Notes under the pieces: generated by a model
Seen by the model: only the letters and a program-made list of their open reading frames with translations
Told to the model about the DNA's origin: nothing
The model's database searches: none
Part shown: positions 1 through 64,000 of the stretch, piece after piece
Numbering within the stretch: the first letter of the stretch is position 1
Layout of the letters: every line of letters starts with the position of its first letter
Assembly (NCBI GenBank): GCA_029262815.1
Contig: JAJCYS010000042.1
Span: forward strand, 13,156 to 77,155
Source: Deltaproteobacteria bacterium
GTDB lineage: Bacteria > Bdellovibrionota > JAJCYS01
Direction: 5' to 3'
Length of the DNA: 64,000 nt
Made by a program: the position numbers and the translations under genes

Positions 1-135
1 TGGACGTTATGGGTTCCCGCTCACGCTGCGCGTGTCGGGAATAACAAGGAGATTGCTTCGTCGGGCAATAAAAACCTCCTCGCAATGACTGGTTGTAAAT
101 CTCGACATCCCTGCGAAGGCAGGAATCCACTATTC

Positions 136-1023
136 TCACTCGCCTTCGGGAAAGGCGTGTTGAAAAAACATCTTCTTCGATTCTTCTTTTTGTTTAGAAG
201 GGTCTGTGAATGACGGCATCTCAGATCGTTTGCGATCAGGCGACTCGCCTTTTTTTTCACTTGTCGTCGTTTTCTTTTCTCGGCTTGAACATGTAAACAC
301 TTCCTGAAAAATTGTTTGGTTGCTATCAAAGAGTTTGGTTAGCCTCTTTTTAAGCTCTAAAGGCTTTATAGATCCAATGGTAAGGTTTTCCAGAAGATCA
401 ATCGTGTTGAAATTGAGCAATCGAAGGTAGGTGAGATCTTCTGCCGATGCCTTTGAACTTTCCTTAATACTTAGAATTATTCGAGTCATCAACGCATGAA
501 ATGAAGTGGGTGGAATATATTTTTTATCGGTAGTTAGTGTTACATCTTTTGAAATTTTACTTACAGCTTGATTCAGGGCATCCATTATTTTTTTTGTTTG
601 TTCCAAAGCCATCAAATCCACATTGATAGATTCAGTTGCTTGTTTTAAATAGGCTGAATTTTGATCACAGATAGAACACTGGTTTACAACCGAACACGTA
701 GGCGAAATATCAATGTTTTTTTTGGGATGAAAAATAAGCTGGTAATTATCTTTGTCCACATAAGCTTTAAATATTAGAAAAAATGGATCAACTAAGTTAA
801 ATTTTACATGAGCAGCAATAATGGGCTTCGGACTATCTTCGAAGACACCATTATAAGAGTCAGCCAAAATATGATGGAACTTTGAAATTTGGGATTCATT
901 TTTTTCCAGTAGTGGTTTAACTATTTTGTCCATTCCGAATGCAATTGAGGACGTAACAAGAATTAAAAACCCAAGTGGGACGGAAAGAACTTTTTTCACA
1001 GCTGTGAATCTTTTGATTTCCAT
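136..1023 (-). CDS. hypothetical secreted protein (N-terminal signal peptide, charged low-complexity C-terminal tail)
   Basis: 295-aa ORF with a hydrophobic N-terminal segment (VLSVPLGFLILVTSSIAFG). No recognisable family motif. The K/E/S-rich C-terminus looks disordered. Confidence 0.4.
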   Translation of the reverse strand: MEIKRFTAVKKVLSVPLGFLILVTSSIAFGMDKIVKPLLEKNESQISKFHHILADSYNGVFEDSPKPIIAAHVKFNLVDPFFLIFKAYVDKDNYQLIFHPKKNIDISPTCSVVNQCSICDQNSAYLKQATESINVDLMALEQTKKIMDALNQAVSKISKDVTLTTDKKYIPPTSFHALMTRIILSIKESSKASAEDLTYLRLLNFNTIDLLENLTIGSIKPLELKKRLTKLFDSNQTIFQEVFTCSSREKKTTTSEKKGESPDRKRSEMPSFTDPSKQKEESKKMFFQHAFPEGE

Positions 1024-1041
1024 AACCTTTTAATTAAAGGA

Positions 1042-1401
1042 TCAGTGTCTCGGTTTCATCTTATACACTTTTAAATTACTCCCACGAGCTACGCCGATAC
1101 ACTGATAAGCACCCATATTATATACTCGGTTAACAAGCACCCGTTGACTCCGTTTTTCGAATCCTACTTGGCATTCATATTCAAAGAACGCTGTTTCAAT
1201 CGGTCCATCAATTTGAACATAATAATCCGTATTAGGATGCAAATTCATAAAAGTATTCCTCGCTCTACAATCATTGATGTAATCTGAATTACATTGCTCT
1301 AAATTCACAACGGATTCATACTGTGAACCCTGATACCCAAAGCTTGTTATAGGCATCATTAGAAGGCATCCAATTAAACTCATAACTATTTTCTTTGTCA
1401 T
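1042..1401 (-). CDS. small secreted cysteine-containing protein, unknown function
   Basis: 119-aa ORF. N-terminal signal-like segment MSLIGCLLMMPITSFG followed by a Cys-containing mature part. Confidence 0.4.
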   Translation of the reverse strand: MTKKIVMSLIGCLLMMPITSFGYQGSQYESVVNLEQCNSDYINDCRARNTFMNLHPNTDYYVQIDGPIETAFFEYECQVGFEKRSQRVLVNRVYNMGAYQCIGVARGSNLKVYKMKPRH

Positions 1402-1528
1402 AACATCACTCCCAGAAAAACCTACCCTCTTTTCGGCATTTAAAAGCTAACACATAAGACCCTTTGCCATTTTTCTTAAACCTGGAGTCTCTTGACGTAA
1501 TCAGCCATAATTTCGTATAGTTGGGACT

Positions 1529-1951
1529 ATGAAAATATCCCTCTGTAGTGATGAACCTTATGCCGTACACAAAACCTTGCTTCAAGAATTGGAAAAACAG
1601 GGACACCAATTAGAGTTATTTGGCTCGTTTAAAACTCACGAATCGATCTCATGGGCTCTTGAAACAAAAAAAGCTGCGCAGGCTGTTGCGTCTGGTCAAT
1701 GTGAAGAAGGTATATTTTTCTGTTGGACAGGCACTGGAGCTTCTATTGCAGCAAATAAAATCGATGGCATCCGTGCGGCACTTTGTGTAGATGCACAAAC
1801 CGCCAAAGGCGCACGAATTTGGAATCATGCCAATATTCTAGTTCTCTCAAATCGTCTTATCAGCCCTGATATTCTCAAAGAAATTTTAGAAGCCTGGTTT
1901 ACAACACCCTTTGACTCGAAAAACGCCTCTGAAGTTAATCTCCTTGAATAG
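1529..1951 (+). CDS. rpiB: ribose-5-phosphate isomerase B / LacAB-type sugar-phosphate isomerase
   Basis: 140 aa. RpiB/LacA/LacB-family pattern (MKISLCSDEP ... GIFFCWTGTGASIAANK ... ALCVDAQTA) and typical size. Confidence 0.7.
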   Translation: MKISLCSDEPYAVHKTLLQELEKQGHQLELFGSFKTHESISWALETKKAAQAVASGQCEEGIFFCWTGTGASIAANKIDGIRAALCVDAQTAKGARIWNHANILVLSNRLISPDILKEILEAWFTTPFDSKNASEVNLLE

Positions 1952-1966
1952 CAGGTTATAACCTGC
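1951..1966. terminator. 16-bp perfect palindrome GCAGGTTATAACCTGC shared by convergent rpiB and small minus-strand gene (possible bidirectional hairpin)
   Basis: The palindrome overlaps the rpiB stop codon (1949-1951) and the stop of the minus-strand ORF (1956-1958). Only 4 nt separate the two convergent CDSs. Confidence 0.3.
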
Positions 1967-2216
1967 TTTCCATCACAGATATTTTTTCTTCCAGTAATTT
2001 AACTTTAGTTTCTAACGCCTTAATTCTTTTTGCATGCTTAGGCACTTCCAAGATCATTTTTGCCAATTTACTTAAGCCATCCGCATTCCCAGTTTGGTGA
2101 TAACCAAATATCGCTCCTCCAACTAGAATGGCTCCGATTACTAAGCTTAGTTTTTTTGATTTCATATCAACTCTCCGCTTACCAACGTCTGTGTCGGTTC
2201 TGGCTAAGATTATCAA
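1956..2216 (-). CDS. small membrane-anchored coiled-coil protein (paralogue of 2179..2412)
   Basis: 86 aa. An internal Met (MKSKKLSLVIGAILVGGAIFG) gives an N-terminal TM/signal anchor followed by a K/E-rich heptad-like tail. The true start is probably that internal Met (about 2165). Confidence 0.35.
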   Translation of the reverse strand: MIILARTDTDVGKRRVDMKSKKLSLVIGAILVGGAIFGYHQTGNADGLSKLAKMILEVPKHAKRIKALETKVKLLEEKISVMESRL

Positions 2217-2412
2217 GGGTTTTAGACATCACTTTATATTTGTGTTGCAGTGCATTCATATCTTGATGCAACTGAAAAACAACGAGTTTCAAATCTTCAA
2301 CCTCTTCTTCAAGCGGCATAGGATATTTGGCACTCGCGAACGTAAGTGCTGATATACAAATAATGACGCCCAAAAATGGGATGCGATGTGATTCTTTTTT
2401 TAGATGTTTCAT
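2179..2412 (-). CDS. small membrane-anchored coiled-coil protein (paralogue of 1956..2216)
   Basis: 77 aa. N-terminal hydrophobic anchor (IPFLGVIICISALTFASA) and a charged helical tail. Same architecture as its neighbour. Confidence 0.35.
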   Translation of the reverse strand: MKHLKKESHRIPFLGVIICISALTFASAKYPMPLEEEVEDLKLVVFQLHQDMNALQHKYKVMSKTLDNLSQNRHRRW

Positions 2413-2517
2413 ACAGCTCCTCCTAAAGGAAAATAGATTGCCAATCTCTGGATCGGCTTTCCTGGAAGGAAGCTTAGAATAACCGTGAAAACAAATTCAG
2501 TTTAATTTCTTTGGTTT

Positions 2518-3846
2518 TTACTTAGGGGAAGTTTGGATATTTTTCGAGAGAACTAGAGCTTCTTCGCGAATAGCATCCTCATCAAGCGTTTCGATATTGT
2601 TATTTCGCATCACCCACTGACCATCAATCATCATGTCTGAAACATCCCCCTCTTTTGCACAATAAATCACATTAGAAAGTGCATCGTGCATGGGAATAAG
2701 ATGCGGTTTTGAAAGATCCAAACATACCAAGTCAGCTTTCTTACCCACTTCTAGAGATCCGATTTCATGATCGGCTCGAAAGGCAGCAGCGCCACCCATC
2801 GTTGCAGCATGGAACATAAATTCAGTCGAAGATACGGTCGGATCAAAATGATTTACTTTTTGGAGCAGTGCACCGGTTCGCACTTCAGAGAAAAAATCTA
2901 GGTCATTGTTACTTGCTGATCCATCCGTTCCTACAGCAACATGGATGCCTTCTTTCGCCCAGCGGTGTATGTCCGCAATCCCCGATCCTAATTTCATATT
3001 GGATTCTGGATTGTAGACAAGGCCTACATGATTGAATGTGTTTAGGTGTTTATAATCTGAATCTGACAGATACACCCCATGCGCTAAGACAACATCACAC
3101 TCATGCATACCCGCTTCACGAAACACCTCCACGGGCGTCATGCCATTGTGATTCTGAGCAACAATTGATTGCTCTCCCTTGCTTTCAGATGCGTGCGTCT
3201 GAATAATTAGGTTATGAGCTTTTGCAAATTCGGCGACTTGTTTTAAAGTATCCATGTCATCAGAATAGGCAGAGTGGGGTGCGATAGAAGCTCTAATTCG
3301 TGGGTTATTTTGTAGCTTCTCTGATAACTTTCGCACATTCTCTAACCCTTCAGCCAAGCCAGCTGCATCAGGCACCTTATTCTTCATAGCAGACTGGCCT
3401 ACCCAACCTCTTAATCCAGCTTGGTCTAAAGCTTCAGCAGTTTGAGCGCCGAAGTAATACATATCTCCTACTGCAGTCACACCAGACCGAATGCATTCGA
3501 GCAAAGCTAATTTTGTACCTATAGATACAAATTCAGCACTGGTCCATTTGCCCTCGATGGGAAACATGTATTCGTGTAGCCAATCAATTAATGGCAGATC
3601 TTCACCAAATCCTTTGAGCAGCGTCATTGCAAGATGGGTATGTGCATTAAATAGTCCAGGGATGATGAGTTTCCCCTGTGCATCAAAAAACGATATGTCT
3701 TGATCTTGAGCGCGTTCGATATCCCAAGTGCCTTCACCTATTTGAACTACCTTATTGCCTTCAACGACAATAAATCCCTGATCAATAAATGAGTTCCGAT
3801 CAGCTTTTGGCAAAATAGCAGCATTGATAAAAACTATCTTGCTCAT
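2518..3846 (-). CDS. amidohydrolase-superfamily nucleoside deaminase, MtaD/TRZ-ATZ-like (5'-methylthioadenosine/S-adenosylhomocysteine/adenosine deaminase family)
   Basis: 442 aa. Metal-binding motif PGLFNAHTHLAMTLLKG near the N-terminus. Downstream HxxxE/His and GTDGSASNN Asp-region motifs typical of this subfamily. Confidence 0.65.
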   Translation of the reverse strand: MSKIVFINAAILPKADRNSFIDQGFIVVEGNKVVQIGEGTWDIERAQDQDISFFDAQGKLIIPGLFNAHTHLAMTLLKGFGEDLPLIDWLHEYMFPIEGKWTSAEFVSIGTKLALLECIRSGVTAVGDMYYFGAQTAEALDQAGLRGWVGQSAMKNKVPDAAGLAEGLENVRKLSEKLQNNPRIRASIAPHSAYSDDMDTLKQVAEFAKAHNLIIQTHASESKGEQSIVAQNHNGMTPVEVFREAGMHECDVVLAHGVYLSDSDYKHLNTFNHVGLVYNPESNMKLGSGIADIHRWAKEGIHVAVGTDGSASNNDLDFFSEVRTGALLQKVNHFDPTVSSTEFMFHAATMGGAAAFRADHEIGSLEVGKKADLVCLDLSKPHLIPMHDALSNVIYCAKEGDVSDMMIDGQWVMRNNNIETLDEDAIREEALVLSKNIQTSPK

Positions 3847-4694
3847 AATTTCCCCAACACGAAATTCATAATTTTCAATATGATTGGACTCATTCGATGC
3901 GTCATCTGAACAACTTCATCGTGATTTAGCGGCTCAGAAAATCGCCCACATGCATAATTTGTAATTAAGCAAAGTACAGACAAAGGAATTTTACACGCTT
4001 TTGCAGTGATGGTTTCACACACTACAGACATGCCAACGACATCTGCCTTTAAATCACCAAATGCCGTAATCTCAGCCTCTGATTCATAACAGGGCCCTGT
4101 CACACCTAAATAAACCCCATTATGTAGCTGACAAGGCAATCCTTCACTTCGGATAGCCTCTTTGAATAAGCCATACAAATGTTGTTCAAATGGTTTATCC
4201 ATTGGGACAAATCGAGAACCAAAAATAGATTCATCGAGTCCCCGTAGGGGATTGCTTGCTTGAAAATTAATGTAATTTTGGATGGCAACTAAATCCCCTG
4301 GCACAGACGCGGGGTGGATCCCCCCTACAGCACTCGTTAATAACATTCTTTCTGGTGTAAATTCTGAAAGCACCCGAATCGGAAAAGCTAATTGCCAAGG
4401 GTCAAGTCCTTCGTACCCATGAAATCGCCCTTCCAAAACCACAACCTGAGCATCTTCATTTGTAAAAATATGAAGGACGCCTCCATGCCCAGACACGGAT
4501 GGCACAGGAAAGTGGGGTATGAGTTTGTATGGCAGGGAGACAGTACAGGGCAAATTAAGATCTGTTAAAAACCCAAATCCGCTCCCAGATTGAATAATAA
4601 GCTTCGGTGAAGGACGCAAGTAAGGCCGTATGGTCCTACTTGCGTCTTCAATACATTGCTTATAGACATTAGACTCTTCAGCAAAATAACTCAT
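3843..4694 (-). CDS. purine nucleoside phosphorylase, trimeric PNP/MTAP family
   Basis: 283 aa. Aligns by eye with PNP along its length (SGSGFG ... GRFHGYEG ... NPLRG ... VGMSVVCETI). Overlaps the upstream deaminase gene by 4 nt, suggesting one operon. Confidence 0.7.
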   Translation of the reverse strand: MSYFAEESNVYKQCIEDASRTIRPYLRPSPKLIIQSGSGFGFLTDLNLPCTVSLPYKLIPHFPVPSVSGHGGVLHIFTNEDAQVVVLEGRFHGYEGLDPWQLAFPIRVLSEFTPERMLLTSAVGGIHPASVPGDLVAIQNYINFQASNPLRGLDESIFGSRFVPMDKPFEQHLYGLFKEAIRSEGLPCQLHNGVYLGVTGPCYESEAEITAFGDLKADVVGMSVVCETITAKACKIPLSVLCLITNYACGRFSEPLNHDEVVQMTHRMSPIILKIMNFVLGKL

Positions 4695-4709
4695 GATCCG
4701 TTTTAAGAC

Positions 4710-5984
4710 CTAACTAATCAGAAGGGCAGCGATATTCGCTGTCATCAAACAAGCTATGGTCCCAGCAATCATGGCACGAAATCCCAATTTGGCAAGTTCA
4801 TGCTTTCGCTTAGGTACTAACGTTCCAATCCCACCAATTTGGATGGCAATTGAGGAAAAGTTAGCAAATCCACAGAGAGCATACGTGACAATAATTTGTG
4901 ATCTTTCGGAGAGCATCTCTTTGACACTCGAAAATTCCATATAAGCCACAAACTCATTGATGACCATTTTCTTACCAAGCAAGTTACCAACAATGCCGCA
5001 TTCTGCAGCTGGAATCCCCATCAACCAGCTAATAGGCCAGAAGATCGTAGCGAAAATAGATTCCAATGTTAAATTCACATCCATTGAAACGGAGAAAAGT
5101 CCGAGTACATATTCAATACCCATGCTCACATATGCTAAGCCGCCATTAAAAAGAGCAATCAACGCGATGAATGCCACTAACATTCCAAGCACATTTAGTG
5201 AAAGATGAAGTCCCTCTTTGGCTCCCGTACAAGCTGCGTCAAAGATATTGGCATGATTTCCAAAATCTTTAGCAAACGAAACTTTGCCTTCAGTTTCAGG
5301 GACATCCATTTCGGGAATCATTAGTTTTGCCATCACAACGGCAGCTGGGGCACTAATGACACTGGCAGTCAGCAAGTGACCCGCATCGACACCAAACCCA
5401 ACAAACGCGGCAAACACACCCCCCGCAATAGTTGCGAAACCGCCGGTCATCATCGTCATTATTTCAGACCGAGTCATGTTATTTAGATATGGACGAACGA
5501 TCAAGGGCGCCTCAGTCTGTCCAGCAAAAATATTGGCTGCACAACTTAATGATTCTGCACCGGAGATTCTCATCATAAAATGCATGAGTTTAGCAAAAAG
5601 CCATACGAATATTTGCAAAATCTTTAAATGATAGAGAACTGCGGATAAAGAGGCGGTCAGAATGATAACGGCTGGCACTTGGATAGCAAAAATCCATCCT
5701 TTGAATTGACCAAAAACTTTTCCCATCAAAGGAATGTCAGCTAATGAGCCAAAAATAAATCCAGCACCATGCCCGGCATAAGCCAAGATTGCATTAAAAA
5801 ATGCTCGAGCACCGTTGAAGATACCCATTCCTATATCTGTTTTCAAAATAAACAGCGCAAATAATAGTTGTAAGGCGACACCACCTGCGATCGTGCGCCA
5901 ATGAATATTTTTTCGGCTACTTGAAACGGCATACCCGATGCCGATAAACACAAGTAGGCCTATAACACTAATTGCCCGCTCCAT
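4710..5984 (-). CDS. nupC: concentrative nucleoside transporter, NupC/CNT family
   Basis: 424 aa polytopic membrane protein. N-terminal region and overall hydrophobic pattern match the NupC family. Confidence 0.7.
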   Translation of the reverse strand: MERAISVIGLLVFIGIGYAVSSSRKNIHWRTIAGGVALQLLFALFILKTDIGMGIFNGARAFFNAILAYAGHGAGFIFGSLADIPLMGKVFGQFKGWIFAIQVPAVIILTASLSAVLYHLKILQIFVWLFAKLMHFMMRISGAESLSCAANIFAGQTEAPLIVRPYLNNMTRSEIMTMMTGGFATIAGGVFAAFVGFGVDAGHLLTASVISAPAAVVMAKLMIPEMDVPETEGKVSFAKDFGNHANIFDAACTGAKEGLHLSLNVLGMLVAFIALIALFNGGLAYVSMGIEYVLGLFSVSMDVNLTLESIFATIFWPISWLMGIPAAECGIVGNLLGKKMVINEFVAYMEFSSVKEMLSERSQIIVTYALCGFANFSSIAIQIGGIGTLVPKRKHELAKLGFRAMIAGTIACLMTANIAALLIS

Positions 5985-6041
5985 TTGCTCTCCCTTTTTG
6001 TTAGAATCGGTCTACCCAACTCGCTTTATCCAACACCAAAC

Positions 6042-7346
6042 TTACATAACCTTAGCGATCAATGGTAAGTTCGGCGCATCGGATGTACGAATATCCATAC
6101 AAGCCAAAAACTTCCCTGTAAGTACTTCTTGTACTTCAGAACCCTCGGAAACAAAACACGTCATTAGGGGGTCTCCAACCTCGACCGAATCGCCGATTTT
6201 CTTGTGCAACTCAACACCAACTGAATTATCTATATCAGCATCAGTGCGCGAGCGGCCTCCACCTAACCCTACTAACAAATAACCAAGAGCCTCTGTATCC
6301 ATGCCACATACTGTGCCACTTGTTTCAGCACAAACATCCCACTTATGGGACGCTTGAGTATAAAACCCATCTTTCTCAAAGGAAGAGATGTCTCCTCCTT
6401 GCGCTTCTATAATGTCGCAAAATTTTTGATAGGCAGCACCTGAGCGGAGAGCCTCTTTGACCCTAGACTCAGCTTTCGCGTAGTCAGATTCGATACTACC
6501 TGCTTGAACCATCAGTGCAGCTAACACAACACTTAGATGGTAAAGATCCGTTGGCTCTTCTTGTCCCTTTAGGATTTGTAGCACCTCATGAATTTCCGGA
6601 GCTAACCCAAAATATCGACCCAATGGCTGGTTCATATCAGAAAGAACGCCTAGAACTTTGACCCCGTGCGCATCTCCGATATCTTTCATTTTTTCATAAA
6701 GTGAAAGTGCATCCTCTTGGGACTTCATAAATGCACCGACCCCAAATTTCATATCCATAACTAGGCCGCTAATATCTTCAGATAACTTTTTGCTCATAAT
6801 AGATGAAGCTATTAGGTCCTGATTCTCAACCGTCCCGGTTACATCTCTCAGCCCATATAGCTTTCGATCTAACGGCGCGATTCGAGCGGTTGGGCCCGTA
6901 AAACACAGTCCATGATCATGAACCAACTGCTCAATTTTTTCGTTTGTATCTGGAATCGATACACCCGGAATAGCCAAAAGTTTATCCAGCGTCCCGCCCG
7001 TGTGGCCTAGGGAACGTCCCGAAAGCATAGGAATTGCACCGCCCAAAGCGGCTACAATAGGCGCGATAATAAAGGATGTTTTGTCTCCAACCCCACCCGT
7101 ACTGTGTTTATCAACACAATGTGAACTTTCAATTTGAAGCTTTACGCCACTTTCGAGCATGACTTGGGTCCATATCGCAAGTTCGGACCGTGTGAGACCC
7201 TTAAAAAATACCGCCATAAGCAAAGCGCTCATTTGTGCAGGTTGAATACCCCCATTGTCAAATTCTGTGAGAAACCAATGAATATCATCATGAGAGAGGA
7301 CTTCACCATCTCGCTTCTTCTTGATTATGACTTGAGGTAACTTCAT
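6042..7346 (-). CDS. deoA: thymidine phosphorylase / pyrimidine-nucleoside phosphorylase
   Basis: 434 aa. Glycosyltransferase family-3 signature DKHSTGGVGDKTS and the S/T-G-R-S/G-L-G-H-T-GGT segment. Confidence 0.8.
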   Translation of the reverse strand: MKLPQVIIKKKRDGEVLSHDDIHWFLTEFDNGGIQPAQMSALLMAVFFKGLTRSELAIWTQVMLESGVKLQIESSHCVDKHSTGGVGDKTSFIIAPIVAALGGAIPMLSGRSLGHTGGTLDKLLAIPGVSIPDTNEKIEQLVHDHGLCFTGPTARIAPLDRKLYGLRDVTGTVENQDLIASSIMSKKLSEDISGLVMDMKFGVGAFMKSQEDALSLYEKMKDIGDAHGVKVLGVLSDMNQPLGRYFGLAPEIHEVLQILKGQEEPTDLYHLSVVLAALMVQAGSIESDYAKAESRVKEALRSGAAYQKFCDIIEAQGGDISSFEKDGFYTQASHKWDVCAETSGTVCGMDTEALGYLLVGLGGGRSRTDADIDNSVGVELHKKIGDSVEVGDPLMTCFVSEGSEVQEVLTGKFLACMDIRTSDAPNLPLIAKVM

Positions 7347-7490
7347 ATATTTGATCCAAACCTCTCAAATTTATGTATGTGCCGTACGGGCATATAATCT
7401 ATCCAAAGACAATCGAAAATGATATAAGAATTTATAACAAAGATACTTTTTACTAAATTAATATAGATTGTAGTTTAAAACCTATTTTAT

Positions 7491-8999
7491 TTGGAGCTAA
7501 TGAGTCAGAAACCATATCGTATTTTTATTAGCAAAACGTTTTTTGAAAAACGTATCGCTTTTTGTACCGAACAGAATGTTGAAGAAGTCTGGATAGATCG
7601 AGGACACCCAGAAAAACATATTGTGGGTAATATCTACTATGGAAAAGTCCAACGGGTTCTTCCAGGCATGCAGGCCTCTTTTGTAGATATTGAACTTGAA
7701 AAAAATGGGTTCCTTTATGAAGGAGATATTATTGAAACCGAAGAAGATGGGCTCGACTACTTAGACTCAAGTCCTGAATCAGGTGCAGCCCCGCATGTCC
7801 CATCATTTCAGTCATTGAAACCTAAAGACCGCATCTTGGTTCAGGTCACAAAAGGGCCGATCGCTTCCAAAGGCGCCCGATTAACCACGAGTATTACCCT
7901 GACTGGCAAATTCCTCGTTTTGCTCCCCCAGAGCAGACGAATTGGGATCTCAAAAAAAATAAAGAATAGCAAAACACGCGATCAACTCTTCCAAGCCATC
8001 AAAGAAGTCCAGAAAAACCAAGGCTTTCCGTATGGCATTATCATTCGAACTGCTGCTTTGAACACGCACCCGAAAAAACTGCAAGAGGAATACCTCAACC
8101 TTATTGAAACCTGGCTTAAGGTTGCCAAAGCAGCACAAAAAGCTAAGGCGCCGTGTTTGCTACATAGTGATAACGATCCACTTGATCGACTTTTGCGAGA
8201 ATACTGTGGTAACCCTGCTACTCAAATTATTGTTGACCATGAGACAACCTATAAAAGGTTGTTGAGCAAAGCTCAAGCACGTTACTTTTTTCCAAAAGAA
8301 AACATAATTCTATATAACAAAGGCGGGGGGCTATTTGAGGATTTTGGCATTGAACAAGAACTCTCCAAAACACTCGATAGACGTATTTGGCTAGAAAGTG
8401 GGGGATACATTGTTTTTGACGAAACTGAAGCACTCACCGTAATCGACGTCAATACCGGACGATTTGTCGGAAAGACAAGATTAGAAGAAACGCTCGTTAA
8501 AACAAATATCGAAGCTGCTGAGGAAATCGTTCAGCAAATCACTTTACGAAATTTATCTGGAATCATTATTGTTGATTTTATAGATATGGATGAAAACAAA
8601 CACAAACACCTTATCCTCGATACACTCAAGAAAAAACTGAAGAACGATCGCACACGAAATTCCGTTTTATCTATGACACAACTTGGACTTGTTCAAATTA
8701 CCCGAAAAAGAACTCATTCATCCTTACTACATCAACTTTCAACAACCTGTCCGTATTGCGATGGCAAGGGGGTTACGAAAGGCGAAGAGACTGTTCTATT
8801 GGAGATTCTTCGTGAGATTAAATCTCATATTCAAAAGAAAAATAATCGACTTTCTGTTTTGGTGAGTGAACCTTTGTTTGAGGCTGTGTTGACAACCTAT
8901 AAACTTTTTATTGAAGATATCGAGAAAAAACATCGATTGAAAATTACTTGGAAAATGATGAGCGATTTTCATTTGGAGGAGTTCGAGGTATACGTCTGA
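7491..8999 (+). CDS. rng: ribonuclease G (RNase E/G family, short form)
   Basis: 502 aa. S1 domain (VGNIYYGKVQRVLPGMQASFVDI), catalytic DFIDM motif and a Zn-link-like CPYCDGKG. The length fits RNase G rather than RNase E. Confidence 0.75.
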   Translation: MELMSQKPYRIFISKTFFEKRIAFCTEQNVEEVWIDRGHPEKHIVGNIYYGKVQRVLPGMQASFVDIELEKNGFLYEGDIIETEEDGLDYLDSSPESGAAPHVPSFQSLKPKDRILVQVTKGPIASKGARLTTSITLTGKFLVLLPQSRRIGISKKIKNSKTRDQLFQAIKEVQKNQGFPYGIIIRTAALNTHPKKLQEEYLNLIETWLKVAKAAQKAKAPCLLHSDNDPLDRLLREYCGNPATQIIVDHETTYKRLLSKAQARYFFPKENIILYNKGGGLFEDFGIEQELSKTLDRRIWLESGGYIVFDETEALTVIDVNTGRFVGKTRLEETLVKTNIEAAEEIVQQITLRNLSGIIIVDFIDMDENKHKHLILDTLKKKLKNDRTRNSVLSMTQLGLVQITRKRTHSSLLHQLSTTCPYCDGKGVTKGEETVLLEILREIKSHIQKKNNRLSVLVSEPLFEAVLTTYKLFIEDIEKKHRLKITWKMMSDFHLEEFEVYV

Positions 9000-10522
9000 C
9001 GTTCATACTTTACAGAGGCCTGCCCTTTTCTTTGCACAGGATGTCTAAACTCACATCGAAATGCCATTTCTGGCATCCGTTTTAATACCCAAAGTTTAGC
9101 CGCTGAAGATCTAAATAGTTTCAAAATCCTCGAAAAGTACATATGCCGAACAGCGTCTCTTATTTTCAGTACACTTGCCTCATCCGACTGATCATCCAAA
9201 CTGGGGGTTGTCTTTGCAAAGTGAGTAAAAAAATCGAAGTCACCCTTCGAAACAATCACATCAATATAAAAGCTATTCTGATTTAGAAAGGGGATGATTG
9301 TAATACTTCGTCCATTGTCTACACACACAAATTCGGCTAAAAAATGCAGGAGCTCCTGAAAGGACTGAAGCACTGTTTTGACGTTACACCGTATCTCATA
9401 TGTGGCAACTTGCCTAAGCAGCGCTGAGTGTTCAGATAGCATAAAAGAAGTTGGTTTTTTTAGCTGAACAGATAACGTTAATAGTATGTTCTGTAACAGT
9501 TTTGAAAGGGGCTCAACTCGAGTCCCTCTTGAATAGGGGTTCCAAGAAAAAAACTGGGGCAATCCTGACACAAGCCCCTTGAGACGATCGAATGCGTTCA
9601 GACAGCAACTTAAATCTTCGCTAAGCGTCTCAGAAAGCTTTTTTTGTGAAATCCACTCCAGATTCAATCCTATGCTTGAAAGTGGGGATTTAATTTCGTG
9701 AAAAATAGATTGAACGACAATTTGGCTATCTAAATAAAAAGGTAGATCAGAAGATGTACCCAGCCTGACATGCCCCTTTAAAACAAGTAAATATGACACC
9801 CCTTGTATACCATAAGGCAACTTCTTCAAAAACACATGGAATGTACGGCTACCTGATTTAAACACAAATAACTTGGGCTTATACTGGTGTAAAATTTCGG
9901 CCACTGTGACTTTGGCTGGCGGCTCATCAGCACCTTTTGTAAACTCGCCCACTTGTTCCAAATCATATAAAGATCTAGAAAGCAGGACGCCTTTCAAAAG
10001 GTGTGTTGCAGCACCATTTTTTAATAATATTTTACCTACACGGTCAACTACAAAGCAGGGATGCTCATATGTATCCAAAACACCCAGCCACGGCTGGACC
10101 CCTTTTATGGGCAGCTTCAAAGCGTGGGTCCGTTTTATGTGAAACCGAAGATAGTCGTTACGTTTAAATCGTTGCTCCAAAAATCGACCTAAAGCTCGAA
10201 CCCCTCTAGTGGTACCATCCGGCGGAAATTGCAACAGGGTTATCCCAAGGGCGCCTAATTTTTTCATGTTCGGTTTGCCCTGCGATGACGTATACATAAT
10301 CCTGCACCGTGCACCCCTCAACAGAGCGGCTACTGAGGGAAGCGTGTGGAGTGGCGGGAGATCATATAATGATAGAAAAACGACTTCTGGATGTTGTTTT
10401 CGAACTTCATTTATCCGTTTCCAAGGTATGACCTTAATGGTATAACAGTGGAGAAGCTTTTGGACATTAACTGGACTGTGACCAAGCCAAAAAGCTTGAA
10501 AGGGTTGGGTTATGGAGACCAC
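8969..10522 (-). CDS. atypical sensor histidine-kinase-like protein (PAS-like region + HisKA H-box; degenerate ATPase domain)
   Basis: 517 aa. H-box FHEIKSPLSSIGLNLEWI. A possible PAS-like segment (HPCFVVDRVGKILLKNGAATHLL). The C-terminal region has a DNGRSI G1-like element but no clear G2 glycine loop. The N-terminus overlaps the divergent upp-like start, so the real start is probably an internal codon. Confidence 0.45.
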   Translation of the reverse strand: MVSITQPFQAFWLGHSPVNVQKLLHCYTIKVIPWKRINEVRKQHPEVVFLSLYDLPPLHTLPSVAALLRGARCRIMYTSSQGKPNMKKLGALGITLLQFPPDGTTRGVRALGRFLEQRFKRNDYLRFHIKRTHALKLPIKGVQPWLGVLDTYEHPCFVVDRVGKILLKNGAATHLLKGVLLSRSLYDLEQVGEFTKGADEPPAKVTVAEILHQYKPKLFVFKSGSRTFHVFLKKLPYGIQGVSYLLVLKGHVRLGTSSDLPFYLDSQIVVQSIFHEIKSPLSSIGLNLEWISQKKLSETLSEDLSCCLNAFDRLKGLVSGLPQFFSWNPYSRGTRVEPLSKLLQNILLTLSVQLKKPTSFMLSEHSALLRQVATYEIRCNVKTVLQSFQELLHFLAEFVCVDNGRSITIIPFLNQNSFYIDVIVSKGDFDFFTHFAKTTPSLDDQSDEASVLKIRDAVRHMYFSRILKLFRSSAAKLWVLKRMPEMAFRCEFRHPVQRKGQASVKYERQTYTSNSSK

Positions 10523-11339
10523 TATAGATATAGTTTATCAAACCAGCCATCATAAAGTCAGTGAACTCCCACATGAATATGGGGATCGAGTTCACATTCT
10601 TGGGAACCCAACCCTAATTCATCTTCTGAATACCTTCTCCAGTACACAGTTGACGCATCCCTTCATTATTACTTCATACGTAAAACGTATTTATCAAATT
10701 ATTCTCTATGAATCACTCCCTGTTATTTGCTCATTAACGTCGAGCACATATCAATCTAGAATGGTGGAATATACGCCTAAAGGACAATTTGAGAGCATTG
10801 GGTTTGACCCTGCCTCTCAATTTGTGTGCACATCGCTAGCTCGCGCTGGCATCATTCCCTCACAAACCTGTTATGAAGATCTACTCACTATTGTGGGCCC
10901 TAGCAGCACACGGCAAGATTATTTTTCCTGTGAACGGGCTATCAACGGTAATGGCGAAGTAGAGGGGACAACTTTATCAAGCGCCAAAGTAGGTGGGGAT
11001 ATCCAAGATCGTGTCATTATTATTCCCGATCCAATGGGTGCCACAGGTAGCACCATTGAAACCGTGCTTTCTTTCTATGACACCCAAGTTGAAGGAACAC
11101 CCCGCCATATAGCAGCACTATTCATGATTATCGCACCTGAGTGTATTCACAGACTGACTCAAAAATTTCCAAATTTAACCATTGTCGCCGGCCGTCTTGA
11201 CAGAGGACTTAGTGAACCAGCAATCCTTAATAGCACCTTAGGCGCTTACCCTGAAGGAGAAAAAGGCCTCACTGAGAAATCTTATATCGTACCTGGCGCA
11301 GGTGGGGTTGGCGAGATCATCAACAACACCACCTGTTAA
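10512..11339 (+). CDS. upp: uracil phosphoribosyltransferase family protein with N-terminal extension and insertions
   Basis: 275 aa. PRPP-binding loop VIIIPDPMGATGSTIE, LARAGI and C-terminal YIVPGAGGVGEI all match UPRTase motifs. It is longer than the canonical enzyme, which is about 208 aa. Confidence 0.6.
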   Translation: METTIDIVYQTSHHKVSELPHEYGDRVHILGNPTLIHLLNTFSSTQLTHPFIITSYVKRIYQIILYESLPVICSLTSSTYQSRMVEYTPKGQFESIGFDPASQFVCTSLARAGIIPSQTCYEDLLTIVGPSSTRQDYFSCERAINGNGEVEGTTLSSAKVGGDIQDRVIIIPDPMGATGSTIETVLSFYDTQVEGTPRHIAALFMIIAPECIHRLTQKFPNLTIVAGRLDRGLSEPAILNSTLGAYPEGEKGLTEKSYIVPGAGGVGEIINNTTC

Positions 11340-11672
11340 AACACATACTTATTGTCTCTTAACCTGCACCTGGCTTCATGATTCCCCACGAATTATTCCA
11401 CTATGTATTTTTTATAGAAAAATATTTTAATAAAAAAGCATAATCTTCTAAAAAAACGAGAAAAATGGGAAAAAAACGAGATCGTGATTCTTCCACAGTC
11501 AGGGGATAAATCAACAAATGAGCCTTCTAGTACGTAACTTTTGTCCCCAAAAACCAACAACCCACCCATGAATAAGGGTTCTCATCGAAAAGCACAAAAA
11601 AAATGAATAATATTAATATCTTCAAAGGCTTTTACACATCAAAGGCAAATCATCAGCTCAAAGGAATGAGGA

Positions 11673-13208
11673 TTGAAGAAAACGCTGCGTTTTTCTTCAA
11701 TAGAACTCATGCTTAACGAAGCGATAAATGTTGACCTTGCTCGTATGGTGACTGAAGCAGTCCAGCTGAAGCTATCCCCGCTTGCTTATAAGAATTGGAT
11801 TTCCCCCCTCACGTTTGAAGTTGATTCTGACGGTGTTTTTTGTGTCAAAGTGCCCAATGCCTTTCACATGGAGAACGTCAAACGTCGTTATCTTCACGTG
11901 ATTGAAACTGCTCTTAGAGAAGGGGATCCTCTTGCACCTGAACGGCCTATAAAGGTGTTTGTGTGCTCTGATGTTACCAAATTGGCCCAGGAACCAAAAG
12001 AAAGCAAAAAACCTGCTCCTGAAGCTCCTCAGCCGTCTTGTTCGAATTCAACTAACATTCCACATTTACCCGATTTGAAACTCCACAAGGCAGCGCCGGC
12101 CCATTGCGCATCAAACGACATGCTCATTCGTGTAATGGAGGATTTTTCCAAAAACAGAGATAATTACGATTTCGTATATGTTTACGGTGGCCTCGGAGCA
12201 GGAAAAACCGCCTGCTTAAAACACTTTTATCAACACCTCAAACAAACCCAAAAAGTACGAGCCACATATATTACGATTGATGAGTTTACCTCAAACCTTG
12301 TATATGCCATCCAACAACACAAAGTATCCGATTTTAGAAATAAATTTAAAGACAATCATGAGGTCATTTTTATTGATGATTTTCATATGATTGCCAATCG
12401 ATCGAAAACCCAAGAGGAGCTCGCGCACTTGCTCCAAAGCTGGAAAAATAAACAAATTAAATGCATCCTTGTTTCACAACTTCCCCTAAACGATGTGGTT
12501 TGCAATGAGCACCTTAAATCACGTCTTGAATCGGGTTTATGCGTGCCTGTGAGAGCTCCAGATTTCCAATACTTAGAGCATGTCGCTCAACAAGAGATGC
12601 CGACATTAGACGCTGAACTACGCCATGTCCTTTTGTCTCATTCACGCGGAGCAATACAATCTCTTCACACGTTTAAAGGTATTTTGAATCGCATGCGCGT
12701 CGAAATTAGTTTGTGTGGCAAAACATTGACCGAAAAAGATATTGTTGCGATCATCCACGAAATTGTACCTAGCCAATTTTCAAAGGAAGAAAAAACAACG
12801 ACCCCTGCTGAAATCATTCATTTGATTTGTCAGTATTACCATATCGAACCAGAAGCTATTTCAAGCAAGAGCAGAAAAAAAGCATTAAACGAAGCGCGTA
12901 AACTGTGTATTTATTTACTCCGAAAACGCACCTCCTTAAGTTTAGCTGACATTGGTGACTTAGTCGGCAGAGATCATACAACTGTCCTTCATGCGCTTCA
13001 AAAAACACAAGACATGCTTGCACATAACTGTGTGATGACTCGACATTTAAGATTTTTCGATGAAAAACTTGTATCTGGAAACGGTCCTTCCTTCCCTCAA
13101 GCTAATAAAGAAAGTATTATTGGTTTGAATGTGGAGCAGTCATCTTCGAGCATCGCACTTCCATCCACAGCACCTAAACCATCAAGAAATGAAATCGTGC
13201 TCCACTAA
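11673..13208 (+). CDS. DnaA paralogue (second full-length DnaA-like AAA+ initiator-family protein)
   Basis: 511 aa, TTG start. It carries the standard DnaA elements: Walker A (YGGLGAGKTACL), Walker B (VIFIDDFHMI) and box VII (LKSRLESGL). Domain IV is canonical (LADIGDLVGRDHTTVLHALQKTQDML). It adds a long P/E/K-rich linker and a C-terminal tail. Confidence 0.75.
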   Translation: MKKTLRFSSIELMLNEAINVDLARMVTEAVQLKLSPLAYKNWISPLTFEVDSDGVFCVKVPNAFHMENVKRRYLHVIETALREGDPLAPERPIKVFVCSDVTKLAQEPKESKKPAPEAPQPSCSNSTNIPHLPDLKLHKAAPAHCASNDMLIRVMEDFSKNRDNYDFVYVYGGLGAGKTACLKHFYQHLKQTQKVRATYITIDEFTSNLVYAIQQHKVSDFRNKFKDNHEVIFIDDFHMIANRSKTQEELAHLLQSWKNKQIKCILVSQLPLNDVVCNEHLKSRLESGLCVPVRAPDFQYLEHVAQQEMPTLDAELRHVLLSHSRGAIQSLHTFKGILNRMRVEISLCGKTLTEKDIVAIIHEIVPSQFSKEEKTTTPAEIIHLICQYYHIEPEAISSKSRKKALNEARKLCIYLLRKRTSLSLADIGDLVGRDHTTVLHALQKTQDMLAHNCVMTRHLRFFDEKLVSGNGPSFPQANKESIIGLNVEQSSSSIALPSTAPKPSRNEIVLH

Positions 13209-13341
13209 ATAACTTGTCATCCCTGCTGCAGCCTCCACTAGGGTATACTCCGACAGAAATATACGACGTCAACTCGTGCGTAAAACACCTTAAGTTCGTA
13301 TAAATTAAACCCGAAGAGCCGCTATATAAGAGAGGTTATGA

Positions 13342-14709
13342 ATGGCAAAATATTTTTTGATCGGTTCGATTTGTTTTTTTTCATTCAATACATTCGCTGG
13401 TCAAAATAAAAAGATTCAGTCAGAAACTAAATTCAAAATTGTTGCAGGATATAGCCACGCTTGTCTACTTCGTGAAGGCAGTGTTACATGCTGGGGTAAC
13501 AATGCAAGTGGACAATTGGGAGTAGGTAATCAGATCGGAATCTCGTTCACCCCAGTCATTATTCCTGAACTCACCAGCAACGTTATTGATATTGCTTCTG
13601 GCATCGCACACACATGTGCATTAAAGAAGAGTGGGACTGTTTTATGCTGGGGTTTGAATCGAACTGGGGAGGTTGGCATTGGCACTAAAGGAAAAATAGT
13701 TAATGGTGAATATATATCCAATAGTGTATACACCCCAGCCTTTGTACAATTACCTGAACCCGTCAAAGTAATTTATGCTGGAGGGTATCAATCATGTGCT
13801 GTTGCTCAAAATAACTCTGTGTATTGTTGGGGTGGATTGAGAATTAAAAGTGGTAGAAATGACCCACTAAGTGAGGACGATAGCCGAACAACGCCCACTT
13901 TTCTACTAAAAGCAGCTGATAAAAATACTATCTCAATCGCATTAGGCTTGGGTCATATGTGTATCAATGATTCTGGACGTGTTTCTTGTATGGGGCATAA
14001 CCTTTATGGTGCAATGGGGGATAATGAGAAGTATCATCCGCACACAGAAAAAACACTTGCAAAACGAATGATGGAATTAACTAAAAAGAAAAATCCTACA
14101 GCCCTGCAAAAGGGCGCTATTGAAAGATTCGAAGCAAGAATAATAAAGAGAGTGCGTGAAAGTTTATCGTTTCAGCCTAATCATGTTGAGGGCAAAAATC
14201 GAGTCACAAAATTTGCCTCATCCCTTTTTGGGATGTGTTCAGTTTCAGGTATTAACAACGGATTATCCTGTTGGGGGGTGCGCTTATTTCCAGGCAAAGC
14301 CAAATACCCAGACGTTAGAGGTTTTAGCAACCGTAGTTATGATGTCAGCCCCACCGCTATCAGATTCAAAGATGGTCGGCGATTTGATCAAATTATTGAT
14401 CTAGATATGTTTTTTCACGGATGTGCAATTCGTAAAGATGGCTCGGTCTGGTGTTTTGGGCAAAATAATTCAGGTGAACTGGGGTTTTCGGCTTCTGATG
14501 ATAGATTAAGAAAGTTTTCACCGACCAAAGTCGAAGGACTGCCAGGTCCGTCTATCGATATTGCAACTGGAGGCGGATTTTCATGTGCCATCATCGATCG
14601 AGAACATGTCCCCGTTTATTGTTGGGGAGCCAATCATTCAGGGACTCTAGGCCATGGGAAATCTATTTCCCAGTCATCTAAACCTTTGGAAGTAAAAGGC
14701 CCCTGGTAA
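13342..14709 (+). CDS. secreted RCC1-repeat (beta-propeller) protein
   Basis: 455 aa. Signal peptide followed by repeated ...H.C.L...G.V.CWG.N..GQLG... units (at least 6 copies) characteristic of RCC1/ATS1 repeats. Confidence 0.7.
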   Translation: MAKYFLIGSICFFSFNTFAGQNKKIQSETKFKIVAGYSHACLLREGSVTCWGNNASGQLGVGNQIGISFTPVIIPELTSNVIDIASGIAHTCALKKSGTVLCWGLNRTGEVGIGTKGKIVNGEYISNSVYTPAFVQLPEPVKVIYAGGYQSCAVAQNNSVYCWGGLRIKSGRNDPLSEDDSRTTPTFLLKAADKNTISIALGLGHMCINDSGRVSCMGHNLYGAMGDNEKYHPHTEKTLAKRMMELTKKKNPTALQKGAIERFEARIIKRVRESLSFQPNHVEGKNRVTKFASSLFGMCSVSGINNGLSCWGVRLFPGKAKYPDVRGFSNRSYDVSPTAIRFKDGRRFDQIIDLDMFFHGCAIRKDGSVWCFGQNNSGELGFSASDDRLRKFSPTKVEGLPGPSIDIATGGGFSCAIIDREHVPVYCWGANHSGTLGHGKSISQSSKPLEVKGPW

Positions 14710-14728
14710 AACTACAAGATACTCAAAT

Positions 14729-16936
14729 TTATCTGATATGAAGCATCTCGTATATTTTGGGTAAATCCCAGTGAGCATATCCGACAAAATTTTCCACATC
14801 AGTAATCAAAGACTCAACTTTGTATTGAAGTGCTAATCCGGTGTTCTGAAGCCATTTCATTTGATCATCAATTGATTTTTTTTCCAATTGGTCTATGTGG
14901 CGCTCTAGTACCCTTACTTGTTTAACAAGAGTCTCGATGGCGGCAGATAGTTTTTTGCCTTCTTGCTTCAACGCAACACCTTGTTGTTTCCCTGAAATAG
15001 ATTGCATAGCGACAAGCGTTTGATAGTGATTTTTGAGCTGTGCTTCGGCTGAAGGGAGCACATGTTGCAACACCAAATCAACAAGCGTTCTACACTCTAT
15101 GGTATAGAGCATGACATATCGTTCACAACGCACATTGTACCGTGATAGCAACTCTTCTGGATGAAGCACGCTATGACTCTCGAACAACGCAATAGATGAT
15201 TTTTTCTTTAGTTCCGAAAAAGCCTCTAAAGAAGTTCGGTAATTGGGCAATTTTCGACGTTTTGCTTCTTTTGACCAAGAATCAGCGTAATTATTACCGT
15301 CAAAAATAACATTTTCGGTCTCTTTCAAACTAGACTGCAACACACTCATAACGGCTGTTTCTTTGTTTTTAAATTTTTTGTAAGCACTTTTTAATTCTCT
15401 TGAGAATTGGCTAATCCCCTCAGCTACAACCGTATTAATCACCGTCACAGGAAATGAAATAGAAGAGGCTGATCCAACCGCACGATACTCAAACTTATTG
15501 CCTGTAAACGCAAAGGGAGAGGTTCTATTTCGATCTGTATCGTCTTTCTCAATATGGGGCACACTTTTTAAACCCAGTGCCATAATTTCTTTAGCGCGAG
15601 TTTTCACATTTTGTTTTCGATCTTTTATTTGACGCACGATTTCCGAAATAGCATCCCCCAGAAATACTGAAATAATGGCCGGAGGCGCTTCATTACCCCC
15701 CAACCGTTTATCGTTCCCAAGACTTCCAATCGAAGCACGAATCAAACCCCCGTACTGATGAATCCCCTTTAACACGCTTGATAAGAAGCACAAAAATCTA
15801 AGCAGATCTTTAGGGTTTTTGCCTGGGGACAATAAGTTTAAGCCTTCATCGGTTCGAATTGACCAATTGACATGTTTGCCACTTCCATTTATCCCATCAA
15901 ACGGCTTCTCATGTAAGAGCAACTTAAAATCATGGCGTTCAGCCACATGAGACATTAACACCATGACCATTTGGTTGTGGTCCGCTGCTATATTGGCGTC
16001 TTGGTGTTGGACGGCTACCTCAAACTGGGAGGGTGCGACCTCGTTGTGGCGTGTCTTTGCAACCACACCAATCTTATACAACTCGTATTCGAATTCCTGC
16101 ATAAAAGCTTGAACTCTAGTTGGAATGTTCCCAAAGTAATGGTCATCCAAATATTGGCCACGAGTTGAAGGGGCCCCCCCTAACATTCGCCCAGTGAGTA
16201 CTAAATCAGGCCTTCTGTAAAAAAAAGTTTTATCGACGAGAAAATACTCTTGTTCTGGTCCTGCAACAGGTACAGCCGCCTGAGTCCGAATTGGGTCAGG
16301 TAATAATTGAAGAAGCTCTTTAGTCGCTAGATCAATAGCCTTCATCGATCGTAATAAAGGGGTTTTCTTATCTAACGCTTCACCTGTATAGCTAATAAAT
16401 ACAGACGGTATACATAGGGTTTTCCCATTTTCCGTATCTTTGATAAACATGGGACTTGTGGGATCCCACGCTGTATATCCTCTCGCTTCGAACGTAGATC
16501 TTCTACCCCCACTTGGAAAACTCGAGGCATCAGGTTCTCCTCTGATTAATTCGCTTCTTGTGAAATTTTCAAACGCAACGCCCTCATCGTCAGCCAAAAA
16601 AATAGCATCATGCTTTTCAGCTGTTGAGCCCGTTTGAGGTTGAAACCAGTGACAATAATGAGTCACCCCTTTTTCAACAGCCCAACGTTTGACCGCTTCA
16701 GCTATCTCACCAGCAATTTCTGCTGACACGTTGGCACCTGATTTTAGACTCTTTGAAAAAGTATTATAGGTAGGTGTAGGTAGTGCTTTTTTTAATTCTT
16801 GAATGCCAAATCGATTACACCCAAATATTTTTTGAATCGAGATCGTATTTCCATGCCCGTTGTTCGTCGTTCCATGAAAACATCTCACCTTACGAGTCAG
16901 AACCTCTCCCAACATCTGGTTCTTTTGAAGACCCAT
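14729..16936 (-). CDS. glnN: glutamine synthetase type III
   Basis: 735 aa. Length and N-terminal HYCHWFQPQTG region fit GS-III (GlnN). Catalytic-domain similarity runs throughout. Confidence 0.7.
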   Translation of the reverse strand: MGLQKNQMLGEVLTRKVRCFHGTTNNGHGNTISIQKIFGCNRFGIQELKKALPTPTYNTFSKSLKSGANVSAEIAGEIAEAVKRWAVEKGVTHYCHWFQPQTGSTAEKHDAIFLADDEGVAFENFTRSELIRGEPDASSFPSGGRRSTFEARGYTAWDPTSPMFIKDTENGKTLCIPSVFISYTGEALDKKTPLLRSMKAIDLATKELLQLLPDPIRTQAAVPVAGPEQEYFLVDKTFFYRRPDLVLTGRMLGGAPSTRGQYLDDHYFGNIPTRVQAFMQEFEYELYKIGVVAKTRHNEVAPSQFEVAVQHQDANIAADHNQMVMVLMSHVAERHDFKLLLHEKPFDGINGSGKHVNWSIRTDEGLNLLSPGKNPKDLLRFLCFLSSVLKGIHQYGGLIRASIGSLGNDKRLGGNEAPPAIISVFLGDAISEIVRQIKDRKQNVKTRAKEIMALGLKSVPHIEKDDTDRNRTSPFAFTGNKFEYRAVGSASSISFPVTVINTVVAEGISQFSRELKSAYKKFKNKETAVMSVLQSSLKETENVIFDGNNYADSWSKEAKRRKLPNYRTSLEAFSELKKKSSIALFESHSVLHPEELLSRYNVRCERYVMLYTIECRTLVDLVLQHVLPSAEAQLKNHYQTLVAMQSISGKQQGVALKQEGKKLSAAIETLVKQVRVLERHIDQLEKKSIDDQMKWLQNTGLALQYKVESLITDVENFVGYAHWDLPKIYEMLHIR

Positions 16937-17001
16937 AACTTCCCCCTTTATTCATTAGTTACATACAATGGCAAAACCCAACACCCTAACTATTATATAC
17001 C

Positions 17002-17895
17002 TTAAGGGCACTGTAGCTCACGGCCTAAATAAATCAACAGAAAAGCCCACAACTCCCGCTGTTTTGAGCTGGGGTAAAAATGCTTCAAAAAATGATCCAC
17101 GGTGGCCACTCGGTCAAACACTTTCCCTTTATGAGCCCTGGGCTGATCGAGTGCAAACTTATGTAGTAACCCTAAAAGGGGGTACCAATCACTGTCATGC
17201 TTCAAAACATTTTGAGCCATTTGGAATAGCTTTTCAGGATTATCTCGACCTTGATTCATACGTTTTGCAAGTGCAAATATATCTTGGGGCAAATAAGCGC
17301 GTGTTGTGGAATCTTTCCCTTGGCCATCACTTGCCCATGCGTATAAGCATGCATAGGTGGCTCGTGTGACATCTCCCTCAAACGCTTTGATATAGAAAAT
17401 AAAGGCATCTGGGGACGTTTCGGCTAAAGCAGGGTAAAGATCCCAAATCGCCTTAAATAACGTGATGACCTCAGCGGCTTGATCTAACCTTGGCTCGGAA
17501 ATCCAGATCATTTCAACAGGCATCTTTTTCTTCTGAGCTTGTGTAGGACTGAAGTCTCCTACGATAAAGAGTGGAGCCTCAGATTTATGCCCTTTACATT
17601 CAGTCAAAAAATCAAAAAAAGCCTTGCCAGAGTTCCCTTTACAGTCATCTTTTTGCAAAAAAACAGCATGGGCATCCAACTGCTGGAACAGCCCTCTTTG
17701 CAACAGTGCGCCTTGAATAGCAGAAAAAGGCGCTTTGTCTCGGTCAACCATATGAACCGTAAGTTCTCCATGGCTTGATTTGAGATCTTGACGTATTTTT
17801 CGATAAAAAAGCTGTCTCAACACAAAGTTTGGGCTAAAAAAACCAACAATGGGTGCTTTGGGTAAGGGGGAGTCTAAAAACCGCTGAAGCGCCAT
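17002..17895 (-). CDS. holA: DNA polymerase III delta subunit-like
   Basis: 297 aa. Weak delta-subunit-like pattern. Sits immediately downstream of an LptE-like lipoprotein gene, the conserved lptE-holA arrangement. Confidence 0.45.
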   Translation of the reverse strand: MALQRFLDSPLPKAPIVGFFSPNFVLRQLFYRKIRQDLKSSHGELTVHMVDRDKAPFSAIQGALLQRGLFQQLDAHAVFLQKDDCKGNSGKAFFDFLTECKGHKSEAPLFIVGDFSPTQAQKKKMPVEMIWISEPRLDQAAEVITLFKAIWDLYPALAETSPDAFIFYIKAFEGDVTRATYACLYAWASDGQGKDSTTRAYLPQDIFALAKRMNQGRDNPEKLFQMAQNVLKHDSDWYPLLGLLHKFALDQPRAHKGKVFDRVATVDHFLKHFYPSSKQRELWAFLLIYLGRELQCP

Positions 17896-17936
17896 ATGAC
17901 CTCATTCTAACCTGGGCTTGAGCCCTTTAAGAACCT

Positions 17937-18656
17937 TTAAAATGGAGATGTTATCACATTAAAAACAGTTTGCGCCAGATGCCTAGAAACAACCTCCATC
18001 TTGTCCTCAAGCCTTAAGATGTTTAACAGTTCATTTCGACTGGCCCCCACACGATCCGAATCTAGGACGCTAGCAGTGAAGCTTTCTGTATGGACATGTT
18101 CACTTCTGTGAAATATGCCTTCAGTTGGATGGGTCAGGGTGACAACAATGTATAGTGTAACCGTGTATTGAGACGCTAGAAGTTTGTCCTTATTAACCTT
18201 TAAGGACTGGCCCTGCCCGATTAAAAACCCGGTTGATTTAACTTCGAAGTGAGTGATTTGAACACCTAAATGGCCTTTTTTTTCGGTCGTTTCTCTATGA
18301 CTTGGCGGAAGATAGTCTATGAGTACGGACTCTAGATGTCTTCTAACTGTGTCTTCAAACCCAATAATATTCGTTCCATTTTGAACTTGAACACTCTGAA
18401 TCGTTGTTAAATTGTAACGGAGTAACGGAATAGGGCGAACAAGAGTATATGTACACCCTTGTTCAATAAAAGTTATTAGTAAAAATAAACAAACAAACAT
18501 AGAATACGAGGCAAGGGATGAACTGTGGGTGATTTTAAAAAAACGGCTGAAATTTTGCCTCAAATGGAATGGCAACCTAAAAGCCATTCGGAGAAGCTCA
18601 TATTTAGACTGGCCATGAATTGGAAGCGGATTGCGGGACGAGATTTGTTTCAACAC
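17937..18656 (-). CDS. lptE: LPS-assembly lipoprotein LptE-like
   Basis: Lipobox FIEQGC after a hydrophobic segment. A probable internal start at 18500 gives a protein of about 187 aa. Its position upstream of holA supports the call. Confidence 0.4.
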   Translation of the reverse strand: MLKQISSRNPLPIHGQSKYELLRMAFRLPFHLRQNFSRFFKITHSSSLASYSMFVCLFLLITFIEQGCTYTLVRPIPLLRYNLTTIQSVQVQNGTNIIGFEDTVRRHLESVLIDYLPPSHRETTEKKGHLGVQITHFEVKSTGFLIGQGQSLKVNKDKLLASQYTVTLYIVVTLTHPTEGIFHRSEHVHTESFTASVLDSDRVGASRNELLNILRLEDKMEVVSRHLAQTVFNVITSPF

Positions 18657-18818
18657 TCAGCTCCAGTTAAATACGATAATGGACACCTCACCCTAGGTAT
18701 CAAAGATCCTACACTCTTGTTTGAGTGTCAATCGAACCATGCCGTTTGGATAAAAAAGATAAACACTTTCTTGAACAGTCAGAAGATAAAAAAGATAGAT
18801 TTTAAACTAATCCAATAG
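18525..18818 (+). CDS. DUF721/DciA-like small protein
   Basis: 97 aa. Pattern W..I.G..L..HS.PV..DNGHLTLGIKDPTLLFEC...W.KKIN resembles the DUF721 (DciA) family, which is commonly found near dnaA/dnaN/gyrB. Confidence 0.45.
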   Translation: MGDFKKTAEILPQMEWQPKSHSEKLIFRLAMNWKRIAGRDLFQHSAPVKYDNGHLTLGIKDPTLLFECQSNHAVWIKKINTFLNSQKIKKIDFKLIQ

Positions 18819-18892
18819 GCTTCAGACCGTGTCTCAGCATGTTTATATTCCAAGCTAATAACCAGTCCAAAGCCTAATAGAAAAATTTGAAC

Positions 18893-19222
18893 TTACAGTT
18901 TAAAGACAATAAAGAAAGCAATCAAAAGGGCATAAATCACGAGTGATTCAATAAAAACCAACCCCAAAATAAATTGCTTAAACATTTTGTCTTCGGCGCC
19001 TGGATTTCTTGAGATTCCTTCCATCGCAGCAGCAACAGCTTTCCCTTGGGCTAAGGCTCCACCGACAGCAGCAATACAAATTGCTAAAGCCGCACCTAGG
19101 GCCAACAGTCCGTACCCAACTGAAACACTACTCCCAGCAACAGCCTTTTCTGCAGCAAAAACGGGAAGTGCAACTCCCACAACCCCTAAAACTGTACCGA
19201 ATACTTTCATTTGCTTCATCAT
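18893..19222 (-). CDS. atpE: F0F1 ATP synthase subunit c
   Basis: 109 aa. Two TM hairpins with a GYGLLALGAALAICIAAVGGALAQGKA loop-region signature and a conserved acidic residue in helix 2 (FIESLVIYAL). Confidence 0.8.
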   Translation of the reverse strand: MMKQMKVFGTVLGVVGVALPVFAAEKAVAGSSVSVGYGLLALGAALAICIAAVGGALAQGKAVAAAMEGISRNPGAEDKMFKQFILGLVFIESLVIYALLIAFFIVFKL

Positions 19223-19270
19223 GGCATCACTCCATTTCTATGCTTGTTAATATTGATTCAAAAAACTTGA

Positions 19271-19978
19271 TTAATGATCATGTGACTCTGCTAAAGATAT
19301 ATAAACTAACGTAAGTAATGTAAACACAAAAGCTTGAATAAACGCAATAAAAATTCCTAGCGCCATAAAAGGAATCGGAACCAAATACGGAACTAAACTT
19401 GAAAACACACTATACACCAAGTGGTCCCCATACACATTACCCCGCAACCTCAAACCTAGAGACACAGGACGAATAACATGGCTAAACAATTCAATAATAA
19501 ACATAAGTGGGATAAGCGGATAGAGCGCCTTCGAAGAGGTAGGTCCCATAAATTGCTTAATGTATGCAAAGCCGTGGGTTTTTATGCCGATCAGATTATA
19601 AAAAACAAAAACAAAAATCCCTAACGCTAACGTTGTATTCAAATTGTCAGTAGGTGGTAAAAAACCTGGTATTGCTCCCAGTAAGTTGCAACATAGGATA
19701 AATAAAAACAAAGATCCCGCTAATGAGACGTAGTTGTCGCCATTAGGGCCGATCGTATCCCTGCAGAATTTCCGAATGAATGAAACATACACTTCAGAAA
19801 TGTTTAGCAAAGAAAAACGCTTAGACGGTATAACACTTTGGTGTGCTTTTAGAGAGACCCAAACGATTGAGATGACAATCGAAAGAACCAATAGAACAAA
19901 GACAGCCAACCCCACATGAGGGTAAGTCCTAAAAAAAGGAATGTTTGAAAAATAGAGCCATGAAATATGTTCGCCCAT
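19271..19978 (-). CDS. atpB: F0F1 ATP synthase subunit a
   Basis: 235 aa polytopic. The C-terminal region carries the conserved Arg context (LGLRLRGNVYGDHL). Confidence 0.8.
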   Translation of the reverse strand: MGEHISWLYFSNIPFFRTYPHVGLAVFVLLVLSIVISIVWVSLKAHQSVIPSKRFSLLNISEVYVSFIRKFCRDTIGPNGDNYVSLAGSLFLFILCCNLLGAIPGFLPPTDNLNTTLALGIFVFVFYNLIGIKTHGFAYIKQFMGPTSSKALYPLIPLMFIIELFSHVIRPVSLGLRLRGNVYGDHLVYSVFSSLVPYLVPIPFMALGIFIAFIQAFVFTLLTLVYISLAESHDH

Positions 19979-19979
19979 C

Positions 19980-20255
19980 TTATTTACGCCCTAACCTTAG
20001 CCAATAACTTACACCAAAATAAACGAAACCCAATGTCACCCCCAATGTTATCCACAATAAGGAGAAAAAGGAACTGTTTTTCTGGACTAAAAGAAAAAGT
20101 GTGGCCAGAAGCAAAATCTTTAGCCCGCCAAAAAAGGGCAGTGCACTTAATTGCTTTAGACAGATTAGTTTGTGGAGTTGCCTCGAAATTGCCCACAAAT
20201 AGGCAAACACAAAGAGTGAGGTGCCGATACTGACCCATACCATGCTCGAATTCAT
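19980..20255 (-). CDS. atpI: ATP synthase protein I-like small membrane protein
   Basis: 91 aa hydrophobic protein directly upstream of atpB. Call is by position and topology only. Confidence 0.4.
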   Translation of the reverse strand: MNSSMVWVSIGTSLFVFAYLWAISRQLHKLICLKQLSALPFFGGLKILLLATLFLLVQKNSSFFSLLWITLGVTLGFVYFGVSYWLRLGRK

Positions 20256-20280
20256 TGATTCACCAAGAGGTTTAGGCGTT

Positions 20281-20457
20281 TTATCGTCTTCTTAATATCA
20301 CCGTAAGTATGCCGCCTAAAATACCTAATAAAAGAACCCCGACACCAAAAATGATCCACCGATCGTCGACAAGCTCCATCTTATGCACAAAATACCCACA
20401 TAAGATAACAGCTACAACCTCTGTTGAAAAGGCCAGAATGTATCGAAGTTTTTCCAC
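20281..20457 (-). CDS. AtpZ/AtpR-like small two-TM protein (not in ORF track; 58 aa, GTG start)
   Basis: Hand-translated as VEKLRYILAFSTEVVAVILCGYFVHKMELVDDRWIIFGVGVLLLGILGGILTVILRRR. It has two hydrophobic helices and lies upstream of the atpI-like gene, as in atpZ-atpI-atpB-atpE operons. Confidence 0.3.
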   Translation of the reverse strand: MEKLRYILAFSTEVVAVILCGYFVHKMELVDDRWIIFGVGVLLLGILGGILTVILRRR

Positions 20458-20509
20458 AACACCCTATGATCACCCTACACTCTATACCTTATGCAGGATG
20501 TTACCGGAG

Positions 20510-21427
20510 CTACCTTAAATTATTAGATTTTTTTTGAATTCGTTCAACTAAAAAACGTTTTTTTTGTGACAGTAGTGCTGCATCAATCAGACTGGGGCAG
20601 CATTGAAGACCATTGAGTGTTTTTAGCGCTTCGGACAACAATCCTAAATGAGATTGACAATGGGAGAGTAAAAAAAGTGCTTTTGCTTGAATTTCATTCT
20701 CGGGGTTAGTAGCCCGAAAAAATTCAAGTTGGTCCCGACATGGAATATATGTACCTTTCAAAAAATAAGTTTTAGCAAGCAAGTAAATTACCTCTTCTCG
20801 TAGTGCAGGGTGCTTTGAAATCGTTTTGCTAAACTCACTCAACGCCTGAACTGCTTTCTTGTAAGCGCCTAATTTTATCAAAGATTTCATAAACAGAAGC
20901 CTGAGGTCATTCATACACCAAGCCGATTTGAAGGTATTTTTTTGGAAATCTTGCGCCTCAAACATAAAAACCAGAAAGGATTCTCTATCTTTAGTCCTTG
21001 ATGCCTTGGCTATAGGCACGACTCGTTTACAAAATAGGTGCCCATCTCCCCCTAAGAGTGAGAGCCATTTTTTGAACATGTGTTTTGCCTGTTTTATTTT
21101 TCCTTTATGAACCAAAGTCGCTATAGAAAGAGAAAGAAAAAGTTGTTTTTGAGACTTAACCGTAGTTTCATCGTAAGCTTTTTTGAGCACACTCTCACAC
21201 ATACTCAATGCGGGGGTGGATAGACACCTATCTAAGACAAGAGACGTGTCAGTCGACCTTTTTGTACAAGCCGTATTAAGCCCAACAACTGAGCAAGTCA
21301 CCAGTATAGCCAACCTGGCAACCTTTGTCCGAGAGGACAAGCGTAGAGGTCTAAATATCTTCTTGATCATCAAATGTAGCATCTGCCAACGCAACCGAGA
21401 CAACCTGCTCATTCTCCTTAACACCAA
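20510..21427 (-). CDS. TPR-like helical-repeat lipoprotein
   Basis: Lipobox VVGLNTAC after a hydrophobic stretch, with a helical-repeat rest. The ORF overlaps the gyrA 3' end, so the start is probably an internal Met around 21370-21382. Confidence 0.45.
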
Positions 21428-23786
21428 TTAACTTAACCCCTTGAGTATTTCGACTCATAGAAGAAATCCCATCAACTGGTATACGAATCATTTGTCCTTG
21501 ATTTGTCACAAGCATAAGCCCATCCTCCGGCCTCACCTTCAAGCAACTGACAACGCGACCTATTTTTTCCGTTGTTTTCATCGCAATGATGCCAGATCCC
21601 CCTCGTTTTTGTAAACGAAAGGCACTTTGTCTCGTGCGTTTCCCATACCCTTTACTAGATACCGTGAGAAGGTTCTTTTTATCATCTAACATCACAGCCA
21701 TAGAAACGATTTCGTCTCCTTTTGTAAGCCGCATGCCGATCACACCTCTGGCATTCCGCCCCATACATCTTACATCTTTTTCAGTAAATCGAATGGATTG
21801 CCCTTTAGAACTCATTAGGCATACATTATCATCATCTGAAACCAATTCTGCATCAATAAGCACATCACCGTCATCACACTTCAATGCAATAATTCCACCT
21901 GCACGAATATTCTTAAAATCAACTAATTGGCATTTTTTTGTCACACCATTTTTTGTTGCCATAAATACAAAGCGCCCATCTTCAAATGAAGAAATAGGTA
22001 GAATACTGACAATCTTCTCATCCGATTTCAAATTTAATACATTTACAACAGGTCGTCCACGGGACGTCTTAGTACCCATCGGGATTCTATAAACCTTCAG
22101 CCAATAGAGCCTCCCTTTATCTGAAAAACACAACAGAACGTTCCGGTTTCCTGTCACAAACACATTTTCTATAAAGTCTTCAGTCTGTACACCAGCTCCC
22201 CGAACACCTCTTCCACCACGTCTTTGAGACCGATATTCAGTCAATGGATTTTTCTTGAGGTACCCTTTGTGTGAAAGAGTGATAACCATATCCTCTTCAG
22301 TTACAAGATCCTCTTCATTAAAATCAACCGAGCTTTGCTCAATAGAGGTACGACGTTTATCACCGAATAGCTCTTTAATTTCAATAAACTCTGTCTTTAT
22401 CACATCATAAATTAAGCTAACTTTTGAAAGAAGAACCTTAAGTGCTTTTGCCTCTTTCTGACATTTATTATATTCATCACTTAGATTTGAGGTTTCAAGT
22501 TGTGTCAATTTCTGAAGCCGCATATCCAAAATAGATTTCGCTTGAATATCAGAAAGTAAAAATGTACTTACCAAGGACAGATGTGCTTCCTTGGGGCTTT
22601 CAGACTTTTTAATGAGAGCAACAACTTCATCAATATTTTGAATTGCCTTAATCAAGCCTTCAAGAATATGAATTCTGTCTTGAAGTTTTCTAAGTTCAAA
22701 CAAACTTCTTTTGGTAATAACTTCTTTTCTATAAAGCAAAAACTCTTGTAGCATTTCTTTTAATGAAAAAAGCTTGGGCGCGTTGTTTATTAAAGCAAGG
22801 AGTTGAATCCCAAAAGACGTCTGCATTTGAGTATGCTTATACAGCTGGTTCAGTAAAAGCTCAGGCGTTTCACCCTTTCGCAACTCAATAACAACCCGCA
22901 TGCCTTCTCTGCTAGATTCGTCGCGTATATCGGAGATGCCTTCGAGTGCTTTATCTCGGACTAAATCCGCTATCTTCTGTATAAGGTTTGCCTTATTCAC
23001 TTGATAAGGCAACTCATGAACAATAATTGCAGACCGGTTTCCTTTGATGGGCTCAATTTCAGCTTTTGCTCGAACTTGAATCACCCCACGTCCAGTTCGA
23101 TACGCATCATGAAATCCTTTTGTTCCATAAATCGTACCTGCAGTTGGGAAATCTGGGCCTTTAATAATTTTTAATAAATCTTCTAACTGAGCTTCGGGAT
23201 GATCAATTAAATAAATCAATGCCTCTACAACTTCAGACAAGTTGTGAGGTGGTACATTGGTAGCCATACCCACAGCAATCCCGTTACTGCCATTAATGAG
23301 CAAGTTGGGTACTCGAGTAGGCAAAAGTTTAGGCTCTTTCAAGGTCCCATCGTAGTTGGGCGCAAATTCAACCGTTTCTTTCTCAATATCTTGAAGAATG
23401 TAGTCAGAAACTTTCTGTAATCTAACCTCGGTATACCTCATAGCCGCAGGAGAGTCACCATCGATACTTCCGAAGTTCCCTTGACCATCAACAAGAGGGT
23501 ATCTCAAGCTAAAGTCTTGAGCCATCCGTACCATGGCATCGTATACAGCAGTATCGCCATGTGGATGATACTTACCCAACACTTCACCGATAATACGTGC
23601 AGACTTCTTGAATGATTGATTGTATTTGTTGTTGAGCATGTGCATTGTGTACAAGATTCTTCGATGGACAGGCTTTAGCCCATCCCGGACGTCTGGTAAT
23701 GCCCTACCAACAATAACACTCATCGCATACTCTAAGTATGCATCCTGAATCTCACTTACAATATTTGTTTGAGATATATCACTCAT
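21351..23786 (-). CDS. gyrA: DNA gyrase subunit A
   Basis: 811 aa. N-terminal [24 protein letters not shown] and C-terminal beta-pinwheel repeats. Confidence 0.95.
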
Positions 23787-23797
23787 TCATATTCACC

Positions 23798-27221
<3,424 letters not shown>

Positions 27222-27444
27222 TCAAGTCCGTGGTATCTGGCCATACGGCTAAATCCGCCGAAGCATTATCTCAACAATATTTTTTTCGACATCTCCTCTT
27301 CGTATTCATCCACGAAGTAACCTCCGTGAACTGCTCGCGAAGGCTGGACGAAAAAGTCCCCAGCTAACCCAAGTTGGTCTCTGAATTAAGAACTTTTTCA
27401 ATGATAAAAATCAGTTCCAACTATTATAACCCTACTTATTATAC

Positions 27445-28584
27445 TTACACCCTTAAAGGCATAATCAAGGCTCTATAATGCGAACCATCCTCAGGCAACA
27501 GGATCATATGTGTTTCTTTATCTCTTATTAAAATTTTAACCTGATCACCTGTAAGTACAGATAGAGGCTCAATTAAATACCGTGAGTTTAGAGTTGCTAC
27601 GACAGATTTTCCTTCATCAAATGCATTTATTTCATCTGGTGTAAGAGCCTCCCTAGCATCTCCTAAGGTCTCACTTGTACAATACAGTTCCACTTTTTCA
27701 TGTGAAAAAGTAAGTTGAATGGCTCTTAGTTTCTCTGAACTCAAAAGAGATGTTCTTTTTAACGCAGACATGAGTTGCTCACGATTAATGATGAACTCAG
27801 AAAAATCATCTTGCACGTCAACAATATGTTTAAAAGCCGGAAAATCACCGTCCATTAACCGTACATATAAGTTGAAATTTTCATGCTGAAAGCACAACAC
27901 CTTATTGGACTCAAAAATACTTATATTTTTGTCTTCACCAATGAGTTCACACAGCTTTTTGACCTCGAAAGCCCCTTTCTTAGGAAGTATATATTGGCCC
28001 TTCGACAATAGGTCCTCAGACTCGTGACCATATTGAGTCATATCGAATACACTCAATCGGTGTCTGTCTGTCGAAGCTATCTTCCACTCATTTGAGTCGG
28101 ACAAATCGAATAAGACACTATTCAGAATGATCTGTGTTTCGTCTGAAGAAACAGAGATCAATGTATGTTCCAATGCCGATTTTAGGTGTGTTGAATTAAC
28201 ACAAATCCCTTTCTCAGCATGTTTAACATCAAAAATAGGAAAGTCTTCGTGCGGTAGGGTATTGAGTCTAAATGAAGCACTTCCAGAGGAAAGTTCTAAA
28301 GACTGATTTTCATTTAGCGAGAGTTGTATTTCATCAGATGACAGATCTTTTACAATGCTAGTGAAGCTTTTTACGGGTATGCAGAAGGTACCTTCACCTT
28401 CTACTTGGCAAGAGATCGTAGCCGTCGCATAAACTTCGAGATCAGTGGTTGTTATCGTGAGTGTATCTCCAGATGCTGAAATCAATCCATGAGAAAGGAT
28501 TGGCATTGTTGATCTTTTCTCTGCAATACTCTGACAAAAAGATAAAACGTTAGAGAGTGCTACTTTTTCTACTTGTACTTTCAT
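27445..28584 (-). CDS. dnaN: DNA polymerase III beta sliding clamp
   Basis: 379 aa. Sits immediately downstream of dnaA and has a three-domain, clamp-like length and composition. Confidence 0.8.
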   Translation of the reverse strand: MKVQVEKVALSNVLSFCQSIAEKRSTMPILSHGLISASGDTLTITTTDLEVYATATISCQVEGEGTFCIPVKSFTSIVKDLSSDEIQLSLNENQSLELSSGSASFRLNTLPHEDFPIFDVKHAEKGICVNSTHLKSALEHTLISVSSDETQIILNSVLFDLSDSNEWKIASTDRHRLSVFDMTQYGHESEDLLSKGQYILPKKGAFEVKKLCELIGEDKNISIFESNKVLCFQHENFNLYVRLMDGDFPAFKHIVDVQDDFSEFIINREQLMSALKRTSLLSSEKLRAIQLTFSHEKVELYCTSETLGDAREALTPDEINAFDEGKSVVATLNSRYLIEPLSVLTGDQVKILIRDKETHMILLPEDGSHYRALIMPLRV

Positions 28585-28907
28585 GGCGAGTTATTTTAGC
28601 AGTCTCCTGAGATATTACAATCGCTAGCATGAATGTTTAGATAATGAATTTATTTATCCCGCTATGGTTATTAAAGATTAAACCAAAGAACCTGTTGAAA
28701 TATAGAGTAACTATTTGTTTTTTAAAGTGAAGCTATGATTAACACTTTCTGTCACTTTTCAACATTTTGGTTATCTACTAATTTAAGCACTAAGTTTTAC
28801 AAGATAGTAATCATAAATCTACACTAGAAAAACACACTTTTTACACAGGTCAAAAAAAGCGTTTAAAATTGCTTCAAAACCTATTGAAAGACCTGTTGAA
28901 AAGAACG
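28585..28907. other. candidate oriC (AT-rich dnaA-dnaN intergenic region at the strand-orientation switch)
   Basis: 323-bp AT-rich non-coding spacer. Degenerate DnaA-box-like 9-mers (TTATCCCGC, TTATCTACT). An 11-mer direct repeat ACCTGTTGAAA occurs twice. Gene orientation flips around dnaA/rpmH. Confidence 0.3.
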
Positions 28908-30386
28908 TTAAGGTACTAAGTTTTTTAACTTTTGCTCAATACCTTCAACTTGAAGTCGGAATTTTTTGTCTTCAGACAAGAGTCTAGAAACTTTTCTCAC
29001 GCCATGAATAACGGTCGTATGGTCCTTTCCACCAAAAGCAAACCCAATTTCTGGATAAGATTTATCCGTAAACTTTCGAACGAGGTACATGGAGATATGT
29101 CTGGGCAATGAAATATCTCGGGCTTTAATGCTAGATTTCAATTCGAGTACGCGACATCGGTATTCTTTTGCAACCATATTGAGAATTTGTTCTATTTCAT
29201 AAGACACTTTTTCCGTTTTTAGAAAAGGTTTGACCAATTGTTTTGTAGACTCGAGGGTAAAAGGAGTTTGAAAAAGTCGTGAGGCGAATTTCAACTTTTG
29301 GAGTGCGCCCTCAATTTCCCTGACATTATTTGTACAGTGAGAGGCTAGGAAGTTAATGACTTCATTAGATAAAGTAAGGTTTAGAAGCTTTACTTTTGTT
29401 TTTAGAATAGCAATTCGCGTTTCGAGATCAGGGGGTTGAATATCTGCGATTAACCCCCACTCAAACCGGGTGCGAATGCGATTTTCCAGACCTGTTAAAT
29501 CCTTAGGCACCTTGTCGCTTGTAACAACTATTTGTTTTCCCTGTTCGTATAACATATTGAAAGTAAAGAAAAATTCTTCTTGAATAGATTCTTTTCCAGA
29601 CAAGAATTGCACATCATCAAGCAAGAAAATATCGATATCGTCTCTGTATTTTTTTCTAAACTCGAACAAACGTTCATTTGAGGTAAAGCTGGTAAAATCC
29701 GTAATAAACTGTTCACACGGGACATAACAGGTTTTTCGCTCAGGGTATTTTTGGGAAACTTCGTGCTTAATAGCACGTATTAGGTGCGTTTTGCCTAATC
29801 CAGATGCGCCGAAGAAAAAAAGTGGGTTAAAACTTTTTCCAGGTTCGTCGACAATGGCCTTCGCTGCAGCATGGGCAAATTGGTTGGACGGACCTAATAT
29901 AAATGTCTCAAATGTATAGGTTTTATGAGATCGAGGTTCAGTTTGTGATGGATTAGGGTCATTCAGACTTAAAGTCGCTTGTAGTGTTTTCAAAGTAATA
30001 AAAAACGGAATAGGATCGACAAGGGTATGAATGATTTTTTTGATCGTATTAATATGGTTTTTATTAATAGTTTCAAGTATATAGTCATCATCTGCCAATA
30101 TGGTTATATGGAGTTTTTCAGTGTTTTCTTGAGAGAGAAAAGCTGCTTTTAGGCTTAGTTTTTGAATCCAGGCAGTATAGCAATGCAGAGAAAAGCTTTT
30201 TTTTGCAACTGCTTGAAACGTTTGATTTATTTTAGTAGTCTCAATCATAAAGTAGTATGCCTCATAAAGGTCAGTGTTATTGACATAAGCTGTTAAATGT
30301 GATTTTAATGGACTCCTACTTTTTTTCAACGTTAGAATTAATTTTTGAAGTGAGGGTGCGGTGAAACGGACATACCAACCAAGCAA
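28908..30386 (-). CDS. dnaA: chromosomal replication initiator DnaA
   Basis: AAA+ Walker A ([11 protein letters not shown]), Walker B ([10 protein letters not shown]), box VII ([10 protein letters not shown]), sensor 2 ([10 protein letters not shown]) and domain IV ([15 protein letters not shown]). The annotated start overlaps rpmH (30361..30519), so a start at the internal Met (30248) is likely. Confidence 0.9.
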
Positions 30387-30519
30387 TCTAAAAAGAAAAA
30401 GAAAACACGGTTTCCGGTCACGTATGCAAACTGCAGATGGCAGGAAAATTCTGAGTAATCGTAGGCGTAAAGGGCGAAAACAGTTGACGGTTTCGGTGCC
30501 AAGTAAGCGATCGAAGTAA
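30361..30519 (+). CDS. rpmH: 50S ribosomal protein L34 (not in ORF track; 52 aa, GTG start)
   Basis: Hand-translated as [52 protein letters not shown]. Close match to the L34 consensus. GAGGG Shine-Dalgarno upstream. Followed 5 nt later by rnpA, as in the classic rpmH-rnpA unit. Confidence 0.85.
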
Positions 30520-30524
30520 ACATC

Positions 30525-30851
30525 TTGAGAAGAACAAGACGATATCGGACTGACTCTTTTGGAGTTACCTGGTTAGATTCGACATGTCTAGGTGGGACCA
30601 CAGCTTTGTTTAGAATTTCGGGTCGTTGTTTGGGGGCCGTGAAACGCAACAAAGTAAAACGTGTGATTAGGCATATGTTTATAAGTCAGAAGCCTTCCTC
30701 AAAACAGTTTGTGTTTCATGTTCATAAAGAACACACAGGGGTTGTTTCTTCGTGGGAAGATTACTTAAAGAGGCTTAAGCATGATTTGGAAAATTTTATA
30801 CTTTATATGGAACAGCGGCCCTCTTTCAAAAGTCGCCATTGTTCTAGTTAA
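30525..30851 (+). CDS. rnpA: RNase P protein component
   Basis: 108 aa, TTG start. Conserved RNR-type motif region (KRNKVKRVIRH) and the position after rpmH. Confidence 0.75.
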   Translation: MRRTRRYRTDSFGVTWLDSTCLGGTTALFRISGRCLGAVKRNKVKRVIRHMFISQKPSSKQFVFHVHKEHTGVVSSWEDYLKRLKHDLENFILYMEQRPSFKSRHCSS

Positions 30852-31044
30852 AGCGTATCAAGTTGGGTTAAGGCCCTATTTTTCTACAGGTTGTTATTTT
30901 TACCCAAGCTGTTCGGAGTTTGCTTTGGGAAGCATTCGAAAAAAAGGAATTGTAAAAGCATTGCCTGGTATTTTAGGCCGGATACTCAGGTGTCATCCTG
31001 TTGGAAAACGGTCTCATCAGAATGTGATGATTGAGCTCCCATAA
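30781..31044 (+). CDS. yidD: membrane protein insertion efficiency factor YidD
   Basis: 87 aa. Conserved core YQVGLRPYFSTGCYFYPSCSEFA ... RCHP. Overlaps the rnpA 3' end. Confidence 0.75.
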   Translation: MIWKILYFIWNSGPLSKVAIVLVKAYQVGLRPYFSTGCYFYPSCSEFALGSIRKKGIVKALPGILGRILRCHPVGKRSHQNVMIELP

Positions 31045-31061
31045 GGGAACAAGGTGGCATA

Positions 31062-32675
31062 GTGGAGAAAAGGGTAATACTTGCGTTTCTTCTGAGTTTT
31101 CTCGTGTTGGTAGGTTGGGAAGCATTATTTCCCAGTGCTAAACCCGTACCTGTTCAATCAAACAACTCTTTGATCACTCACTCGTCTAGTACAGACCATT
31201 CGCTCAATGGTAAAACGAGCAAACTTGAAAGCAGGGTGGGTGGATCAGAGGATGTAAACCCTCGACATTCAAAACAAAAAACTACAAAACTGACAACACG
31301 TTTATTTAAACTTTCTAACTCTGTTCTAGATATAGAGTTCACAAACCAGGGGGGTGGGGGAATCTCCAAAGCAGAGCTTAAAGGTTTTTTCGAAACCCCT
31401 GAAAAGAAGAGTCTCTACCGATTGTTTCATATAGTGGAAGCAACACCCTTACTTCAAGTTCAGGGGCTAGTGGGTGTCTCTTGCGATATTTTACACCCAG
31501 ACGTTGAACAGTCCTCTAAATCGAAATTGTCTTTTCATTACAGGTGCGGAGAGCAAGGTTCTTTTTCAATTATCTACGTCATAGGGCGTCAGTATGTTTT
31601 GGATGTGTCTTATGACTTTACGCAGCTAGCCGCTGCAGAAAATAAAGAATTCTGGGTCTCATTTCCAGCAAACTTGCTAGATCGACCCACGCGTTCCTCC
31701 GTCAACCAAGAGGAATTTATTTACGGTCATTCAGACGATCAGGTCGAGCGCGTTTCCTTAACTGCCGAACAAGCTGATATTTCTGTAAATCAGGCGGTTC
31801 AGTGGGTTGCCTTTGGTGATCGGTATTTTTTTGTGGGTGTTTTGTCCCCAGATATTTTTAAACCTAAGATTAATGTTGAGTTTAAAAAAGGAGAAAACTG
31901 GGCAACACACCTGGTCCTTTTGAAATATTTGATCCCACATGACTTGAGTCGAAAAACCTCTCTCCTGTCTACTCAGTTATACCTAGGTCCTAAAGACCAG
32001 AAGCAATTAAGTGGACTTGGGACGATGGGTGAGGTTATTGATTTTGGTTTTTTTGGATTTATTGCTAGTCCTATCTACAGCTTCTTAAAGTTCATGTACG
32101 CACACGTCGTCTCAAATTATGGGATTGCTATTATCATACTCACTATTTTGGTAAGGCTTATGTTTTTGCCCCTTACGCTAAAGGGAATGGGTAATATGCA
32201 GGCCATGCAGCGGATTCAACCTGAGCTTCAAAAACTTAAAGAAAAGCACAAAGATAATCGTGAAAAATTAAATCAAGAGATGGTTGGGTTGTTTCGTGCC
32301 CACAAAGTCAACCCCTTAGGCGGTTGTTTGCCTATTCTGATTCAGATACCGGTCTTTTTTGCACTCTATACGGTGCTTATGAATGCTGTTGACTTGTATC
32401 ACGCTCCTTTCTTTGGTTGGATTCAAGATTTATCGGGTAAGGATCCATACTATGTTTTACCAGCTTTGCTGGGAATTGCCTTTTTTGTACAACAAAAACT
32501 AACCCCATCCACTGTGGACTCAACAACTCAAAAAGTCATGATGGTTATGCCTATCATGTTTACTTTTTTTATGTTGAACCTGCCTGCTGGACTAAACTTA
32601 TATATTTTAACGTCCACTGTGCTTGGGGTTATTCAACAGTTAGCAATCAATCGACGTGCAGCCTCAATCTCGTGA
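31062..32675 (+). CDS. yidC: membrane protein insertase YidC
   Basis: 537 aa. N-terminal TM, a large periplasmic domain and a C-terminal 5-TM insertase core. Located after yidD. Confidence 0.8.
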   Translation: MEKRVILAFLLSFLVLVGWEALFPSAKPVPVQSNNSLITHSSSTDHSLNGKTSKLESRVGGSEDVNPRHSKQKTTKLTTRLFKLSNSVLDIEFTNQGGGGISKAELKGFFETPEKKSLYRLFHIVEATPLLQVQGLVGVSCDILHPDVEQSSKSKLSFHYRCGEQGSFSIIYVIGRQYVLDVSYDFTQLAAAENKEFWVSFPANLLDRPTRSSVNQEEFIYGHSDDQVERVSLTAEQADISVNQAVQWVAFGDRYFFVGVLSPDIFKPKINVEFKKGENWATHLVLLKYLIPHDLSRKTSLLSTQLYLGPKDQKQLSGLGTMGEVIDFGFFGFIASPIYSFLKFMYAHVVSNYGIAIIILTILVRLMFLPLTLKGMGNMQAMQRIQPELQKLKEKHKDNREKLNQEMVGLFRAHKVNPLGGCLPILIQIPVFFALYTVLMNAVDLYHAPFFGWIQDLSGKDPYYVLPALLGIAFFVQQKLTPSTVDSTTQKVMMVMPIMFTFFMLNLPAGLNLYILTSTVLGVIQQLAINRRAASIS

Positions 32676-32702
32676 TCATGAGGCTAATGAAGGAGTAAAA
32701 TT

Positions 32703-33677
32703 ATGGAAGCAGAAAACGAACAAAAGCTTATCTTTTCTGGTAGAAACGTTGAAGAAGCTTTGCAAAATGCTCGAGATAAATTAGGACTAGATCCTTTTAC
32801 TCAGCTTTCGTATAAAGTCATTGAAGAAAGTGCAAAGAAGAAGTTTTTGCTGTTTGGCGCACAAAAAAGAGAAGTCCGAATAGAAATTCATTTTTCTAAA
32901 AGTGAGCCGTCTGATGAAGAAGAGGATGATGCACAAATTGTCGCACATCAAGATGTAAAACAAATGGTTGCAGATGTTTGGAATACGACAGCACCTTCAC
33001 CAACCCTCACTAATAGCACGCAACAAAAACAACATCCGAATAGAAGACCTCCCCCCCAGCGGAATAAGCCTGAAGTACGCACTAATAAACGTCGCAAACC
33101 GAGAAATGATAGAAACCAAGATCAGCAACGTCCACAACGAAACGTAAAGGCACCCTCACAAGCTCCCAAAAAACCTGCTGGGCCACCTATTTCAGATGAA
33201 GCCCTTACTGTATTAGGAAACAACGTCAAGTCTTTGTTCGAAAAAATGGGCTTGGATTTAACCCTAACGTTAGAGCGGAGCATTAAAAACCCTGGAATTG
33301 TTAGGGTTCAACCTGAAGGGAAGGATTGTGCGTGGTTATATAGCCAAAAATCAGCCTTTATTCAAAGTCTTGAGGAACTCACTCTGAAGATGTTGAGAAC
33401 TCGTTATGATGAAGAGCAACGGTGTCAACTGTATTTTGTTGGGCTTCGGTCTTTTAGAAGAAGTCATACAAATCCCGTTGATGATAAAAAACTGGTAGGA
33501 GAAGTAGAAAAACACATTGCAAAAATTATTGAAACGGGTGAGCCCGTAGTCATTGGGCCCTACAATGCATTTGAACGACGACTGATTCATCGAAGAGTAT
33601 CCGAAGCAGATGGGTTGACAACTGAGAGCCAAGGAGATGGCTCGTCTAAGATGGTGACCATTCAAAAACTGGCATGA
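32703..33677 (+). CDS. jag: Jag/KhpB-type RNA-binding protein (Jag_N + KH + R3H) with basic low-complexity insertion
   Basis: 324 aa. C-terminal R3H motif (FERRLIHRRV). Conserved position between yidC and mnmE. Central Q/P/R/N-rich linker. Confidence 0.6.
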   Translation: MEAENEQKLIFSGRNVEEALQNARDKLGLDPFTQLSYKVIEESAKKKFLLFGAQKREVRIEIHFSKSEPSDEEEDDAQIVAHQDVKQMVADVWNTTAPSPTLTNSTQQKQHPNRRPPPQRNKPEVRTNKRRKPRNDRNQDQQRPQRNVKAPSQAPKKPAGPPISDEALTVLGNNVKSLFEKMGLDLTLTLERSIKNPGIVRVQPEGKDCAWLYSQKSAFIQSLEELTLKMLRTRYDEEQRCQLYFVGLRSFRRSHTNPVDDKKLVGEVEKHIAKIIETGEPVVIGPYNAFERRLIHRRVSEADGLTTESQGDGSSKMVTIQKLA

Positions 33678-33678
33678 G

Positions 33679-35046
33679 ATGAGCACGCTACCTGATACTA
33701 TTTGTGCGTGCGCGACTTCTTTGCCTTCTCCTATTGCTGTGATTCGGGTTTCCGGATCTGAGACTCTGGAATTATTTTCCAAAGTGTTCAAGGGGTTCGT
33801 GTACCAACCCAATCGAATTCAATGTGTTAATTTGAGCCTCAAACCATTAAGCGATGAAGTAATGATTTGGGCTTCATCAGGCCCACAAACCTTTACAGGT
33901 GAGGACTACGGGGAACTTATGGTTCATGGAGGGCCGGAGTGGGTACGGCAAGTTCTCAAATACCTTGTGTCTCTTGGGGCCCGTCTAGCAGAACCTGGTG
34001 AGTTCTCATATCGTGCTTTTTTACAAGGTAAGATATCTGTATCTAGTGCTTTAGGTATTGGTGCTATTTTAAATAGTAAGACACAGTATGACTTGGCTGC
34101 TATCGCATGTCTTAAAAACAATCAACTACATACACTTTTTGTGGATACGAGGCAGTCTGTTATACGTCTTCATAGCGCCTTGCAAATGACCCTAGATTAC
34201 ACGGAGCAGGGTTATGAAACAAATGAGATTGGGCAAGAGATAAAAGAGGCTGTGGTTGCGTTTGGGGCTTATCTAAAAAAAATGCATGATACTTTAGGGC
34301 CCTTGGCTCAAATCGCTCAAACCCCGACTTTAGTTATTGCTGGGGAACCCAATGTGGGAAAATCGACGCTGTTCAATCAGGTTGTTGGCTATGATCGAGC
34401 GCTCATGAGCCCTATTGCTGGGACAACTCGTGACTATATAAGCTCACCTATGTCTTACGAAGCGTTTCGGTTTGACTTAATTGATACTGCTGGTCTTCGT
34501 GAAACTCAGGACGATTTAGAAAAAATGGGCATTCAAGAAACTGAAAGCTGTCTTGAGAAAGCACAGGGCATTATTCTTGTTTGCGATATTCAAAACCTAA
34601 ATCTTAAAAAGATCGAACGATTTTGCATGCTCCATTCACAGCCTCTTTGGATTCTTGGGAATAAAGCAGATTTATGTAATGACCATCAAATTACTAATTT
34701 TAAAAATACTCTTTCTCAGTTGGCTTTAACGTTTTCGCATATGAGGTACAGCTTATGCTCTTTGAAAGAAAAAAATCTCAGCTCGACTGAGTTATTACCG
34801 CACCTTACATCAAATATGGATAGCGGGTGTGTAACGCCTGGTTCATTTCCTGAACCTGTGCGTACGGTGTGTGAGGATCTCTTGTCTCAAGGACACACCT
34901 GTGTAGACGAGATACAAAAACAAAACTATGACTTAGGGCACATGTTACTCGATCGAATACGTCCAAAGTTGGCGTTACTCACTGGAGAAATTAAGGACGA
35001 GGCTATTTATGACCACCTTTTTGCCTCTTTTTGCCTAGGGAAATAA
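33679..35046 (+). CDS. mnmE: tRNA modification GTPase MnmE
   Basis: 455 aa. N-terminal TIAAIAT-like segment, G-domain GEPNVGKSTLFN ... TTRD ... DTAGLR, and a C-terminal CxGK motif (FCLGK). Confidence 0.9.
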   Translation: MSTLPDTICACATSLPSPIAVIRVSGSETLELFSKVFKGFVYQPNRIQCVNLSLKPLSDEVMIWASSGPQTFTGEDYGELMVHGGPEWVRQVLKYLVSLGARLAEPGEFSYRAFLQGKISVSSALGIGAILNSKTQYDLAAIACLKNNQLHTLFVDTRQSVIRLHSALQMTLDYTEQGYETNEIGQEIKEAVVAFGAYLKKMHDTLGPLAQIAQTPTLVIAGEPNVGKSTLFNQVVGYDRALMSPIAGTTRDYISSPMSYEAFRFDLIDTAGLRETQDDLEKMGIQETESCLEKAQGIILVCDIQNLNLKKIERFCMLHSQPLWILGNKADLCNDHQITNFKNTLSQLALTFSHMRYSLCSLKEKNLSSTELLPHLTSNMDSGCVTPGSFPEPVRTVCEDLLSQGHTCVDEIQKQNYDLGHMLLDRIRPKLALLTGEIKDEAIYDHLFASFCLGK

Positions 35047-35080
35047 CGTCCCATAATTGCAAATATGCTATGCAACTTGC

Positions 35081-35614
35081 CTAACCAATCAGAACTCTGT
35101 ATCCCAGATAAAGCAGTGGAATATAGCATATAACTTCATTTCCGAACATTCCCGGGGCTCGAAAAACGGGATGTATGTGATAACCCAACCAAAAAAGAAA
35201 TCTATTCATCACAAAGGTTAAGCATAGGATGGGAATCCAATTTAAATACTCATATCCCAAATGCATACTCAGCACTAAGGACATGACAAGGAATAAAAAG
35301 CATTGTTGATGGGTGTTATCCACATATCTTATATAGACGTGGAGCCTAGGAGGGATATCCGAATGGAGGGGGTTAATGTTCTCAGATAAGAATCGGCTAT
35401 TGGCAACAGCGCCAATTCCCATCAATAAAGAAAGAGCAGGGAATATGTTCCATTTTAAAGTGTATAATACGGCGTCTATTGGACTAGAAGACTCTGGTAG
35501 CGTGAAGTGTACACCATAATAGAGCGCACAGATAAACCCAGTGTTTATAATCAATCCACCTGCTCCACCTGCAAGCACCATCAATTGTTTGTATCTGAGC
35601 GATTTTTCGTGCAT
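35081..35614 (-). CDS. hypothetical polytopic membrane protein
   Basis: 177 aa with about 4 hydrophobic helices. No family recognised. Confidence 0.4.
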   Translation of the reverse strand: MHEKSLRYKQLMVLAGGAGGLIINTGFICALYYGVHFTLPESSSPIDAVLYTLKWNIFPALSLLMGIGAVANSRFLSENINPLHSDIPPRLHVYIRYVDNTHQQCFLFLVMSLVLSMHLGYEYLNWIPILCLTFVMNRFLFWLGYHIHPVFRAPGMFGNEVICYIPLLYLGYRVLIG

Positions 35615-35658
35615 TTCCTTCCCCCTCCGCCTTTTTATAACAAGAATGACTGTTTAGA

Positions 35659-36231
35659 TCACAACCTGCCGGTACTTTTGAGATATCCTCTTGTGTTGAG
35701 AGCTAGTTTCTTTTCTTGAAGCGTTAAAATAGCTTCTTCTGCGGCGACGCGCTTACGATTTTTTGGATCGATTGTTTTTAAAAGCCTTAATGTTTGACGG
35801 ACATAGCCAGCATAAGCTTGAAACCCAATTTTGTTTTGAATCTGTACATATTGCTTCGTTTTTAGAGTGAGTTGAGCCAAGTGCTCCCAAAGCAAAAACT
35901 TTAGAGCCCGTTTCATAGGTCTCAGGTTGTTGTTTGGAACAGCTTGGACCACTTTTTTTTCTAGAAGTGGTGGAGTGAATGGGTTTTTACCGGTGGGTGA
36001 GACCTCCAAAGCAATAATCCGTTCTCGTAATACGCTTATGTTTTCCTGAGTATTCGCCAATTCTTTTTTTAGGATAGATACTTCAGTCTCTAGTTTGGTT
36101 GTTTTTATGGAAGAGGCTGAAGCGTTTTGCTTGATTTTGGCCTGCTGACTTGATTGAAGTCGCGTCTTTTGACATCCAGCCAAAACGATAAGACCACTAA
36201 TTACAGCCAACGCGATTGTTTTTTTGTCCAT
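35659..36231 (-). CDS. coiled-coil lipoprotein (start adjusted from ORF-track 36375 to internal Met)
   Basis: MDKKTIALAVISGLIVLAGCQKT gives a signal peptide plus lipobox, followed by a heptad-rich region. AGAGGTGA Shine-Dalgarno 5 nt upstream of the internal ATG. The longer ORF would swallow the parS site at 36307. Confidence 0.45.
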   Translation of the reverse strand: MDKKTIALAVISGLIVLAGCQKTRLQSSQQAKIKQNASASSIKTTKLETEVSILKKELANTQENISVLRERIIALEVSPTGKNPFTPPLLEKKVVQAVPNNNLRPMKRALKFLLWEHLAQLTLKTKQYVQIQNKIGFQAYAGYVRQTLRLLKTIDPKNRKRVAAEEAILTLQEKKLALNTRGYLKSTGRL

Positions 36232-36306
36232 TGATGTCACCTCTAATTTGGAAATAAATTTTCTTGGGTAGTATATCAAAATTACAAAAATGACTGAGAG
36301 AAAAAA

Positions 36307-36322
36307 TGTTCCACGTGGAACA
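36307..36322. promoter_or_regulatory. parS: parS site (ParB-binding centromere), TGTTCCACGTGGAACA
   Basis: Perfect 16-bp palindrome matching the parS consensus half-site TGTTCCAC. It is embedded in a 20-bp palindrome, AATGTTCCACGTGGAACATT. Confidence 0.6.
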
Positions 36323-36461
36323 TTGCCAATGTACAGAATAAGGCTAGATCGACACATAATTTTCGCTAAAGCCATCTCCTCATATCCAGGTAAGCTGTGG
36401 ATATATCTAACTATTTGAATATTAAGGCTTTTTCACGCGACGCCTTTTTTTGGATACCCTA

Positions 36462-36477
36462 TGTTCCACGTGGAACA
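36462..36477. promoter_or_regulatory. parS: parS site, TGTTCCACGTGGAACA (core of a 28-bp perfect palindrome)
   Basis: ACCCTATGTTCCACGTGGAACATAGGGT is a perfect palindrome. It lies about 55 bp upstream of mnmG. Confidence 0.6.
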
Positions 36478-36529
36478 TAGGGTATTTTGTGATAGGATAT
36501 TTCAAATCTCTGGGAATAGGTAAGTTAGC

Positions 36530-38407
36530 TTGGGTATGAATTCAAACAAAACAGACAAATTTGATGTACTCATCGTTGGTGGGGGTCACGCAGGGATTGA
36601 GGCTGCATGGGTAGCTTCTAAACGGTGTGCTCGCGTTGCGCTTGTAACTTTTTCGAGAAAAACGATTGGCGCGATGTCGTGCAACCCTGCAATTGGCGGT
36701 CAAGGGAAAGGACAATTAGTCAAAGAGTTAGATGTCTTAGGCGGGGTAATGCCGCGTGTCGCAGACCAAACAGGGATTCAGTTTAAACGTCTAAATACGA
36801 AGAAAGGGCCAGCAGTATGGTCCAGTAGGGCTCAATGTGATAAAGAGGCCTATGCCTTTCGAATGCAGCAATTACTAGAACAGTGCCCAAACTTAACAAC
36901 TCTTGAGGCAGAAGTAATCGGTGTTTCTGGGGCTCACCCAGACTTTATTGTACGAACGAGTTGTGGTCTCTCACTTAAAGCCAAAACCATTATTTTGACG
37001 ATGGGAACCTTTTTAAGAGGGCAAATGCATGTTGGTTCTGATTCGCAAAAGGGAGGTCGGCTGGGGGATGCATCAGCAGATCATTTATCGCAGAGTTTAT
37101 CTGATTCGTATGGGGTAACCTGGCGTCGTTTCAAAACGGGCACTCCCCCTCGTTTGGACTCTGAAAGTATCGATTGGGAACGATTAGAAACACAATCTGG
37201 AGATAGTCAACCTTCTCCATTTTCTCTTTGGACATCTCATGTCTCTAATCAAATTACCTGCGCACTCACGTATACGAACACTGAAATACATGATTTTATT
37301 GAGAAAAACCTGAATCAGTCTCCATTATTCAATGGGCAGATAACATCTATTGGTCCGAGATACTGTCCATCTATTGAAGATAAGATTCACAGGTTTTCGA
37401 GTAGGCAAAGGCATCAAATATTTTTAGAGCCTGAAAGTTTGAGTAGTTCGAGCGTTTATGTGAATGGATTATCCACTTCTTTGCCAAAGGATATCCAGTC
37501 ACACATCGTCGCTCTCATTCCCGGACTCGAACAAGCGCGATTTCTTCGGTATGGGTATGCGGTTGAGTATGACTGTATCGATCCCCAAATATTAACACTA
37601 TCTTTACGGCATAAAAATATGCCCGGTCTGTATTTTGCAGGCCAAATCAACGGAACAAGCGGGTACGAAGAAGCTGCAATACAAGGATTTGTAGCAGGTC
37701 TATCAGCGAGTTGTGAATTAGGTGAAGAGTCGATGCCTGTTTTTCCAAGAGCGACCAGCTACATTGGTGTATTGTTAAGTGATTTAACGAGGCATGGTAC
37801 GTTAGAGCCCTATAGGATGTTTACATCAAGATGTGAACATAGGTTGAGCGTCCGTGAAGATAATGCAATAGAGAGGTTGCTGCCACATTCAATAAAATAT
37901 AATTTACTTTCTCAGGTTGAGATCCAGGGTTGTGAGGATATTATTTCTGGGTATCGCGATCTACTCAAACAAGCTTCTACAGGGCAAGTTAAACTTGCAA
38001 CAGTTCCGCCTAAACTATTTAAAGAAGCCGTACTGGTTGATCAAATGGATATGGACACATTTGTGTCCCTTGCGCAATCTGCCCCTATAAATGGCAAGGG
38101 GATTTTAGAGCGGGCCTTTGTCGAAATTAAGTATGCAGGATATTTAGCTCGGGAACAAAAAGATATTGCAAGGCTTGAAAAAGAAGCGCACATAAAAATT
38201 CCAACCACGCTGAATTTTTTAAGTGTGCCTGGCCTCTCAAATGAAGCTCGAAACAGACTTAGTGAAGCGAGCCCACGCACTGTAGAAGAGGCAAAGCGTC
38301 TATTTGGTGTTACGCCTGCAGATATCTTAGTGCTCCTGAGGTTTATGGGTCGCAAAGGGAAAGGGAAAAAAGATGTTCTACGTGGAACAAAGCCTGAGAT
38401 AAGATAG
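36530..38407 (+). CDS. mnmG: tRNA uridine 5-carboxymethylaminomethyl modification enzyme MnmG (GidA)
   Basis: 625 aa. FAD-binding VLIVGGGHAGIEAA and full-length similarity to MnmG. Confidence 0.9.
   Translation: MGMNSNKTDKFDVLIVGGGHAGIEAAWVASKRCARVALVTFSRKTIGAMSCNPAIGGQGKGQLVKELDVLGGVMPRVADQTGIQFKRLNTKKGPAVWSSRAQCDKEAYAFRMQQLLEQCPNLTTLEAEVIGVSGAHPDFIVRTSCGLSLKAKTIILTMGTFLRGQMHVGSDSQKGGRLGDASADHLSQSLSDSYGVTWRRFKTGTPPRLDSESIDWERLETQSGDSQPSPFSLWTSHVSNQITCALTYTNTEIHDFIEKNLNQSPLFNGQITSIGPRYCPSIEDKIHRFSSRQRHQIFLEPESLSSSSVYVNGLSTSLPKDIQSHIVALIPGLEQARFLRYGYAVEYDCIDPQILTLSLRHKNMPGLYFAGQINGTSGYEEAAIQGFVAGLSASCELGEESMPVFPRATSYIGVLLSDLTRHGTLEPYRMFTSRCEHRLSVREDNAIERLLPHSIKYNLLSQVEIQGCEDIISGYRDLLKQASTGQVKLATVPPKLFKEAVLVDQMDMDTFVSLAQSAPINGKGILERAFVEIKYAGYLAREQKDIARLEKEAHIKIPTTLNFLSVPGLSNEARNRLSEASPRTVEEAKRLFGVTPADILVLLRFMGRKGKGKKDVLRGTKPEIR
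38374..38389. promoter_or_regulatory. parS-like site with one mismatch (TGTTCTACGTGGAACA) inside the 3' end of mnmG
   Basis: 15/16 match to the two perfect sites. Located 26 bp upstream of parA. Confidence 0.45.
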
Positions 38408-38414
38408 GAATGTT

Positions 38415-39230
38415 ATGAAAAAGATTATATGCGTCTCAAATCAAAAAGGTGGAGTGGGTAAAACCACTACCTCCATTAATTTATCTGCATCTTTAGCTAT
38501 GGCTGGACGGAAGGTTTTGTTAGTTGACCTGGACCCGCAAGGCAACGCTAGCTCTGGACTTGGCTTGAAGAGCAAGGATTATGCACATGCAAATATTTAC
38601 CATGTTTTGCTTGAAGAAATTCCAATAGAGGAAGCCATATATAGAACACAAATTGATTTATTAGATCTTTGTCCCGCGAATAACGATTTGAGTGGTGCAG
38701 AGTTGGAGCTTGTGAATACGATAGGGCGTGAATTGAGACTCAAAAATGTCCTCAAAAAAACATTACCCTATTACGATTATATTTTTATTGATTGTCCTCC
38801 CTCATTAGGGATTTTGACTGTAAATGCATTAGTAGCTGCTAACTCATATTTAATTCCGATGCAGTGTGAGTATTTCGCCATGGAAGGATTAACCAATTTT
38901 TTAAATATTGTCAGTATTGTCCAGTCCAGTTTGAATAAAGAGTTGGCCCGAGAGGGCATAGTTTTAACGATGTACGATTCGAGAAATAACTTGTCTCGCC
39001 AAGTGCGTGACGAAATTCATGAGTACTTTAAAACGGGTATTTTTGAGACACAGATTCCAAGAAATGTCAGACTCAGTGAGTGTCCTAGCCATGGCAAGCC
39101 GGTTTGTTTATATGATCCGACTTCATCCGGTGCAAAAGCATATGCTAAACTTGCCCAAGAGTTTTTGAAAAAGTACAAAGCTAAAGGAAAGCAGAATGAA
39201 AGAGTCCAATTCTCAGAAACAACTTCGTAA
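38415..39230 (+). CDS. parA: chromosome partitioning ATPase ParA/Soj
   Basis: 271 aa. Deviant Walker A KGGVGKTTTSINL. Confidence 0.85.
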   Translation: MKKIICVSNQKGGVGKTTTSINLSASLAMAGRKVLLVDLDPQGNASSGLGLKSKDYAHANIYHVLLEEIPIEEAIYRTQIDLLDLCPANNDLSGAELELVNTIGRELRLKNVLKKTLPYYDYIFIDCPPSLGILTVNALVAANSYLIPMQCEYFAMEGLTNFLNIVSIVQSSLNKELAREGIVLTMYDSRNNLSRQVRDEIHEYFKTGIFETQIPRNVRLSECPSHGKPVCLYDPTSSGAKAYAKLAQEFLKKYKAKGKQNERVQFSETTS

Positions 39231-40119
39231 AAGAGGGTTAGGCAGAGGGTTAGCTAACCTGCTTGCAAGTACAACTGAACAAGTACAAGAAAATATTGCT
39301 GGAGCGTACAACGCACAAGTCCAATCCCTTACACTGGACCGAATAAGACCGAATGAGAAACAGCCTAGAGAAAAATTTGATGCTGAAGCGCTTCAAACAT
39401 TAGCCGAATCTATCAAAGCGTATGGGGTTATTCAGCCTATTCTTGTCGCCCCAATTCCAGGGTCTTCTCGGTACAGTATTATTGCTGGTGAACGACGGTT
39501 TAGGGCTTCAAAGTTAGCTGGGCAAGCTTCAATTCCCGTTCAAATTTATACTAAGGAATTAGATCACTCCAATACGATGGTTTTAGCTCTCATTGAGAAT
39601 ATTCAAAGGGCAGATCTGTCTCCGATAGAGGAAGCAAAAGCATATCAATGGCTGCTCGAAACCCATGGTATTTCTCAGGATGAGCTTGCAAAACGTGTGG
39701 GGAAGGAACGTTCTAGTATTGCGAATACATTGCGATTACTAAAACTTCATCCCTCTGTACTTAAAGCATTAGATGATGGGTCTTTGTCGGTTGGGCATGC
39801 AAAAGTGATTTGTGGGGTTCCATTTGAGCATCAGTTGGTGGTTTTGTCTGATGTGCAAAAAAAGCACTTATCTGTTAGATCTCTAGAAGAGTGGATAGAT
39901 CGGTATAAGCCTGTGAGCGGGGTAAAGAAACAGTCTCTGAAGCGTGAGAATAAATCAAAGATGGATCCTCAGTACGATCGATTACGCCAACATGCAGAAG
40001 AGCGTCTCAACGCAAGGGTGCTTATTAAACAAACAGGCGCACAAAAAGGGAAATTGGTGATTCATTACCACGATTTAAAGATATTAGGCCAAGTCCTTGA
40101 ATTAATTGGGAAAAAATAA
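39196..40119 (+). CDS. parB: chromosome partitioning protein ParB/Spo0J
   Basis: 307 aa. N-terminal GLGRGLANLL and an HTH region. Overlaps the parA 3' end. Confidence 0.85.
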   Translation: MKESNSQKQLRKRGLGRGLANLLASTTEQVQENIAGAYNAQVQSLTLDRIRPNEKQPREKFDAEALQTLAESIKAYGVIQPILVAPIPGSSRYSIIAGERRFRASKLAGQASIPVQIYTKELDHSNTMVLALIENIQRADLSPIEEAKAYQWLLETHGISQDELAKRVGKERSSIANTLRLLKLHPSVLKALDDGSLSVGHAKVICGVPFEHQLVVLSDVQKKHLSVRSLEEWIDRYKPVSGVKKQSLKRENKSKMDPQYDRLRQHAEERLNARVLIKQTGAQKGKLVIHYHDLKILGQVLELIGKK

Positions 40120-40122
40120 TTT

Positions 40123-40455
40123 ATGGAAGGAGATTTTTGCACCTATATTCATGAAACGTGCGAGTTTAAAGGAACCCTAACTTTTGAAGGAACGACTCGT
40201 GTGGATGGGAAAGTGTCTGGTGATATCTTTTCGCATCATATGCTTATCATCGGGCCCACAGGCGTAGTAGACGGTGAAATTCATGTAGGCACTCTAATCA
40301 TCTATGGGTGTGTCAAGGGACGTGTGATGGCGAGTGAGAGGGTAGAGGCCAAGGGTGAGGCCAAAGTTCATGCTGATGTGATGGCTCCCGTCGTTCAGTT
40401 TGCAGAAGGCGTGCTTTTTGATGGGAAAGTGCAAATGAGTCTATTAGAATCTTAA
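40123..40455 (+). CDS. bactofilin-family cytoskeletal protein
   Basis: 110 aa. Beta-helical repeat pattern (GTLTFEGTTRVDGKVSGDI ... IGPTGVVDGEIHVGTLIIYGCVKGRV ... VEAKGEAKVHADV) typical of the bactofilin/DUF583 domain. Starts 4 nt after parB. Confidence 0.6.
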   Translation: MEGDFCTYIHETCEFKGTLTFEGTTRVDGKVSGDIFSHHMLIIGPTGVVDGEIHVGTLIIYGCVKGRVMASERVEAKGEAKVHADVMAPVVQFAEGVLFDGKVQMSLLES

Positions 40456-40529
40456 TTTGATTAATTGAGCCGAACAGACTAGAATTCAAATGCACAGTTA
40501 CGGGATAGTGTCAAAAAAAGGAATATGTT

Positions 40530-40967
40530 GTGTTTGAAACAGTATTGCAACAGCTAGGTATAAATAGTTCGATCTGGGTTCAGCTTGCGCTATTTATTGT
40601 GGCCTTTTTGATTCTTCACCTGTTCTTTTTTACACCCATGATGAAGTATCTAAAAAAACGTGAAGAAAAAACAACTTTGCTAGCAGAACAAATAAAAGAA
40701 GTGCAAATAAAGTTTGAAGAAAAGCAAACTGCTTATAAAACTGAGAAAGCTAATTTGTATCGTGAAGTGACAGGAATATTGAATGGTTATCGTAAACAAG
40801 CTGAGGGTGCACATCACCAGCTTGTTAATGATGGAAAAACCAAATCACTTGAAACCCTGACTCAGGGTCGTACGGCTTTTATGAAAGAATATGAACAAGT
40901 TAAAAAAGAATTAATCTTGAGAATTAATGAAGCTGAAACAAGCTTAGTTAAAACCCTTTGGCGGTAA
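40530..40967 (+). CDS. atpF: F0F1 ATP synthase subunit b' (b-like)
   Basis: 145 aa. N-terminal TM helix and a long charged helix. First of two tandem b-type genes. Confidence 0.5.
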   Translation: MFETVLQQLGINSSIWVQLALFIVAFLILHLFFFTPMMKYLKKREEKTTLLAEQIKEVQIKFEEKQTAYKTEKANLYREVTGILNGYRKQAEGAHHQLVNDGKTKSLETLTQGRTAFMKEYEQVKKELILRINEAETSLVKTLWR

Positions 40968-40968
40968 G

Positions 40969-41553
40969 GTGAGTAGGACAAGGTTGATGAGTCGAATATT
41001 GTTTGCAGGGGTACTTTGTTTGAGCTCCTCTTTTGCTTTCGCGAGTGGCGATGATGTTGTAAGTCATTTTTGGCATGCACTCATTCCAACTCTTTTTAAC
41101 TTTTGTTTATTTGCAGGGACCCTATTTTACTTTGGTCGACATAAAATAAAAGAAGCATTTTCGACTCGGGCTTTGGATATTGAGCGAACTGTGAAACGCA
41201 ATAATGAACTATATGCTTCTACCCTTGAAGCCTATCAAAAGTATGAAAAACTTTTGGAAGGCTTGGCAAAAGAGCGGAAGGAAAAAGTTCAAGAGGCACA
41301 TAAAGAAGGGGCTCGGTTTATTGAAGTAGAAGAGCGAAATGCACAAAAGCAAATCGAACGATATTCGAAAGAGTCCGAGAACACATTGGTTTTTGAGAAA
41401 GGGAAGTTGAAGCAACAGTTGATGCTTGATTTGTTGAATATGGCAAAAGAGAAATTGGTCGAAAAATCAAAAAGTAATGAAGCGAATCTCGACCCGGTTT
41501 ATTTATCAAAATTTAATGAAGTTGGTAGTCACTTGAACAAAGTGATGATGTAA
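40969..41553 (+). CDS. atpF: F0F1 ATP synthase subunit b
   Basis: 194 aa. N-terminal hydrophobic segment plus an extended K/E-rich helix. Located upstream of atpH. Confidence 0.6.
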   Translation: MSRTRLMSRILFAGVLCLSSSFAFASGDDVVSHFWHALIPTLFNFCLFAGTLFYFGRHKIKEAFSTRALDIERTVKRNNELYASTLEAYQKYEKLLEGLAKERKEKVQEAHKEGARFIEVEERNAQKQIERYSKESENTLVFEKGKLKQQLMLDLLNMAKEKLVEKSKSNEANLDPVYLSKFNEVGSHLNKVMM

Positions 41554-41565
41554 AAAAGTAATGGT

Positions 41566-42162
41566 TTGAAGATGAGTCACGATGTTTCAAAAAGATATGC
41601 CAAAGCGTTTTTTGCTGCTTGGCAACAAGATTTAAGTCTAGAGAAAATTCATCACGTGCTTGAAACATGTCAAGCGTTTGTGAATTTGTTAAAAACAAGT
41701 CCTGAAATTTCGGCTGTGTGGATTTCACCTGGATTTCATCGAGATGAGAAAACGAAGCTCATTCGAGTTTTAGAAAAACAGCAGGTGATAAGCCAAGAGA
41801 TTGTACAGATGCTCATGTTTTTGGTTGAAAAAAAACGAACAGCTATTTTCCAACCGCTGATTCAGGATTTGTATGATTTATATTATCGGCAAGCCCGAAT
41901 TCTAAGGGTAGTTGTTACGAGCGCAAGCGAGTTAAGTGGAGAGGATCAGGCCTCGGTACAAAAAAGTGTCCAGTCGTTGCCGGCTGCTGCTGACATGAAT
42001 TGTGAGTTTAGCTTCACTGTAGATACCCAAATTTTGGGGGGCATGATTATTAAGATGGGTCAATATGTGTATGACTATTCTATACATGCATCCTTGGGAC
42101 AGCTTAGACGAAGTATTGAAAACTTAAGCCCTAGAGAATTGGCAAGTAGGAGTGACGTATGA
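41566..42162 (+). CDS. atpH: F0F1 ATP synthase subunit delta (OSCP)
   Basis: 198 aa. N-terminal RYAKAFF motif and position between b and alpha. Confidence 0.65.
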
Positions 42163-43679
42163 AAATTCGTGTTGATGAGATCAGCCAGCTCTTAAAAGAG
42201 CAAATTGAGTCTTTTGACAAGCGGGTCCAGTTTGAAGAAGTTGGTACCGTTCTTACTGTAGGTGATGGTGTGGCTCAAATTCATGGACTTCAGTCGATTA
42301 TGGCTGGAGAGATGATTGATTTTGGCAACGACATCTACGGAGTCGCGTTGAACTTAAATGAAAACTCCGTGGGTGCCGCTATTTTTGGAGACATTCGAGG
42401 CATTAAAGAAGGTCACACTGTTAAACGTACAGGGAAGATCCTTCAAGTACCTGTTGGAAAAGGACTGTGCGGACGTGTGGTCAACGCGTTAGGTCTTGCC
42501 ATTGATGGGAAAGGGACTATTGAAGCAAGCGAGCATAGACGCGTTGAATTTAAGGCGCCTGGTATTGTTAAACGGAAAAGTGTTCATGAACCCCTCCAAA
42601 CAGGGTTGAAAGCTATTGATAGTATGATTCCGATTGGACGAGGCCAACGTGAGTTAATCCTTGGGGATCGTCAAACAGGAAAAACCGCTATCGCAATGGA
42701 TACCATTCTGAATCAAAAAGGTCAGGATGTGTATTGTGTGTATGTGGGTATTGGGCAAAAACAAAGTACGATTGCACGGGCTGTGGATAAGCTTAACCAG
42801 TGTGGTGCAATGGAGTACACCACAGTTGTAACAGCTGCTGCATCTGAGCCTGCACCGCTACAATTTTTGGCGGCTTATACGGGCGTTGCGATCGCTGAAT
42901 ATTTTCGTGACAACGGAATGCATGCACTGATTGTGTATGATGATTTGACCAAGCAAGCACAAGCGTACCGTGAACTTAGCCTGCTACTTAGAAGGCCACC
43001 AGGGCGTGAAGCTTATCCAGGAGATGTCTTTTACTTACATAGTCGATTGCTAGAACGTTCTGCTAAGTTGAGTGATGCGGAAGGTGGCGGTAGCTTAACA
43101 GCGCTGCCTATTATTGAAACGCAAGATGGAGATGTGTCTGCCTATATTCCTACAAACGTTATTTCAATTACGGATGGGCAAATTTATTTAGAGTCAGATT
43201 TGTTCCATTCAGGGATTCGGCCCGCAGTGAATGTAGGACTTTCAGTTTCACGTGTAGGTGGGAGTGCTCAGATCAAAGGAATGAAACAGGTTGCTGGATC
43301 TTTGCGATTAGATCTTGCGCAATACAGAGATTTAAGTGCTTTTTCCCAATTTGCATCTGATTTAGATCCTGCAACGCAGAAACAACTTGCTCGTGGAGAG
43401 CGATTGGTTGAACTTTTAAAGCAAGGTCAATATGAGCCGATGCCAGTTGAGAAGCAAGTGCTTTCAATTTATGCGGCTGTGAATGGGTTTATGGATAAGT
43501 ACCCAACAAAATTGGTGGGAAAGTATGAACATGCTTTTTTACAATATCTGGATGAAAAACACCCACAAATTGTTGCATCTGTGAAATCAGAGGGTAAGAT
43601 TTCTGACGACACGAAAGAAAAACTAAATACGTTATGCCAGGAATTCGATGAATTATTTTCAATACAAGTATCACAGTAG
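42159..43679 (+). CDS. atpA: F0F1 ATP synthase subunit alpha
   Basis: 506 aa. P-loop [11 protein letters not shown] and full-length conservation. Confidence 0.95.
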
Positions 43680-43703
43680 GACTGGAGTAAAAAGGGTAGT
43701 GTA

Positions 43704-46050
<2,347 letters not shown>

Positions 46051-46059
46051 AGAGAAGAG

Positions 46060-46464
46060 ATGAAGTTTTCACTGTACGCGTTAGAAGAGCATGTGGCTAT
46101 AGATTGGGATGTCGATGAAGTGACATTCCATGGGCCTAAGGGACAGACGAATATTCTCCCGGGGCATGCGCCTTTGGTTTCGACTCTTTCTGTGGGTGAG
46201 TTAAGTTGTATTAAGTCTGATGATAAGAAAGTTCATCGATTTGCAGTTTCACATGGATTTATTCAAATTCAAGAAGATGAGATTGTTGCCTGCGGGTATA
46301 CAATTGAACGCCCTGAAGCGATCGATGTGAATCGAGCCAAACAGGCAAAGCAGAGAGCCGTTGAGAAGTTGAAAGGGCTGATTGAATCTGAAGAAGAGTT
46401 CAAAAAACATGAACTCAAATTACAGCGCGCAGTGATTCGTCAACACCTAGCAAAAAAAGACTAG
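46060..46464 (+). CDS. atpC: F0F1 ATP synthase subunit epsilon
   Basis: 134 aa. Last gene of the operon with a beta-sandwich plus helical-hairpin composition. Confidence 0.75.
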   Translation: MKFSLYALEEHVAIDWDVDEVTFHGPKGQTNILPGHAPLVSTLSVGELSCIKSDDKKVHRFAVSHGFIQIQEDEIVACGYTIERPEAIDVNRAKQAKQRAVEKLKGLIESEEEFKKHELKLQRAVIRQHLAKKD

Positions 46465-46666
46465 CCAACCCTTAACCGTACACCTTGTCATCCCTTCCCC
46501 TGCCTCCGCAGTGATCCCTCTAAAAACACTAGTCCTGTGCATCAACTTGTTTTAGATATTCGATGGATTTTTTTCTTCGGTTAAGAATTGCATTAGTTTG
46601 TGTAGACCATTTTCTAGGTCAGGATCACGAGTATCAAGTTCTAGAATTGTTTGAACACGGCTAAAA

Positions 46667-47158
46667 TTATTTTTTTCGTTTTATAGATATAAAAGGTCCT
46701 TGTGCATCTTTACCAAGTGAGGCTTCAGTTTTTGCGCCATCGTAGTATTTTCGAGCATTTTTTCGAGCACTTTTGACTGAAGCGATGAACTCATCTTTTG
46801 ATAATTTAAATTTTGGATTTCGAGTATGTTCTTTGATGGCTTGGTGATAAGCATCAAACAAATCATCTGTGGGGAGAGCAGTGTTGAGTGTAGGGCCCAT
46901 TTTTGGTTTCAGGTTCTTCAGAGTTTGGTCAAGGTGTTTAATCGAACCTTTGTATTGTTGGAGTTGGAGTCGGTAGTCAATGGTTGAGGCAGAAGGTTGA
47001 TCAAGTAGATGTTCGAGAGAGTGTTTGATGAGTTCGAACTCATCAGAAAGTTGTTCGAAGGAAAATTGACTTAAATCTTGAGTGCCCAATTCACAGGCGT
47101 CAACCTTCGCTTTTAGGGTAGATATTCGCTTTTTAAAGGTTTCAAAGTCTTCAATCAT
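46667..47158 (-). CDS. hypothetical cytoplasmic helical protein
   Basis: 163-aa charged, helix-rich ORF with no recognised domain. Confidence 0.4.
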   Translation of the reverse strand: MIEDFETFKKRISTLKAKVDACELGTQDLSQFSFEQLSDEFELIKHSLEHLLDQPSASTIDYRLQLQQYKGSIKHLDQTLKNLKPKMGPTLNTALPTDDLFDAYHQAIKEHTRNPKFKLSKDEFIASVKSARKNARKYYDGAKTEASLGKDAQGPFISIKRKK

Positions 47159-47291
47159 ACGTCTTACGTATCGGACATGTGTGAAAAGATGTTTAATAAC
47201 AAAATCTTATATGTTATAAACTGGATACCAATAAAACGGTAATAAAATTAAGCATCTAACCGATAAGTGCCAATAGAAGAAGGTGAATTAA

Positions 47292-49655
47292 ATGGACAAA
47301 TTTACAAGTAGTTTGGGATGTATGTTATTGGGGTTTGTTTTTTTAACCTCATGCAGCGGCAACAAAGGATCTGGTTCTAAACCAAATCAGCAGAAAGTTA
47401 AGCAAGAGAAAAAACTTCAGGAAGAACCAGTCGAATTGAAAAAAGACGAAATTGATGAAGCGAATGGTGGGACAAGCAAAGAAGACAACGGACAAAAAAT
47501 CGTCGCCACGAATGGTAAACAAGAAGCCAAAGATGCTTTATCAGAAAAAAAAGATAACACCTTAGAATCACCCACTCCTCAACCGCCACTCAAGCAAAAT
47601 CAATTTGATGTAAAAGAATCCCTTCCTTTTCCAAGGTACGGTCGGCGTGTCATGTGCATGGATGATTCGTGCAAGCAACTTTTACTTCTCGGAGATAATG
47701 CGGATGAAATTATTGATCAAGATGGAAAGTTCATCAAACAGTTGGCCGTTCGCTATGGCTCTAACTACGAAGAATACGCAGATGTCGGATTGAAGTACTA
47801 TATTCGATCAACTGCTTCTAATTCGCTGGATATATTTGATTATTCGGGTACGCTTGTTGGGGAAGTTAATACCAGATCAGATATTTCAAGGCAAGGGACT
47901 TCTATTTCAGGATCTTGGTTAGGTTCAATTCGAAAACAGTATGAGGAAAAGGATCAAGCGATAGGGGTTTGGCATGTAGATCAATATAAGGAGTCAACAA
48001 AGTCTCAAAGTGCACTCTACTATATTCCTGTCCCAGGAAAAAATGAAACGAATTTTAAAAAAGAGGATGTTCGAGTTGGTATGGCGGATGGCAAGCTTGC
48101 CGCCAGTATATCTGATGGTTCAATTTGGATTTGGGATATTACTAAAAAAACCAATAAGCAGCATGGCCCATTTCAGCATCCTTTAACGCCCGCGAAAAAG
48201 GGATACAGTGAACCGAAAATGTTCAATCTTGCATTATCGGGGAACATGAAGAGTGGCTACTACATGGTTAGCCTATCAAGTGAATCGAAGTTTTTGGTTT
48301 GGGATGTCACAGATTCCAAAAACCCATCAGTTCTGCACACCGAAGAACTAGCTTGCAGCTATGTTGATGAATTAGCTTTTGAAAAACAAGTACGGCCGAA
48401 TGGACGGCCTATGTTTGCATTCGTATGCGGAAAGAAATTTCAGATATGGGAAATCCGGTTAGATGAAGATAAAACAATTGTTAAGGTAGCTGAGATTGAT
48501 CTGCCTGAGAATAGATTGAGGCATCTTGCAATACGAGGAGATTATTTAATGTCCACAGGACGCTTCGCTAATGTGATCCAAGATTTACATATTTGGAATC
48601 GAAAAACGAAGAAGGGGAAAGTGATATCAGCATTGCCTTTTTCATACTCGTCCTCTGAGTACTATGGCATAAAAGGAGATTATGTACTGTTACAAAAAAA
48701 TATTTATGCAAGCTCAACAGGCCAATTGATGACTCACCACGATGCAGATGGGATCTCCAGTTCATTTTATTTTGATCATGAATATATGTATCGGTTTAGC
48801 TCTTTAGATCAAAAAACACGTACGAGGTCTCTTCATGCCTATCAATTAGAAGAGGGAAAAAATAAGAATTCTATAAAATTTACTGAAAACAAAAATGTGG
48901 TTTTAGATTCAGTTCTTTCGATTCCAGAAAAAGCGAGAAAACATAATGACGATATATATTTTAAAAACAAGACCTTTGTATTTGTGACAAAGGACAAAAC
49001 AGAAGACTATACAGTGTATGCATCAGTGCATCATGTTGGTTTAAAAAACAAAAAGAAAAAGTTAAAAAAACCTCCTCTTTTAAAATTGAAAAATATTGAG
49101 ATACAAGATGTAGCCATACTCAACAATGGATTCATTTTTTCGGGATGCCATCGGAAATTAGAGGGGAGCTGGCATCCAGATTATTTAGGAATGTGGTATT
49201 GGGATGGAAATTCTGAGCATCAAGCCAAATCGATTTTTGAGACCGAAAAACCAATCCGTGGATGTTTTGGAAGAGTGGCGATATCTGAGAAAAAAAACAG
49301 TTTCATCTCATTTGGAAGATATGGAAACAGAAAAATGTATGTAGTCGATATTTCTAATATCTCGAATGCAAAAGTAACAGAAATAACGAATAAAAGTTAT
49401 TTAGAACATAGGCCGAAAGGTGAAGTCACATTGATGACATTTTGGCGAGACTTTCTCATTACTGGAAGTAGCGATAATACCCTGCGATTTTGGACTATTA
49501 CAAAAAATAGTGCGACACACATTCAAACCACAAAGGTGAATTCAGATCGTTTTTTTAGGGATATCTTGTCAACGGATGAAAGTGATACCCTGCGATTACT
49601 TGGAATGTCACACGTCAATCCAGAGATCATTGAGATTAAGAAAGTAGGCGAGTGA
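47292..49655 (+). CDS. large lipoprotein with K/E-rich linker and WD40/beta-propeller-like repeats
   Basis: 787 aa. Lipobox FLTSCSG and a Lys/Glu/Gln-rich region of about 90 aa. Repeated hydrophobic-strand units include LRFWTI, SIWIWDI and KFLVWDV (W-D dipeptide-like). Confidence 0.5.
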   Translation: MDKFTSSLGCMLLGFVFLTSCSGNKGSGSKPNQQKVKQEKKLQEEPVELKKDEIDEANGGTSKEDNGQKIVATNGKQEAKDALSEKKDNTLESPTPQPPLKQNQFDVKESLPFPRYGRRVMCMDDSCKQLLLLGDNADEIIDQDGKFIKQLAVRYGSNYEEYADVGLKYYIRSTASNSLDIFDYSGTLVGEVNTRSDISRQGTSISGSWLGSIRKQYEEKDQAIGVWHVDQYKESTKSQSALYYIPVPGKNETNFKKEDVRVGMADGKLAASISDGSIWIWDITKKTNKQHGPFQHPLTPAKKGYSEPKMFNLALSGNMKSGYYMVSLSSESKFLVWDVTDSKNPSVLHTEELACSYVDELAFEKQVRPNGRPMFAFVCGKKFQIWEIRLDEDKTIVKVAEIDLPENRLRHLAIRGDYLMSTGRFANVIQDLHIWNRKTKKGKVISALPFSYSSSEYYGIKGDYVLLQKNIYASSTGQLMTHHDADGISSSFYFDHEYMYRFSSLDQKTRTRSLHAYQLEEGKNKNSIKFTENKNVVLDSVLSIPEKARKHNDDIYFKNKTFVFVTKDKTEDYTVYASVHHVGLKNKKKKLKKPPLLKLKNIEIQDVAILNNGFIFSGCHRKLEGSWHPDYLGMWYWDGNSEHQAKSIFETEKPIRGCFGRVAISEKKNSFISFGRYGNRKMYVVDISNISNAKVTEITNKSYLEHRPKGEVTLMTFWRDFLITGSSDNTLRFWTITKNSATHIQTTKVNSDRFFRDILSTDESDTLRLLGMSHVNPEIIEIKKVGE

Positions 49656-49676
49656 AGTATTATAACGGATCCCTGC

Positions 49677-51707
49677 CTAGTTCATACAGGATGCATTGTA
49701 GAATTCACGTAGACGGCTGAAGAGGCCCCAATTTACGACGCTTTGGGTCATATAGTAATCATTGAATTTTAATGTGAACACAGCGTCTAGGACTCTTTTT
49801 TTGAGCAATGCCATCCGTTTATGAGGCTTTGCTTTTGCAATGCTTTCTGCCAACTCAAGCCATTGCTTTGCGTGGAGTTGAAACGATTCTTCGGGTAGTT
49901 CCCTGATAGCAACCTTCAGATGATTAAGTGAGACGTTTCTAACTGTAAAGTTGGTAGTCTGTTCAAGTGCAAAAATCCAAGTAAGGGTAATCACACGTTG
50001 CATGGGGTTGAGTTGGCCCTCATAGAAAGTGTTAAAAGAAGGCATGGTTCTGAGGGGAGTTTTATCTAAAGCATCATTAAGAACCTGAAGGATTTTCATC
50101 GCATGCAAATTAAAGTGTTTAGCTTTTAATTTTTGGTAGGATAATTCTTCAAGCATCAAAATGGCATGGCCGAACAACCACGTTCTAGGTTGGCTGTCTT
50201 TGTCATACAATGAAAGAGCCTCTTTTAGGTAATTAGATGAAACATCATCAGGTCTATGGCCAGCATGAATGCTTTGAGCTTCTGTGATATACGAAAACGC
50301 ACGAACATCATTGGGGTCAGCACTTTCGATTATTTTAATCTGGACTCGATCGAGCTGCTCAGGTGTTGATCCTGGCGAGGGTAAGGGGATAATGAGCCGA
50401 TGGGCTTTTTTATCTTTGAGGATTTTTGGCATATTAACAATATGAACATGTCGATCATCTCCCTTGTATGAAATGCCGTACGCATTTACGGTGTCTGGCA
50501 CATAGGTTCTAAACATAATTTTTCCAAGTAGGGTATCCATATTGGGATCACTATGTTTTTGAAGAGCCTCCTCAAGGGCTTTTTGCCGTTCTATTGATAA
50601 CATTTCAATTGTGGGTGTGAGCTTTGGCCATCTTGAATTAAGAGGTTCTGTAACAGGATGATTGGTATAAAATTGTGCGTTTTTTCCCAAACGTTTATTC
50701 ATGTGTCCCGGCATTATTTCATATGCATGTGTGTCAACGGGCCCCCCTTCGGACCGTGGGCCGGCCATACTAATGAGCCAACTGTTGGCCAATTTACCAT
50801 CATCGACATATTGTTTAAGGCGATTTTCTGCTTCGGTTAAGGTATTTGAGGTTCTTAATATATCTTCCATGATGGCAAGGATAGGTGTGGATTTTTTGCC
50901 CAAATAAATACTGTCTAACGGCAATACTTGAAGCGCAATGTACACCCCCTTTTCGTTCATGCCATTGACGCCAGGTGCATGTACGCCTAAAGATCCAAAG
51001 AATGAATACTGCATCCCAGAATCCGGATGAAAATGGATGACAGACTGAAGTCCTTGCCACCTTTCACCACTATCGAATTCAAAATTACGACCTAAGAACA
51101 AGGTTTGTTCATCAACACGATGTAAAGCAGTTGAACACCCCATCCCACAGTGGATTGTCGGATCACTCTTCGGGAATAAAACTCCTGGAATGAGCTGCCC
51201 TTTATCAGGATAAATAAACCCTTGAATAATTTGTTTCAGTGAATAATGTCTACCGAGGCTGCTATGTAAACCTTGGATACCCTCTCTCATAAAAGGAGAC
51301 ATGTTTTTAATTTGATGTCTGCTTAAATAGTTGAGTCCAGAGTTAAAGAGGTTTCCTAAAAACAAAGATTTTCCTGGCATCGCATTCGAAAACATATCTG
51401 GATAATTATTTAGAAAAAAATGTAACGAATGATCTAAGCTGCCTTCCATGACATGCTTTAAATATTCACCATGTTGTTTTCCCATCTCTTCAGAGGAGCC
51501 AAACACATGAAGCACGTGCAAGCCATCGTATACGTTGGCATAAGCTTTATTATTGGGGGATTGCCAGGTTTCATCTGGTTTTGCCTCGTCACCGTAACTG
51601 AAGGGACTGATGAGAAGGCATAAAGCAATAACCCAGGAGGCGTAGGAAAAAAGATAACGTTTGAAAGATCCTATAACCTCCACAATTTCCATCCGTGGAG
51701 TTTTCAT
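49677..51707 (-). CDS. secreted Ntn-hydrolase superfamily protein (peptidase C45 / acyl-CoA:6-APA acyltransferase-like) with C-terminal helical domain
   Basis: 676 aa. Signal/TM at the N-terminus. Candidate autoprocessing nucleophile in the context HCGMGCSTAL...LFLGRNFEFD. The C-terminal 250 aa is a helical extension. Confidence 0.45.
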   Translation of the reverse strand: MKTPRMEIVEVIGSFKRYLFSYASWVIALCLLISPFSYGDEAKPDETWQSPNNKAYANVYDGLHVLHVFGSSEEMGKQHGEYLKHVMEGSLDHSLHFFLNNYPDMFSNAMPGKSLFLGNLFNSGLNYLSRHQIKNMSPFMREGIQGLHSSLGRHYSLKQIIQGFIYPDKGQLIPGVLFPKSDPTIHCGMGCSTALHRVDEQTLFLGRNFEFDSGERWQGLQSVIHFHPDSGMQYSFFGSLGVHAPGVNGMNEKGVYIALQVLPLDSIYLGKKSTPILAIMEDILRTSNTLTEAENRLKQYVDDGKLANSWLISMAGPRSEGGPVDTHAYEIMPGHMNKRLGKNAQFYTNHPVTEPLNSRWPKLTPTIEMLSIERQKALEEALQKHSDPNMDTLLGKIMFRTYVPDTVNAYGISYKGDDRHVHIVNMPKILKDKKAHRLIIPLPSPGSTPEQLDRVQIKIIESADPNDVRAFSYITEAQSIHAGHRPDDVSSNYLKEALSLYDKDSQPRTWLFGHAILMLEELSYQKLKAKHFNLHAMKILQVLNDALDKTPLRTMPSFNTFYEGQLNPMQRVITLTWIFALEQTTNFTVRNVSLNHLKVAIRELPEESFQLHAKQWLELAESIAKAKPHKRMALLKKRVLDAVFTLKFNDYYMTQSVVNWGLFSRLREFYNASCMN

Positions 51708-51806
51708 GAGGTCTCTTTAATTATAAGAAATTCATATGCTTAAATAAAAGAAAGCAATGTGTAAGCTTTTTCCATTATCTTTGAAAAATGGTCTAGGAGC
51801 TATGTT

Positions 51807-52709
51807 CTAGCATAGGTCCTCGAGGAGTTTTGCATGAGTATTGATGTCACGGTCTGAAATAATAACCAAATCATGACCTGCGACTAGTGTTTTTGAAACT
51901 GATTCGGATAATTGTTCTTGGATTGCGCCCATATTTAAATCATCAGAGATAATAAGTCCTTTAAATTCCAAGTGTTCTCTTAAGAGTGTATGTGTGATTT
52001 TTTGGGAATAGGTTGCAATATCTTGGGTGTCAAGATTTGGACACATGATATGACTTGTCATAACAGTGCCTACGTTAGCCTCAATTGCAGATTTAAAAGG
52101 AACCCAGTGCGTGGATTCAAAAATTTGTTTCGGGTCAGTTGTTTCAATTGGTTTTTTATGAGGGTCACGAGTTGCAGAACCGATGCCTGGAAAATGTTTG
52201 GCACACGCTAGGACGCCTGTACCTTGGTGGCCTTTGATGTAAGCAGCTATCAAAGTTGCAACAGTTTCAGGGTCGGAAGAAAAAATTCGAGAAGATAAAT
52301 AATCTGGGGTTTGCGGAGTGGAGACATCACAAACGGGCGAAAAATTTAAAGTGAACCCTAATTCTTTTAAAGTAAGCCCCATTTGTTCACCGATTTTAAA
52401 CAGCTCAGAAGTGGAAGCGGTTTTACCTAGTTCGTTGGCATGGGGGATACGTTGACAAGGATCCGGAAGTCGATCGACCAGCCCACCTTCATAATCAATT
52501 GCCAAGATTGGAGGTGTCAGATTGAGTGTTTGGTAAAGTTGTTTTAGATCTGTGAGTAAAGTTTTAATTTGTTGGACATCGTTCAGGTTATCTTTAAAAA
52601 AGATGAATCCCGCTGGGGTGTGGGATTTAATAAAACTCTTGACCTCATGTGTAACAAAAAGTCCAGGGAATCCTAAAATAAATGAACGGCCTGAAATATG
52701 TGCTTTCAT
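51807..52709 (-). CDS. nagZ: beta-N-acetylhexosaminidase NagZ (GH3)
   Basis: 300 aa. KHFPGIGSATRDPH motif and a GH3 N-terminal domain pattern. Confidence 0.7.
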   Translation of the reverse strand: MKAHISGRSFILGFPGLFVTHEVKSFIKSHTPAGFIFFKDNLNDVQQIKTLLTDLKQLYQTLNLTPPILAIDYEGGLVDRLPDPCQRIPHANELGKTASTSELFKIGEQMGLTLKELGFTLNFSPVCDVSTPQTPDYLSSRIFSSDPETVATLIAAYIKGHQGTGVLACAKHFPGIGSATRDPHKKPIETTDPKQIFESTHWVPFKSAIEANVGTVMTSHIMCPNLDTQDIATYSQKITHTLLREHLEFKGLIISDDLNMGAIQEQLSESVSKTLVAGHDLVIISDRDINTHAKLLEDLC

Positions 52710-53551
52710 TGTGCCTTCTTTTTCATCCAGGCCTGATCAAGAGCCATGCCAGATAAATAAAATCCCATTACCAAAAATAAAATCATAGTACCAGGTACCA
52801 ATGTAGCGTGTGGCGCTGTTAAGAGGACTTCTTTGCCCGTATAAATTAAGCGCCCTAGGCTTAAGGTTTCTTCGGACACACCCAACCCTAAAAAACTAAG
52901 GGTGCTTTCGACAATAATGATGCCTGAGAGTTGGAACGCACCTTGTACGATCAAGAGTGGCAAAATATTCGGCAGAATATGTCTAAAAGCAACTCTCAAA
53001 GATGAACAACCGATAGCCTTTGAAGCAAGGATAAAATCTTGGGATTGAACTTGAAGAGATGCCGCGCGGGCTAAACGACAAAAAGGTGCCCATCCTGTTA
53101 CACACAAAATAAGCCATGTGCTAAACAACCCTTGCCCAACAAATGCACTGAGGGCAATGGCTAATAAAATACTGGGAAAACTCAGAAATAAATTGGTGAC
53201 CAGCATGATGCCATGGTCCCAGCGATTTAAGGATTGGCTTGCATACAGACCAAGTGGAATGCCAACACACATTGAACACAGGCAGACGAGTAGAGAAAGT
53301 ATAATGGCAATTTGTGAACCCGCCAATACATGATAGAAAAGATCAATTCCATTTTCTCCCTTACCGAGTGAACCGCATAGCCATGGTGAACAGAAGGCAT
53401 TCGAAAGATCAATGGCGTCTAGAATGTGTTGCGGAATAAAATATGGAACAGTTAGGAGTAGCGATACGATACACAGAAATCCGAGCAAGAAAGTTTTTTC
53501 AAGTTTGTTCATGATCAGCTGCAGCGTTGAGGCGGGGGTCGACCCAGCCAT
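52706..53551 (-). CDS. ABC transporter permease, OppC/DppC-like
   Basis: 281 aa, about 6 TM, binding-protein-dependent transport family. Overlaps its neighbours, consistent with one operon. Confidence 0.7.
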   Translation of the reverse strand: MAGSTPASTLQLIMNKLEKTFLLGFLCIVSLLLTVPYFIPQHILDAIDLSNAFCSPWLCGSLGKGENGIDLFYHVLAGSQIAIILSLLVCLCSMCVGIPLGLYASQSLNRWDHGIMLVTNLFLSFPSILLAIALSAFVGQGLFSTWLILCVTGWAPFCRLARAASLQVQSQDFILASKAIGCSSLRVAFRHILPNILPLLIVQGAFQLSGIIIVESTLSFLGLGVSEETLSLGRLIYTGKEVLLTAPHATLVPGTMILFLVMGFYLSGMALDQAWMKKKAQ

Positions 53552-54440
53552 TCATCATATCTACTAAAAAATTAATGATAGCAAAAGTAGCAGTGAAACA
53601 TAAAATAAGCCCTTGGATTAAAGGGTAGTCACGTTTTTCTATGGCACTAAAAAAAAGCGAACCGATCCCCGGCCAATCAAAAATGGTTTCTGTAACAACA
53701 GCTCCCGTGAGAACAACGGCCAGTTGGAGGCCTACTAAATTGATGAGTGGGATCAGTACATTCTGGATGGCATGCCGAACAAGCACTTGGAAGGGAGAGT
53801 TCCCTTTTGCAAAGGCCACTTGAATATACATTTTTTTCTGCTCGGTGATGAGTCCGACATAAGTCATTCGACTTAAAATAGCAAACAAGCTCAGGCTTAA
53901 CGTGGCAGCGGGGAGAAAAACATGACTCAAGGAGCCTGTGCCCGAGACGGGGAGAATGGGCAATAAGATACAAAATAATAGAATCAATATGGGGCCTAGC
54001 AGGAAGTTCGGTGTGGATTGGCCTAGGATTGATATACCTAAAAAAGCCATATTTAGAGTAGGAAAACGTGCTAACCAAGTAGCCAAAATACCAGACCCTA
54101 ATCCTAAGATGAGGGTCAGTAGAATAGAAACGAGTGCCAGAAAAGTTGTTTTGGGGAATCTATTGAGAATGAGTGAGAGAACAGGCTCGTCATAGCTGAT
54201 TGAATTGCCTAAATCACCACGGGCCAGACCAGAGATATAGTGCTTAAATTGCGTGAATAGAGGTAGATTTAGGTTCAAAGTCTCACGAAAGGCTTCTTTT
54301 TGAGCGGGGGGCGCATCGGGTCCCAGAATTAAATCAGCAGGATCACCGGGGGTTAAATGCATTAAAAAAAAGCTAAGCAGAATGGATAATGCGAGGGTCA
54401 GTATGAAAAATGCCCCTTTTCTTTTGTAATATCCAAACAT
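53499..54440 (-). CDS. ABC transporter permease, OppB/DppB-like
   Basis: 313 aa. N-terminal ...FLMHLTPGDP motif typical of OppB/DppB. Confidence 0.7.
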   Translation of the reverse strand: MFGYYKRKGAFFILTLALSILLSFFLMHLTPGDPADLILGPDAPPAQKEAFRETLNLNLPLFTQFKHYISGLARGDLGNSISYDEPVLSLILNRFPKTTFLALVSILLTLILGLGSGILATWLARFPTLNMAFLGISILGQSTPNFLLGPILILLFCILLPILPVSGTGSLSHVFLPAATLSLSLFAILSRMTYVGLITEQKKMYIQVAFAKGNSPFQVLVRHAIQNVLIPLINLVGLQLAVVLTGAVVTETIFDWPGIGSLFFSAIEKRDYPLIQGLILCFTATFAIINFLVDMMNGWVDPRLNAAADHEQT

Positions 54441-54443
54441 GGG

Positions 54444-55403
54444 TTACCTTTGGGATGTAGTATACCCCTGAAAAAGTTCAAACAAGGTATCTAAGGGTTC
54501 CCAATGTTCGCTGGGGACTTTCTGCTGCCATGGGATTTGGGATAGGGTTTGTAGAGCTACTTCAAAATAGTCTTTATAGTCAGGCCGTACGTCATTTGAA
54601 AGACGGAGAAAATTTCCTAATATTTTACAGAGCCTGAGAGCTACATTGAGCCAAATATCTGGTGAACTGAGAGTCTTATGGTGGGTGCAGAATAAATGGA
54701 CAAGTGATTGTGCGGTGTCTGGTGAGGCCTGAAAAAAACCTCTGTCCGCAATGAGTGAGGCGATGTCGTAGCTCTCAGGTCCCAATCGTGGGTCATGGTA
54801 ATCAATGACCCGAACCTGATTTTCATAAGTCATAATGTTTTCCCAATGGAAGTCATGATGTGTAAAAACTTGCGGTAAGGCATGGAAGTGAGTGATGAGT
54901 GTGCCTATCCAATTTTGGACAATTTCAAACCCAGATTTATGAGGGAGAAAAGTAAAAAAATCATTTAATTCGGATGAATTAGAGCCTTCTTCATAAATAG
55001 AAGTAATACTCAAGGCTTGGTCAGTGGATATCTTTTGGATATTCAAGATTTGACTGCAAATTTCGGTGAAGTGGTGTGCAATTGAAGGGCTGCAGTTTTT
55101 TAAATGTGTGGTACCCAGATCCTCAAATAAGATGTGTGAATTGTGGTGGGCTAATATATGAGGAATAGCCACACCGGCTTTTTGATATAAAGCATGAAGG
55201 GTAAGTAAATGGGCCAGAGTTTCTTCTGCGCCTATTTTACAAAGAAGAGCGGTTTGGCCTTGAGGCGTGTGTAAACGATAGTATCTTCTTGAAGAGGCAT
55301 CGGGTTGCAAGGGCGTAATACGGAAAGACTTCTCAAAACCAGGAACGGTTTTAATCCAGCGAGTTTCATGGTTGGATAAGTAATGCGTACCCATAATTGA
55401 CAA
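54444..55403 (-). CDS. AmgK-like anomeric MurNAc/GlcNAc kinase (APH-fold phosphotransferase)
   Basis: 319 aa. N-terminal DASSRRYYRL motif, EDLG and HHDFHWENIM (Brenner-type catalytic motif). Co-located with nagZ. Confidence 0.5.
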   Translation of the reverse strand: MSIMGTHYLSNHETRWIKTVPGFEKSFRITPLQPDASSRRYYRLHTPQGQTALLCKIGAEETLAHLLTLHALYQKAGVAIPHILAHHNSHILFEDLGTTHLKNCSPSIAHHFTEICSQILNIQKISTDQALSITSIYEEGSNSSELNDFFTFLPHKSGFEIVQNWIGTLITHFHALPQVFTHHDFHWENIMTYENQVRVIDYHDPRLGPESYDIASLIADRGFFQASPDTAQSLVHLFCTHHKTLSSPDIWLNVALRLCKILGNFLRLSNDVRPDYKDYFEVALQTLSQIPWQQKVPSEHWEPLDTLFELFQGYTTSQR

Positions 55404-55409
55404 AGTGGG

Positions 55410-56831
55410 ATGTCTTTTGAGACAATAAATTCAAGATATCAAATCTACCCGGACTGTTCTATGTCTTTTTTGAAACAAACATATCTAATCATCAGCCTAC
55501 TCGGAGTGGGACTTTTTGTCCAAGACGCCGTGGCTGCCCCTTTTGATTTGAAGTGGTACGCGTTGGATGAGGTTTCATCGGGTGTAGGTGCGGCTGGTGT
55601 GCCTTTGAGTGAATCGATTGTATACAAAAACCTGCCAGAAGAAATAGACTATGGAACTTTTTCGTATGCAGAATTGAGCAAACGCGCTGATATGCTTATT
55701 GCGTTGTCAAATGGCGAGCCGGTAGACAACGCCCGTCTTGCGTTTCAAGAAGAAGAGCTTTCAGGTTCGTTCAATTTAGATTCATATGTGGCTTCTAAGC
55801 AAACTCCACTGAATAATACTGGCGAAGTGTCTGGGCAACCGAACCTGTGTGACGGACTCTGGGTATCTCATGAAGTTGCGTTAACCTTAGCCTCATTACC
55901 TGCATTAGATGCAATGCCTCTAGAGCAGACTGAACAGCAATTCGGTGCATGTATCCGGACTTTGGATATTTCGCATGAGAATCGAACGGATTATATGTGG
56001 GGAAGATATCGACTCAGTGTCATTGGCAGGGCATTACAAGCACAGGTCTCGCTTGACCAGGTTGAACACTATTTCGAGAGTCGAACAACAGTCGTGTATA
56101 TTCCGCATTGGGAGTTGTTGTCGCCTGATGGGTTAGATGTATGGGTAGATGGACAGCCTGTTGCTTCAAAAATTATATCAAATCAAGCTTCAACAGGGGC
56201 TTGGGTCCTTTTAAACTTGTCGCCTGGACAGGTGTATCAAATCAGATTAGAAGCGCTGGGTTATGCCCCCCGAGAAATTTTTGTCGACCGAGTTAACACA
56301 AAGCATGCTCTGATTGTGATGGGAACAGAACCAGCCGTGACTGGAGCAATCTCTGATCATGAGCAGGTCAAGCTTGTGACTTTAAACCTAGAGCCTGTAG
56401 CGCCCAGCAATGTCTTTCATTATGATTTAGGTCAGAGTCGGTTCTTGCCGTTTGCGATGAGTACAATTAAGTTGAAAAACGTTGGAACCCCGTCTGTATT
56501 TGATGTCTTGTCTCGGCGGCCTTTTTTTTGGTATCGCGGACAGAAAGCACGCGCCTATCATTTGAAATCACATTTAGCGTTACTTGAAGAAGCTTATGCG
56601 GAGAAAGTATCAGATCGTGTCATGGTGGTTGTGAGATCCGATGAGGCACACGAACCGATCATTACTCGGTTCAGCTCTCAGGGGGGACGAATCCAAGTCG
56701 TGCCAACGGGAATATTTCGTGCACCTGGGGATATGAAGGCGTACGTGATTGAGCCAAAAGAGGGCGAATATTGGATAGATGACAAGATAGTGACTACCCT
56801 ATCGGGGTATGACGTTTTGATCACACCATAG
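55410..56831 (+). CDS. hypothetical secreted protein
   Basis: 473 aa. Probable internal start at MSFLKQTYLIISLLGVGLFVQDAVAAP (signal peptide). No family recognised. Confidence 0.45.
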   Translation: MSFETINSRYQIYPDCSMSFLKQTYLIISLLGVGLFVQDAVAAPFDLKWYALDEVSSGVGAAGVPLSESIVYKNLPEEIDYGTFSYAELSKRADMLIALSNGEPVDNARLAFQEEELSGSFNLDSYVASKQTPLNNTGEVSGQPNLCDGLWVSHEVALTLASLPALDAMPLEQTEQQFGACIRTLDISHENRTDYMWGRYRLSVIGRALQAQVSLDQVEHYFESRTTVVYIPHWELLSPDGLDVWVDGQPVASKIISNQASTGAWVLLNLSPGQVYQIRLEALGYAPREIFVDRVNTKHALIVMGTEPAVTGAISDHEQVKLVTLNLEPVAPSNVFHYDLGQSRFLPFAMSTIKLKNVGTPSVFDVLSRRPFFWYRGQKARAYHLKSHLALLEEAYAEKVSDRVMVVVRSDEAHEPIITRFSSQGGRIQVVPTGIFRAPGDMKAYVIEPKEGEYWIDDKIVTTLSGYDVLITP

Positions 56832-56866
56832 TGCTTCATAAGAATTAATGGCATAATAGATTACAC

Positions 56867-57247
56867 ATGGCTTCTCAAGGAAATTGGCTACTACTTGCCC
56901 GCTATGCTCTGAAGCATCGCTTATCTGTTTCTACCGTACGTCGGTATATCAAAAAAAATAAGGTAACCTATCGCTTTTTAGATCATAAATACTACATCAA
57001 AGATGAAGCAGTTGAGGGGGCACAGGGAATGACACCACAAGAAACTCGGAGCGAAGAAGGGGTAAAGCAGTTACTCGAATTTTGTAAACAGCTGATTCAT
57101 GAAAAAGAAAAAATGTACCAAGATCTTTTGAAAGATAAGATTAGAGAAATCGCCAGTCTGAAAGAACGATTATCTGAACAACGAATGCTCATCAATATTA
57201 TGGAAGAAAAACTCCATCAAGGCCAAAGACCTAGCGGAGCCATCTAG
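56867..57247 (+). CDS. small DNA-binding protein with excisionase/MerR-type HTH and C-terminal coiled coil
   Basis: 126 aa. LLLARYALKHRLSVSTVRRYIKKNKVTYRFLDHKYYI resembles the excisionase-family HTH. The C-terminal half is a heptad-rich helix. Confidence 0.4.
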   Translation: MASQGNWLLLARYALKHRLSVSTVRRYIKKNKVTYRFLDHKYYIKDEAVEGAQGMTPQETRSEEGVKQLLEFCKQLIHEKEKMYQDLLKDKIREIASLKERLSEQRMLINIMEEKLHQGQRPSGAI

Positions 57248-57323
57248 AGTTTGTGGATCCCCGCTCCCTCGCTTACGTTCGTGTCGGGGATGACAAATAA
57301 ACAGGTGAAGCGGGAAAAAATAT

Positions 57324-58043
57324 TTATTTGGCTAAAGCGTACCAAGCAGTTTGGTAAATCAGGAATGTTTCTTCAGCGGTAAATGATGTCGCAAGATGAG
57401 GCGAAGAAGACTGACATGCTCCTTGACTTAGCAATTCAACAAAAGATTCTGAAAGTAAATTAGATAAGGAATGCATGTGGTGTTTCAATGCTTTTGAGTC
57501 AGACTCAAGGTAGAGCAGACAGGCCAATTGCCACGCTTTAGAATAGGCTTTCTGGGTTAAAGCATAGGCCAATGCCTTTTTTTTCTGTTGGACGGTCAAA
57601 GTTTTTTTGAGGAGTTGTTCGGCAGAGATTGTTTTTCGTGTCAAATCTGAGAGAGCTAATCGTTCCTTGAGATTATCACGCGCGGATTTGATAGCACGAT
57701 CGAAGGTCATTGATTTTGCTAAGGCACCTACATAACGGATAGGGGCCCAGCCTTTTTGATTAGGTGCAAAAGGGTCTTGAATATAGACCCAAACCTCATC
57801 TCCAATGTGCTTTTTTTCTAAAGTTGTGACCGTTTGCCCAAAAAAGAAAGTAGAGCCGAGTTGAGTAGATGTGGGATTAAGCCGTGTCTTCAATTTTGAT
57901 GCAAGCACTAACCTAAAATCCGATGACTTAACGGGCAAAGCAGTGCCTTCTACACTAGATGCAAAGAGTGCAAAAAAAAGTATAAACAGGGTGTTATTGA
58001 GATATTTCCGGTTGCGGCACTGTTTCATGGTCATTGTCATCAA
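57324..58043 (-). CDS. hypothetical secreted protein
   Basis: 239 aa. Signal peptide LFILFFALFASSVEG. No confident domain. The ORF track overlaps the divIVA 3' end. Confidence 0.4.
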   Translation of the reverse strand: MMTMTMKQCRNRKYLNNTLFILFFALFASSVEGTALPVKSSDFRLVLASKLKTRLNPTSTQLGSTFFFGQTVTTLEKKHIGDEVWVYIQDPFAPNQKGWAPIRYVGALAKSMTFDRAIKSARDNLKERLALSDLTRKTISAEQLLKKTLTVQQKKKALAYALTQKAYSKAWQLACLLYLESDSKALKHHMHSLSNLLSESFVELLSQGACQSSSPHLATSFTAEETFLIYQTAWYALAK

Positions 58044-58494
58044 TCAGGGATAAGGAGTCTTGTTCAACAGACTCAGCTCTTAATAGAGCAAGATGCCGAT
58101 CACAGATCGACTTGAGATCATTCAATATGATTTGCTTTTGTTTTTGTAAGCGAACCAAATCTTGTTCTAAAAGCCCCTTTTTGTCATGTGCTTTCTCAAT
58201 AATTTGAGTTGCCTCATGTTTAGCAGCTTCAACGATTTGATTTTTTCGCTCTTGTGCCTCTTGATCCATTTTGTGCGAATAGTTGTTCACCATTTGCATA
58301 GTTTCTTTTAAGGCACGTTCTTTTTCCTCAAAACTCTTCAAGGTGATATTAGAATTGGAAAGATCACGTTCAAGTTCAGAAGCCTTTTCGTTAGCGACTT
58401 CGAGTTCTTGGTTCAGTTCTTGAATATGTTCATGGACATCTTGGGGGTGTAACCCACCAAATGCTTTTTTTCTAAAGTATGTACTTTCTCCCAT
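57994..58494 (-). CDS. divIVA: DivIVA-domain protein
   Basis: 166 aa. N-terminal FRKKAFGGLHPQDVHEHIQELNQELE matches the DivIVA lipid-binding/coiled-coil N-domain. The rest is coiled coil. Confidence 0.65.
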   Translation of the reverse strand: MGESTYFRKKAFGGLHPQDVHEHIQELNQELEVANEKASELERDLSNSNITLKSFEEKERALKETMQMVNNYSHKMDQEAQERKNQIVEAAKHEATQIIEKAHDKKGLLEQDLVRLQKQKQIILNDLKSICDRHLALLRAESVEQDSLSLIDDNDHETVPQPEISQ

Positions 58495-58540
58495 AATACT
58501 TTATATTTTACCTTATTTTTGTAGATATGAGGAACTAATC

Positions 58541-59224
58541 CTATGTTTTATCTCTGGGCCCAAAAATTGTGGTCCCCAGTCGAACATGGGTAGCGCCAAG
58601 CTCAATAGCAATTTTGGCGTCTTGACTCATGCCAAGGCTAAAGATTTTGAATTGTGGGTGAGCCTGTTGAATGCCTCGGAATAAAATCATGGTTTCTCTG
58701 AAGGTGTGGGTGGTTGCTTCGGACCAGAGATCTTTAGAAGAAAAGAGAATAGGATTTGGGCCGATGACCATACCACCTACTATAGGCAGGGTATGGAATT
58801 GTTCAAGGAGGGTTTGAAGCGTGTTGGATGCTAATCCCTGTTGATTGGGATCCTGGGTAGCATTAACTTGCAAAAGCATGTTGGGGATGGGTGCTCCAGA
58901 AGTTTGATAGGCAAGAAACTTATCGAGGTGGCTCTGTTTTCCAACACTGTGAACCAGTTCGATATCTGACCGGCAGAGATGTTTGATTTTGTTGGATTGA
59001 ATGGGGCCGACAAAGTGGATAAATACATCAGACTTATCTTTGAAAAATGTTAGGGTTCGCTCAAGACCGTCAAAGTAACTTTCGCCGAAATGGCGGTATC
59101 CTGCATCATAGGATTGTGCCAATTTCGAATTTGGTTGTTTTTTGGAAATGGCCACAATAGTTACACGTTTAGCAGCTGTTTTTGGGTCACATAATTGTTT
59201 AATCAAGGTGGTGTAGTTGGTCAT
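58541..59224 (-). CDS. yggS: YggS-family PLP homeostasis protein
   Basis: 227 aa. TIM-barrel family with PLP-lysine context (VAISKKQP). Confidence 0.8.
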   Translation of the reverse strand: MTNYTTLIKQLCDPKTAAKRVTIVAISKKQPNSKLAQSYDAGYRHFGESYFDGLERTLTFFKDKSDVFIHFVGPIQSNKIKHLCRSDIELVHSVGKQSHLDKFLAYQTSGAPIPNMLLQVNATQDPNQQGLASNTLQTLLEQFHTLPIVGGMVIGPNPILFSSKDLWSEATTHTFRETMILFRGIQQAHPQFKIFSLGMSQDAKIAIELGATHVRLGTTIFGPRDKT

Positions 59225-59874
59225 AAGATTCTCTTTGCCTCTAAATCATCTATAAGTGCAGATATAGGTAGTCCAATAATATTTTCCAAGTCAAAGTGGG
59301 TTTTTGGAGGCATGACCCACCGATTGGCCAAAAAAACCTCAACATGGATCGCCCCAGCCATATGCCTAACTGTACTGTAGTGATTATCCAGATAGCGGAT
59401 TATATCTGATTGGCTGTTTGGGCAAAATTGCAACCGGCTCGTATGGTGATACATAAAGGTGTGGAGAAGTGTTTGATTCTCATAGAGCCCGCCTTTACAG
59501 CAAGTGGTGATCAGAGGCGGTGTTTTTATGTATGATTCAAACCACTTGTGAGTTTGTGCTAAAGATAAAGGTTTAAAACGAGCATGTCCATGATCATAGA
59601 CGACTGTATCGCAAACCACCCCTATAAACCGATTCCATAGAGTAGTATCAAATCTTTTCCACATTTGAAGAGAAGGAACAACGGCTTGCCACTTTAAGTC
59701 AATATTTTCGATATGTTGGGGATGGGGGATTATGGAAGAGCTAACATCCCACGGTTCCTCATCGTAAGTCAAGTATTTTTTGGACAAAAGGGTTATCATA
59801 GGCCTCGTAAGTAAGCATAAGGCTTGGCGTGCAACACTGCTTGAACAAAGTATGATCCTAGGGGGATTAGCCAT
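59221..59874 (-). CDS. Maf-like nucleoside triphosphate pyrophosphatase (tentative)
   Basis: 217 aa. N-terminal IILCSSSVARQAL resembles Maf ILASSSPRR. The later DTVV...KP segment also resembles Maf. The match is weak. Confidence 0.4.
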   Translation of the reverse strand: MANPPRIILCSSSVARQALCLLTRPMITLLSKKYLTYDEEPWDVSSSIIPHPQHIENIDLKWQAVVPSLQMWKRFDTTLWNRFIGVVCDTVVYDHGHARFKPLSLAQTHKWFESYIKTPPLITTCCKGGLYENQTLLHTFMYHHTSRLQFCPNSQSDIIRYLDNHYSTVRHMAGAIHVEVFLANRWVMPPKTHFDLENIIGLPISALIDDLEAKRIL

Positions 59875-59970
59875 AAATATATATTGTTTTATAGTTAAAA
59901 TTAATTAGTTGACTTTTTGCTTAATTATTGATACAAATAATAACACGGATGAACGTAATGGAGGGAAATC

Positions 59971-60462
59971 ATGGCGAATTTTAAAGTAGGTGATAATGCT
60001 GTGTACCCATCCCATGGAGTGGGGCGCATTGCCAGTATTGAACATCGTGAAATCGATGGACAAACTAAATCTTTTTATATCCTGCAAATGTTAGAAACGG
60101 GTATGAAAGTCATGGTTCCGATGGATAAGGTAGAATCTGTTGGGTTAAGGCAAATTATTTCCAAAAAAGCGGTTTCAAAGGTTCTTGATATATTAAAAGG
60201 CAGAGATAAGAAAATTGACAACCAAACATGGAATCGTCGATATCGTCAATATATGGAAAAAATTCGCACCGGATCTCCTTTTGAGATAGCGAGTGTGTTA
60301 CGGGACCTGTACCTCTTAAAATCAGACAAAGATTTGAGCTTTGGAGAGCGTAAAATGTTGGATACGGCCAAAAGCTTTTTGGTCAAAGAAATCTCTATCG
60401 CTAAAGAGATTGACGAAGGCGAGGTCGAAAAACAAATCACCAATATTTTTGGTACTTGCTAG
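59971..60462 (+). CDS. cdnL: CarD/CdnL-family RNA polymerase-binding transcription factor
   Basis: 163 aa. N-terminal FKVGDNAVYPSHGVGRI matches the CarD_CdnL_TRCF RNAP-interacting domain. Confidence 0.7.
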   Translation: MANFKVGDNAVYPSHGVGRIASIEHREIDGQTKSFYILQMLETGMKVMVPMDKVESVGLRQIISKKAVSKVLDILKGRDKKIDNQTWNRRYRQYMEKIRTGSPFEIASVLRDLYLLKSDKDLSFGERKMLDTAKSFLVKEISIAKEIDEGEVEKQITNIFGTC

Positions 60463-60474
60463 GACGCGTCCTAG
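60459..60474. terminator. 16-bp perfect palindrome CTAGGACGCGTCCTAG overlapping cdnL stop codon (hairpin or protein-binding site)
   Basis: Perfect inverted repeat. No U-tract follows, so an intrinsic terminator is not certain. Confidence 0.25.
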
Positions 60475-60614
60475 AACTAGGCCCAGATTCAAAAATAGCT
60501 TCTATTCGATTCAGTTGCAGTTTGCCAACTCATAGTATTCGGCTGGAAATACTCTCAATTAAGGCCGGTAAAGGAACTTTCAATTTATAGGCTGAGCTGG
60601 TAAAGTTAGCGTCT

Positions 60615-62063
60615 ATGCGAGTACGATTTGCGCCAAGTCCAACGGGGGATTTGCATCTAGGGGGAGCCCGAACGGCTCTCATGAATTATGCATTCACCAA
60701 AGCCCATTCAAATGGAAAATTTATTTTACGAATTGAGGACACGGATCAAGAACGGTCTTCAAGAGCTTCTGAAGAGGCTATTTCAAAAGCGTTAAAAGCG
60801 TGTGGAATTCTATGGGATGAGGGGCCAGATTGTGGTGGAGCATTAGGTCCTTATCGCCAGAGTGAACGTTTAGATATCTACAAAAATCACATTGATACTT
60901 TATTGGAAAATCGAAAGGCCTATCGGTGTTTTTTTACGGATGATGAATTAGCTCAGATGAAAGAAACCTCTGGACAAAAAATATTTCGGTTGCCAGATAC
61001 GTATCGATCATTAACCCAGGACGCAGCGCAAAATCTCGTTGATCAGGGAAAGCCGTACACGATTCGACTAGATGTATCACAGTGTGCGTCCGAGTATACA
61101 TTTAAGGACATGCTAAAGGATAGTGTTGTGCTGCCATCTCTGATGGTTGATGACTTCGTTATTTATCGTAGTAATGGATTTCCGACGTATAACTTTGCAG
61201 CTGCAGTGGATGATCACTTAATGGAGATGACGCATGTCATCCGTGGAGAAGAGCATCTCTCAAATACTTTGCGCCAACTTATGGTTTATGATGCGTTTGA
61301 TTGGGTGCCTCCAACCTTTTTGCATATGCCTTTGATTATGGGGAGAGATGCAGAGGGGAATCCATCAAAACTAAGCAAACGGCATGGTGACGTTTCTGTT
61401 TTGACTTTTTTGGAAAAAGGCGTACTTCCTGAGGCTTTTACCAACTATCTGTTGACTCTGGGATATACATATCCCAACAACGTAGAAATGTACTCACTTG
61501 ATGAGTTAATCTCAGGGTTTGATTTGCAGTATTTTTCGAAGAGCGCAGCGTTTTGGGATATCAAAAAATTATATTGGTACAACACAGAGTATCTCAAACA
61601 GATGTCAGACGATGATTTTTTTGATCTGGCTAAAAAATACCTGACACCAGAGACGGTTCCTGAGAATTTCTACAACGCACTTGAAACATTCAAAGCATGC
61701 ATTGTGTACTATAAGGCGCACATTGAACTCTTGAGCGAGTTGCCAGAACACCTTGCGTTGTTTTTTGATCCCGCTCAAGAATTATCGAATGAATCCAAAA
61801 CTTATTTATCTGATGCCGAAAACGCCGAAGCCTTTTGGCGTGTACAGGATGCTCTCTTGGAGCTCATCCGACCAGACTGTGTATTTAGCGAGGTGTTGAA
61901 TCAAGTCAAAGAAAAAACGGGACTGAAAGGGAAACGTTTATTTATGTCAATACGCGTGGCATTAACGAATGCTTCTAGCGGACCTGAGTTGAGTGAAATT
62001 GTGGATCGTGTGCCTACTGATTGGTTATTGACACGGCTTCGTGCGTTTAACAGGGAAAGCTGA
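60615..62063 (+). CDS. gltX: glutamate--tRNA ligase
   Basis: 482 aa. HIGH-type motif (PSPTGDLHLGGART) and KLSKR. Confidence 0.9.
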   Translation: MRVRFAPSPTGDLHLGGARTALMNYAFTKAHSNGKFILRIEDTDQERSSRASEEAISKALKACGILWDEGPDCGGALGPYRQSERLDIYKNHIDTLLENRKAYRCFFTDDELAQMKETSGQKIFRLPDTYRSLTQDAAQNLVDQGKPYTIRLDVSQCASEYTFKDMLKDSVVLPSLMVDDFVIYRSNGFPTYNFAAAVDDHLMEMTHVIRGEEHLSNTLRQLMVYDAFDWVPPTFLHMPLIMGRDAEGNPSKLSKRHGDVSVLTFLEKGVLPEAFTNYLLTLGYTYPNNVEMYSLDELISGFDLQYFSKSAAFWDIKKLYWYNTEYLKQMSDDDFFDLAKKYLTPETVPENFYNALETFKACIVYYKAHIELLSELPEHLALFFDPAQELSNESKTYLSDAENAEAFWRVQDALLELIRPDCVFSEVLNQVKEKTGLKGKRLFMSIRVALTNASSGPELSEIVDRVPTDWLLTRLRAFNRES

Positions 62064-62068
62064 AAAGC

Positions 62069-63502
62069 ATGGATTTTCAAATTTACGATACTTTAAGTCG
62101 GACACGCGTGGTTCTTTCAACTGAGACGTATCGTGTTGATCCTTTGAATATCTACGTATGCGGTCCCACAGTTTACAATTTGATCCATATTGGAAATGCA
62201 CGGACGTTTTTTTTCTTTGATTGCTTTGTGCGATTTTGTCGGGCTGTGGATATGCAGGTCAACTATGTTCGAAATATTACGGACATTGATGACAAGATCA
62301 TCAAAAAAGCTTCTGAAGAAAATGGTGATTGCCAGAAAGTCAGTGAAACGTATTTGCAGGCTTTTGAAGATGATATGGCTCATCTGAGTGAATTTATGCC
62401 TGACATTTCGCCTAAGGCAACAAACCATATTTCTCAAATGATCTCGTTGATATCTACTTTGATTGATCGAGGGATTGCTTATTCTCTTCGTGATGGGGTG
62501 TATTACGACATCAGTAAATTCCCCGATTATGGAAAGTTGAGTCGAAAAAAACAAGAAGATTTACTTTCTGGTGTTCGAATCGATTTGAATGATCAAAAAC
62601 GAAATCCTGGTGATTTTGTGTTATGGAAATTTGAAAAACCTGGAGAGCCTGCATGGGAAGCTGATTTTGGGAATGGTCGTCCCGGTTGGCACATCGAGTG
62701 CTCAGTAATGGCTGACCTACATGCTGAAGGAGATCTGCATATACATGGGGGAGGTGTGGATTTGATTCACCCGCATCATGAAAATGAGATTGCGCAATCT
62801 GAGGTCGTTAAATCACCTTTTTCACGTTATTGGATGCATGTCGCTTTTTTGAATATTGGCAAAGAGAAAATGTCCAAGTCGAAGGCCAATTTTATTTTGC
62901 TGCGAACATTGCTTGAGTGGTTTCATCCCGAAGTCATTCGGTTTATGCTGCTTTCTGGCCATTACCGAAGTCCACTCAGTTTCAATCAGCAGATTCTGAT
63001 TGAAAAACATCATGCGCTATGTCGGTTTTACACCTATAAAAAACAAGTCCAGTCCTTTGTCGATCAATCTGGAGGATTGGTCAATATTCCGGCAGATCAA
63101 AATTCATTGCTCCAGATTCTCGCTGAAGATATGAACACACCTAAAGTGATAGGGGGCATATTTGATACACTCAAGCGAGCTGCGAAAGAAGTGGCATCAA
63201 ATAAAGCAAATGAAGCAACGCTAAAACAACTATCGGCGGTTTATGCTGTATCAAAAGTATTGGGTCTATTTGGTTCAATGCCACAAGATTTTTTTGACGC
63301 ATCTGAGCAGAAGATGTTGTCGAAACTTAAAGTATCTAAGGTGTTTATTGAGGGGAAAATTCTTGAACGTTTAAAAGCAAGGCAATCAAAGGATTATAAA
63401 ACATCTGACATGATAAGGGATGAATTGCAAAGCCACGGTGTTGTAATTCAAGATTTAGAAAATGAGCAAGTTAGCTGGTGCCTTTCCCCTCAACTGGATT
63501 GA
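62069..63502 (+). CDS. cysS: cysteine--tRNA ligase
   Basis: 477 aa. CGPTVYNLIHIGNAR and KMSKS motifs. Confidence 0.9.
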   Translation: MDFQIYDTLSRTRVVLSTETYRVDPLNIYVCGPTVYNLIHIGNARTFFFFDCFVRFCRAVDMQVNYVRNITDIDDKIIKKASEENGDCQKVSETYLQAFEDDMAHLSEFMPDISPKATNHISQMISLISTLIDRGIAYSLRDGVYYDISKFPDYGKLSRKKQEDLLSGVRIDLNDQKRNPGDFVLWKFEKPGEPAWEADFGNGRPGWHIECSVMADLHAEGDLHIHGGGVDLIHPHHENEIAQSEVVKSPFSRYWMHVAFLNIGKEKMSKSKANFILLRTLLEWFHPEVIRFMLLSGHYRSPLSFNQQILIEKHHALCRFYTYKKQVQSFVDQSGGLVNIPADQNSLLQILAEDMNTPKVIGGIFDTLKRAAKEVASNKANEATLKQLSAVYAVSKVLGLFGSMPQDFFDASEQKMLSKLKVSKVFIEGKILERLKARQSKDYKTSDMIRDELQSHGVVIQDLENEQVSWCLSPQLD

Positions 63503-63953
63503 TCAACTAGAGCGTTCTGCGTTAGTTGCGCAAGATTCTGGCGATATTCCCATTTCGGCAGTTTGCATCGACACATTAACAGGTGGGTATGCAGTTTGTT
63601 CAAACAGAGTAGAAAAAATAAGTTCCAGTTTAGCCCATGCAGAATGTCTTGCTCTTAGTGAAATGCAAAATAAATTGGGAACACGATTTCTAACCGATTG
63701 TATTTTGGTTTCGACGTTGGAGCCGTGTACGATGTGTATGGGAGCGGCTGCTCAAGCTCGTGTGGCTGGTGTCTTATATTTTTTGAGTGATGAAAAAGGG
63801 GGGTATTTTTCTCATCACCGGATTCTTGTTTCTGACAAAGTACCTATGCGTCACATGTTGGGGACGCATACCTGTTGGGTTCGAAAGGTTGTTGGGATCG
63901 AAGAACGATTTTTAAACTTATTACAGGTTTTCTTTCAATCCCTAAGAGAATAA
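63462..63953 (+). CDS. tadA: tRNA adenosine(34) deaminase
   Basis: 163 aa. CMP/dCMP deaminase zinc motifs HAECLAL and PCTMCMGA. Confidence 0.8.
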   Translation: MSKLAGAFPLNWIDQLERSALVAQDSGDIPISAVCIDTLTGGYAVCSNRVEKISSSLAHAECLALSEMQNKLGTRFLTDCILVSTLEPCTMCMGAAAQARVAGVLYFLSDEKGGYFSHHRILVSDKVPMRHMLGTHTCWVRKVVGIEERFLNLLQVFFQSLRE

Positions 63954-64000
63954 TAGTCAACTCTCACCCAGACCACGGAGTCTCAGATTAGCTTTGCTGT

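Follow-up and report, generated by a model that had tools for sequence, protein, structure and literature searches.

The 64-kb window analysed here, i.e. the whole stretch of DNA available to us from one genome, encodes, beside a bona fide DnaA, a full-length DnaA paralogue with all four domains that is restricted to its lineage, is inherited vertically and adjoins neither dnaN nor oriC. From the residues that this protein has kept and lost we propose, at what we judge an even chance, that it serves as an assembly-competent, hydrolysis-impaired auxiliary DnaA acting at oriC and/or at DnaA-box promoters, and as such it would represent a natural experiment in initiator control in a small uncultured lineage.

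A second full-length DnaA is encoded in the window

The paralogue CDS lies at 11709..13208 on the + strand and encodes 499 aa (NCBI-annotated form P0001); its ATG lines up with the Met in every orthologue, and translation from a TTG at 11673 instead would yield the 511-aa ORF (11673..13208, + strand) described in a sequence-only reading of this DNA. The motifs quoted there (GGLGAGKTAC, IFIDDFHMI, LKSRLESGL and GRDHTTVLHALQK) are all found in the translation, and the central claim of that reading, an intact second full-length DnaA, has stood up. All three Pfam DnaA domains score above their gathering scores, i.e. Bac_DnaA (PF00308) at 81.1 bits, Bac_DnaA_C (PF08299) at 78.8 bits and DnaA_N (PF11638, cut-off 24.6 bits) at 33.6 bits, and the DnaA of B. 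subtilis (8btg) aligns to the paralogue over its full length by phmmer (E = 2e-40). On the NCBIfam DnaA equivalog TIGR00362 the paralogue scored 225.9 bits and its orthologue P0366 scored 214.1 bits, below the cut-off of 343.9. The AF2 model (pLDDT 84.8) has four modules, and its top Foldseek matches are DnaA structures, followed by Hda, with ORC and Cdc6 as distant fold matches. The profile searches that had been suggested as a check thus place the AAA+ part in the DnaA clade, and the ORF is not a pseudogene.

We compared the window with further loci (L001, L004, L005, L007, L008, L009 and L012). The paralogue clade comprises six full-length, syntenic members with intact ORFs in six genomes; its identity to any other DnaA is approximately 20%, and the closest named relatives of the lineage are Bdellovibrionota or ‘Deltaproteobacteria’ MAGs at less than 50% identity. 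The phylogeny was built by NJ only and places the clade on a long stem branch, because of which the origin of the paralogue cannot be rooted. The paralogue has an identity of 0.51 within its clade, compared with 0.56 for the canonical copy, and at equal divergence pN/pS is 0.26–0.33 for the paralogue versus 0.28 for canonical dnaA, with synonymous sites saturated; the two copies are thus under equally strong purifying selection. The locus is anchored upstream by a UPRTase-like gene (10512..11339, + strand; Pfam UPRTase 53 bits), kept in L001, L004 and L009, and downstream by a convergent GS-III (glutamine synthetase type III) gene (14729..16936, − strand), kept in L001, L009 and L012. In three genomes both dnaA copies lie on the same contig, with the paralogue 14–16 kb from dnaA or the dnaA–dnaN spacer, and wherever a contig is long enough the two are co-inherited near oriC.

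The gene immediately downstream (13342..14709, + strand) was also pointed out in the sequence-only reading. Its position, its RCC1 repeats (177 bits on the Pfam RCC1-like domain, with further matches to RCC1 and RCC1_2 repeats) and a probable signal peptide are borne out, the N-terminus, MAKYFLIGSICFFSFNTFA followed by G, resembling a Sec signal peptide when read by eye. It is not a partner of the paralogue, being missing from the slot in L001 and L009 and replaced by other small ORFs in L012; it is an unrelated non-syntenic insertion outside the conserved unit.

Domain layout and residue conservation

Domain I (aa 1–85; 11709..11963, + strand) is the part matched by DnaA_N, is modelled at pLDDT >90 and matches generic DnaA N-termini with an HHalign probability of 98.3%. 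It is followed by a P/E/K-rich, variable domain II linker (aa 89–122; 11973..12074, + strand) that is unalignable within the clade, and by the domain III AAA+ module (aa 137–352; 12117..12764, + strand), which superimposes on DnaA domain III with a TM score of 0.84 and an rmsd of 2.8 Å. Domain IV, the DnaA-box-binding HTH (aa 366–456; 12804..13076, + strand), is the part matched by Bac_DnaA_C and retains R399, R407 and GRDHTTVLH intact. The protein closes with a family-specific C-terminal extension ending in IVLH (13095..13205, + strand). Both the linker and this tail, as had been proposed, are predicted to be disordered, with pLDDT <50 at residues 89–122 and 463–499. The tail ends in [TV][LMV]H in all six clade members, and a scan of 181 ORFs of at least 120 aa from these loci found this ending in the paralogues only.

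We then aligned the six clade members directly to E. coli DnaA, the numbering of which is used throughout. All six keep K178, D235, D236, R285, L290, V211, R399, R407, D433, H434, T435 and H439, and with them the Walker A pattern GxxGxGK[TS] and the Asp-Asp of Walker B. Positions 243 and 245 have stayed basic, and the Phe equivalent to F46 is invariant (6/6). The deviations noted earlier in sensor 2 and Walker A are real and clade-wide: the sensor-2 Arg334 is His in 6/6 members and H180 is changed to Thr or Ala in all. In addition, the sensor-1 Asp269 is lost throughout (Gln or gap), the box VII Arg281 is replaced (H/L/I/L/L/L) and Glu204 is Asp in every member. For comparison, position 334 is Arg in 368 of 371 other DnaAs, with K, S and C listed for the remaining three, these 371 having been picked for their resemblance to the two queries, so that they do not form an unbiased sample.

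The canonical dnaA and the predicted oriC

The canonical dnaA (28908..30386, − strand; annotated form P0127, 473 aa, start at 30329) scores 449.8 bits on TIGR00362, above the cut-off, and has all catalytic residues intact. It belongs to a cluster with dnaN (27445..28584) and then gyrB, and begins 15.7 kb past the paralogue stop, in agreement with the separation of approximately 16 kb given before. The spacer between dnaA and dnaN (28585..28907, no strand) has a GC content of 0.30, carries repeated TTTCAACAGGT and TTTTACACAGGT boxes and coincides with the GC-skew minimum, and is the predicted single oriC. Dense box clusters also occupy the equivalent spacers of L005, L007 and L008, with seven perfect relaxed boxes in L007.

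The leader of the paralogue carries conserved elements

The leader (11340..11708, + strand) measures 333 bp to the TTG at 11673 and 369 bp to the ATG at 11709, and in the longer version has a GC content of 0.34, compared with approximately 0.41 for the window; orthologous leaders span 235–380 bp. Rfam gave no match in it at E≤1, and it holds no acylphosphatase remnant, although L001, L004 and L009 have an acylphosphatase gene on the upstream side of their leaders. The AT-rich composition, the direct repeat and the elements TTCCACAG and GGGGATAAA reported from the letters alone are all present. The repeat, AAAAAAACGAGA, stands at 11450-11461 and 11470-11481 on the + strand, 20 bp start-to-start. 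These are the only two occurrences of AAAAAACGAGR in the 64-kb window, and orthologous leaders have the motif as well, that of L001 at 9805 and that of L004 at 2857, the latter with a degenerate copy 20 bp downstream. A conserved block of the form CGAGATCG-N8-TTCCACAG-N4-GGGGATAAA (11477..11511, + strand), with TTCCACAG at 11491-11498 and GGGGATAAA at 11502-11510, recurs in orthologous leaders, and its shared core CGAGRT...TCCACAG...GGGGAWAA runs across the leaders of four genomes. The leader carries functional-looking elements, among them TTCCACAG and the A-rich CGAG repeat, both conserved in orthologous leaders; it is only because of this conservation that the leader motifs exceed chance.

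The TCCACAG core resembles a DnaA box (positions 4–9 of TTATCCACA plus G) and is common to 4/4 available leaders, 159–217 nt 5′ of the start codon; none of 5000 Markov simulations gave a comparably GC-rich 7-mer common to all four. The composite TCCACAG-N3-6-GGGRA is confined, among all DNA compared, to paralogue leaders (window, L004 and L009). As a DnaA box, however, the conserved block has one mismatch even to the relaxed consensus, no match to TTATCCACA with ≤1 mismatch was found in the leader and DnaA boxes are not statistically enriched there; the block could instead serve as a site for an unrelated regulator. One perfect relaxed box (TTWTNCACA), TTTTACACA, lies at 11630..11638 on the + strand. 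The dnaA–dnaN spacer of the window contains this 9-mer too (28839), as does L004 (3046), where it lies 69 nt 5′ of the start codon, so that the suggested search for boxes common to the leader and 28585..28907 did return one, although a single relaxed box is weak evidence alone because the background density is 0.25 per kb.

Proposed role and alternative readings

The functional steps set out here go beyond residue content and are drawn from E. coli and Caulobacter mutants. The paralogue keeps the residues that would bind ATP-Mg, namely Lys-Thr/Ser in the P-loop and Asp-Asp in Walker B, and likewise the residues that would support ATP-dependent head-to-tail assembly and contact with single-stranded DNA (Arg285, AID-2 Leu290, H-motif Val211 and the basic residues at 243 and 245). 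In E. coli and Caulobacter, the residues that it has lost are responsible for hydrolysing ATP and for inactivation of the RIDA/DDAH type; they also account for the very tight binding of nucleotide and stabilize the oligomer for helicase loading (PMC5742627, PMC3193534). Given these roles, the paralogue is probably assembly-competent but hydrolysis-impaired, i.e. it may act as a DnaA without the nucleotide off-switch, although with His at sensor 2 slow hydrolysis might still occur. Its domain IV is the DNA-reading head of DnaA, so DnaA boxes should be recognized, and once bound to them, at the single oriC (15 kb distant), at promoters with DnaA boxes or at both, the paralogue would either assemble together with the canonical DnaA or compete with it, the outcome being modulated initiation or DnaA-dependent transcription. 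Its activity would then be set by synthesis, for which the TCCACAG site in the leader suggests DnaA- or auto-regulation, and possibly also by turnover or by partner binding through the disordered tail with its conserved end.

Two other readings we regard as rather improbable. In one, the ancestral functions have been split and both DnaAs are needed together at one oriC, the canonical protein supplying the ATP switch and the paralogue supplying binding of the single-stranded unwinding element and the helicase-recruiting patch of domain I. The residues are indeed reciprocal: the paralogue keeps F46, V211 and a basic 245 and lacks D269, R281 and R334, whereas the lineage's canonical DnaA keeps the last three and, in five sequences, has T/T/N/T/L for V211 and Tyr or His for F46, a polar residue at 211 being present in only 7 of the 371 other DnaAs. 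The canonical copy furthermore has no Pfam DnaA_N match at E≤1, and the co-inheritance of both genes close to oriC, wherever contigs are long enough, fits a joint function. Against this, Val and Thr are isosteric, ordinary DnaAs show wide variation at R245 and F46, the canonical domain I is still homologous (HHalign 94.8%), W6 is absent from both copies and each clade offers only five or six sequences. A weaker form would make the paralogue a hydrolysis-proof ‘always-ATP’ initiator, controlled only by expression and turnover; in the full form the canonical DnaA would have a weakened single-strand-binding H-motif and a weakened helicase patch in domain I, and, if true, bacteria would here have a counterpart of the way in which AAA+ initiator paralogues divide their labour in ORC. 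The other reading, which we rate no higher, takes the paralogue out of replication altogether, as a pure DnaA-derived transcription factor regulating DnaA-box-like promoters, including its own. The intact domain IV and the box-like site conserved in its leader are consistent with this, as is the bifunctional nature of DnaA as initiator and transcription factor and the treatment of chlamydial DnaA paralogues as transcription factors (PMC4989314); the conserved nucleoside-salvage neighbours would also fit DnaA control of nucleotide-supply genes. However, an Arg finger, AID-2, H-motif Val and Phe46 that stay invariant over approximately 50% divergence would be unexpected in a pure DNA-binding regulator.

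Of the three roles raised in the sequence-only reading, a regulator or co-factor of initiation and a DnaA-derived transcription factor are more plausible than a second initiator. That the paralogue independently fires an additional origin, placed within the AT-rich leader of its gene, is very doubtful. An AT-rich region with repeats and box-like sites beside a DnaA-like gene has a superficial likeness to a dnaA–oriC arrangement, but a GC content of 0.34 is ordinary for local intergenic DNA, no canonical box with ≤1 mismatch is present and the one or two relaxed boxes contrast with the clusters in dnaA–dnaN spacers. Cumulative GC skew, moreover, declines through 11–12 kb without inflection, including at 11.5 kb, and has a single minimum at approximately 28 kb; lacking both a DnaA-box cluster and a skew shift, the leader is most probably not a second origin. 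Scarcely credible, in our estimate, is the view that the gene is left over from a replication module of a plasmid or phage, or is a functionless duplicate in decay, to which the strong divergence from any DnaA and the long stem branch might point. Searches of phage and plasmid records and of viral contigs turned up nothing closer, the best matches being ordinary dnaA genes at 24–26% identity, PADLOC returned no hits of note, and stable chromosomal synteny, ORFs intact in six genomes and a pN/pS of approximately 0.3 (at saturated synonymous sites) are at odds with decay.

Comparison with known systems

With canonical bacterial DnaA the paralogue shares the four-domain architecture, the fold, Walker A and B, the Arg finger, AID-2, the H-motif and the GRDHTTV.H signature. 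It differs in its score (226 versus 344 bits on TIGR00362) and identity (~20%), in that the sensor-1 Asp, sensor-2 Arg, Arg281, H180 and E204 are all changed, in the extra disordered tail with a conserved end and in its position away from dnaN and oriC. Hda corresponds to the AAA+ domain, lacks domains I and IV and carries an N-terminal clamp-binding motif. Hda and HdaA, regulatory inactivators that act on DnaA and do not themselves initiate, resemble the paralogue as DnaA-derived AAA+ proteins, and Hda structures are its second-best fold matches, but they are short (~230 aa; the TIGR03420 model has 226 positions). We rejected this identity: the paralogue scored 50.6 bits on TIGR03420 (Hda) against a cut-off of 194.8, it has domains I and IV, and no conserved clamp-binding motif exists in the clade, the QLKLS of the window copy not being conserved.

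A second full-length DnaA beside another in one genome is known from the chlamydial DnaA1/DnaA2, with DnaA3 in Waddlia (PMC4989314; bioRxiv 10.1101/2020.10.19.346502). The chlamydial-type P0075 (Rhabdochlamydiaceae) is similar to the paralogue in having sensor-2 Arg changed to Lys and sensor-1 Asp to Asn, but it also has R399 changed to Q and H439 to S, both of which the paralogue keeps. Membership of the chlamydial-type family was likewise rejected, as the paralogues scored only 139.2 and 126.5 bits on NF009087 (PRK12422; cut-off 657), compared with 521.5 for P0075 and 472.1 for P0083, and the two form separate groups in the NJ tree; the origin of the paralogue appears to be independent of the chlamydial paralogues. 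Eukaryotic ORC/Cdc6 and archaeal Orc1/Cdc6 offer an analogy only: they are related AAA+ initiators, in part with degenerate ATPase sites, and act together or at different sites.

The hydrolysis-deficient mutants R334A and E204Q of E. coli and R357A of C. crescentus bind ATP, build initiation complexes and escape hydrolysis-based inactivation (PMC5742627, PMC3193534), and R357A is a hyperactive initiator that is unable to replace the wild type (PMC3193534). The same positions are altered naturally in the paralogue (R334 to His and E204 to Asp). However, whereas each mutant has one substitution, made in the cell's sole DnaA, and over-initiates, the changes in the paralogue are fixed in an extra copy, together with the loss of D269 and R281, beside a wild-type-like DnaA.

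A second full-length DnaA near the origin

The ORF proposed by the sequence-only reading was confirmed at 11673..13208 (+), where a TTG start gives a protein of 511 amino acids; the ATG at 11709 gives the 499-residue form deposited at NCBI (P0001), and this methionine aligns in all orthologues. Every motif quoted in that reading was found in the translation, and profile searches showed that the protein is DnaA-like over its whole length and not in domain IV alone, with Pfam scores of 81.1 (Bac_DnaA), 78.8 (Bac_DnaA_C) and 33.6 bits (DnaA_N), each above its gathering score, and a phmmer alignment of residues 9-454 with B. subtilis DnaA (8btg; E = 2e-40). The AlphaFold (AF2) model, which was driven by a DnaA alignment (77 input sequences) and had a mean pLDDT of 84.8, comprises domain I (residues 1-85), a disordered linker (89-122), the AAA+ domain (137-352), domain IV (366-456) and a disordered tail (463-499). 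Its top structural matches were DnaA structures (TM 0.84 and rmsd 2.8 Å for domain III), with Hda next. The paralogue lies below the curated DnaA equivalog threshold (225.9 bits against a TIGR00362 cut-off of 343.9) and shares 21% identity with the canonical DnaA of the window across 297 residues; annotation pipelines label both copies 'chromosomal replication initiator protein'. The true dnaA gene, at 28908..30386 (-), scores 449.8 bits, with rnpA-yidC-jag-mnmE before it and dnaN and gyrB after it, and the lowest point of the cumulative GC skew in the window falls near 28 kb.

Among 5.8 billion proteins, a word-indexed search returned only three close relatives (37-45% identity), followed by matches at the generic DnaA level of ~25%; of 1.84 billion cluster representatives searched exhaustively by HMM, only two belonged to the clade (818 and 660 bits), ahead of a next match at 196 bits. 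No member was found among the species-representative genomes scanned, and a metagenome scan gave the protein P0002 again and nothing further. Use of the conserved neighbour, the type III glutamine synthetase (GS-III) gene, as a handle recovered two extra full-length members (at loci L009 and L012) that the word search had missed, whereas a partial ORF beside GS-III at locus L010 did not align as a paralogue. All six full-length members occupy one genomic slot, in the order HisKA-like gene (-), UPRTase-like gene (+), acylphosphatase (+; absent from the window), a leader of 235-380 bp, paralogue (+) and convergent GS-III. Where contigs are long (three genomes), the paralogue shares a contig with the canonical dnaA-dnaN-gyrB-fabH-gyrA block, at distances of 15.7, 14.9 and 14.2 kb and with intervening genes identical in kind. 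For the canonical DnaA and for GS-III, the closest named relatives come from Bdellovibrionota, Bacteriovoracia and 'Deltaproteobacteria' MAGs, at less than 50% identity.

In a tree built by neighbour joining only (50 DnaAs, 438 columns), the paralogue clade was monophyletic in 100 of 100 bootstraps on a long stem (0.79), and in none of the 100 did a paralogue group with the canonical DnaA of its own genome. Because its identity is an equal 20-21% to canonical and to unrelated DnaAs, the paralogue may have arisen either by ancient duplication or by transfer. With five or six sequences per clade, mean within-clade identity was 0.51 for the paralogue and 0.56 for the canonical protein, indicating about equal rates of divergence, and pN/pS at matched divergence was 0.26-0.33 and 0.28 respectively, with synonymous sites saturated. 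On these values the paralogue is a functional gene under purifying selection, intact and not a pseudogene. Searches of phage, plasmid and viral collections found no closer relatives, only ordinary DnaAs at ≤26% identity, and PADLOC gave nothing beyond weak generic P-loop matches; an origin in a defence system or mobile element was rejected on these results. That the paralogue is a mobile or decaying gene is, in our judgement, extremely improbable.

Neighbouring genes

The sequence-only reading had drawn attention to a secreted RCC1 protein encoded immediately downstream. Its RCC1 repeats were confirmed and secretion is plausible, but a link to the paralogue was rejected on synteny. The stretch where the paralogue and GS-III converge (13209-14728 in the window, 4296-5510 in L012) is a variable insertion slot, which holds the RCC1 gene (13342-14709, +) in the window, two small unrelated unannotated ORFs in L012, a different partial ORF in L010 and nothing in L001 and L009; since the content of the slot varies among relatives, the RCC1 gene is an incidental insertion. 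A second eukaryote-like β-propeller repeat protein within the 64 kb, of 787 amino acids (47292-49655, +), has WD40-type matches that are all sub-threshold.

Upstream, L001 (9427-9705), L004 (2456-2734) and L009 (14187-14468) have the acylphosphatase gene interposed between the leader and the UPRTase-like gene. It is cleanly missing from the window at the 11339/11340 junction, with no tblastn remnant in the whole 64 kb, so that a decayed acylphosphatase gene in the leader was rejected. The HisKA-like gene (8969-10522, -) encodes a 517-residue protein in which HisKA is matched only below threshold (25 bits) and HATPase_c is not detected; the gene keeps its place in L004, and also in L001 and L009, where it has no Pfam match. 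Its start overlaps that of the UPRTase-like gene by 11 bp on the opposite strand. Just 5' of this neighbourhood lies a conserved nucleoside-salvage cluster (L001 1051-5847; L009 18363-22211; window 2518-7346, where the ORFs were assigned by synteny), comprising an amidohydrolase, a PNP/UDP phosphorylase, a NupC-type transporter and a thymidine phosphorylase in L001, and in L009 the last three of these plus a faint DeoC-like gene, the stretch examined there having no amidohydrolase call. Conceivably, nucleotide supply is linked to the DnaA-like paralogue.

The genes for the F1Fo ATP synthase are split across the origin (18893-19978, -, and 40969-46050, +), with atpB and atpE on one side and the genes from atpF onwards on the other, ~21 kb away beyond dnaA and parAB, a layout also present in a JGI relative (L005).

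Residue anatomy of the two DnaA proteins

We aligned the six paralogues and five canonical DnaAs of the lineage with E. coli K-12 DnaA, whose numbering is used here, and in a second run added 371 other DnaAs picked by similarity to the queries. All six paralogues keep K178 with T/S179, D235/D236, the Arg285 finger, AID-2 L290, the H-motif V211 with basic residues at 243 and 245, the domain I residue F46 and the entire DNA-contact set (R399, R407, D433, H434, T435 and H439). Equally uniform are the losses: the sensor-2 R334 is His in 6/6, at a position that is Arg in 368 of the 371 other DnaAs (the remaining three being listed as K, S and C), the sensor-1 D269 is replaced by Gln or a gap, and the box VII R281 is H, L or I. 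Further changes found in all six are E204 to D, H180 to T/A, R227 to K and P423 to A/M/V.

In E. coli, R334 is required for intrinsic ATPase activity, RIDA and DDAH and is dispensable for building the initiation complex; R285 senses ATP in trans, R281 stabilizes the oligomer for DnaB loading, the very tight binding of nucleotide depends in part on sensor 1, F46 is part of the DnaB/DiaA patch, and V211 with R245 binds the single-stranded unwinding element (PMC5742627). The Caulobacter counterpart of R334A is a hyperactive initiator that is unable to replace the wild type (PMC3193534). Extrapolating from these two organisms, as do all our functional statements on the paralogue, we infer from the residue pattern that it is competent for assembly and DNA binding, but impaired in hydrolysis.

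All six paralogues end in a disordered extension of 20-45 residues that terminates in [TV][LMV]H, an ending confined to them among the 181 ORFs of at least 120 amino acids scanned in these loci. Speculatively, it might be a short linear motif, such as a degron or partner-binding tag; its resemblance to QL[SD]LF was too weak for a β-clamp-binding motif. With the sensor-2 His, a GxxGxGK[ST]TY P-loop and a DDFH Walker B region, this ending makes up the signature of the paralogue.

The canonical DnaAs of the lineage keep D269, R281 and R334, and all of their catalytic residues are intact. Their V211 is changed to T/T/N/T/L, a position that is polar in 7 of the 371 other DnaAs, F46 is Y or H, and W6 is absent (the window copy and P0128-P0131). 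This pattern is reciprocal to that of the paralogue. Pfam DnaA_N gave no match to them even at E≤1, but the proposal that the canonical copy has lost domain I was refuted by HHalign, which finds this domain at 94.8%.

The leader of the paralogue gene

The direct repeat reported in the leader (11340-11708) is real, with AAAAAAACGAGA at 11450-11461 and 11470-11481. The DnaA-box-like elements reported with it held up in part: the leader contains a conserved box-like site and one perfect relaxed box, but is not box-enriched by itself. It has no E. coli-type box with ≤1 mismatch, and such boxes are barely above chance in the whole window (27 observed against 18.7 expected). Comparison of orthologous leaders revealed a footprint of an A-rich CGAG(A/G) element, which the window and L004 each carry twice at a spacing of 20 bp, then T(T)CCACAG at a gap of 15-16 nt (25 nt in L001), then GGGGAWAA. 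TCCACAG, of which TCCACA corresponds to DnaA-box positions 4-9, is common to all four available leaders, 159-217 nt 5' of the start codon; a comparably GC-rich 7-mer was common to four leaders in none of 5000 Markov simulations, and the composite block is absent elsewhere in roughly 200 kb of lineage DNA. The perfect relaxed box, TTTTACACA at 11630, has a counterpart in L004. The simplest reading of these motifs is that the leader would be a regulated promoter region under the control of DnaA and/or the paralogue, comparable to the autoregulation of dnaA in other bacteria; a different regulator could also act there.

Other candidate elements were rejected. No Rfam match was found at the gathering threshold in the window, nor at E≤1 in 11300-11760, and a scan for sigma-70 promoters and terminators showed no enrichment (8 found against 8.1 expected). 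A perfect 11-bp inverted repeat, ATTGAAGAAAA / TTTTCTTCAAT with an 8-nt loop (11672-11701), spans the alternative TTG start just before the ATG at 11709, but its folding z-score is not significant (-1.35 in the window, -1.35 to +0.36 across four genomes), and it has no equivalent in the orthologues.

Possible roles of the paralogue

DnaA is nearly always single-copy, and the binding and hydrolysis of ATP set the timing of its activity. Judging from the residue analysis, there is about an even chance that the paralogue is an auxiliary DnaA without the hydrolysis off-switch. Such a protein would bind DnaA boxes, assemble in an ATP-dependent manner and either support or oppose the canonical DnaA, be it at the one oriC nearby, at promoters with DnaA boxes, or at both. 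Expression, through the conserved leader, would set its activity, perhaps together with turnover through its C-terminal tag. A pure transcription factor would fit domain IV and the leader, but would leave the invariant Arg finger, AID-2, H-motif and F46 unexplained, and we consider this role unlikely. The changes at V211 and F46 in a canonical protein that keeps D269, R281 and R334, together with its missing DnaA_N match, would fit a heteromeric initiator with functions partitioned between the two proteins; this too seems unlikely, with the cautions that Thr and Val are isosteric, that ordinary DnaAs differ at F46 and R245 and that the canonical domain I is still recognizable.

The proposal of a second origin fired from the leader fared worse and is very improbable: the GC skew has no inflection at 11-12 kb, and the leader has one or two boxes, whereas the dnaA-dnaN spacers of 4/4 genomes carry clusters (in L007, seven perfect relaxed boxes within 170 bp). 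Boxes in these spacers are often extended by G (TTTTACACAGGT, TTTCAACAGGT and TTATCCACAG). Four relaxed boxes also occur in about 410 bp of the window (20048-20458), in and around small atpI-like ORFs 5' of atpB: a perfect TTATCCACA at 20048, TTATGCACA at 20381, TTTTCAACA at 20422 (-) and TTTTCCACA at 20450. The corresponding stretch of L005 yielded no relaxed box, and the group may serve in titration or regulation, or have arisen by chance.

Comparison with known DnaA paralogues

With its own signature, fixed position near oriC and conserved leader, the paralogue clade is a separate family, of which we found no description in the searchable literature. Substitutions that geneticists use to break the off-switch (at the sensor-2 Arg, Glu204 and the sensor-1 Asp) are here fixed in an extra near-origin copy and maintained under purifying selection, with the box-reading and filament-assembly residues all kept. 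The clade is thus a direct handle on which DnaA functions need hydrolysis, on whether DnaA filaments can be mixed and on initiation control by synthesis or turnover instead of a nucleotide switch; the heteromeric reading, if true, would make it considerably more interesting.

Hda is a truncated relative of DnaA. Extra DnaA copies also occur in Chlamydiae (DnaA1/2, with DnaA3 in Waddlia), where little is understood of them (PMC4989314; bioRxiv 10.1101/2020.10.19.346502). The family NF009087 scores 521 bits against P0075 of Rhabdochlamydiaceae and 472 bits against its tree partner P0083, but 139 and 127 bits against paralogues of the window clade, which excludes a DnaA of chlamydial type. Like the paralogue, the chlamydial-type P0075 has no sensor-2 Arg, and similar sensor decay is seen in the unrelated metagenomic DnaA-like proteins P0435 and P0505; in P0435, P0505 and P0075 the sensor-2 Arg is S, C and K respectively, and the sensor-1 Asp is absent. 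This shared decay suggests that sensor-degenerate DnaA paralogues recur, having evolved independently in Chlamydiae, in this lineage and in scattered metagenomic proteins.
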